NCBI RefSeq assembly: GCF_003367075.2
Contig: NZ_CP065936.1
Coordinates: forward strand, 2,850,001 to 2,882,000
DNA: 32,000 nucleotides
Origin: Cylindrospermopsis raciborskii Cr2010
GTDB taxonomy: Bacteria; Cyanobacteriota; Cyanobacteriia; Cyanobacteriales; Nostocaceae
Direction of reading: 5' to 3'
The position numbers and the translations under genes were made by a program. The notes beneath the pieces were generated by a model. The model was given only the letters and a program-made list of their open reading frames with translations. It was not told the DNA's origin and made no database searches. This document shows positions 1-32,000 of this stretch, piece after piece (position 1 is the stretch's first letter; every line of letters begins with the position of its first letter).

Positions 1-1
1 A

Positions 2-1675
2 ATTGCTCAAGACACCACAGCTATCCGCTCCTTAGACTGGGATCGGGACCGTTTTGATATTGAGTTTGGGTTACAAAATGGTACAACCTATAACTCATTT
101 CTGATTCGCGGTGAACAGATAGCTCTAGTTGACACGTCTCATGAAAAGTTCCGTCACCTATATTTTGACGCACTCACTAGCTTAATTAATCTTCAAGATA
201 TAAACTATCTCATCATTAGCCACACAGAACCCGATCACAGCGGATTAGTTAAGGATCTGCTGCAAAAAGCTCCTGATATCACCGTGGTTGGATCTAAGGT
301 AGCAATTCAATTTTTAGAAGGTTTGGTACATCAACCATTTAAACGTCGGATAGTGAAAAATGGCGATCGCTTGTCTCTGGGAAATGGTCATGAATTGGAA
401 TTTGTCATAGCTCCTAATTTACACTGGCCCGACACTATTTTTAGTTTCGATCACCATACAGAAACTTTATATACCTGTGATGCTTTTGGCATGCACTACT
501 GCTCAGATAGCACATTTGATGACAATTTAGCCACCATTGAAGAAGACTTCAAATACTACTATGACTGTCTCATGGGACCCAACTCCCGCTCTGTGTTATC
601 TGCTATAAAGCGGATGGCAGAATTGAAACATATCAAAATGATTGCTACCGGTCATGGACCTCTGTTATACCACAACGTGGAGGAATTAACGGGACGTTAT
701 CGCACCTGGAGTCAAAGTCAAACCAAAGCGGAAAGCGTAGTAGGGATATTCTATCTCTCTGAGTATGGTTATAGCGATCGCCTGGCCCAATCCATTGCTA
801 ACGGGGTGATGAAGACGGGTCTAGGGGTAGAGATGGTGGATCTAGGTGGAGCAGTAGACCTACAGGAGCTACGGGAACTAGTGGGACGGTGTAAGGGATT
901 AGTTCTAGGAATGTCGCCAGTTTCCACCACTAATTCCAGCATGCAAGCTGCAGTGAGTACGGTTTTGGGGTCAGCTACTGAAAAACAAGCCATTGGTATT
1001 TTTGAAACTGGTGGTGGAGATGATGAACCCACCTACCCACTGTTAAATAAATTCCGAGCTGCGGGTTTAATGATTGGTTTCCCTGTGATTGAGATACGAG
1101 AAACACCGACAGAAAACACATACAAAAAATGCGAGGAAGCTGGGACTGACCTGGGACAGTTAGTTACCAAAGAGAAAAGCATCAAAGCGATGAAATCCTT
1201 GGGTGCTGATTTAGATAAAGCCCTGGGGAGGATTAGTGGTGGTTTATATATCATCACCGCCAAAAAGGGTGATGTTTCCAGTGCTATGTTGGCCTCCTGG
1301 GTAAGTCAGTCCAGTTTTAAACCCCTAGGTTTTTCCATTGCGGTAGCTAAAGATCGGGCCATAGAATCTCTGATGCAAGTAGGAGATCGGTTTGTCCTCA
1401 ATGTTTTAGAAGAAGGTAACTATCAAACATTGATGAAGCACTTTTTAAAGCGATTTGCTCCCGGTGCGGATCGGTTTGAAGGTGTAAAAACCCAACCAGC
1501 AGAAAATGGCGCTCCGATTTTAAGTGATGCTTTAGCCTATATGGAATGTGAAGTGGTAAGTCGGATGGACTGTGGTGATCATTGGGCGGTATATAGTACC
1601 GTCTATGCGGGAAGAGTATCTAAGCCAGACTCACTCACAGCAGTTCACCATCGTAAAGTCGGTAATCACTACTAA
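2..1675 (+). CDS. flv3: Class-C flavodiiron protein, Flv3-type (canonical diiron ligands); 5' end outside window
   Basis: Frame 2 is open from nt 2 (IAQDTTAIRSLDWDRDRFDIEFGLQNGTTYNSFLIRGE...), so the listed start at 284 is internal. It has a metallo-beta-lactamase-like diiron domain with H-T-E-P-D-H (nt 221-238) and ATGHGPL. A flavodoxin-like middle domain and a C-terminal flavin-reductase domain (GDHWAVYSTV...HHRK) follow. The subtype (Flv3 vs Flv4, A vs B paralog) is inferred. Confidence 0.85.
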   Translation: MAQDTTAIRSLDWDRDRFDIEFGLQNGTTYNSFLIRGEQIALVDTSHEKFRHLYFDALTSLINLQDINYLIISHTEPDHSGLVKDLLQKAPDITVVGSKVAIQFLEGLVHQPFKRRIVKNGDRLSLGNGHELEFVIAPNLHWPDTIFSFDHHTETLYTCDAFGMHYCSDSTFDDNLATIEEDFKYYYDCLMGPNSRSVLSAIKRMAELKHIKMIATGHGPLLYHNVEELTGRYRTWSQSQTKAESVVGIFYLSEYGYSDRLAQSIANGVMKTGLGVEMVDLGGAVDLQELRELVGRCKGLVLGMSPVSTTNSSMQAAVSTVLGSATEKQAIGIFETGGGDDEPTYPLLNKFRAAGLMIGFPVIEIRETPTENTYKKCEEAGTDLGQLVTKEKSIKAMKSLGADLDKALGRISGGLYIITAKKGDVSSAMLASWVSQSSFKPLGFSIAVAKDRAIESLMQVGDRFVLNVLEEGNYQTLMKHFLKRFAPGADRFEGVKTQPAENGAPILSDALAYMECEVVSRMDCGDHWAVYSTVYAGRVSKPDSLTAVHHRKVGNHY

Positions 1676-1694
1676 TCCCTAGTTCGCCAGTTTT

Positions 1695-1713
1695 GGGTGC
1701 GTTTAACGCACCC
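1695..1713 (+). other. GC-rich hairpin between the two flavodiiron genes (GGGTGCG-TTTAA-CGCACCC)
   Basis: Perfect 7-bp stem with a 5-nt loop, 20 nt after the flv3-type stop. No T-run follows, so it is not a classical terminator. It may be an mRNA stability or processing element. Confidence 0.25.
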
Positions 1714-1751
1714 CATAAACTTTAAATCACACTTAAAATATTGGAGATACT

Positions 1752-3458
1752 ATGTCAATTACTAAACCCCGTGATGTACAGATAATACCTATTGGTACAA
1801 ATACCATCATATTACGCTCCCGCAGTTGGACAAGATTGCGGTTTGAAATTGAATATGGTTTAGCCAAGGGGACCACAGCTAATTCCTTTGTCATTAAGAG
1901 TGATAAAATTGCCATAATTGACCCCCCAGGGGAAACTTTTACCAAGATTTATTTGGATGCATTACAAGATAGAATTAACCCAAAATCCATTGACTATATA
2001 ATTCTAGGTCACGTCAATCCTAACCGAGCTGCAACTCTAAAAGCATTAAGAGAAATTGCTCCTCAAATCACTTTTGTTTGCTCTAACCCAGGAGCAAAAA
2101 ACCTCAAATCAGCACTGGAAAATGACGATTTACCCATTTTGATCATGCGGGGTGATGAAACCCTAGACTTAGGAAAGGGTCATCATCTCCAATTTATTCC
2201 CACTCCCAACCCCCGTTACCCAGACCAACTGTGTACCTATGATCCCCAAACAGAAATTCTCTTTTCTGATAAGTTGTTTGGATCTCACTTTTGTGGTGAT
2301 CAGGTTTTTGATGAGGGTTGGGAGGTTTTTACCGAAGATCGTCGCTATTATTTCGACTGTCTCATGGCCCCCCACCCAAGACAAGTGGAAACCGCTTTGG
2401 ATAAACTGGCAGATTTACAAATTCGACTATATGCTACCGGTCACGGACCATTAGTAAGATATGGGCTGCAGGAGCTAACGCACTCTTATCGAGAATGGAT
2501 TAAACAACAAACTAATTCAGAACTTAGTGTAGCATTGATCTATGCTTCCGCCTATGGTAACACCACTACCCTATCCCAAGCGATCGCTCGTGGTATTACC
2601 AAAGCAGGTGTTAGGGTGGAGTCCATTAATTGCGAGTTCGCAGACCCAGAAGAAATTAAAAGTGCGATCGAAAAATGTGCGGGTTTTGTTATTGGTTCCC
2701 CCACCCTAGGTGGACACGCACCTACACCGGTACAAACAGCCTTGGGTATTGTTTTATCTACTGCAACTAATACTAAGTTAGCAGGGGTGTTTGGTTCCTT
2801 TGGTTGGAGTGGGGAAGCAGTGGATCTGCTGGAAGGTAAACTGAAAGATGCTGGTTTTAGATTTGGTTTTGAACCTATTCGAGTCAAGTTCAAACCTAAC
2901 GAGTCCACTTTACAAAACTGTGAGGAAGCAGGTACGGATTTTGCCCAAGCGTTAAAACGGTTTACTAAAAAATCCTTAGTAGCAAAACAACCTGCAACTA
3001 ATGTAGAACAAGCTGTAGGTCGCATCATAGGTTCTTTATGTGTGGTCACAGCAACTCAAGGAGAAATCAAAACTGGGATGTTAGCATCCTGGGTAACCCA
3101 AGCCAGTTTTAATCCTCCTGGACTGACTATTGCGGTAGCTAAGGACCGCGCTATGGAAAACCTAACTCATACAAGTAATCCATTTATTGTTAATATTCTA
3201 GCTGAAGGACGGGAAATACGTAAACATTTTATGAAGGTTTACGAACCCGGACAGGACAGATTTAAGGGTTTGGACATCACCGAGGGAAATGGGGGTGTAA
3301 TTTTAAATGGCGCTTTGGCGTACTTGGAATGTACCGTGCAAAGCCGCATGGAAGTGGGAGATCACTGGTTAGTTTATGCGACTGTGAATGATGGTAAGGT
3401 ACTCAATCAAGATGGTATGACTGCTATCCACCATCGCAAGTCCGCAAGTTTTTATTGA
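1752..3458 (+). CDS. flv1: Class-C flavodiiron protein, Flv1-type (non-canonical diiron site)
   Basis: 568 aa with the same three-domain architecture as the upstream gene. The ligand motif is replaced by H-V-N-P-N-R (nt 2010-2027), and PNLHWPD of the partner becomes PNPRYPD. The ATG is preceded by GGAGA (1743-1747). It lies 77 nt after the upstream flv gene. Confidence 0.85.
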   Translation: MSITKPRDVQIIPIGTNTIILRSRSWTRLRFEIEYGLAKGTTANSFVIKSDKIAIIDPPGETFTKIYLDALQDRINPKSIDYIILGHVNPNRAATLKALREIAPQITFVCSNPGAKNLKSALENDDLPILIMRGDETLDLGKGHHLQFIPTPNPRYPDQLCTYDPQTEILFSDKLFGSHFCGDQVFDEGWEVFTEDRRYYFDCLMAPHPRQVETALDKLADLQIRLYATGHGPLVRYGLQELTHSYREWIKQQTNSELSVALIYASAYGNTTTLSQAIARGITKAGVRVESINCEFADPEEIKSAIEKCAGFVIGSPTLGGHAPTPVQTALGIVLSTATNTKLAGVFGSFGWSGEAVDLLEGKLKDAGFRFGFEPIRVKFKPNESTLQNCEEAGTDFAQALKRFTKKSLVAKQPATNVEQAVGRIIGSLCVVTATQGEIKTGMLASWVTQASFNPPGLTIAVAKDRAMENLTHTSNPFIVNILAEGREIRKHFMKVYEPGQDRFKGLDITEGNGGVILNGALAYLECTVQSRMEVGDHWLVYATVNDGKVLNQDGMTAIHHRKSASFY

Positions 3459-6127
3459 GGGCGAGATCCTGTAACCAACTCAAGGGGATTAATGGGAGAC
3501 GGCAAATTTTCCTGCTTTTTAAAAAATGTCAGTCCATTTTCCCCCTTGTCTATAACAATTACGTCCCCAGCAACAAAGCTGTTTTCTAATATCTTGGTCG
3601 CTAGGGGATTTTCTATTTCCCGCTGGATTGACCTCTTTAATGGACGGGCACCATATACTGGATCGTACCCGATTTCTACTAAATAATCACAGGCATTGTC
3701 GGTTATATTTAAACAGATCTTCTGTTCTTTTAATAATTTCTCCACCCTTTGCAATTGAATGCGAATAATCTGACCCATCTCAGAACGATTCAAGGTGTGG
3801 AACAAAATTAGGTCGTCAATCCGATTAATAAATTCAGGACGAAAATGCGATCGCAAACTATCCATTACCCTGTTCCGCATCAGTTCGTGCTTATCCCCAT
3901 TCCCGGAAATATCAATGATATATTCACTACCAATATTACTAGTCATCACTATAACAGTGTTCCGAAAATCCACCACTCTACCCTGACTATCAGTAATTCT
4001 TCCGTCGTCTAAGACCTGGAGTAAGATATTAAATACATCGCCATGGGCTTTTTCCACCTCATCCAACAAAACTACAGAATAGGGGTGACGACGAATAGTT
4101 TCTGAGAGCTGACCACCCTCTTCATAACCAACATATCCTGGGGGAGCGCCCACCAAACGGGAGACAGAATGCTTTTCCATATATTCGGACATATCCAACC
4201 TAACTAAAGCATCCTCGGAATCAAACAGAAATTGAGCCAGGGCACGAGCAAGTTCGGTTTTCCCCACTCCGGTTGGGCCCATAAACAAAAAGGAACCTAT
4301 GGGACGGGATGGGTCTTTCATACCCGCGCGGGCACGACGAATAGCAGCTGATACTGCGAGTACAGCTTCTTCTTGACCAATCACCCTTTCATGGAGATGA
4401 TGTTCCAGTTTGAGTAGTTTCTGACGTTCCGATTCCAACAGACGATTAACGGGTATACCAGTCCATTTAGCGACTGTTTCTGCGATATCCGCTTCCGTGA
4501 CCTGTTCTCTTAATAGAGTAGAACCCTGATGTTGAATTTCTAATAACTGGGTTTCTTTAATTTCTCGTTCTCTTTGCACCCCTTCCAGTTTGCCGTATTT
4601 TAATTGAGCAGCTTTATTTAAATCATAATCTCTTTCCGCTTGCTCAATTTGTACCCTGAGTGCATCTTCTTCTTTCTTCAAACTACTAATGGCTTCTAAT
4701 AACTGCTTTTCTCCTTGCCATTGTTCATTCAATTTTTGTTGCTTAGTAGTTAAATTAGAGATTTCCTGTTCAATTCTGTCCAATCGTTCCCTGGTAGGAG
4801 CGGTAGCTTTTTCTTCTCCCGACAAGGACAATTTTTCCATTTCCAGCTGCATTAAACGTCTGTCAATGGTTTCCAGTTCTGAGGGTTTGGAGGTGATTTC
4901 CATTTTTAACTTGGCTGCTGCTTCATCAACTAAATCAATGGCCTTATCAGGTAAAAACCGATCTGCAATATAACGAGCTGATAAAGTAGCTGCAGCAACC
5001 AAAGCGGAATCGGCAATTTTCACATTATGATGGACTTCATAGCGTTCTTTAAGACCGCGCAAAATAGAAATAGTGTTTTCTACCGTGGGTTGATCCACAA
5101 AAACCTGTTGAAACCTTCGTTCTAAAGCAGCATCTTTTTCTATATATTTGCGATATTCATCTAAAGTAGTTGCGCCAATACATCTAAGTTCACCACGAGC
5201 TAACATAGGTTTGAGGAGATTGCTAGCATCCATAGCTCCCTGTTGATTGGAACCAGCTCCCACCACTGTATGTAACTCATCAATAAACAAAACTACCTGA
5301 CCATTAGATTCAGTAACCTCCCGGAGGACATTTTTTAATCTGTCTTCAAATTCACCTCTATATTTAGCACCAGCAATTAAACTGCCAATATCCAGGGTAA
5401 TCAACTGACGATTTTTCAGAGATTCAGGAACATCGCCATTAATCATTCTTTGGGCCAGAGCTTCAGCGATCGCCGTTTTACCCACCCCTGGTTCACCAAT
5501 AAGAACCGGGTTATTTTTACTACGTCTGGATAAGACTTGAATTACCCGTCTAATTTCATCATCACGACCAATAACAGGATCTAATTTTCCAGCTTTTGCT
5601 TGTTCAGTTAGATCTTGCCCAAAACGTTTTAGTGCTGGTTCAGAACCATCCCCAGACCCATTGTCTTTTCCAGAAACCTTTTGAGTCACACGGACAGTTT
5701 GGACAGCAGATTCTAACTTAGAAATATCAATATTTAAACCTTTAAAGATCCGTCTACCAACCCGTTCATCTTCTGCAAGAGCTAATAAAATATGACCTTC
5801 AGAGATTTCCCCATCCTTAATTCTCCCGCGAATTTCCTCTGCTCGGTCCAGGAGTAAATCTAAACTGCGCCCTAAATAGAGTTGATCCGTCTTTCCCACT
5901 TTCGGTTGGCGTTTAGTGTAGGCTTCTAATTGTTCTTGTAATCTAATTGGATCAATTTCAGCGCGAGTCAAAATACCCGAAGTAACCGCACTAGAAGTTT
6001 CTAGAATGGCTAAAATTAGGTGTTCTACTTCTAATTGTTGTTGTTGATAAGCACGGACTATATCTTGAGATTTAATTACAGCATCCCATGCTGTGTCAGT
6101 AAATTTATTTGGATCTGTAGGCTGCAT
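3452..6127 (-). CDS. clpB: ATP-dependent chaperone/disaggregase ClpB
   Basis: Two AAA+ modules (Walker A GEPGVGKT and GPTGVGKT), an N-terminal Clp repeat domain and a long coiled-coil middle domain typical of ClpB. The listed start at 6142 is TTG. The ATG at 6127 gives [11 protein letters not shown]..., a typical ClpB N-terminus. Confidence 0.95.
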
Positions 6128-6216
6128 TTTTACGACTTGCAATTTAAGACTTTGAATTTAGGACTTGCTAAATAAATATAACCTCCATATAACTTCCCCA
6201 AATCCCCATGTCCATA

Positions 6217-6606
6217 TTAACTCTTGGCCATCTGAATCAACTCCACTTTATACCCATCTGGATCTTCAACAAAGGCTATAACCGTTGAACCATGTTTCAT
6301 AGGGCCAGGTTGACGTACAACCTTACCACCACGGGTTCCAATGGCTTCACAGGTGGAGTAAATGTCATCAACTCCTAAAGCAATATGACCATATCCAGTA
6401 CCCAATTCATATTTTTCCACTCCCCAATTATAAGTTAATTCTATAACAGCATTGTCACTTTCATCTCCATATCCCACAAAAGCTAGGGTGAATTCTCCCG
6501 TGGGATAGTCCTTGCGACGCAATAATTTCATTCCCAGGATATCACAGTAGAATTCCAAAGATTTGTCTAAATTTCCCACCCGGAGCATGGTGTGTAACAA
6601 TCTCAT
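6217..6606 (-). CDS. gloA: Lactoylglutathione lyase (glyoxalase I)
   Basis: [29 protein letters not shown]...[13 protein letters not shown]...[15 protein letters not shown] is the VOC/glyoxalase I pattern. I chose the ATG at 6606 because the 191-aa extension to 6792 has no family resemblance and overlaps the eno start. Confidence 0.85.
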
Positions 6607-6775
6607 AATTGACCTCTTCAATCTGGATTTGTAATGTAAAACAAGTAACAGGATAGCGGATTTGGTAAACTTAGGAGCAACTGCTGCACAATTACCGAAA
6701 ATATTCCTTAATCTCAACCCATTTTGCCCGATCACCCCATAAACTAATCTGTAAACCAAGGATAATACAGACTGA

Positions 6776-8074
<1,299 letters not shown>

Positions 8075-8094
8075 GGTAGTCCTTGGAGGAAAAG

Positions 8095-9483
8095 TCAACT
8101 TTGTAAAATTTGACTATGGGCACTGGCGATCGCTTGTCTAACTTGCTCAAAGCCAGTGCCGCCATAGCTGTTACGCGCAGCTACTACTTGGCGTGGGGAA
8201 ATAGCTTCATAGATATCACTCTCAAAGGATGGGTGTACTTGTTGCCATTCTTCCAAGGTTAAATCTTTCAAGAGCTTACCAGCAGAAATACTAGTTTTAA
8301 CTACTTTACCAACTATGTTATAAGCTTCTCGAAAGGGTACTCCTCGAGCTGCTAAGTAGTCTGCAACATCAGTAGCATTAGCGAAGTCCTCCGTCACTGC
8401 TGCAGCCAAACGTTCTTGGCGAAACTCCATACCTTCTCTTAATAGAATTGTCATTGCCTGCAAGCAAGACTTGACAGTGTTTACACTATCAAATATACCT
8501 TCTTTGTCTTCTTGTAAGTCTTTGTTATAGGCTAGGGGTAGTCCTTTCATAATTACTAACATAGACTGAAGATGACCAAAGACCCTACCTGTTTTACCTC
8601 TAACTAACTCAGGAACATCTGGGTTTTTCTTTTGTGGCATAATACTGGAACCGGTAGCACAGCTATCCTTTAGGTGGATAAAACGGAATTCTTCACAGGC
8701 CCATAGAATTACCTCTTCTGACAAGCGACTGAGGTGCACCATAATTGTACTAGCAGCAGCCAGAAACTCTATGGCAAAATCTCGATCACTTACCCCGTCC
8801 AAACTGTTAGCATAAATACTGTCAAAATTCAATAGCTGTGCGGTGTACTTCCTGTCAATAGGAAAGGTAGTACCTGCTAGAGCGCCACTACCTAGGGGGC
8901 AAATGTTTACCCGTTTGTACACATCCCCTAATCTTTCCCAATCCCTTTGTGCCATTTGAAAATAGGCTAGGAGGTGATGAGCCAAACTTAGGGGTTGGGC
9001 CCTTTGTAGGTGGGTGTATCCAGGGATGAGAGTTTCAATATTTTTCTCAGCTAGATCTAATAATACCTGCTGGAACTCCCTTAGGTGTTGACGGATTTGT
9101 TGGATTTGCTCCCGTAGGTAGAGTCTCGTGTCAGTTCCTACCTGGTCATTACGAGAACGGGCGGTGTGTAGTTTTTTTCCTACATCACCCACAATTTCCG
9201 TAAGTCGTTTTTCTACCGCAAAATGTACATCCTCCGCATCAATACCGGGTTGGAATTTTCCTTGTCGATATTCCTGACGTACCTGTTCTAAACCGGTCAC
9301 TAATTGCTCTGCTTCCTCTGGAGTAATGATTTGACTGTGACCCAACATTTTCGCATGGGCTTGGGAACCAGTAATATCATATTCTAATAGTTCAATGTCA
9401 AAAGTAATACTAGCATTAAAACGGGCGATAGTCGGGTGTAGTGCGGATTCAAACCTTTGGCTCCAAGTTTGTTTTGCGGTCAT
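8095..9483 (-). CDS. argH: Argininosuccinate lyase
   Basis: 462 aa with the fumarate-lyase superfamily signature [12 protein letters not shown], the TSRNDQV-like ARSRNDQV motif and typical ArgH length. Confidence 0.95.
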
Positions 9484-9527
9484 AAAATCAATTTTAGAAA
9501 ATCTATTGTTTAGTTGTATTATATGGT

Positions 9528-10310
9528 TTAAGTTGGTTCTCTCTTCAATTTCTGGGCGGTACGTAGGATTTGACCTGCTAAAACTGCTGCGCCAAATCCA
9601 TTATCAATATTGACCACTCCCACACCAGCAGCACAAGAGTTGAGCATGGTGAGTAGGGGAGCCAAACCCGCAAAATTTGCCCCGTAACCAATACTGGTGG
9701 GCACGGCAATTATGGGACAATCTGCTAAACCAGCTACTACACTGGGTAGGGCACCTTCCATACCTGCTACAACAATTAGGACAGATGCTGAATTGAGCAA
9801 ATGACGATTATTGAGTAAGCGGTGAATTCCTGCTACACCCACATCCCAGAGACGCTGCACTCTAAAACCATATAGTTCAGCAGTTATAGCAGCTTCTTCA
9901 GCTACGGGTAGGTCAGCAGTACCAGCGGAGAGGATTCCTATTTCTCCAGGAAATCGCGGTGGGGTTTCATCGGGAGAAAGGGCACAAATCCTTGCTAGGT
10001 CGTAGTATTTTAGTCCCCTTACTTTTTTTTGTAGTATGGAATATATCTCAGGAGTAATTCGGGTAGCCATGACTACGGAAGCGCGTGGACGCATAATTTC
10101 CATGATTTGGGCAATTTGGTCAGGGGTTTTACCAGGTCCCCAAATGACTTCTGGAAACCCGGTTCTTAAATGACGATGGTGGTCAATTTTGGCAAATTCA
10201 CCTACAGATTCGTATGCTAGATTTTTGAGAGATTCTAGGGCTAGATCAGGACTAATTTTACCATTAGCTACAGCTTGTAATAGGGATTGCAAATTTTCTG
10301 GTTGAGTCAT
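9528..10310 (-). CDS. larB: LarB-like pyridinium-3,5-biscarboxylic acid mononucleotide synthase (PurE/AIR-carboxylase fold)
   Basis: The C-terminal PurE-like domain has [32 protein letters not shown] and NIDNGFGAA. The N-terminal region ([24 protein letters not shown]) is typical of LarB-family proteins. The ATG at 10310 sits 4 nt after the upstream stop; the longer listed start would overlap that gene. Confidence 0.75.
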
Positions 10311-10314
10311 TAAT

Positions 10315-12102
10315 TTATTCCCTAATTTTAATTTCATGAATATTCCAGAATGGACCACCGAGTGCGGAATATTTAATTCCCGTAAATCGATTACGCACTG
10401 CTACCAAGGAGGTGGAATTTATTAGGTAAATAAATGGTAAATACTCCTGGGTTAATTTTTGACTCTGGGCGTAAATTTCTTTCACCTTAGTTTCATCAAA
10501 TTCCTGGGCTCCTTGAATATATAGTTCATGAATTTTCTTTTCCCAGGGTGCTACTTGCCATCCTTCTATGGGTTTTTGCCCTGGTTGCGGTTTTTGATTA
10601 AACATGTGTAACCCCCCTTCAGGAGACCACACGTTAGCACCATCATTGGGTTCTAAACCACCAGTTAAACCTAATAGGGATGCTTCCCAATCTAGGGTGT
10701 TAGATAGTTTGTCTAAAAATGTACTCCATGCTAATGGGGTAAAATCAACTTGAATGCCAATTTTACTCAGATCTTGTTTGATTTGGGCACCCATTGCTTC
10801 CCGGATTTTATTACCAGCATTGGTGAGCAAACTAAATCTTACCTTGTTTCCTTGACCATCTTCTAATTGGTTTTGACTGTTGTATTTAAATCCAGCTTCT
10901 ATCAGTAATTCTTTGGCTTTTTGGGGATTGTAATTATAGACTCTTAATCCCTTTTCTGGTGGGAGATAGTAAGGACTTTGCACGGAAATCGGGGAATTTT
11001 GGGTTTGACCTAAACCACGGTAAATATTATTAATCATGGTTTCCCTGTCTACTGCATAGGCGATCGCTTGACGAAATTTTACCTGGTTAAACCACTGGGA
11101 TTTAATCGGATCCACTAAGGGTTTGTTATTTCTTTTGCCCTGGTTTAAGTTAAAGGAAATAAAACTAGTACCAGTGGAGGGTCCGCCATTATAAATCTGG
11201 AAATTTCCTTGTTTTTCCTGGACTTTTAACAATGAGAAATAATCAGGTGTGACTGATATAGCATCCATTCCAGCGGATCTAAATTGGAGCAAAGCTGTAT
11301 CTGTTGATTCCACAATTTGCCAAATAATCCGTTCAATGTAAGGTTGGGGTTGACCCTGGGAATCTTGACGCCAATAGTAGGGGTTACGACGAAAAATGAT
11401 TCTTTGACTAGTTTCGTAGCGTTCTAGTTGATAGGGACCGTTAACGATGATTTTTTCTGGAGGAGTGTCCACACCCCAAATACTCAGGAATTTCGGTTTA
11501 CCATCTTGGTCTTTTGTCACCACTGATTCTTGTAAGATGTGCGCTGGTAATATGGCAGCACCTACGCTTTGTAGGAAGGGTCTAAAGGGTTCGGGAACAG
11601 TAAATTCTACTCTCCTATTGTCTATTTTTGTTACTTTAGGTAGTTTTCTTTCTTTACCAATTCTCAAAATATCTCTTATATCTGTGGGTATTTGTTTATT
11701 TAGATAAATTTCATTATAAGTGAATACAACATCATCCACGGTGAGGGGTTGACCATCAGACCATTTTAAGTTCTCACGCATGGTGAAGGTAATTTTTAGT
11801 TTATCCTCAGAAATTTCCCAGGATTGGGCTAAATTTGGTTCTATCTCACCCGTCAGGGGATTTTGGCTAACTAATCCTTCGTAGGTATAACCAAATATAT
11901 TGGGAGACTCAGAACTTAAAGCGTAGTTAAAAGTTTTTGGATCACTGAGAATACTGGTTACTAATTGGGGCACATCCCTAACATTAGGGTTTTTAAAGTT
12001 ACTAGGATTGCAACCGGTTAGGGGTGTGGCTATAAAGCAAACTATAATGATAAATAATAGGTTTCGTTTTGCTGATTTGAGATACTTGTTGATTAAGGAC
12101 AT
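10315..12102 (-). CDS. ABC-transporter substrate-binding lipoprotein, family 5 (peptide/nickel/opine type)
   Basis: 595 aa with a signal peptide and lipobox (ATPLTGC). Length and motifs (KWSDGQPLTVDDVVFT, RNPYYW) fit Opp/Dpp/Nik-type binding proteins. No permease or ATPase gene is adjacent. Confidence 0.8.
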   Translation of the reverse strand: MSLINKYLKSAKRNLLFIIIVCFIATPLTGCNPSNFKNPNVRDVPQLVTSILSDPKTFNYALSSESPNIFGYTYEGLVSQNPLTGEIEPNLAQSWEISEDKLKITFTMRENLKWSDGQPLTVDDVVFTYNEIYLNKQIPTDIRDILRIGKERKLPKVTKIDNRRVEFTVPEPFRPFLQSVGAAILPAHILQESVVTKDQDGKPKFLSIWGVDTPPEKIIVNGPYQLERYETSQRIIFRRNPYYWRQDSQGQPQPYIERIIWQIVESTDTALLQFRSAGMDAISVTPDYFSLLKVQEKQGNFQIYNGGPSTGTSFISFNLNQGKRNNKPLVDPIKSQWFNQVKFRQAIAYAVDRETMINNIYRGLGQTQNSPISVQSPYYLPPEKGLRVYNYNPQKAKELLIEAGFKYNSQNQLEDGQGNKVRFSLLTNAGNKIREAMGAQIKQDLSKIGIQVDFTPLAWSTFLDKLSNTLDWEASLLGLTGGLEPNDGANVWSPEGGLHMFNQKPQPGQKPIEGWQVAPWEKKIHELYIQGAQEFDETKVKEIYAQSQKLTQEYLPFIYLINSTSLVAVRNRFTGIKYSALGGPFWNIHEIKIRE

Positions 12103-12123
12103 ACTATAATATACTATTAAATA

Positions 12124-12612
12124 CTAGGGATTTGCCACCAACAAAACGACCGCATAAGCACAAATACCTTCTTCCCTACCAGTGGGACCCAATTTTTCAT
12201 TGGTTGTGGCTTTTACCCCAACCTGATGGGGTTGTATTGCTAAAGTAGATGCTAACTGCTCACGCATTTGATGAATATAGGGTTTTAACTTGGGACGTTC
12301 AGCTACCACTACAGAATCCACATTGCCCACTTCCCAACCTTGATTGAGAATGAGACCATGAACCTGTTTTAATAATACCAAACTGTTGGCCCCTTTCCAC
12401 TGAGGATCATTAGGGGGAAAATAATGACCAATATCCCCCAAAGACAGGGCACCCAACATAGCATCCATAATTGCATGGGTTAACACATCAGCATCACTAT
12501 GTCCTAACAAACCCAATTCATGGGGTATGTGAACACCACCAAGAATTAATGGGCGATCGCTCACCAATTTGTGAATATCATAGCCGTTACCAATTCTGAT
12601 ATTTGTAGTCAT
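12124..12612 (-). CDS. ispF: 2-C-methyl-D-erythritol 2,4-cyclodiphosphate synthase
   Basis: 162 aa with [23 protein letters not shown] and KATTNEKLG motifs. Confidence 0.95.
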
Positions 12613-12643
12613 TGTCTGTTTATTTATTTGGGTGTTCAGTAAA

Positions 12644-13387
12644 TTAATCCTCTTTCTCCCTGGGGGTGGGATCTAGAGAATCAGAGCGTTCTCGTTGCCA
12701 TTTTTCCAGCAGATCAGGACGACGAGAAGCAGTCCGTTCAATTTGTTGTTGAAAGCGCCAGCGAGAAATTTCCGCGTGATTACCACTAAGCAAAACATCG
12801 GGAACCTTCCAACCTCGAAACTCAGCGGGACGGGTGTATTGGGGGAAATCCAATAAACCCGCTTCAAAACTTTCAGCCTTGAGAGATTCTACCTTACCCA
12901 CAGTACCCGGTAGAAGACGAACCACACCATTCAATAGGGCCATAGCGGGGATTTCGCCACCTGTCAGAATAAAATCACCCAAAGACACCTCACGGGTAAC
13001 TAAATTGAGAACACGCTCATCAACGCCCTCATAATGTCCACAAATGACAACTAACTGATCATAGCTAGTAGCCAATTCTCTCAAAAGGGGTTGATTGATA
13101 GTTTGTCCCTGGGGACTCATAAGAATGATATCCCGACGAGGTAAAATCGGTAGGGACTCAACCGCAGTAAAAATCGGGTCAGGTTTAAGCAACATACCCA
13201 CACCCCCACCGTAGGGTTCATCGTCTACTTTACGATGTTTATCCTTGGTGAAATCCCTGGGATTAACCAAATAAACCTCAGCAATACCCCTATTTAGAGC
13301 CTTCCCTAAAAGACCAGAACTGAGAATGGAACCAAAACAGTCGGGAAAAAGTGTAACTATATCAAAACGCACAGTATCAAAACGCAC
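12644..13387 (-). CDS. trmD: tRNA (guanine37-N1)-methyltransferase
   Basis: [32 protein letters not shown] and LTGGEIPA motifs. There are two in-frame GTG start candidates (13387 and 13372) created by a 15-bp tandem duplication. Confidence 0.92.
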
Positions 13388-13959
13388 AATATTCCAGAGC
13401 AGAAGCAGGTAAAATGACCGTGCAAATAAGTCTGGTCATATATCCCTATCAAGTAATCTTTTGAGAGCAGGGTTATTAATTCCCTGCATGTTTTAGATTA
13501 TCATAAGGGTTGACTAAAAAGTAAGAGAACTATATTTATCATCTAGTTTATGTTTGAATCTATGTTTAAATAATTATCACGACTGAATTTATAACCGTAG
13601 CCACCCGGGGGGAGGCGAGCTTGAATCTCTAAGGGCCACCTAAAGTGAAAATGCCCTAAAAAACTAGCGATCGCAAACCTGAAAACACCGTAAAATCTAT
13701 TTTATTTCAGACAAACAAATAGAAAGGTAAACGGTGATGGTGATGAGGAAAAGTAACGAACATGACAGAAAATAGGCTTCGTGTGCGTTTAAGGAAAAAT
13801 TAGGGGGTTCGCTCCCAAAAGTTCATGAATGTCCTCTCAAAAAAGCAAAGGTCGGAAATCAAGACGGTAAGAAACCTGATTAAATGAATTCACTTGCCAT
13901 TCGTCACCAACCAACCGTTTAAGGCGAAGGCCACTGAAGTTGTTGAACCAAGAAACACA

Positions 13960-14841
13960 ATGCAGCAATTAAAAGCTAAAACGCTGGAAATGAGGACACC
14001 CCAAGCAACTAAAACTGCCGTTCTAGTGATCGGAGGCGCAGAGGACAAAGTTCACGGACGTGAAATTCTAAGAACTTTTGTTGCTCGTGCTGGCGCTAGT
14101 AAGGCTTATATTACAATTGTTCCATCTGCTTCAAGAGAACCAGCCATAATCGGTGGTCGTTACATTCGCTTGTTTGAAGAAATGGGTGCCCAGAAGGTGG
14201 AAATTTTGGACATTCGTGAGCGTGAACAATGTGAAAACCCTCAAATTAAAGCATCTCTAGAAAACTGTACTGGGGTGTTTTTAACCGGGGGTGACCAATT
14301 GCGACTCTGTGGAGTCCTAGCGGATACACCAGCCATGGACTTAATCCGGCAACGCGTAAGAGCAGGACAATTAACTCTAGCAGGAACAAGTGCAGGAGCA
14401 GCCGTTATGGGACACCACATGATTGCTGGTGGGGGAAGCGGGGAAACGCCTAACCGTTCTTTAGTAGATATGGCAACAGGTTTGGGATTTATTCCTGAAG
14501 TGATTGTCGATCAGCACTTTCATAATCGAAACCGTATGGGAAGATTAATTAGTGCTATTGCGGCCCATCCAGACCGTCTTGGTATTGGTATTGATGAGGA
14601 TACTTGTGCCGTGTTTGAAAGGGATGGGTGGTTACAAGTGGTGGGCAAGGGTAGTGTGACCATTGTGGATCCCACTGAACTAACTCATACCAATGAGCCT
14701 CATGTTAGTGCCAATGAACCTTTGAACGTCCATAACTTACGCTTGCACATTCTAAGTTATGGAGATCGGTTTCACCTCTACCAACGTACTGTTTTACCAG
14801 CAGTGCATCGTCTCCCTAGTTATGGTGACAATGTGTCTTAA
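13960..14841 (+). CDS. cphB: Cyanophycinase (peptidase S51)
   Basis: VIGGAEDK, LTGGDQLRL and GTSAGAAVM (Ser nucleophile context), located directly upstream of cphA. The listed start at 13894 is TTG. The first ATG (13960) gives a 293-aa protein of typical size, but the start remains uncertain. Confidence 0.9.
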   Translation: MQQLKAKTLEMRTPQATKTAVLVIGGAEDKVHGREILRTFVARAGASKAYITIVPSASREPAIIGGRYIRLFEEMGAQKVEILDIREREQCENPQIKASLENCTGVFLTGGDQLRLCGVLADTPAMDLIRQRVRAGQLTLAGTSAGAAVMGHHMIAGGGSGETPNRSLVDMATGLGFIPEVIVDQHFHNRNRMGRLISAIAAHPDRLGIGIDEDTCAVFERDGWLQVVGKGSVTIVDPTELTHTNEPHVSANEPLNVHNLRLHILSYGDRFHLYQRTVLPAVHRLPSYGDNVS

Positions 14842-14979
14842 CCCGCCAGCTATGATTTATCACCAAAAGATCAGCCTATTCCTAAGTAAAGGGAAAAAAC
14901 CGTTCACCCTGGACAGTTTACCGGTTAACTTGAGTAAGAAACTAAAATTTTGGTTCCGAATCTCCATCTACCTACACCC

Positions 14980-17634
14980 ATGAGAATCCTCAAGATCCAG
15001 ACCTTACGCGGACCAAATTATTGGAGCATTCGACGCCATAAACTAATCGTCATGCGCCTAGATTTGGAGAACTTAGCAGAAACGCCATCCAATCAAATTT
15101 CAGGCTTTTATGAAGGATTGGTGGAAGCCCTACCCAGCCTAGAAGGTCATTATTGCTCACCAGGCTGTAGAGGCGGTTTTTTGATGCGTGTACGAGAAGG
15201 GACCATGATGGGTCATATCGTAGAACACGTAGCCCTAGAACTCCAGGAATTGGCTGGAATGCAAGTAGGCTTTGGCCGTACTCGTGAAACCGCCACCCCT
15301 GGGATTTATCAAGTTGTGATTGAATATCTCAATGAAGAAGCTGGACGCTATGCTTCCCGGGCGGCAGTTAGAATATGTCAAAGTATTGTTGACAGGGGAC
15401 GCTATCCTAAAGCCGAATTGGAACAAGATATTCAAGATCTAAAAGACTGTTGGCGAGATGCTTCCCTCGGGCCTTCAACGGAGGCGATAGTTAAGGAAGC
15501 CCAAAGGCGAGGTATTCCCTGGATGCCATTATCCGCCAGGTTTTTGATCCAGGTGGGCTATGGTGTCCATCAAAAGCGGATGCAAGCCACCATGACTGAC
15601 AACACTGGCATTCTTGGGGTGGAACTGGCTTGTGACAAGGAAGCTACTAAACGCATTTTGGCTAATAGCGGAGTCCCCGTACCCAAGGGGACTGTAATCA
15701 ATTTTCTGGACGATTTGGAAGAGGCCATTGACTATGTTGGTGGTTATCCCATCGTCATTAAACCCCTTGATGGTAATCATGGTCGTGGGATTACCATTGA
15801 TATTAGAAGTTGGGATGATGCTGAAGCTGCATATCACTCCGCTAGGCAAGTTTCTCGCTCAATTATCGTAGAACGTTATTATGTGGGGCGTGACCATCGG
15901 GTTTTAGTCGTGGATGGTAAGGTTGTGGCTGTGGCTGAACGTGTTCCCGCTCACGTGGTTGGTGATGGTAAATTAACTATTGCTGAATTAGTTGAAGAAA
16001 CCAATAAAGATCCTAATCGCGGCGAAGGACATGACAATGTGCTAACCAAAATTGAACTCGACCGCACTAGCTATCAATTATTAGAAAGGCAGGGTTATAC
16101 CATTAATACTGTGCTTGGTAAAGAACAGATTTGTTATTTACGAGCTACAGCAAATTTGAGTACAGGTGGCGTTGCTGTAGACCGTACGGATGAAATTCAT
16201 CCGGAAAATATCTGGTTAGCCCAAAGGGTGGTAAAAATTATCGGTTTGGATATCGCTGGTTTAGATGTGGTAACCACGGATATTAGTCGCCCTTTGAGAG
16301 AAATGGATGGTGTAATTGTGGAAGTTAATGCCGCCCCTGGTTTTCGGATGCACGTTGCTCCCAGTGTGGGTATTCCCCGCAATGTGGCTGGTGCGGTGAT
16401 GGATATGCTGTTTCCCAATGAAAAACCTACCCGCATTCCCATCCTTAGTGTTACTGGTACTAATGGTAAAACTACTACCACTCGTCTGTTGGCTCACATT
16501 TATAAGCAAACAGGTCAAATTGTGGGTTACACTACTACTGATGGTACTTATATCGGTGATTTTTTGGTGGAAGCTGGAGATAATACTGGTCCCCAGAGCG
16601 CCCATCTCATCCTGCAAGACCCAACGGTGGAGGTGGCCGTACTGGAATCCGCCCGTGGGGGTATCCTCCGCTCTGGTTTGGGCTTCGAGTTCGCTAATGT
16701 GGGCGTGGTTTTAAATGTGGCCGCAGACCATTTAGGCATTGGTGATATTGATACTATTGAACAGTTGGCTAATCTTAAAAGCGTTGTGTCGGAAGCGGTC
16801 TTTCCTGATGGATATGCGGTATTAAATGCTGATGACTATCGGGTAGCTGCTATGGCGGAAAAGACAAAGGCTAACATTGCTTACTTCACTATGAATCCCG
16901 ATTCTGAGCTTGTGCAACGGCATATTCAAAAGGGAGGAGTGGCAGCAGTATATGAAAATGGTTATCTATCAATTGTCAAAGGTGATTGGACACACCGGAT
17001 AGAAAAAGCTGAAAGTATACCCTTAACAATGAGTGGTAAAGCACCATTTATGATTGCCAATGCTTTGGCGGCAAGTCTAGCAGCTTTTGTACAAAATGTC
17101 ACTATTGAACAGATTCGCGCTGGGTTAAGATCTTTTCGGGCTTCTGTAAGTCAAACACCAGGTAGAATGAACTTGTTTAATTTGGGTAAATACCATGCCT
17201 TAGTGGATTATGCCCATAATCCCGCCAGCTACCAGGCTTTAGGTTCTTTTGTACGCAATTGGACAAGCGGGCAGCGTATAGGAGTGGTTGGAGGACCAGG
17301 AGACCGCCGTGATGAGGATTTTGTTACTCTAGGAAAATTAGCAGCTGAGATCTTTGACTACATCATTGTTAAGGAAGATGATGACACCAGGGGAAGACCT
17401 AGGGGATCAGGATCGGATTTGATTGTTCAAGGTATCACCCAAACTAAAGCCAATTGTCGTTATGAGTCTATCCTAGACGAGACCCAAGCCATTAATAAAG
17501 GTTTGGACATGGCTCCGGATGGTAGTTTAGTGGTAATTTTACCGGAAAGTGTTAGTAGGGCTATTCGGTTAATTAAGGTGCGCGGTGTTCAGGAAGAACC
17601 TGTGTCACAACCCGCTGTTAATACTCCCGCCTAA
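14980..17634 (+). CDS. cphA: Cyanophycin synthetase
   Basis: MRILKIQTLRGPNYWS N-terminus, an ATP-grasp domain and a Mur-ligase-like domain (VTGTNGKTTT), total length about 884 aa. The listed start at 14950 is TTG; I prefer the ATG at 14980. Confidence 0.97.
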   Translation: MRILKIQTLRGPNYWSIRRHKLIVMRLDLENLAETPSNQISGFYEGLVEALPSLEGHYCSPGCRGGFLMRVREGTMMGHIVEHVALELQELAGMQVGFGRTRETATPGIYQVVIEYLNEEAGRYASRAAVRICQSIVDRGRYPKAELEQDIQDLKDCWRDASLGPSTEAIVKEAQRRGIPWMPLSARFLIQVGYGVHQKRMQATMTDNTGILGVELACDKEATKRILANSGVPVPKGTVINFLDDLEEAIDYVGGYPIVIKPLDGNHGRGITIDIRSWDDAEAAYHSARQVSRSIIVERYYVGRDHRVLVVDGKVVAVAERVPAHVVGDGKLTIAELVEETNKDPNRGEGHDNVLTKIELDRTSYQLLERQGYTINTVLGKEQICYLRATANLSTGGVAVDRTDEIHPENIWLAQRVVKIIGLDIAGLDVVTTDISRPLREMDGVIVEVNAAPGFRMHVAPSVGIPRNVAGAVMDMLFPNEKPTRIPILSVTGTNGKTTTTRLLAHIYKQTGQIVGYTTTDGTYIGDFLVEAGDNTGPQSAHLILQDPTVEVAVLESARGGILRSGLGFEFANVGVVLNVAADHLGIGDIDTIEQLANLKSVVSEAVFPDGYAVLNADDYRVAAMAEKTKANIAYFTMNPDSELVQRHIQKGGVAAVYENGYLSIVKGDWTHRIEKAESIPLTMSGKAPFMIANALAASLAAFVQNVTIEQIRAGLRSFRASVSQTPGRMNLFNLGKYHALVDYAHNPASYQALGSFVRNWTSGQRIGVVGGPGDRRDEDFVTLGKLAAEIFDYIIVKEDDDTRGRPRGSGSDLIVQGITQTKANCRYESILDETQAINKGLDMAPDGSLVVILPESVSRAIRLIKVRGVQEEPVSQPAVNTPA

Positions 17635-17640
17635 TTTTGA

Positions 17641-17674
17641 GTAGAGACGCTAATTCGTCTCTACTTGTCAATTT
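17641..17674 (+). terminator. Intrinsic terminator after cphA
   Basis: Perfect 9-bp stem GTAGAGACG / CGTCTCTAC (17641-17649 and 17656-17664) with a 6-nt loop, followed by TTGTCAATTTTGTT. It starts 7 nt after the cphA stop, between the convergent cphA and cobL. Confidence 0.75.
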
Positions 17675-17682
17675 TGTTGGTG

Positions 17683-18897
17683 TTAGGATTTGCGTGCTAC
17701 CCATTGGGTAACCGGAGACATTGCCTTCCAACCCAAAAATTTGCCCAGGGGTTGGGCCCGTTGAATGGAAATCCGGGTAAAACTACCTCCCACCTGTTCA
17801 TACCACGTAAATAATGTTTTTTCTCCCTCTAAGGTGACCACATTAGCCATTATTCTCCCCCCAGGAGATAGAGAATTCCAACATTCCTCTAGCAATCCTG
17901 GTGTGCTGATTCCTCCACCAATAAAAATGGCATCAGGGGTGGGTAGATCCCCCAGCACCTGGGGTGCTTGACCACGAATAATTTGCAAGTTCGGTGTACC
18001 CAAAGCATTGGCATTATCCGCTATGTAGTGCGATCGCATGGAGTTTTGTTCAATAGCTACTGCTGCACATCTAATATTAGTTCGCATCCACTCTATGGAA
18101 ATAGACCCACAACCTGATCCAATATCCCACAGCAGTTCCCCAGGTAAGGGAGCTAAAGTTGATAGGGTGAGGGATCTGACTTCTCGTTTAGTTAACTGTC
18201 CATCATGATGAAAAGCATCATCAGGCAAACCAGGTAGTCTGGATAACCCACATATTCCCCTCTGGGCAATACATTCTACGGCCATGGTGTTTAAATCGGC
18301 AATTTCTGTCTCGTGCCAACTTTGAGCTAAACCGGTTAAAATCCTCTCGTTCACACCACCCATCTTTTCTAAAACCGTAATTTTACTACCACCATAACCC
18401 CGGGTAGTTAAAATATTAGCCACTATTGCTGGTGTGTGTTTACCCTCACTTAAAATCAGTAGTTTGGCATTAGGGTAAATATAAGATGCCAGTAAGGAAA
18501 CTGGACGACCACATACACTTACGGTTTCCACTTCTGAGTAGTTCCAGCCTAATCGAGAACAAGCTAAACTAAAAGCTGAGTTGGTGGGAATAATAGTGAT
18601 TTCTTCTTTAGGAATATACCTAATTAAACTGGCTCCCACTCCATAGCACATAGGGTCTCCACTAGATAGAACACATACTAACTTGTTCTGGTTTCTATAT
18701 TGTATAACCTGTTGAATAGAATTACCAAAGGGAGAGTTCCAGGAAATTTTTTTCCTCCCATCATCCGGAGGTAACATAGCTAAATGACGCTCCCCACCTA
18801 CCAAAATCTCAGCTTGATCAACAAATAAAATAGCCGTTTTACTTAATCCAGCAATTCCGTCTTCACCTATACCTATTATTGATAACCACTTGTGCAT
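17683..18897 (-). CDS. cobL: Precorrin-6Y C5,15-methyltransferase (decarboxylating), CbiE/CbiT fusion
   Basis: 404 aa. The N-terminal half is a tetrapyrrole methylase (SSGDPMCYG). The C-terminal half is a CbiT-like SAM-dependent methyltransferase (LWDIGSGCGSISIEW). Confidence 0.85.
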   Translation of the reverse strand: MHKWLSIIGIGEDGIAGLSKTAILFVDQAEILVGGERHLAMLPPDDGRKKISWNSPFGNSIQQVIQYRNQNKLVCVLSSGDPMCYGVGASLIRYIPKEEITIIPTNSAFSLACSRLGWNYSEVETVSVCGRPVSLLASYIYPNAKLLILSEGKHTPAIVANILTTRGYGGSKITVLEKMGGVNERILTGLAQSWHETEIADLNTMAVECIAQRGICGLSRLPGLPDDAFHHDGQLTKREVRSLTLSTLAPLPGELLWDIGSGCGSISIEWMRTNIRCAAVAIEQNSMRSHYIADNANALGTPNLQIIRGQAPQVLGDLPTPDAIFIGGGISTPGLLEECWNSLSPGGRIMANVVTLEGEKTLFTWYEQVGGSFTRISIQRAQPLGKFLGWKAMSPVTQWVARKS

Positions 18898-19117
18898 ATT
18901 TAAGAGAGAAAATAAAAGTAACAGAGAGTAATAATATACCTAGATATCCACCATAAAAAAATTATAGCCTTAGCCATAACACCATAGACCAGGTAAAAGT
19001 GATTGTTGGATAGGCGTTAACTATTTATTTATGAGATTATGAGATTGTTGCTGAAAATGAGTTAAGATCAAATACATTAGGGTGAAAAGTACAACCCATT
19101 CCCCAGACTTCCTAGAA

Positions 19118-19363
19118 ATGCCAATGACTACAAGTAGGCAACCTAAACAACCGCAATCAACACTAGCTTTTGAGTGTTATTTGTTACATGATGATAGTAA
19201 GGAATCATTACCACACATTCACCTGGTGGGGAGAAAACCAAAAGATGTTGAAATTCTATGAGGTAAATCCCCAACAGAGTCCCTAAATCACCCACAGTCA
19301 AGAACTAAATTATTACTGATGGCATCCAACTTTGTTATCACTAAGTTGGGTAGAAACAGATAA
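19118..19363 (+). pseudogene. Decayed N-terminal remnant of a Uma2-family (DUF820) endonuclease gene
   Basis: An unlisted reading frame gives MPMTTSRQPKQPQSTLAFECYLLHDDSKES...KDVEIL*GKSPTESLNHPQSRTKLLLMASNFV. This resembles the Uma2 N-terminus as I recall it (..FEEYLxYDDGTD..ELIDGELVELPPES.LN..I...L). It has an in-frame TGA at 19259-19261, and the remaining ~110 codons of a normal gene are missing. Confidence 0.5.
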
Positions 19364-19459
19364 TAGTTGACAAAACTTGATATTGATTCCCCGGGACTTG
19401 AGCCCATGCTCCAATTTTCACAAGTTTAACTACGTAGTTTAAAAAGGTAGAAGTACTAC

Positions 19460-19774
19460 ATGCTACACCGCAAGATTTATCAACTGTGTTGCGATGGGCG
19501 GGAGGTATGTGTTTTTTTGCGGGATCAGCAACGCTGGATAGAGCGGGCCCGCATTATTGATATAGAGGGTGATCTCGTGACTCTACGTTATGAAACCGAC
19601 GAAGAGGACGAAGTCTGTTCTTGGGAAGAAATGGTTCGCTTGGAGAGTATTGGCTCTGTAACTCAGAAGTTAGCTTCTGTACCACGCGGAAATGTGGACC
19701 CCTTGATGACAGAGGACTGTCCTGAGTCTGAACGTATCCATAACCGATTTACAGATCTCAATCCTGATTCCTAG
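19460..19774 (+). CDS. Hypothetical small acidic protein (104 aa), possibly a small beta-barrel (Sm/SH3-like pattern)
   Basis: Intact ORF in its own intergenic slot. The alternating pattern GREVCVFLRDQQRWIERARIIDIEGDLVTLRY suggests a small beta-barrel. I recognise no family. Confidence 0.55.
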   Translation: MLHRKIYQLCCDGREVCVFLRDQQRWIERARIIDIEGDLVTLRYETDEEDEVCSWEEMVRLESIGSVTQKLASVPRGNVDPLMTEDCPESERIHNRFTDLNPDS

Positions 19775-21390
19775 GATTCATTCTCAGATAAGCGCTCGAA
19801 AGCTGGACAGTATCCTTCAAGAGTAACCTTAAAGTTATATAACGGGGCAGCGGCATTCCAACACCGTTGTCCTCTTTGGTGCTTACAAGTTCCACAGCAT
19901 TCAATTTCAGACCAGTTATATTGGTATTTATTTTTGGCGGTGTCTAAGCTGTTCCTGTTTAATAAATCTCGTTGAGATAAACCTTTTAGAACCAAATCTT
20001 CTCCCTGCCAACGGGCTTCTACTAAGCCAGTATCAGCAAAATCCTGCCAACGTGGATCCTCTCTAATTTCTCTGGGCAAGATAATGGTAATAATTGTTTC
20101 TAGTTCGGTTAATTCTCCCTGATAATTGGCTTCTGGGACTGGGGATTGTATTAGTGTTTCCCCAATTGGCAATTCAACTAAGGTTCCCCCAGGGGGTGAG
20201 TGTACGTGATAACGATTTTGTAGTTCTTCTAGGGTAGTTAGGTCAGCTAAGTAAGTGGGATCACCATGAATAAATACTACATGCTGGGGACGTAAGTTAT
20301 GTATTAATTGGGTTGTCCCCGGTCCATCACTATGCTGAGCTAAAAGGTATGTTTCCGTTTGAACCAGGGGGTTGTCTAGATCACTGGCCATCTTTTCTGG
20401 GAATAGAACTACCCAGGAAGCACCATTCCCATGCTTAATATATTTATTTAAATCCGATTTATAATCCGTTAGGACAATGCAGGGTGAACTTCCCAGGGTG
20501 TCTAAATCCTCAACCTTTAGTCGTCGCACCCGAGGACGCACTCGCTCATCCCAAAATAAGGGTTGGTGACGAGCAAAATTCTGTACTGATGCAGGTAAAT
20601 GGGATAAAAGCTCTAAATAAGCATCACAACCAGTTCCTACTTCACCATCAACCCAAATATCTATGTCCTGTCCAGTGAAATTATGGTGGGAGCGTAACAA
20701 CATCAACAATTCCTGACCTAACCCCAGCGCTGGTGTAGGTAGCAGTACAGAGGACTTATCTATGATGGCCCGATTGATTCTTTCTGCAATTTGATTTTCC
20801 TGATGACGACGATGGGGGTGGCGAGATGTTCCATAACTACCCTCAACTAACAGCACATCCAAATTTAAACCCCTGAGTTCTTCTAATCTTAGACCATCTA
20901 CCAACCGGGAGTTAGAAAGGAAAAAATCCCCTGTGTAGAGCAGTTTGTAGTCTCTTTCTGAACCTTGGTAGGTGAGTAAAATTGCCACAGCACCGGGAAG
21001 ATGACCCGCAGGGAATAATTCCACCACTAGATTTTCTTCTACTTCAATAGGCGATCGCAAAGGGAGTGCTTGACAAAAGGTGAGATTTTCTGTTGTTTCT
21101 AGTTCTGTCCAGTTTAAGGGTAACAACTTACTAGTTACTTCACTAGTGTAAATAGGCAACAGAGGGAAGGCGCGATTTAATGATAGCAGTCCCCGGCAGT
21201 GATCTGGGTGTGCATGGCTAATCAAGACCAAATCTGCTGGTGAGTTTTCCTGAGTGATGGAAGAAATATCAGCCGCACCGCAGTCTAAGAGAATGCGGTG
21301 GGGGCCCATTCTGACTATGACACACACCCCCTCATCCTCGTGCTGAACACTATAGAGTAAACATTCTAATTCGTTGGCCACTACACTCAA
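19771..21390 (-). CDS. Metallo-beta-lactamase / beta-CASP family nuclease-like protein with Cys-rich C-terminal extension
   Basis: HAHPDHCRG (HxHxDH). beta-CASP-like motifs are LLVEGSYGTSRHPHR, VLLPTPALGLGQELL, AQHSDGPG and VVFIHGDP. About 140 extra C-terminal residues end in ECCGTCKHQRGQRCW...YCPAF. The start is uncertain: TTG at 21390 or GTG at 21381. Confidence 0.8.
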   Translation of the reverse strand: MSVVANELECLLYSVQHEDEGVCVIVRMGPHRILLDCGAADISSITQENSPADLVLISHAHPDHCRGLLSLNRAFPLLPIYTSEVTSKLLPLNWTELETTENLTFCQALPLRSPIEVEENLVVELFPAGHLPGAVAILLTYQGSERDYKLLYTGDFFLSNSRLVDGLRLEELRGLNLDVLLVEGSYGTSRHPHRRHQENQIAERINRAIIDKSSVLLPTPALGLGQELLMLLRSHHNFTGQDIDIWVDGEVGTGCDAYLELLSHLPASVQNFARHQPLFWDERVRPRVRRLKVEDLDTLGSSPCIVLTDYKSDLNKYIKHGNGASWVVLFPEKMASDLDNPLVQTETYLLAQHSDGPGTTQLIHNLRPQHVVFIHGDPTYLADLTTLEELQNRYHVHSPPGGTLVELPIGETLIQSPVPEANYQGELTELETIITIILPREIREDPRWQDFADTGLVEARWQGEDLVLKGLSQRDLLNRNSLDTAKNKYQYNWSEIECCGTCKHQRGQRCWNAAAPLYNFKVTLEGYCPAFERLSENES

Positions 21391-21405
21391 AAGGGGAGGA
21401 TGAGA

Positions 21406-21528
21406 TTAATGTGCAGAACCGTTGCCATGATAATTTTCCGAATCATAGAATCCATTTTGAGTGCCAAAAAATAGGCAAGCCACGGTGAATATAAAAGTTA
21501 GTATTACCAGAATTAACTTGACATCCAT
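21406..21528 (-). CDS. Candidate 40-aa single-pass membrane protein (below the ORF-track cutoff)
   Basis: ATG at 21528 to TAA at 21406 gives MDVKLILVILTFIFTVACLFFGTQNGFYDSENYHGNGSAH. It has one clear hydrophobic helix and a polar tail. It ends 15 nt before the beta-CASP gene start on the same strand. Confidence 0.35.
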   Translation of the reverse strand: MDVKLILVILTFIFTVACLFFGTQNGFYDSENYHGNGSAH

Positions 21529-21616
21529 TATGTTACCCTACTTTAACCTTTAAGCTACACAACTTATGCTGGCATTATATTAACCTATATTATCGCAAAA
21601 CTGGGTTTAAAACTCC

Positions 21617-22153
21617 TTAAAAAATAATTTCTTTATCTCCCTGGGTAAAACGAACATCTTTAATGTTCCACTCTGGTTTACTGGTGAGGGTTTTGCGAAT
21701 ACTACCAAAGAGGGCAAACTGCTCACAACTAGAAAGGGAAGCAATTTGACGACTAGAGTCTGGAGCTACTCGCAGATCAATTGTCGCTATCCCATTAGAG
21801 ATATCTAAACGATAGCTAACTATGCTAAAATCAGAACTATTTTGCTGCTCCAGGATTTTGCCTATGCTTTGGTCAAGGATCTGGTCTGGTGATAACCTGA
21901 CCACCTGGGGAATATAATCTTGACATTGGGCATCACTCGTGTATAGGGTAACCGGGATATTTTTATCAGTGTTACTAAGGGACTGAGAACTGGTATCTGG
22001 AGACGGTGGAGGGGAAAAGGGTTGAGAGGTGGGGGAAGGTTTGGCAGGGTCTGGCAAATTTCTGGGAGTACAACTGCTGACCGTGCCCACTACAATTAAT
22101 AATATGGGTAATGGCAGTACAGTTAAAATATCACTTGATAAACTGAGCTTCAT
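21617..22153 (-). CDS. Lipoprotein with Pro/Ser-rich linker and GerMN-like domain
   Basis: Signal peptide plus lipobox (GTVSSC), a PS-rich linker, then VTLYTSD...IPQVVRL...LDQSIGKIL...IATIDL..., which resembles GerMN domains. Confidence 0.6.
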   Translation of the reverse strand: MKLSLSSDILTVLPLPILLIVVGTVSSCTPRNLPDPAKPSPTSQPFSPPPSPDTSSQSLSNTDKNIPVTLYTSDAQCQDYIPQVVRLSPDQILDQSIGKILEQQNSSDFSIVSYRLDISNGIATIDLRVAPDSSRQIASLSSCEQFALFGSIRKTLTSKPEWNIKDVRFTQGDKEIIF

Positions 22154-22221
22154 AGTAGTGATGACCCTTATTAATTCTTAATTAAACAACAAATGCGTTT
22201 GTAAGTAATGGTAATTGATCC

Positions 22222-23067
22222 ATGGTAAGACCACAAAAACAGTTTGCTCAACATTGGTTAAGAAGTGAAAAAGCACTAAACTCCATTGTTAAAGCTGCTG
22301 AATGTCAAGTAAATGATAGGATTTTAGAAATTGGTCCGGGAACCGGAATTCTCACTAAGCGGTTGCTACCCTTAGTTGATTCCTTGCTAGCAGTAGAAAT
22401 TGATCGAGACCTGTGTGAACTACTGGCCAAAAAACTGGGTGCAAGAGAAAACTTTTTACTTCTCCAGGGTGATTTTCTCACTCTTGGTATAGCATCTCAA
22501 GTGACCGCTTTTCCTAAATTCCAAAGACAAAATAAAGTGGTTGCCAATATTCCCTACAATATTACAGGTCCAATTATCGAAAAACTTTTGGGTACTATTG
22601 CTGATCCTAATCCCCAACCCTTTGATTCCATTGTATTACTTATCCAAAAGGAGGTGGCACAAAGACTATATGCTAAACCCGGTTCCAGAAATTTTGGAGC
22701 CCTATCTGTGAGAGTACAGTATTTAGCGGAATGCGAGTTCATCTGTACAGTCCCCGCCAGTGCATTTTATCCACCGCCAAAAGTAGATTCTGCGGTAGTG
22801 CGTTTATTACCCAGAAATATAGAAATAGGAGCTAATGATCCTAAACTGTTGGAAAATATGGTTAAATTGGGGTTCGGGTGCAAACGAAAAATGCTCAGAA
22901 ATAATTTGCAATCAGTAATTGACCGTGAGTCCCTGACTAAATTACTGGAGGGATTAAACATTAATCCTCATGTTCGGGCGGAGGAAATCAGCGTATCTCA
23001 ATGGGTATCACTGGTTAATTCCCTGAATACAACGTCTTTGATGTCTGTTCATACTCAACCGAAATAA
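22222..23067 (+). CDS. rsmA: 16S rRNA (adenine1518/1519-N6)-dimethyltransferase
   Basis: PQKQFAQHWL N-terminus, SAM motif EIGPGTGILT and the catalytic NIPYNIT. Confidence 0.93.
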   Translation: MVRPQKQFAQHWLRSEKALNSIVKAAECQVNDRILEIGPGTGILTKRLLPLVDSLLAVEIDRDLCELLAKKLGARENFLLLQGDFLTLGIASQVTAFPKFQRQNKVVANIPYNITGPIIEKLLGTIADPNPQPFDSIVLLIQKEVAQRLYAKPGSRNFGALSVRVQYLAECEFICTVPASAFYPPPKVDSAVVRLLPRNIEIGANDPKLLENMVKLGFGCKRKMLRNNLQSVIDRESLTKLLEGLNINPHVRAEEISVSQWVSLVNSLNTTSLMSVHTQPK

Positions 23068-23089
23068 AATACTACTAAATAGTTATAAC

Positions 23090-24043
23090 ATGCGTCAATA
23101 CAGTTTAATTGCACCTGCAAAAATCAACCTATACTTAGAAATCATTGGTGCTCGTGCTGATGGCTATCATGAGTTAGCAATGATTTTACAAAGCATTAGT
23201 TTAGCAGACCAAATAGATTTACATGCAGCCAATACACAAACAATTAGAGTTTTTTGTGACCACCCTCAAATACCTACAGATGAAAGTAATTTAGCACACC
23301 GGGCAGCAGTGCTGATGGCCAGTAATTTTCCTACTGCTTTTAGTAACTTTGGTGGAGTTGATATTACAGTGAAAAAAAGGATTCCCGTAGCTGCAGGTTT
23401 AGCTGGGGGTTCCACAAATGCAGCAGCGGTGTTAGTAGGTATAGACCTACTTTGGGGTTTAGGATTAACTCAATCTCAATTGGAAGAATTAGGAGCAAAC
23501 CTGGGTTCAGACGTACCTTTTTGTATTGGTGGAGGAACAGCAATTGCTACTGGAAGGGGTGAGCAACTTTCTCCCCTTCCCAGTTTAAATAACATGTATT
23601 TAGTCTTAGCCAAATATAAAAGTTTAGCTGTGTCTACCCCCTGGGCCTATCAAACCTATCGTGAGCAATTTGGTGCCGAGTATATAAAAAATCATCAAGA
23701 CTTTACCCAGCGTACCAAAGCAGTTCATGCAGCAGAAATTGTCCAAGCCATTGCAGTTCAGGATCTAGGGGGAATTAGTCATAACCTGCACAATGATTTA
23801 GAAAAGGTTGTCTTACCAGCTTATCCCCAGGTTCTACAACTACGGGAACTATTTGCCAAACAACCAGAGGTTTTAGGAACAATGATGTCAGGCTCGGGAC
23901 CTTCAGTATTTGCTATTGTAGAATCAAAACAGGATGCTGAAACAGTTAAAGAAAAAATCACAGTAGCTATTAATAATAGTGATTTAGAATTGTTTGTAAC
24001 CCAAACAATTGGTCATGGCATCCAATTAGAAACCAGGCATTAA
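23090..24043 (+). CDS. ispE: 4-diphosphocytidyl-2-C-methyl-D-erythritol kinase
   Basis: APAKINLYLEI N-terminus and the GHMP-kinase motif PVAAGLAGGSTNAAAVL. The rsmA-ispE adjacency is common in bacteria. Confidence 0.93.
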   Translation: MRQYSLIAPAKINLYLEIIGARADGYHELAMILQSISLADQIDLHAANTQTIRVFCDHPQIPTDESNLAHRAAVLMASNFPTAFSNFGGVDITVKKRIPVAAGLAGGSTNAAAVLVGIDLLWGLGLTQSQLEELGANLGSDVPFCIGGGTAIATGRGEQLSPLPSLNNMYLVLAKYKSLAVSTPWAYQTYREQFGAEYIKNHQDFTQRTKAVHAAEIVQAIAVQDLGGISHNLHNDLEKVVLPAYPQVLQLRELFAKQPEVLGTMMSGSGPSVFAIVESKQDAETVKEKITVAINNSDLELFVTQTIGHGIQLETRH

Positions 24044-24069
24044 AATTAGTTTAGAAAAAGGAGAGAATT

Positions 24070-24372
24070 ATGAAAGAACCGTTAAAATCCGCACAGGATA
24101 CGAACGCTCCACCAACACCATTAAGATGTATAACTGGAGCAACAATTTCCGGGGGACTGGCTTTTGCCATGTATTCCCTAATGATTGCTATAGCTACTAC
24201 CTTTGCTAGTAAACCCATTCATTCCGATAACCAAATAGTTATTAATATTGCCTCCGCAGTTCGTACCTTAGTGGTAGGTGTGGTAGCTTTGGGAATGGGA
24301 ATTTTTAGCATAGTGGCCATAGGTTTATTGGCTTTAGCTATCCAGTTATTAATCCAAGGGAAAAATAGTTAA
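24070..24372 (+). CDS. Small two-helix membrane protein (DUF3082-like, cyanobacteria/plastid lineage)
   Basis: 100 aa with AGGAGA 8 nt upstream of the ATG. Two predicted TM helices flank SKPIHSDNQIVINIASAVRTLVVG. The family name is from memory only. Confidence 0.6.
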   Translation: MKEPLKSAQDTNAPPTPLRCITGATISGGLAFAMYSLMIAIATTFASKPIHSDNQIVINIASAVRTLVVGVVALGMGIFSIVAIGLLALAIQLLIQGKNS

Positions 24373-25203
24373 AGATTTGGGTAAATTGGTGGAACTTATG
24401 CCTTTTTGGGTACAAACATGAGACAATTGGTGTTGTTTTCTCCACATCTTTGGTGATAGACTTTGATACTGACTAAACTGCCTAGAAAAATGACAACAAT
24501 TTTGATAGCCAATTTTCGTGCCAATCTCTTCAATTGTTAAAGCAGTGTTTTTTAATAAAAAGCAGGCTTGGGTTATTCTACGTTTGACTATCCAGCTATT
24601 GACACTATTTCCTGTCTGTTGAGATACTTGGTTGGTCAAATAAGCTGGAGAGTAACCTACAGCTTGTGCAACATCGGATAAAGTAATGCCTAAGTGGTAA
24701 TGACTTTCAATATAGTCAAAAACCTTTTGAAAATGGGGAATATTAGGAAATACTAAAGGTAGATTGTTTGGTTTGGGTGTTATGGGGGAGTTGTTATTGA
24801 TATACCAAGATTTCATGAGAGACTGTTTTTCTAATCTGATATGGATGGCTTTTAGCAGTTCGTTAATTGTGATGGGTCTGGTCAAATAATCATCAGCACC
24901 TAATTCCATAGCCTTTCTCAGAGCTGCTTTGGAATTATTGGCGGAAAGAAAAATAAATGGCATGATTGCTAACTGGGAATTTTGACGCAATTCAGTTAAA
25001 ATGGTATAACCATCCATATCTGGCATAATCAACTCGCAAATAACTATGTCAGGTAGGTTTTCCATTGCCTTGTGAAGACCAAGGCCACCGGTTTCTGCTG
25101 CTATGATGGCAAAACCTTCAGCTTTCAGAGATTCCAATAAAAGATTTTGCATTAAATAGTCATCTTCAATTAGCAGAATTTTTTTTGATGCTTCAGCTGT
25201 CAT
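24349..25203 (-). CDS. Response-regulator-like transcription factor: atypical receiver (E57, R109) + AraC-type HTH
   Basis: The REC domain (KKILLIEDD...PDIVICELIMPDMDG...FLSAN...GADDYLTRP) is followed by an AraC/XylS dual HTH (ITLSDVAQAVGYSPAYLTNQVSQQTG...IEEIGTKIGYQNCCHFSRQFSQ). The listed start at 25209 is TTG; the ATG at 25203 is used for numbering. Confidence 0.85.
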   Translation of the reverse strand: MTAEASKKILLIEDDYLMQNLLLESLKAEGFAIIAAETGGLGLHKAMENLPDIVICELIMPDMDGYTILTELRQNSQLAIMPFIFLSANNSKAALRKAMELGADDYLTRPITINELLKAIHIRLEKQSLMKSWYINNNSPITPKPNNLPLVFPNIPHFQKVFDYIESHYHLGITLSDVAQAVGYSPAYLTNQVSQQTGNSVNSWIVKRRITQACFLLKNTALTIEEIGTKIGYQNCCHFSRQFSQYQSLSPKMWRKQHQLSHVCTQKGISSTNLPKSLTIFPLD

Positions 25204-25250
25204 TTTCAACGAATATAATTTTTTAAAAACTTGTGACTGTGAATAGAATA

Positions 25251-26330
25251 TTAAAAATTGAATTGTCTTGGCAAGGATTGTAAAACAATAGTGAATGTGG
25301 TACCCATACCCAATTCACTAGTTATTATGATTTGACCCTCACATAGATCCACCAGAGTCTTAACAATTGATAAACCAAGCCCGGTACCAGAAGTTTGACC
25401 AACATTATGACCTCGATAGAATTTTTCAAATAGTCTATCTTGATCCACCTGGGCAATGCCAATACCTTGATCTTTAACTTTCAAAATGATTTGCTCATCT
25501 TCATTTTCAATTAAAAGATGGACAATAGTCTTATCAGATGAATATTTAATGGCATTATCTAGTAAGTTGGTCAAAATTGCTTCTATTATGTGGGGATCTA
25601 TCCATACTTGCTTACAGTCTCCCAGATAATCAAACTGAATTGACCTGCCATTTTTAATTAGGGTCATTTTTTGGACTAAATTCTCACAAAACTCAATCAA
25701 ATTTACCTGGATCGGTGAGATAATTGCTTGGGAATATTTGGTCTTACTTAAAAATAAAATGTCATCCAATATGTGATCAATTTGTTTTACCGCTGTTTCA
25801 ATGTGTCCAACAAGCGACAACATTTTTTCTTCTTCCCATTGATGAATATTTCGTTTAAGTAGACTGTTGGAAAAAGAAATAATATTGAGGGGTGTGCGAA
25901 ATTCATGGCAGAGTATGGGCACTAACTCTTGTGTATTTTCTTTGATAACTCCATAACAAAACTCACTTTCTTGTAATTGAATATAGGCAAAATCTATTGT
26001 TGCTACAAATGTTCTTCCCCCCTTGGTGCGATAGCGAGATTTCCAAGACAGACCTTCCACATTTTTGAGATTTTCCCATTTTTGCAACCATTTATTCAGG
26101 GAAAAATCTATATCCAAATTACTTAGATTCATAGATAGCAACTCTTGATGCGAATATTCCATAATAGCGGACATGGACTTATTTGTATAAATAAAGTCTC
26201 CATTATTTTTGACACAAAAAGCAGCATCTATGATTTGATTAATCAGAAACTCGACAAGTTTATCCTTCATGGAAGGATAGTTTAATTGATAATTGATTTT
26301 CTCTAGCATGGAACCCCGACAATTCATCAT
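25251..26330 (-). CDS. Soluble PAS-domain sensor histidine kinase
   Basis: No TM segment. One PAS-like domain (DAAFCVKNNGDFIYTNKSMSAIMEYSHQELL...). H-box CHEFRTPLN, N-box LLDNAIKYS, G1 DQGIGI, F LFEKFYRG and G2 GTGLGLSIV are all present. AGGAG lies 9 nt upstream of the ATG at 26330. Confidence 0.88.
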   Translation of the reverse strand: MMNCRGSMLEKINYQLNYPSMKDKLVEFLINQIIDAAFCVKNNGDFIYTNKSMSAIMEYSHQELLSMNLSNLDIDFSLNKWLQKWENLKNVEGLSWKSRYRTKGGRTFVATIDFAYIQLQESEFCYGVIKENTQELVPILCHEFRTPLNIISFSNSLLKRNIHQWEEEKMLSLVGHIETAVKQIDHILDDILFLSKTKYSQAIISPIQVNLIEFCENLVQKMTLIKNGRSIQFDYLGDCKQVWIDPHIIEAILTNLLDNAIKYSSDKTIVHLLIENEDEQIILKVKDQGIGIAQVDQDRLFEKFYRGHNVGQTSGTGLGLSIVKTLVDLCEGQIIITSELGMGTTFTIVLQSLPRQFNF

Positions 26331-26490
26331 CTTTATTTACTCCTGAGTCTTTACAGCGTATAAAAGTATATAGACTGCCACAGTTAATTTACAGCTGGTT
26401 GTATAGATTTAAATACCCGCAAATACTGAATTTTTGGCATCAATTGTGTACCAAGCGTTCCGATCTAAGTAGGGAGGCACAATTATTTGT

Positions 26491-26578
26491 AGGATGGGTC
26501 GAGTAACAAGACCCATGCGGGTGTTGGGTTTCATACTTCAACCCAACCTACGTTCATCTTATATTTAATTCCATCCAT
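26491..26578 (+). repeat. Dispersed double-hairpin repeat, copy A (MITE-like, no coding capacity)
   Basis: TAGGATGGGTC-loop-GACCCAT then GTTGGGTT-loop-AACCCAAC, followed by CTACGTTCAT and TTTAATTCCA. It matches the reverse complement of 28203-28290. The same type of repeat is common in Nostocales genomes as far as I recall. Confidence 0.8.
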
Positions 26579-26708
26579 TGTTTGTCATTACCAACTAAGA
26601 TGGGAAATACCTTATGTATAGACCTCACCAACTTCAATCTTAGGAAGTTTTTGTAATCTCCCATCAAGGGGATTCAACTATATTTCCAGAAGGTAAATCA
26701 TCCTACTA

Positions 26709-26737
26709 TTGACATAATTAACCATTAGACATAGTTT
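26709..26737 (+). promoter_or_regulatory. Candidate sigma70-type promoter facing the hetP-like/trpC-like pair
   Basis: TTGACA (26709-26714), a 17-nt spacer, then TAGTTT (26732-26737). This would give a ~255-nt leader before the ATG at 26999. It is a sequence match only. Confidence 0.25.
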
Positions 26738-26998
26738 GGGGATCATCCGTCATCTAACTAAAGAAGTATTAGTTGTAAAGATTGTAAGTATTTGGGAATA
26801 CAATTATTGATTAATGACAGATACCAAGGTAACACCGAAAAAATAGACAAGTCCATCTAAAAATAGTTCATTTATTTCTCAGTTAAATTGAGTATCCTGA
26901 AGACATTGATCAATGGGATAATAGATGAAATAAACCTGATGGCGTGTTAAATCATCTCTTCGACCATAGATTGATGTCAGAAATTAGGAGTGCATACT

Positions 26999-27253
26999 AT
27001 GAAAGGACAGTTAGATGATTATAATAGGCAGATTAATAAGAAAATCAATACGGATCAAATAGAGCAAATAATCAAGGCAATTATAGCTGGTAAATATTCT
27101 TGGGCTTGTGTTTTGCTGCTGAGATTTTCGGGACTTAACCCCATTGACTACATACCATACCGCACTTATATCAGATTGCTGAAAAATAACTATTTACTAG
27201 GTGGCTCTGGGCAAAATCAACCAAGCAAAAAAGAAGTGGAAATAATGTGTTAA
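26999..27253 (+). CDS. HetP-like small protein (HetP-family N-terminal domain only)
   Basis: AGGAG lies 8 nt upstream of the ATG at 26999 (the listed start at 26990 is GTG). The core IIAGKYSWACVLLLRFSGLNPIDYIPYRTYIRLLKNN matches my recollection of the conserved HetP/HetP-homolog domain (..GKYSWACVL.LRF.GYNP..YIPYRTYNRL..). Confidence 0.6.
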   Translation: MKGQLDDYNRQINKKINTDQIEQIIKAIIAGKYSWACVLLLRFSGLNPIDYIPYRTYIRLLKNNYLLGGSGQNQPSKKEVEIMC

Positions 27254-27265
27254 TTCATTCTACCT

Positions 27266-28126
27266 ATGATCATGCTACAGAACACAATGGAACCTATAAT
27301 CAGAGAAATTATATGGCACAAAAAACTAGAGATTACCCAAATTCAACAGGAAATGTCTCTTGCTTCTCTCCAACGTCAATTAACTGCTGCTCCTAGTGTG
27401 AGAGATTTTTTCACTGCTTTGCAACAAAACATTTACAAACCCAGTTTAATTGCAGAAGTGAAAAGGATATTTTCATCCGAGAATATACTTTCATCTGATT
27501 TTGATGCTTTGTCTATTGCTAAATCCTATGAACGAACTGGGGCAGCTTGTATATCTGTTGTGACAGATCAGAAATTCTTTCATGGTGGGTTTGATCAGCT
27601 ACGCATTGTTCGACATAAAGTCACTTTACCTATTCTATGTAAAGATTTTGTTCTGGATCCATGTCAAATTTACTTAGCACGAGCAGCAGGAGCAGATGCA
27701 ATCTTATTAATTGCCGCCATTCTCACGGATCAGCAAATTAATAACCTTTTACGGGTAATTCATTATTTAGGAATGAATGCTGTGGTCGAAGTTCATAATT
27801 TGATGGAGTTAGACCGTGTTATTAGGTTAGAGGATGTGCGTATTATTGCCATTAATAATCGCAGTTTGGAGGATTTAACTGTTAATATCAACACTACTCT
27901 GGAGTTAATGGCTGCCAGAAAATCACACCTACATAATTTGGGGATTTTGGTGGTAAGTGAGTCAGGAATTGAGACGTCTCAAGATTTATCCTTGATGGCT
28001 AATGTTGGTGTTAGTGGGGTATTAATAGGAGATTGTTTACTGCGAGAAGAAAATTTAGAGGACGCAGTGAAAGAGTTGTTAAAATCCCAAATTTATGGTT
28101 TTGGTGGTCCCAGTTATAAAAGTTAA
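27266..28126 (+). CDS. Divergent indole-3-glycerol-phosphate synthase (TrpC) paralog
   Basis: IGPS-type TIM barrel with IIWHKKLEI, LIAEVK, ISVVTDQKFF, LCKDF, VVEVH, INNRSL and VSESG. The beta1-alpha1 loop reads KRIFSSEN instead of the usual K(K/R)ASPSKG, and LIGES reads LIGDC. It starts 12 nt after the hetP-like stop. Confidence 0.8.
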   Translation: MIMLQNTMEPIIREIIWHKKLEITQIQQEMSLASLQRQLTAAPSVRDFFTALQQNIYKPSLIAEVKRIFSSENILSSDFDALSIAKSYERTGAACISVVTDQKFFHGGFDQLRIVRHKVTLPILCKDFVLDPCQIYLARAAGADAILLIAAILTDQQINNLLRVIHYLGMNAVVEVHNLMELDRVIRLEDVRIIAINNRSLEDLTVNINTTLELMAARKSHLHNLGILVVSESGIETSQDLSLMANVGVSGVLIGDCLLREENLEDAVKELLKSQIYGFGGPSYKS

Positions 28127-28133
28127 TCAAGCC

Positions 28134-28172
28134 AGCTCCTAAACTTGCACAAGAGGTGAAGGAGCTTTTTTT
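28134..28172 (+). terminator. Intrinsic terminator after the trpC-like gene
   Basis: Stem AGCTCCT (28134-28140) / AGGAGCT (28160-28166) with an inner CTTG..CAAG pairing, followed by a 7-T run (28166-28172). Confidence 0.7.
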
Positions 28173-28202
28173 ACTTAAGAAAGATAAATAAATAGGATAA
28201 GT

Positions 28203-28290
28203 GGGTGAGTGGAATTAAACATGAACGTAGGTTGGGTTGAGGAACGAAACCCAACGCCCCCATGGGTTACCCTACCGCTAACCCATCCTA
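28203..28290 (-). repeat. Dispersed double-hairpin repeat, copy B (inverted relative to copy A)
   Basis: The reverse complement reads TAGGATGGGTTA-loop-TAACCCAT, GTTGGGTT-loop-AACCCAAC, CTACGTTCAT and G-TTTAATTCCA. The outer end (CTA at 28288-28290) supplies the TAG stop of the decarboxylase gene. Confidence 0.8.
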
Positions 28291-29760
28291 TTTAACAACT
28301 TTAAGGGTATGACAACTTGCATCCAAACAACCTGTAATCACTCCTCCTAAATCCTGCACCTGCTGTAAATAATCTAGGGCTGATTTTGTAATTCTTTCTC
28401 CTGGCATTAATATTGGTATTCCTGGAGGATATGGACAGATATTTTCTGCACAAATTCTATCCACCGTCTTTTCTAAAGGTAGAATTTCACTTGTGGCAAA
28501 AAAAGCCTCACGGGGAGAAATGACCAACCTATTATCTGGCTGATAATTAAATATTATCTTAGAGATGATGTTGGAGGTGCTCATCTCATATTTTCTACAT
28601 CTGGGTATATCATTGATTTTTTTAAAAACTTTTACCAAGGCATTAATATCTAATTCATTATTTCCTAAACTAATAATAAATGTAACATTCTCAAAAGAAG
28701 AAACCTCCGGTACAATACCCATTTCAATTAGAAAATTTTCTGTGGTAAAACCCGTGATACCTAATTCTTTTACATTCACGGTTAATCGAGTTTTATCCAG
28801 ATCAAAAAAGCCTGGTTGCCTAATTTTTGGCAATTCTAAAACTGATAAACCAGGAATTTCTCGAATTTTATTTCTGGCTATATTTGCTAGTTCTAGGGTT
28901 TGCTGCATCAAATTTTGACCATCTATAGCCATTTGCTGACGTGCTGCATCAAGAGAAGCTAAAAGTATAAAACTCGGACTTGTAGATTGTACTAATTGTA
29001 GAGCTTGATTTAATCTATCAATGTTAATTCTATTTCCCTGAATATGTAACATTGATGTTTGGGTCATGGAGCCCAGGGTTTTATGAGTAGATTGTATGGT
29101 TAAATCCGCACCTGCGGTTAAGGCGGATATGGGTAAATTATCATGAAAGTTAAGATGGGCACCATGAGCTTCATCAACTATTAAAGGAATATTATGTTCA
29201 TGAGTAACTTGACAGATGGCTTTTAAATTGCCACAAACCCCATTGTAGGTTGGGTAAACCACTAATACAGCCTTAGCCTGGGGATGTTGAGCTAAAGCTA
29301 CCTCTAAGTCTTTAGGTGTAATACTACAAGTAATATCCAGATCTTGATCATACTGGGGATTGATAAAAATGGGAATGGCACCAGCTATAATCAATCCAGA
29401 AACCACAGATAAATGTATATTTCTGGGTAAAAGGATATGCTGATTTGGTTCACAAACGGTCATAATTGCTGCTATAATACCACAACTAGAGCCATTGACT
29501 AAAAACCAAGTTCTTTGAGCACCAAAGGCCATGGCGGCTAATTCTTGTGCTGCTAAAATTGCACTTTCAGGTGCGAATAAATTATCTAATTCTGATAGTT
29601 CGGTTAAATCGGCTCTAAATACGTCTTTACCAAGCAAATCGGTTAAAATGGGTGAGACTCCTGCACCCCGTTTATGTCCAGGAGTATAAAAGGGGGTATG
29701 GTTTTTGGATATGGAGGATTTTAAGGCATCAATTAGGGGACTTTGGCTTTGGTTCAACAT
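28288..29760 (-). CDS. PLP-dependent Orn/Lys/Arg decarboxylase family protein (Bacillus SpeA/YaaO-like)
   Basis: 490 aa with FYTPGHKRG near the N-terminus, DEAHGAH, and the PLP-lysine context QSTHKTLGSMTQTS, plus the C-terminal OKR_DC-type domain. Substrate cannot be told from sequence by eye. Confidence 0.85.
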   Translation of the reverse strand: MLNQSQSPLIDALKSSISKNHTPFYTPGHKRGAGVSPILTDLLGKDVFRADLTELSELDNLFAPESAILAAQELAAMAFGAQRTWFLVNGSSCGIIAAIMTVCEPNQHILLPRNIHLSVVSGLIIAGAIPIFINPQYDQDLDITCSITPKDLEVALAQHPQAKAVLVVYPTYNGVCGNLKAICQVTHEHNIPLIVDEAHGAHLNFHDNLPISALTAGADLTIQSTHKTLGSMTQTSMLHIQGNRINIDRLNQALQLVQSTSPSFILLASLDAARQQMAIDGQNLMQQTLELANIARNKIREIPGLSVLELPKIRQPGFFDLDKTRLTVNVKELGITGFTTENFLIEMGIVPEVSSFENVTFIISLGNNELDINALVKVFKKINDIPRCRKYEMSTSNIISKIIFNYQPDNRLVISPREAFFATSEILPLEKTVDRICAENICPYPPGIPILMPGERITKSALDYLQQVQDLGGVITGCLDASCHTLKVVK

Positions 29761-29897
29761 CGAAGATCTCTCTCAAGTTAAAAAATCAACAAATCGTCAA
29801 TCTAATCTGGGAAAATAGTGTTAATTTATATGGAGGTATTCCCGATTTTTCTGCATTTGTTCATGAAATCTGCTACATCTTTGATGATAATATCGCC

Positions 29898-30914
29898 ATG
29901 AATGCGCATCTAGGATCTGCTGTGCTAAATTCTGCAAGTTTAACCATGCACCCAGTCACCACAGGAGTGACTGACAACCAACGTCTGCGATTATTTTCTG
30001 GATCGTCCAATATCCAATTAGCTCAGGAAGTCTCACGCTACTTGGGCCTGGACTTGGGCCCCATGATCCGCAAAAGATTTGCGGATGGTGAGTTGTATAT
30101 TCAAATTCAAGAGTCTATTCGCGGTTGTGATGTTTATTTAATTCAACCAACTTGTAAGCCAGTTAATGACCATTTAATGGAATTACTAATCATAATTGAT
30201 GCCTGCCGTCGTGCTTCTGCTAGACAGATTACGGCAGTGGTTCCTTATTATGGTTACGCCCGTGCGGATCGAAAAACCGCCGGGAGAGAGTCCATTACTG
30301 CTAAATTGGTTGCTAACCTAATTACCCAAGCAGGGGCTAATCGAGTCCTGGCTATGGATCTACATGCGGCACAAATCCAGGGGTACTTTGATATACCCTT
30401 TGATCATGTTTATGGTTCGCCAGTCTTACTGGAGTACCTACAGAATAAAGCACTACAAGATATTGTTGTGGTTTCTCCTGATGTGGGTGGGGTAGCTCGA
30501 GCTAGAGCATTTGCTAAAAAACTCAATGATGCTCCCCTGGCAATAATTGATAAACGTCGTCAGGCTCATAATGTAGCTGAAGTTCTGAATGTGATTGGGG
30601 ATGTGAAGGGCAAAACGGCTGTTTTAGTCGATGATATGATTGATACGGGAGGTACTATTACTCAGGGAGCAAAGTTACTCCGAGAAGAAGGTGCTAGTCA
30701 AGTATATGCTTGTGCCACCCATGCAGTATTTTCACCACCAGCTATTGAACGTCTTTCCAGTGGGTTGTTTGAGGAGGTGATAGTTACTAATACCATTCCT
30801 ATTTCTCCAGCAGATCAATTCCCCCAATTAGTAGTGCTTTCAGTTGCTAATTTGCTTGGGGAGGCCATTTGGCGTATTCATGAGGATACTTCCCTGAGTA
30901 GTTTATTCCGTTAA
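29898..30914 (+). CDS. prs: Ribose-phosphate pyrophosphokinase (PRPP synthetase)
   Basis: LRLFSGSSN, FADGELYIQIQESIRG, DLHAAQIQGYF, VVSPDVGGVARARAF and VLVDDMIDTGGTI. The listed start at 29652 overlaps the divergent decarboxylase gene. The ATG at 29898 gives a typical ~338-aa cyanobacterial Prs. Confidence 0.93.
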   Translation: MNAHLGSAVLNSASLTMHPVTTGVTDNQRLRLFSGSSNIQLAQEVSRYLGLDLGPMIRKRFADGELYIQIQESIRGCDVYLIQPTCKPVNDHLMELLIIIDACRRASARQITAVVPYYGYARADRKTAGRESITAKLVANLITQAGANRVLAMDLHAAQIQGYFDIPFDHVYGSPVLLEYLQNKALQDIVVVSPDVGGVARARAFAKKLNDAPLAIIDKRRQAHNVAEVLNVIGDVKGKTAVLVDDMIDTGGTITQGAKLLREEGASQVYACATHAVFSPPAIERLSSGLFEEVIVTNTIPISPADQFPQLVVLSVANLLGEAIWRIHEDTSLSSLFR

Positions 30915-30999
30915 CTGAGATAGTTGATAGTAGTATTATCTAAAATAGTAAGTTAGTAGCTTGACTTTCCCGTTTCTATAGTAAGGTATAGGTATAACC

Positions 31000-31458
31000 A
31001 TGTCTAAAACTGTTGCCCAGGTGATGACCCATAATCCGATTATGGTTAATCCTCAAACTCCTTTAAAACAGGCAATCCAAATCTTGGCTGAGAAGCAAAT
31101 TAGCGGGTTGCCTGTGGTTGATGATATGGGTAAGTTGGTCGGGATTATCTCAGAAACGGATCTAATGTGGCAAGAAACAGGAATTACTCCTCCTGCATAC
31201 ATTATGTTTTTGGATAGTGTGATTTACTTACAAAACCCTGCTACTTACGAACGGGATTTACACAAAGCTCTGGGACAAACTGTGGGGGAAGTGATGAGTA
31301 ACAATCCGATCACTATTAGTCCTGATCAGTCTTTGAAAACAGCAGCAAAAATTATCCAGGACCAAAAGGTTCGTCGTCTCCCCGTGGTTGATGATGCTGG
31401 TACTGTAATTGGTATTCTGACCCGTGGTGATATTATTCGCACTATGGCATGCGATTGA
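31000..31458 (+). CDS. CBS-domain pair protein
   Basis: 152 aa with two CBS repeats (VMTHNPIMV...ISGLPVVDDMGKLVGIISETD and VMSNNPITI...VRRLPVVDDAGTVIGILTRGD). Confidence 0.85.
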   Translation: MSKTVAQVMTHNPIMVNPQTPLKQAIQILAEKQISGLPVVDDMGKLVGIISETDLMWQETGITPPAYIMFLDSVIYLQNPATYERDLHKALGQTVGEVMSNNPITISPDQSLKTAAKIIQDQKVRRLPVVDDAGTVIGILTRGDIIRTMACD

Positions 31459-31466
31459 TTGTTGTT

Positions 31467-32000
31467 TTAATTGTTTGCTTCCAGCAATCGGGAGGTTTGA
31501 AATCTATCCATCCACTTTTCCAAGTACACTAAATTGGCTATCTGTTCACTGGGATCCCCTGTATCTATGGCATAGGGCATTAATCCTAGAATAGCTGCAG
31601 TTGTCACACAAAACATGGACTTTTGAAAGCTGATACAGATTTGCACCAGCAAGTCATCTTCACCTCTCAAACTGTGACGGTAAATCTGATGGAGGTACTC
31701 GGGTAGATAATGGCGCATGTCATGCATTAATAATGTGGGTGGAACACCTGAACCACCAATAGGTAGAGGATCCGCATATAAAGCACCATATTCAAATTTG
31801 GCCTGGTCTGGGGGAACCTGATATGCTTGAGCGTTTAGGGACACTGTTCCTAAAAAGGGTGTGCCTCGGAAAAATACCGCTTCTACGTAGGGAATGGCTG
31901 TGTCGGCCAAGAATGTTAATCCCATGGACTTAGGAATAATATCATAAACTTGCTCCCGAATTTTTACTTGGTAGGTGATTGGTTTTAGGGCATCTTTGAC
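31467..32000 (-). CDS. Conserved cyanobacterial protein, probably CO2-hydration protein ChpX/CupB family; N-terminal part outside window
   Basis: The frame stays open beyond the listed Met to the window edge (VKDALKPITYQVKIREQVYDIIPKSMGLTFLADTAIPYVE...YGALYADPLPIGGSGVPPTLLMHDMRHYLPEYL). The ChpXY assignment is from memory of that family and is not secure. Confidence 0.45.
   Translation of the reverse strand, partial: VKDALKPITYQVKIREQVYDIIPKSMGLTFLADTAIPYVEAVFFRGTPFLGTVSLNAQAYQVPPDQAKFEYGALYADPLPIGGSGVPPTLLMHDMRHYLPEYLHQIYRHSLRGEDDLLVQICISFQKSMFCVTTAAILGLMPYAIDTGDPSEQIANLVYLEKWMDRFQTSRLLEANN

What the first reader, a model, noticed from the sequence alone, without database searches (positions are those of the whole stretch)
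24349..29760. AT-rich, HIP1-free accessory block between ispE-side and prs-side housekeeping genes
Hand-counted GC in 60-nt samples inside the block is low: 15/60 (25501-25560), 17/60 (25741-25800), 22/60 (25261-25320), 20/60 (27301-27360) and 21/60 (28561-28620). Samples outside are higher: 33/60 in cphA (15481-15540) and 31/60 in prs (30241-30300). The five genes here are a PAS kinase, a REC-AraC regulator, a HetP-like ORF, a TrpC-like ORF and a PLP decarboxylase, which are signalling or accessory in character. Both flanks are core metabolism. The central gene pair is bracketed by inverted copies of a hairpin repeat. I know of no described module combining a PAS kinase, a pseudo-receiver AraC regulator, a HetP-family peptide and an IGPS-like enzyme. 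It could be a developmental (heterocyst-commitment) or indole/aromatic-metabolite-responsive cassette.
Basis: partly seen in the sequence, partly recalled or inferred. Interest (0 to 1): 0.7.

Follow-up and report, generated by a model that had tools for sequence, protein, structure and literature searches.

The report
Sunscreen-operon relic carrying a heterocyst gene
The AT-rich block is not foreign DNA but an old, vertically inherited leftover of the cyanobacterial scytonemin (sunscreen) operon, keeping its regulators, one promoter and one tryptophan-pathway gene, and it now carries a gene of the HetP family, which controls when cells commit to becoming nitrogen-fixing heterocysts.

Summary
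The block has 35.8% GC against 42.4% outside, no HIP1 site, the five named genes and an inverted repeat pair. The window is Cylindrospermopsis raciborskii.

The "foreign accessory island" reading fails:
- Synonymous codon usage is native, and the AT-richness comes from amino-acid composition.
- The same block is AT-richer than its flank in 32 of 32 related Nostocales loci.
- Gene order is conserved across genera.
- Both repeat copies are recent small insertions, missing from a sister strain.
- The HIP1-free stretch also covers the core flanks.
- The decarboxylase is a separate neighbour.

The kinase, regulator, hetP-like gene and trpC-like gene descend from the scytonemin operon:
- Two Nostoc-type genomes hold scyABC at exactly this site.
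- The regulator is about 70% identical to scytonemin regulators.
- The TrpC-like family is closest to scytonemin-operon TrpC, with moderate support.
- A 17-nt promoter box has 48 hits in 1.9 Mb. All lie upstream of hetP-like, scyA or scytonemin trpE.
- One relative keeps a trpE pseudogene between the box and hetP-like.

In Cylindrospermopsis the input is degenerate. The regulator's phospho-acceptor Asp is Glu, and the kinase has lost two PAS domains.

Control of hetP-like by the regulator is inferred, not shown.

The parts
24349..25203 (-). REC-AraC response regulator of the scytonemin-regulator family. In this genus it is a pseudo-receiver: the phospho-acceptor Asp is Glu (codon 25033-25035), and the conserved Lys is Arg in this strain.
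   Evidence: Pfam Response_reg + HTH_18/HTH_AraC. About 70% identity between regulators at this site and regulators of intact scy operons, interleaved in a tree; the window's own copy is 53-55% identical to scy-operon regulators. All 38 positional orthologues and 3 scy-operon regulators have Asp and TKP. All 8 Cylindrospermopsis assemblies have Glu. dN/dS 0.69 against strain L084, from 5 synonymous and 13 non-synonymous differences.
25251..26330 (-). Truncated scytonemin-type sensor histidine kinase (359 aa): N-terminal PAS fused 5 residues before the phospho-His. PAS2, PAS3 and the linker are deleted.
   Evidence: Best NCBIfam match is NF045595, scytonemin biosynthesis sensor HK, at 357 bits (cut-off 865). 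Positional orthologues score 665-830 bits, and the copy beside scyA in L045 scores 1137. Alignment shows the deletions. H box, N box, G1 and G2 motifs read directly from the sequence. dN/dS 0.22.
26468..26569 (+). Copy 1 of a roughly 100-nt hairpin-forming MITE-like repeat, a recent insertion
   Evidence: Inverted pair found. Cleanly absent from strain L084 (CP060822.1). Folds at -29.1 kcal/mol, z -2.4.
26693..26801 (+). Two GTA-N8-TAC (NtcA-consensus) motifs, at 26693-26706 and 26788-26801, in the kinase/hetP-like spacer
   Evidence: 2 of the window's 6 matches fall in this 659-nt spacer. In PCC 7120 an NtcA ChIP peak with GTAACCAAATATAC lies between all3232 and alr3233 (PMC3898017). Consensus match only. 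The second site is GTG in L084.
26843..26902 (+). Scytonemin-operon-type promoter box (ATAGACAAGTCCATCTAAAAATAGTTCATTTATTT, 26843-26877) plus a second conserved block (AAATTGAGTATCCTGAAG, 26885-26902), 144 nt upstream of hetP-like
   Evidence: The core pattern ATCWAARRATWNWTCAT has 48 hits in 1.92 Mb of held sequence, against about 0.16 expected. All lie upstream of hetP-like, scyA or scy-operon trpE, in the orientation of the downstream gene. Alignment A3 shows about 85 homologous columns with the trpE upstream region of intact scy operons.
26999..27253 (+). hetP-like gene (84 aa), matching Anabaena/Nostoc PCC 7120 alr3234 by gene order
   Evidence: NF037966 HetP_family 110 bits. Homologues are named HetP family heterocyst commitment protein. 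Same order RR / hetP-like / TrpC as all3232 / alr3234 / alr3235 in the literature. Conserved RBS region GGAGTGCATACTATG. Identical in the divergent strain L084.
27287..28126 (+). TrpC-like (IGPS fold) paralogue, closest to the scytonemin-operon TrpC copy. It matches alr3235 by gene order.
   Evidence: PF00218 and NF001372 matches. 57% identical to scy-operon TrpC, against 50% and 46% to two cyanobacterial representatives of unknown locus that carry the canonical IGPS motifs. The family at this site is monophyletic (100%) and groups with the scy copies (51%), or with the scy copies plus P0362 (79%). Catalytic E, K, K, E, N, R, E and S are kept here, but the canonical KKASPSKG loop reads KRIFSSEN. 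Catalytic residues are lost in sister lineages.
28134..28172 (+). Terminator-like hairpin followed by a T7 run, ending the hetP-like/trpC-like unit
   Evidence: Sequence read. Fold -14.2 kcal/mol. Conserved in L084. Not picked up by the pattern scan because the loop is long.
28185..28287 (-). Copy 2 of the MITE-like repeat, inverted relative to copy 1, a recent insertion
   Evidence: Absent from L084.
28288..29760 (-). PLP-dependent Orn/Lys/Arg-type decarboxylase. It is a neighbour, not part of the unit.
   Evidence: PF01276 270 bits. Adjacent only in the closest relatives. It is retained directly after DUF3082 in L041, where the four-gene unit is absent. dN/dS 0.15.

Best explanation
The core of the block, 24349-28172, is a vertically inherited derivative of the scytonemin (indole-alkaloid sunscreen) operon. 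It is not an acquired island.

What survives of the operon:
- its divergently transcribed two-component regulators, an AraC-output response regulator and a PAS kinase;
- the promoter box and leader that in intact operons precede the internal trpE-trpC sub-operon;
- the trpC copy, now drifting away from a canonical indole-3-glycerol-phosphate synthase.

A HetP-family gene sits between that promoter and trpC, where trpE used to be. By gene order it is the counterpart of PCC 7120 alr3234, which delays heterocyst commitment.

Likely mechanism (inferred): the AraC-type regulator acts at the conserved box to drive the hetP-like/trpC-like transcript, which ends at the terminator at 28134-28172. NtcA may add nitrogen control.

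In Cylindrospermopsis the sensory input has decayed. The regulator's phospho-acceptor Asp is fixed as Glu, which would make it a phosphorylation-independent and possibly constitutively active-like receiver. The kinase has lost two of three PAS domains.

The low GC follows from Ile/Asn/Lys/Phe/Tyr-rich, fast-evolving regulatory proteins and an AT-rich regulatory spacer. This property is shared by every orthologous locus examined.

The PLP decarboxylase and the two MITE-like repeats are bystanders.
For: SHOWN

1. Source and conservation. The window is Cylindrospermopsis raciborskii: TrpC is 100% identical to P0121. The same gene order occurs in 8 assemblies. ksgA-ispE-DUF3082-RR-[HK]-hetP-like-trpC-like recurs in Sphaerospermopsis, Anabaena, Dolichospermum, Trichormus, Nodularia, Nostoc, Halotia, Cronbergia and Komarekiella.

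2. Native composition. Codon-usage z is -0.8 to +0.9 for the four genes. FYMINK residues make up 27-41% against about 23% elsewhere. GC1 and GC2 carry the deficit. The block is AT-richer than ksgA-ispE in 32 of 32 loci, by 6.8 points on average.

3. Same chromosomal site as the scytonemin operon. In L045 and L097, DUF3082-RR-HK is followed by scyA (1126 bits, cut-off 1020), scyB (674, cut-off 600), scyC (609, cut-off 400) and scyD/E. The kinase there scores 1137 bits against a cut-off of 865.

4. Regulators.
- L045's regulator diverges from the other regulators at this site as expected for an orthologue: the RR-minus-IspE identity gap is -12.3, against -13.0 +/- 4.2 for all pairs.
- Regulators of scy operons at other loci are about 70% identical to regulators at this site and interleave with them in the tree. 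The window's own copy is 53-55% identical to them.
- Kinases at this site score 665-830 bits on the scytonemin-kinase model.

5. TrpC-like family. Its nearest relatives are TrpC of intact scy operons. They share the N-terminal signature EVAQMQQE..L.SLQ.QL.AAP.VR.FLTALQQ.

6. Cis element. ATCWAARRATWNWTCAT has 48 hits in 1.92 Mb. All lie upstream of hetP-like, scyA or scy-operon trpE. Homology of the hetP-like leader with the trpE leader extends over about 85 columns.

7. Intermediate form. Nostoc sp. HK-01 (L124) carries a trpE pseudogene between the box and hetP-like: scytonemin-type TrpE residues 1-85 and 227-294, E 1e-20 and 2e-22, with in-frame stops. PCC 7120 is annotated all3232 (RR), alr3233 (TrpE), alr3234 (HetP-like), alr3235 (TrpC).

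8. Linkage. 30 of 33 RR-bearing loci carry hetP-like and trpC-like, and 0 of 37 RR-less loci do.

9. Degenerate input. Glu at the acceptor in all 8 Cylindrospermopsis assemblies, against Asp in 41 relatives. Kinase deletions are shown. Regulator dN/dS is 0.69.

FROM THE LITERATURE
- alr3234 delays commitment and is a target of the sRNA NsiR1.4 (PMC9045159).
- alr3234 and alr3235 fall in protein clusters restricted to heterocyst formers, and alr3235 is expressed only after nitrogen step-down (PMC4365693).
- An NtcA ChIP peak lies upstream of all3232/alr3233 (PMC3898017).
- Npun_F1278 is required for scyA induction (PMC7997468, citing Naurin 2016).
- Remnant scytonemin operons and supernumerary trp copies are described in PMC6529634.
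Against: - No transcript or binding data exist for this organism, so the regulatory link from regulator to box to hetP-like is inference.
- No ScyA-F pseudogene trace was found in the window or in 17 orthologous spacers (tblastn, E <= 1). In-place deletion of the core therefore cannot be told apart from duplication or recombination between paralogous cassettes.
- Several genomes (Nostoc MG11, by first-hand loci; Nostoc B(2019) and Nodularia, by protein hits or the literature) have both an intact scy operon elsewhere and this unit. The unit is thus at least sometimes a paralogue, not the sole remnant.
- Grouping of the TrpC-like family with scytonemin TrpC has only 51% bootstrap support, rising to 79% when P0362 is included.
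- hetP-like and trpC-like can persist without an adjacent regulator (L123), and the regulator can persist without them (L013, L018).
- Intact scy operons have no hetP-like gene between trpE and trpC.
- I did not retrieve the PCC 7120 locus itself. Correspondence with alr3234/alr3235 rests on gene order reported in papers and on a PCC 7120-like relative whose HetP-like starts MYQ.
- I could not establish whether this genome has another trpC.
Confidence: 0.7

Rival explanations
1. The block is a horizontally acquired accessory island inserted between ispE-side and prs-side core genes. This is the reading implied by the first reader.
For: GC is 6.6 points lower than the rest of the window and there is no HIP1 site. 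The unit is present or absent among Nostocales, for example absent in many lichen Nostoc, Fischerella and one Sphaerospermopsis. Inverted repeats flank the central pair.
Against: Synonymous codon usage is native. The GC deficit is at codon positions 1 and 2. The AT-richness is shared by 32 of 32 orthologous loci. Synteny holds across genera and in all 8 Cylindrospermopsis assemblies. There is no tRNA, integrase or transposase. The HIP1-free stretch includes core flanks. The repeats are absent from strain L084 while the genes stay in place.
Confidence: 0.03
2. The unit is a decaying, functionally uncoupled relic. The regulator and kinase are on their way to loss, hetP-like has its own control, and adjacency is historical only.
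For: The kinase is truncated, split or absent in many lineages. The regulator in this genus has lost its acceptor Asp and has dN/dS 0.69. hetP-like and trpC-like occur without an adjacent regulator in L123. The regulator occurs alone in L013 and L018. In PCC 7120 alr3234 is controlled post-transcriptionally by NsiR1 (PMC9045159).
Against: The regulator ORF is intact in 38 of 39 positional orthologues, with the DNA-binding domain conserved. The box and its orientation are conserved upstream of hetP-like in essentially all loci. The three genes are strongly linked. The kinase in this genus is still under purifying selection, dN/dS 0.22.
Confidence: 0.2
3. The trpC gene here is simply the organism's working indole-3-glycerol-phosphate synthase, that is, core tryptophan metabolism. 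It happens to lie beside a developmental gene, so the block is a mix of core and regulatory genes with no special unit.
For: It passes the NCBIfam TrpC subfamily cut-off (387 against 370) and Pfam IGPS. In the window all catalytic residues align with E. coli and Pseudomonas IGPS. The genome is small, and I could not show a second trpC.
Against: The whole family at this locus lacks the conserved KKASPSKG loop. Sister lineages have lost the catalytic Glu (E to Q), the Arg of INNR and sometimes the Lys of CKDF. Its closest relatives are the dedicated scytonemin-operon copies. It lacks the N-terminal extension of canonical cyanobacterial TrpC. alr3235 forms a cluster restricted to heterocyst formers and is expressed only after nitrogen step-down (PMC4365693). 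Genomes without the unit must obtain TrpC elsewhere.
Confidence: 0.12
4. The inverted hairpin repeats define a composite mobile element that carries hetP-like and trpC-like.
For: The two copies are the only ones in the window, are inverted, and bracket exactly these two genes. hetP-like and trpC-like are nearly identical (1 difference in 1095 nt) between strains whose neighbouring genes differ by 2-6%.
Against: Strain L084 has the two genes at the same place with neither repeat copy. The pair is syntenic across genera without these repeats. The low-divergence tract starts inside the repeats, at about 26850, and similar patches occur elsewhere, for example the CBS gene at 99.8%. This fits ordinary homologous recombination.
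Confidence: 0.03

Closest known systems
Scytonemin two-component regulators (Nostoc punctiforme Npun_F1277 kinase and Npun_F1278 AraC-type response regulator) and their operon
   Same: Same protein families: NF045595 is the best kinase match, and regulators at this site are about 70% identical to regulators of intact scy operons (the window's own copy 53-55%). Same layout, with regulators divergent from a target operon. Same chromosomal site as the scy operon in L045 and L097. The same promoter box lies upstream of the target genes.
   Different: No scyA-F, ebo or other aromatic amino-acid genes are present. The target is hetP-like plus trpC-like. The kinase scores below the family cut-off and lacks two PAS domains. 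The regulator has Glu instead of the phospho-acceptor Asp.
Remnant scytonemin operons and supernumerary aromatic amino-acid gene copies (Garcia-Pichel et al. 2019, PMC6529634)
   Same: A trp gene copy closest to the scytonemin clade persists without the core genes. A trpE pseudogene occurs in a relative.
   Different: That paper does not mention this locus, Cylindrospermopsis or PCC 7120. Here the remnant keeps the regulators and a promoter, is conserved across many genera, and has gained a developmental gene.
HetP family: HetP and its homologues Asl1930, Alr2902 and Alr3234 of Anabaena PCC 7120
   Same: Family membership (NF037966, PF28069). Same neighbours as alr3234: a two-component regulator upstream and TrpC downstream. 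Conserved translation-initiation region, which is where NsiR1.4 pairs in PCC 7120.
   Different: Function is untested in Cylindrospermopsis, which forms only terminal heterocysts (my own knowledge). The long leader with a terminator-like hairpin found in other genera is deleted here.
Indole-3-glycerol-phosphate synthase (TrpC)
   Same: Full-length IGPS fold match. Catalytic residues are retained in this genome.
   Different: The substrate-loop motif is lost in the whole family. Catalytic residues are eroded in sister lineages. The family is restricted to heterocyst formers and linked to hetP-like.
Phosphorylation-independent (pseudo- or atypical) receiver domains, and Asp-to-Glu phosphomimetic response regulators
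   Same: The acceptor Asp is replaced by Glu, with the acidic pocket (EDD) retained.
   Different: The change is confined to one genus within an otherwise canonical family. The activity state is unknown.
Cyanobacterial miniature inverted-repeat elements (small dispersed repeats)
   Same: About 100 nt, hairpin-forming, intergenic, with presence or absence differing between strains.
   Different: The family was not identified by name. Only two copies are seen in the window and one similar core in Nostoc minutum.

Membership tests
Horizontally acquired genomic island | Atypical synonymous codon usage or GC3 relative to the host | tested here: not met
   Codon-usage distance z is -0.8 to +0.9 for RR, HK, hetP-like and trpC-like. 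GC3 is 0.29-0.35, against 0.255 in flanking ispE. The reference is the window only, not the whole genome.
Horizontally acquired genomic island | Mobility genes, or a tRNA or direct-repeat boundary | tested here: not met
   No tRNA. No integrase or transposase ORF. The flanking repeats are recent and absent from L084.
Horizontally acquired genomic island | Absent from close relatives at the same site | tested here: not met
   Present in all 8 Cylindrospermopsis assemblies and in most Nostocaceae at the same site.
Scytonemin biosynthesis sensor histidine kinase (NCBIfam NF045595, equivalog) | Whole-protein score at or above the curated cut-off of 865 bits | tested here: not met
   Window kinase 356.6 bits. 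Positional orthologues 665-830 bits. Kinase beside scyA in L045 1137 bits.
Scytonemin biosynthesis sensor histidine kinase (NCBIfam NF045595, equivalog) | Encoded next to scyA-F | tested here: not met
   No Scy protein match in the block (tblastn, E <= 1). This is met at the same chromosomal site in L045 and L097.
Scytonemin operon remnant | Genes whose closest relatives are scytonemin-operon copies rather than housekeeping copies | tested here: inconclusive
   The TrpC-like family is 64-66% identical to scy-operon TrpC, against 58% and 50% to two cyanobacterial representatives of unknown locus. The clade has 51% bootstrap, or 79% with P0362. No verified housekeeping Nostocales TrpC was available.
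Scytonemin operon remnant | Shared non-coding regulatory DNA with the intact operon | tested here: met
   The box and leader are homologous with the scy-operon trpE upstream region. All 48 pattern hits fall in these contexts.
Scytonemin operon remnant | Traces of lost operon genes | tested here: met
   Met in a relative, not in the window. A trpE pseudogene lies between the box and hetP-like in L124. No trace was found in the window.
HetP family (NF037966 / PF28069) | Profile score above the cut-off over the conserved HetP domain | tested here: met
   109.7 bits against a cut-off of 45, covering residues 10-67. Homologues carry PF28069.
HetP family (NF037966 / PF28069) | Role in heterocyst commitment | not testable with these tools
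   Shown only for PCC 7120 alr3234, by mutants cited in PMC9045159.
Indole-3-glycerol-phosphate synthase TrpC | IGPS profile match above the cut-off | tested here: met
   PF00218 247 bits. NF001372 387 bits against a cut-off of 370.
Indole-3-glycerol-phosphate synthase TrpC | Catalytic residues (E, K of ExK; K of CKDF; E of EVH; N and R of INNR; E and S of SESG) | tested here: met
   All are present in the window by alignment to E. coli 1PII and P. aeruginosa 6Y88. They are lost in several sister lineages.
Indole-3-glycerol-phosphate synthase TrpC | Conserved K-K-A-S-P-S-K-G substrate loop | tested here: not met
   KRIFSSEN in the window. The loop is degenerate in all 33 family members but intact in scy-operon and canonical copies.
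Indole-3-glycerol-phosphate synthase TrpC | Enzymatic activity | not testable with these tools
   Needs complementation or an enzyme assay.
Canonical (phosphorylatable) response regulator | Phospho-acceptor Asp at the end of beta-3 | tested here: not met
   Glu (GAG, 25033-25035) in all 8 Cylindrospermopsis assemblies. Asp in 41 relatives.
Canonical (phosphorylatable) response regulator | Conserved Lys after beta-5 | tested here: not met
   Arg in the window (TRP). The position is polymorphic, Lys or Arg, among strains.

The most novel reading that the evidence does not exclude
Circuitry of the UV-sunscreen (scytonemin) operon was rewired into developmental control in heterocystous cyanobacteria. 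A scytonemin-type light or UVA-responsive two-component system, acting through the shared promoter box, would set the level of the commitment-delaying HetP-like protein (Alr3234 family). This would couple light or UV stress, or indole-metabolite status, to the timing of heterocyst commitment. The co-transcribed TrpC-like protein, whose catalytic motifs erode in several lineages, would act as a ligand-binding pseudoenzyme or partner rather than as a tryptophan-pathway enzyme. In Cylindrospermopsis an Asp-to-Glu regulator would have made the circuit constitutive.
Probability: 0.2. Interest if true: 0.75.

Novelty: new variant of a known kind. Interest (0 to 1): 0.5.

Why it matters
As first posed, an AT-rich foreign island, the finding is ordinary and is explained by native composition.

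What lies underneath is more useful. alr3234 is one of only four HetP-family genes in the model Anabaena, yet its transcriptional control is little known. This analysis places it behind a promoter box shared with scyA and with scytonemin-operon trpE, next to a regulator of the scytonemin family.

That yields direct experiments:
- delete all3232 or mutate the box, then measure alr3234/alr3235 expression and commitment timing;
- test UVA induction.

It also provides:
- a candidate binding site or promoter motif for the scytonemin regulator, whose DNA target has not been defined (PMC7997468);
- a widely conserved example of a scytonemin-operon remnant that was kept and reused rather than lost;
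- a TrpC-like family that may be a pseudoenzyme.

Tried and rejected
- Rfam at gathering thresholds, on the window and on four related loci: no family matched.
- tRNA scan: none found.
- Promoter and terminator pattern scan of the block: no more promoter-like sites than in shuffles. It missed the trpC terminator because of its long loop.
- tblastn with ScyA-F against the block and 17 orthologous spacers: nothing at E <= 1.
- tblastn with scy-operon TrpE, AroB, TyrA and TrpA against 92 loci and the window: no remnant at this site. The only trace is in L124 and L123.
- Six-frame reading of the long spacers: AT-rich, stop-filled and non-coding. I skipped a Pfam search on them.
- Videau et al. 2016 (PMC5111671) is not held in the library.
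- The representative search gave cyanobacterial and plant TrpC but no organism labels, so it could not settle whether Cylindrospermopsis has a second trpC. Nor could it show whether P0362 is a housekeeping or a scytonemin-type copy.
- A first bootstrap run timed out and was replaced by a faster neighbour-joining run.
- RNAalifold did not predict the long-range leader hairpin. I tested that hairpin by explicit pair counting instead.
- Treating the PLP decarboxylase as part of the unit: rejected on synteny.
- Treating the repeats as structural boundaries of the unit: rejected because both are absent from L084.

Full report
**1. The observation**

All seven 60-nt GC counts are exact. The block 24349-29760 has GC 0.358, against 0.424 outside it. 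Every one of the five block genes has lower GC than every other ORF in the window.

HIP1 (GCGATCGC) occurs 13 times, and the last site is at 21051. The HIP1-free stretch is therefore 21052-32000. It includes ksgA, ispE, prs and the CBS gene, not just the block. From the left-hand density, 3.3 sites are expected in the block (P0 = 0.035).

The five genes are as described:
- a REC-AraC regulator;
- a PAS-HisKA-HATPase kinase;
- a HetP-family ORF, whose true start is ATG 26999 (84 aa);
- an IGPS/TrpC, annotated start 27287 (279 aa);
- an OKR_DC_1 PLP decarboxylase.

The regulator is indeed a pseudo-receiver, with Glu at the phospho-acceptor position. An inverted 55-nt repeat pair, 85% complementary, brackets hetP-like and trpC-like. 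These are the only two copies in the window.

**2. Where the window comes from, and whether the block is foreign**

TrpC is 100% identical to a Cylindrospermopsis protein. Eight Cylindrospermopsis assemblies carry the same gene order, from cphA to ccmK.

The low GC is not a foreign signature.
- Synonymous codon usage of the regulator, kinase, hetP-like and trpC-like genes matches the rest of the window (z -0.8 to +0.9).
- The deficit lies at codon positions 1 and 2: GC1 0.44 against 0.54, GC2 0.32 against 0.40.
- It reflects proteins rich in F, Y, M, I, N and K and poor in G, A, R and P.
- GC3 of flanking ispE (0.255) is lower than that of any block gene.

I fetched 80 Nostocales loci anchored on IspE.
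- The order ksgA-ispE-DUF3082-RR(-)-[HK(-)]-hetP-like(+)-trpC-like(+) recurs across many genera. It also appears in loci anchored on HetP-like proteins.
- In all 32 loci with the unit, it is AT-richer than ksgA-ispE, by 6.8 points on average. AT-richness is thus an inherited property of the locus.
- HIP1 does occur in the orthologous blocks, at 0.45 per kb against 0.63 per kb overall.

No tRNA, integrase or transposase is present.

**3. The repeats and the decarboxylase are bystanders**

The divergent strain L084 (CP060822.1) has the same genes in place but lacks both repeat copies, with clean gaps. They are recent MITE-like insertions of about 100 nt that fold into hairpins.

The decarboxylase is adjacent only in the closest relatives. 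In Sphaerospermopsis sp. SIO1G1 (L041) it follows DUF3082, separated only by one small ORF, while the four-gene unit is absent.

The prs side is not syntenic outside Cylindrospermopsis.

**4. The four central genes are a linked unit**

Of 70 loci with at least 6 kb after DUF3082:
- 30 have regulator + hetP-like + trpC-like;
- 37 have none of them;
- 3 have the regulator only.

The kinase is labile. It ranges from 659 aa where it sits beside scyA, to split by a frameshift in Nodularia and Trichormus, to 512-580 aa, 359 aa here, 260 aa, and absent in Dolichospermum and many Nostoc.

One PCC 7120-like genome (L123) has hetP-like and trpC-like detached from the regulator.

**5. What the unit is: a derivative of the scytonemin operon**

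*(a) Kinase family.* The kinase's best family is NF045595, the scytonemin biosynthesis sensor histidine kinase. The window copy scores 357 bits, below the cut-off of 865. Longer positional orthologues score 665-830 bits.

*(b) Same chromosomal site.* In two Nostoc-type genomes (L045, L097) the same site, ksgA-ispE-DUF3082-RR-HK, is followed by genuine scyA, scyB, scyC and scyD/E, and by a kinase scoring 1137 bits.

*(c) Regulator.* L045's regulator diverges from the other regulators at this site as an orthologue would. Regulators of scy operons located elsewhere (Nostoc MG11, Mastigocladopsis) are about 70% identical to regulators at this site and interleave with them in a tree. The window's own copy is 53-55% identical to them.

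*(d) TrpC.* A metagenome scan with ScyF gave intact operons that include their trpE-trpC region.
- Their TrpC is the closest relative of the family at this site: 64-66% mean identity, against 58% and 50% to two cyanobacterial representatives that carry the canonical motifs.
- Both share a distinctive N-terminal signature.
- Bootstrap support is 100% for the family, 51% for family plus scy copies, and 79% when P0362 is added.

*(e) A shared cis element.* This is the most telling point.
- A conserved box upstream of hetP-like (window 26843-26877) matches the most conserved element upstream of scyA.
About 0.16 are expected from composition.
- Every hit lies upstream of hetP-like, upstream of scyA (1-3 tandem copies), or about 200 nt upstream of trpE inside scy operons. 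Every hit is in the orientation of the downstream gene.
- The pattern was derived from some of these sequences. The trpE sites, the extra scyA copies and many loci were not used to derive it, and there are no hits anywhere else.
- Homology with the trpE upstream region extends over about 85 columns, including a second block, ATTGAGTAAGCTTAAnnAAGAA.

*(f) An intermediate form.* Nostoc sp. HK-01 (L124) carries a trpE pseudogene between the box and hetP-like. It matches scytonemin-type TrpE residues 1-85 and 227-294, with in-frame stops. This fits the PCC 7120 annotation: all3232 (two-component regulator), alr3233 (TrpE), alr3234 (HetP-like), alr3235 (TrpC).

The unit therefore reads: scytonemin regulators, then the trpE-type promoter and leader, then hetP-like in the place of trpE, then trpC-like.

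**6. Limits of the evolutionary reading**

- No ScyA-F traces remain in the spacers.
- Intact operons have no hetP-like gene between trpE and trpC.
- Nostoc MG11 has both an intact scy operon elsewhere and this unit. A protein hit for Nostoc B(2019) and the literature for Nodularia point the same way.
- I therefore cannot say whether this site is the ancestral home of the operon or holds an old partial duplicate. The L045/L097 arrangement could also have arisen by recombination between paralogous regulators.
- Either way, the parts share ancestry with the operon.

**7. State of the proteins in this genome**

*Regulator.*
- All 38 positional orthologues and three scy-operon regulators have the acceptor Asp and the conserved Lys.
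- All eight Cylindrospermopsis assemblies have Glu, and the Lys is polymorphic with Arg.
- Against L084, the regulator's dN/dS is 0.69, from small counts (5 synonymous, 13 non-synonymous). Flanking genes range from 0.04 to 0.23.

*Kinase.* It keeps the H, N, G1 and G2 boxes and the first PAS domain. It has lost PAS2, PAS3 and the linker, so PAS1 abuts the H box. Its dN/dS is 0.22.

*TrpC-like.*
- In the window, all catalytic residues align with solved IGPS structures.
- The conserved KKASPSKG loop reads KRIFSSEN, and that loop is degenerate in the whole family.
- Dolichospermum members have Gln for the catalytic Glu. Many members have Gln, Leu or His for the Arg of INNR.
- Scytonemin-operon copies keep the canonical motifs.
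- The family may therefore no longer be a conserved IGPS. Activity in this genome is open.

**8. Likely mechanism**

*Shown:*
- the shared box;
- the family of the neighbouring regulator;
- the linkage of the three genes;
- a terminator-like hairpin plus T-run after trpC-like, at 28134-28172;
- a 33-nt gap between hetP-like and trpC-like.

*From the literature:*
- the scytonemin regulator is required for scyA induction (PMC7997468);
- alr3234 delays commitment and is repressed by NsiR1.4 at its translation-initiation region (PMC9045159), a region conserved here;
- alr3235 is expressed only after nitrogen step-down (PMC4365693);
- NtcA binds upstream of all3232/alr3233 (PMC3898017).

*Seen here but only suggestive:* two of the window's six GTA-N8-TAC motifs lie in the 659-nt spacer.

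*Inferred:*
- the AraC-type regulator acts at the box to drive a hetP-like/trpC-like transcript;
- in Cylindrospermopsis the Glu substitution makes this independent of phosphorylation.

**9. Verdict**

- The island interpretation is not supported.
- The idea of a coherent signalling and developmental cassette with an indole connection is supported, and now has a concrete origin.
- The parts are known: scytonemin regulators, remnant scytonemin operons, the HetP homologue Alr3234. I found no paper making the connection between them, or describing the shared promoter box.
- I rate it a new variant of a known kind, of moderate interest. It is mainly useful as a testable lead on how alr3234-type genes are transcribed, and on the DNA target of the scytonemin regulator.

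Noticed in passing
window 26468-26569 and 28185-28287: A roughly 100-nt hairpin-forming repeat is present as an inverted pair in 7 of 8 Cylindrospermopsis assemblies. Both copies are cleanly absent from CP060822.1 (L084). It is a young MITE-like element. One similar core occurs in Nostoc minutum (L067:7581).
   Followed up: yes
window about 26850-28125: hetP-like (0 differences in 255 nt), trpC-like (1 in 840) and about 150 nt upstream are nearly identical between the window strain and L084, whereas neighbouring genes differ by 2-6% (dS 0.03-0.16). This is probably a recent homologous-recombination tract. The CBS gene (31000-31458) shows the same pattern.
   Followed up: partly
L002:14835-14965, L032:13519-13635, L063:15436-15565 and 12 other loci (alignment A4); the corresponding part is deleted in window 26903-26985: In other genera the leader between the box and hetP-like contains a conserved element of about 120 nt. 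It ends in a terminator-like hairpin plus a U-rich run (83.8% of cells paired against 30-54% in slid controls; 4 pairs with compensatory changes). It could be an attenuator or a small RNA. There is no Rfam match. Cylindrospermopsis lacks it.
   Followed up: partly
L045:10971-20194 and L097:1-8334: Two Nostoc-type genomes carry the scytonemin operon start (scyABC, plus scyD in L045) with its regulators directly beside DUF3082-ispE-ksgA. This is the same site that holds the hetP-like unit in other genomes.
   Followed up: yes
L124:6349-6839 (Nostoc sp. HK-01): A pseudogene of scytonemin-type trpE, with in-frame stops, lies between the promoter box and hetP-like. A fainter trace occurs in L123.
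   Followed up: yes
L099:1932/2056/2179, L100:2380/2502, L093:8767/8890: Upstream of scyA the box occurs as 2-3 tandem copies spaced about 123 nt apart. This suggests a repeated promoter or operator module.
   Followed up: no
L007, L009, L011, L014-L017, L022-L024 (Dolichospermum/Anabaena trpC-like genes): In these lineages the TrpC-like protein has Gln for the catalytic Glu (IQVHN) and Gln for the Arg of INNR, yet the ORFs stay intact. This is a candidate pseudoenzyme.
   Followed up: partly
L063:12287-14148; L091:6521-8526; L092:6064-8048: The kinase at this site is split into two ORFs by a frameshift in Trichormus sp. ATA11-4-KO1 and in two Nodularia assemblies.
   Followed up: no
window 24349-24372: The 3' ends of the DUF3082 gene (+) and the regulator gene (-) overlap by 24 nt, convergently.
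   Followed up: no
window 21052-32000: No HIP1 site occurs in the last 10.9 kb of the window, although 6.8 are expected from the first 21 kb. The depletion covers core genes as well as the block and remains unexplained.
   Followed up: partly
window 24349-25203, compared with L081-L088: The conserved receiver Lys is polymorphic within Cylindrospermopsis: TKP in 4 assemblies, TRP in the window and 4 others. The Asp-to-Glu change is fixed.
   Followed up: yes
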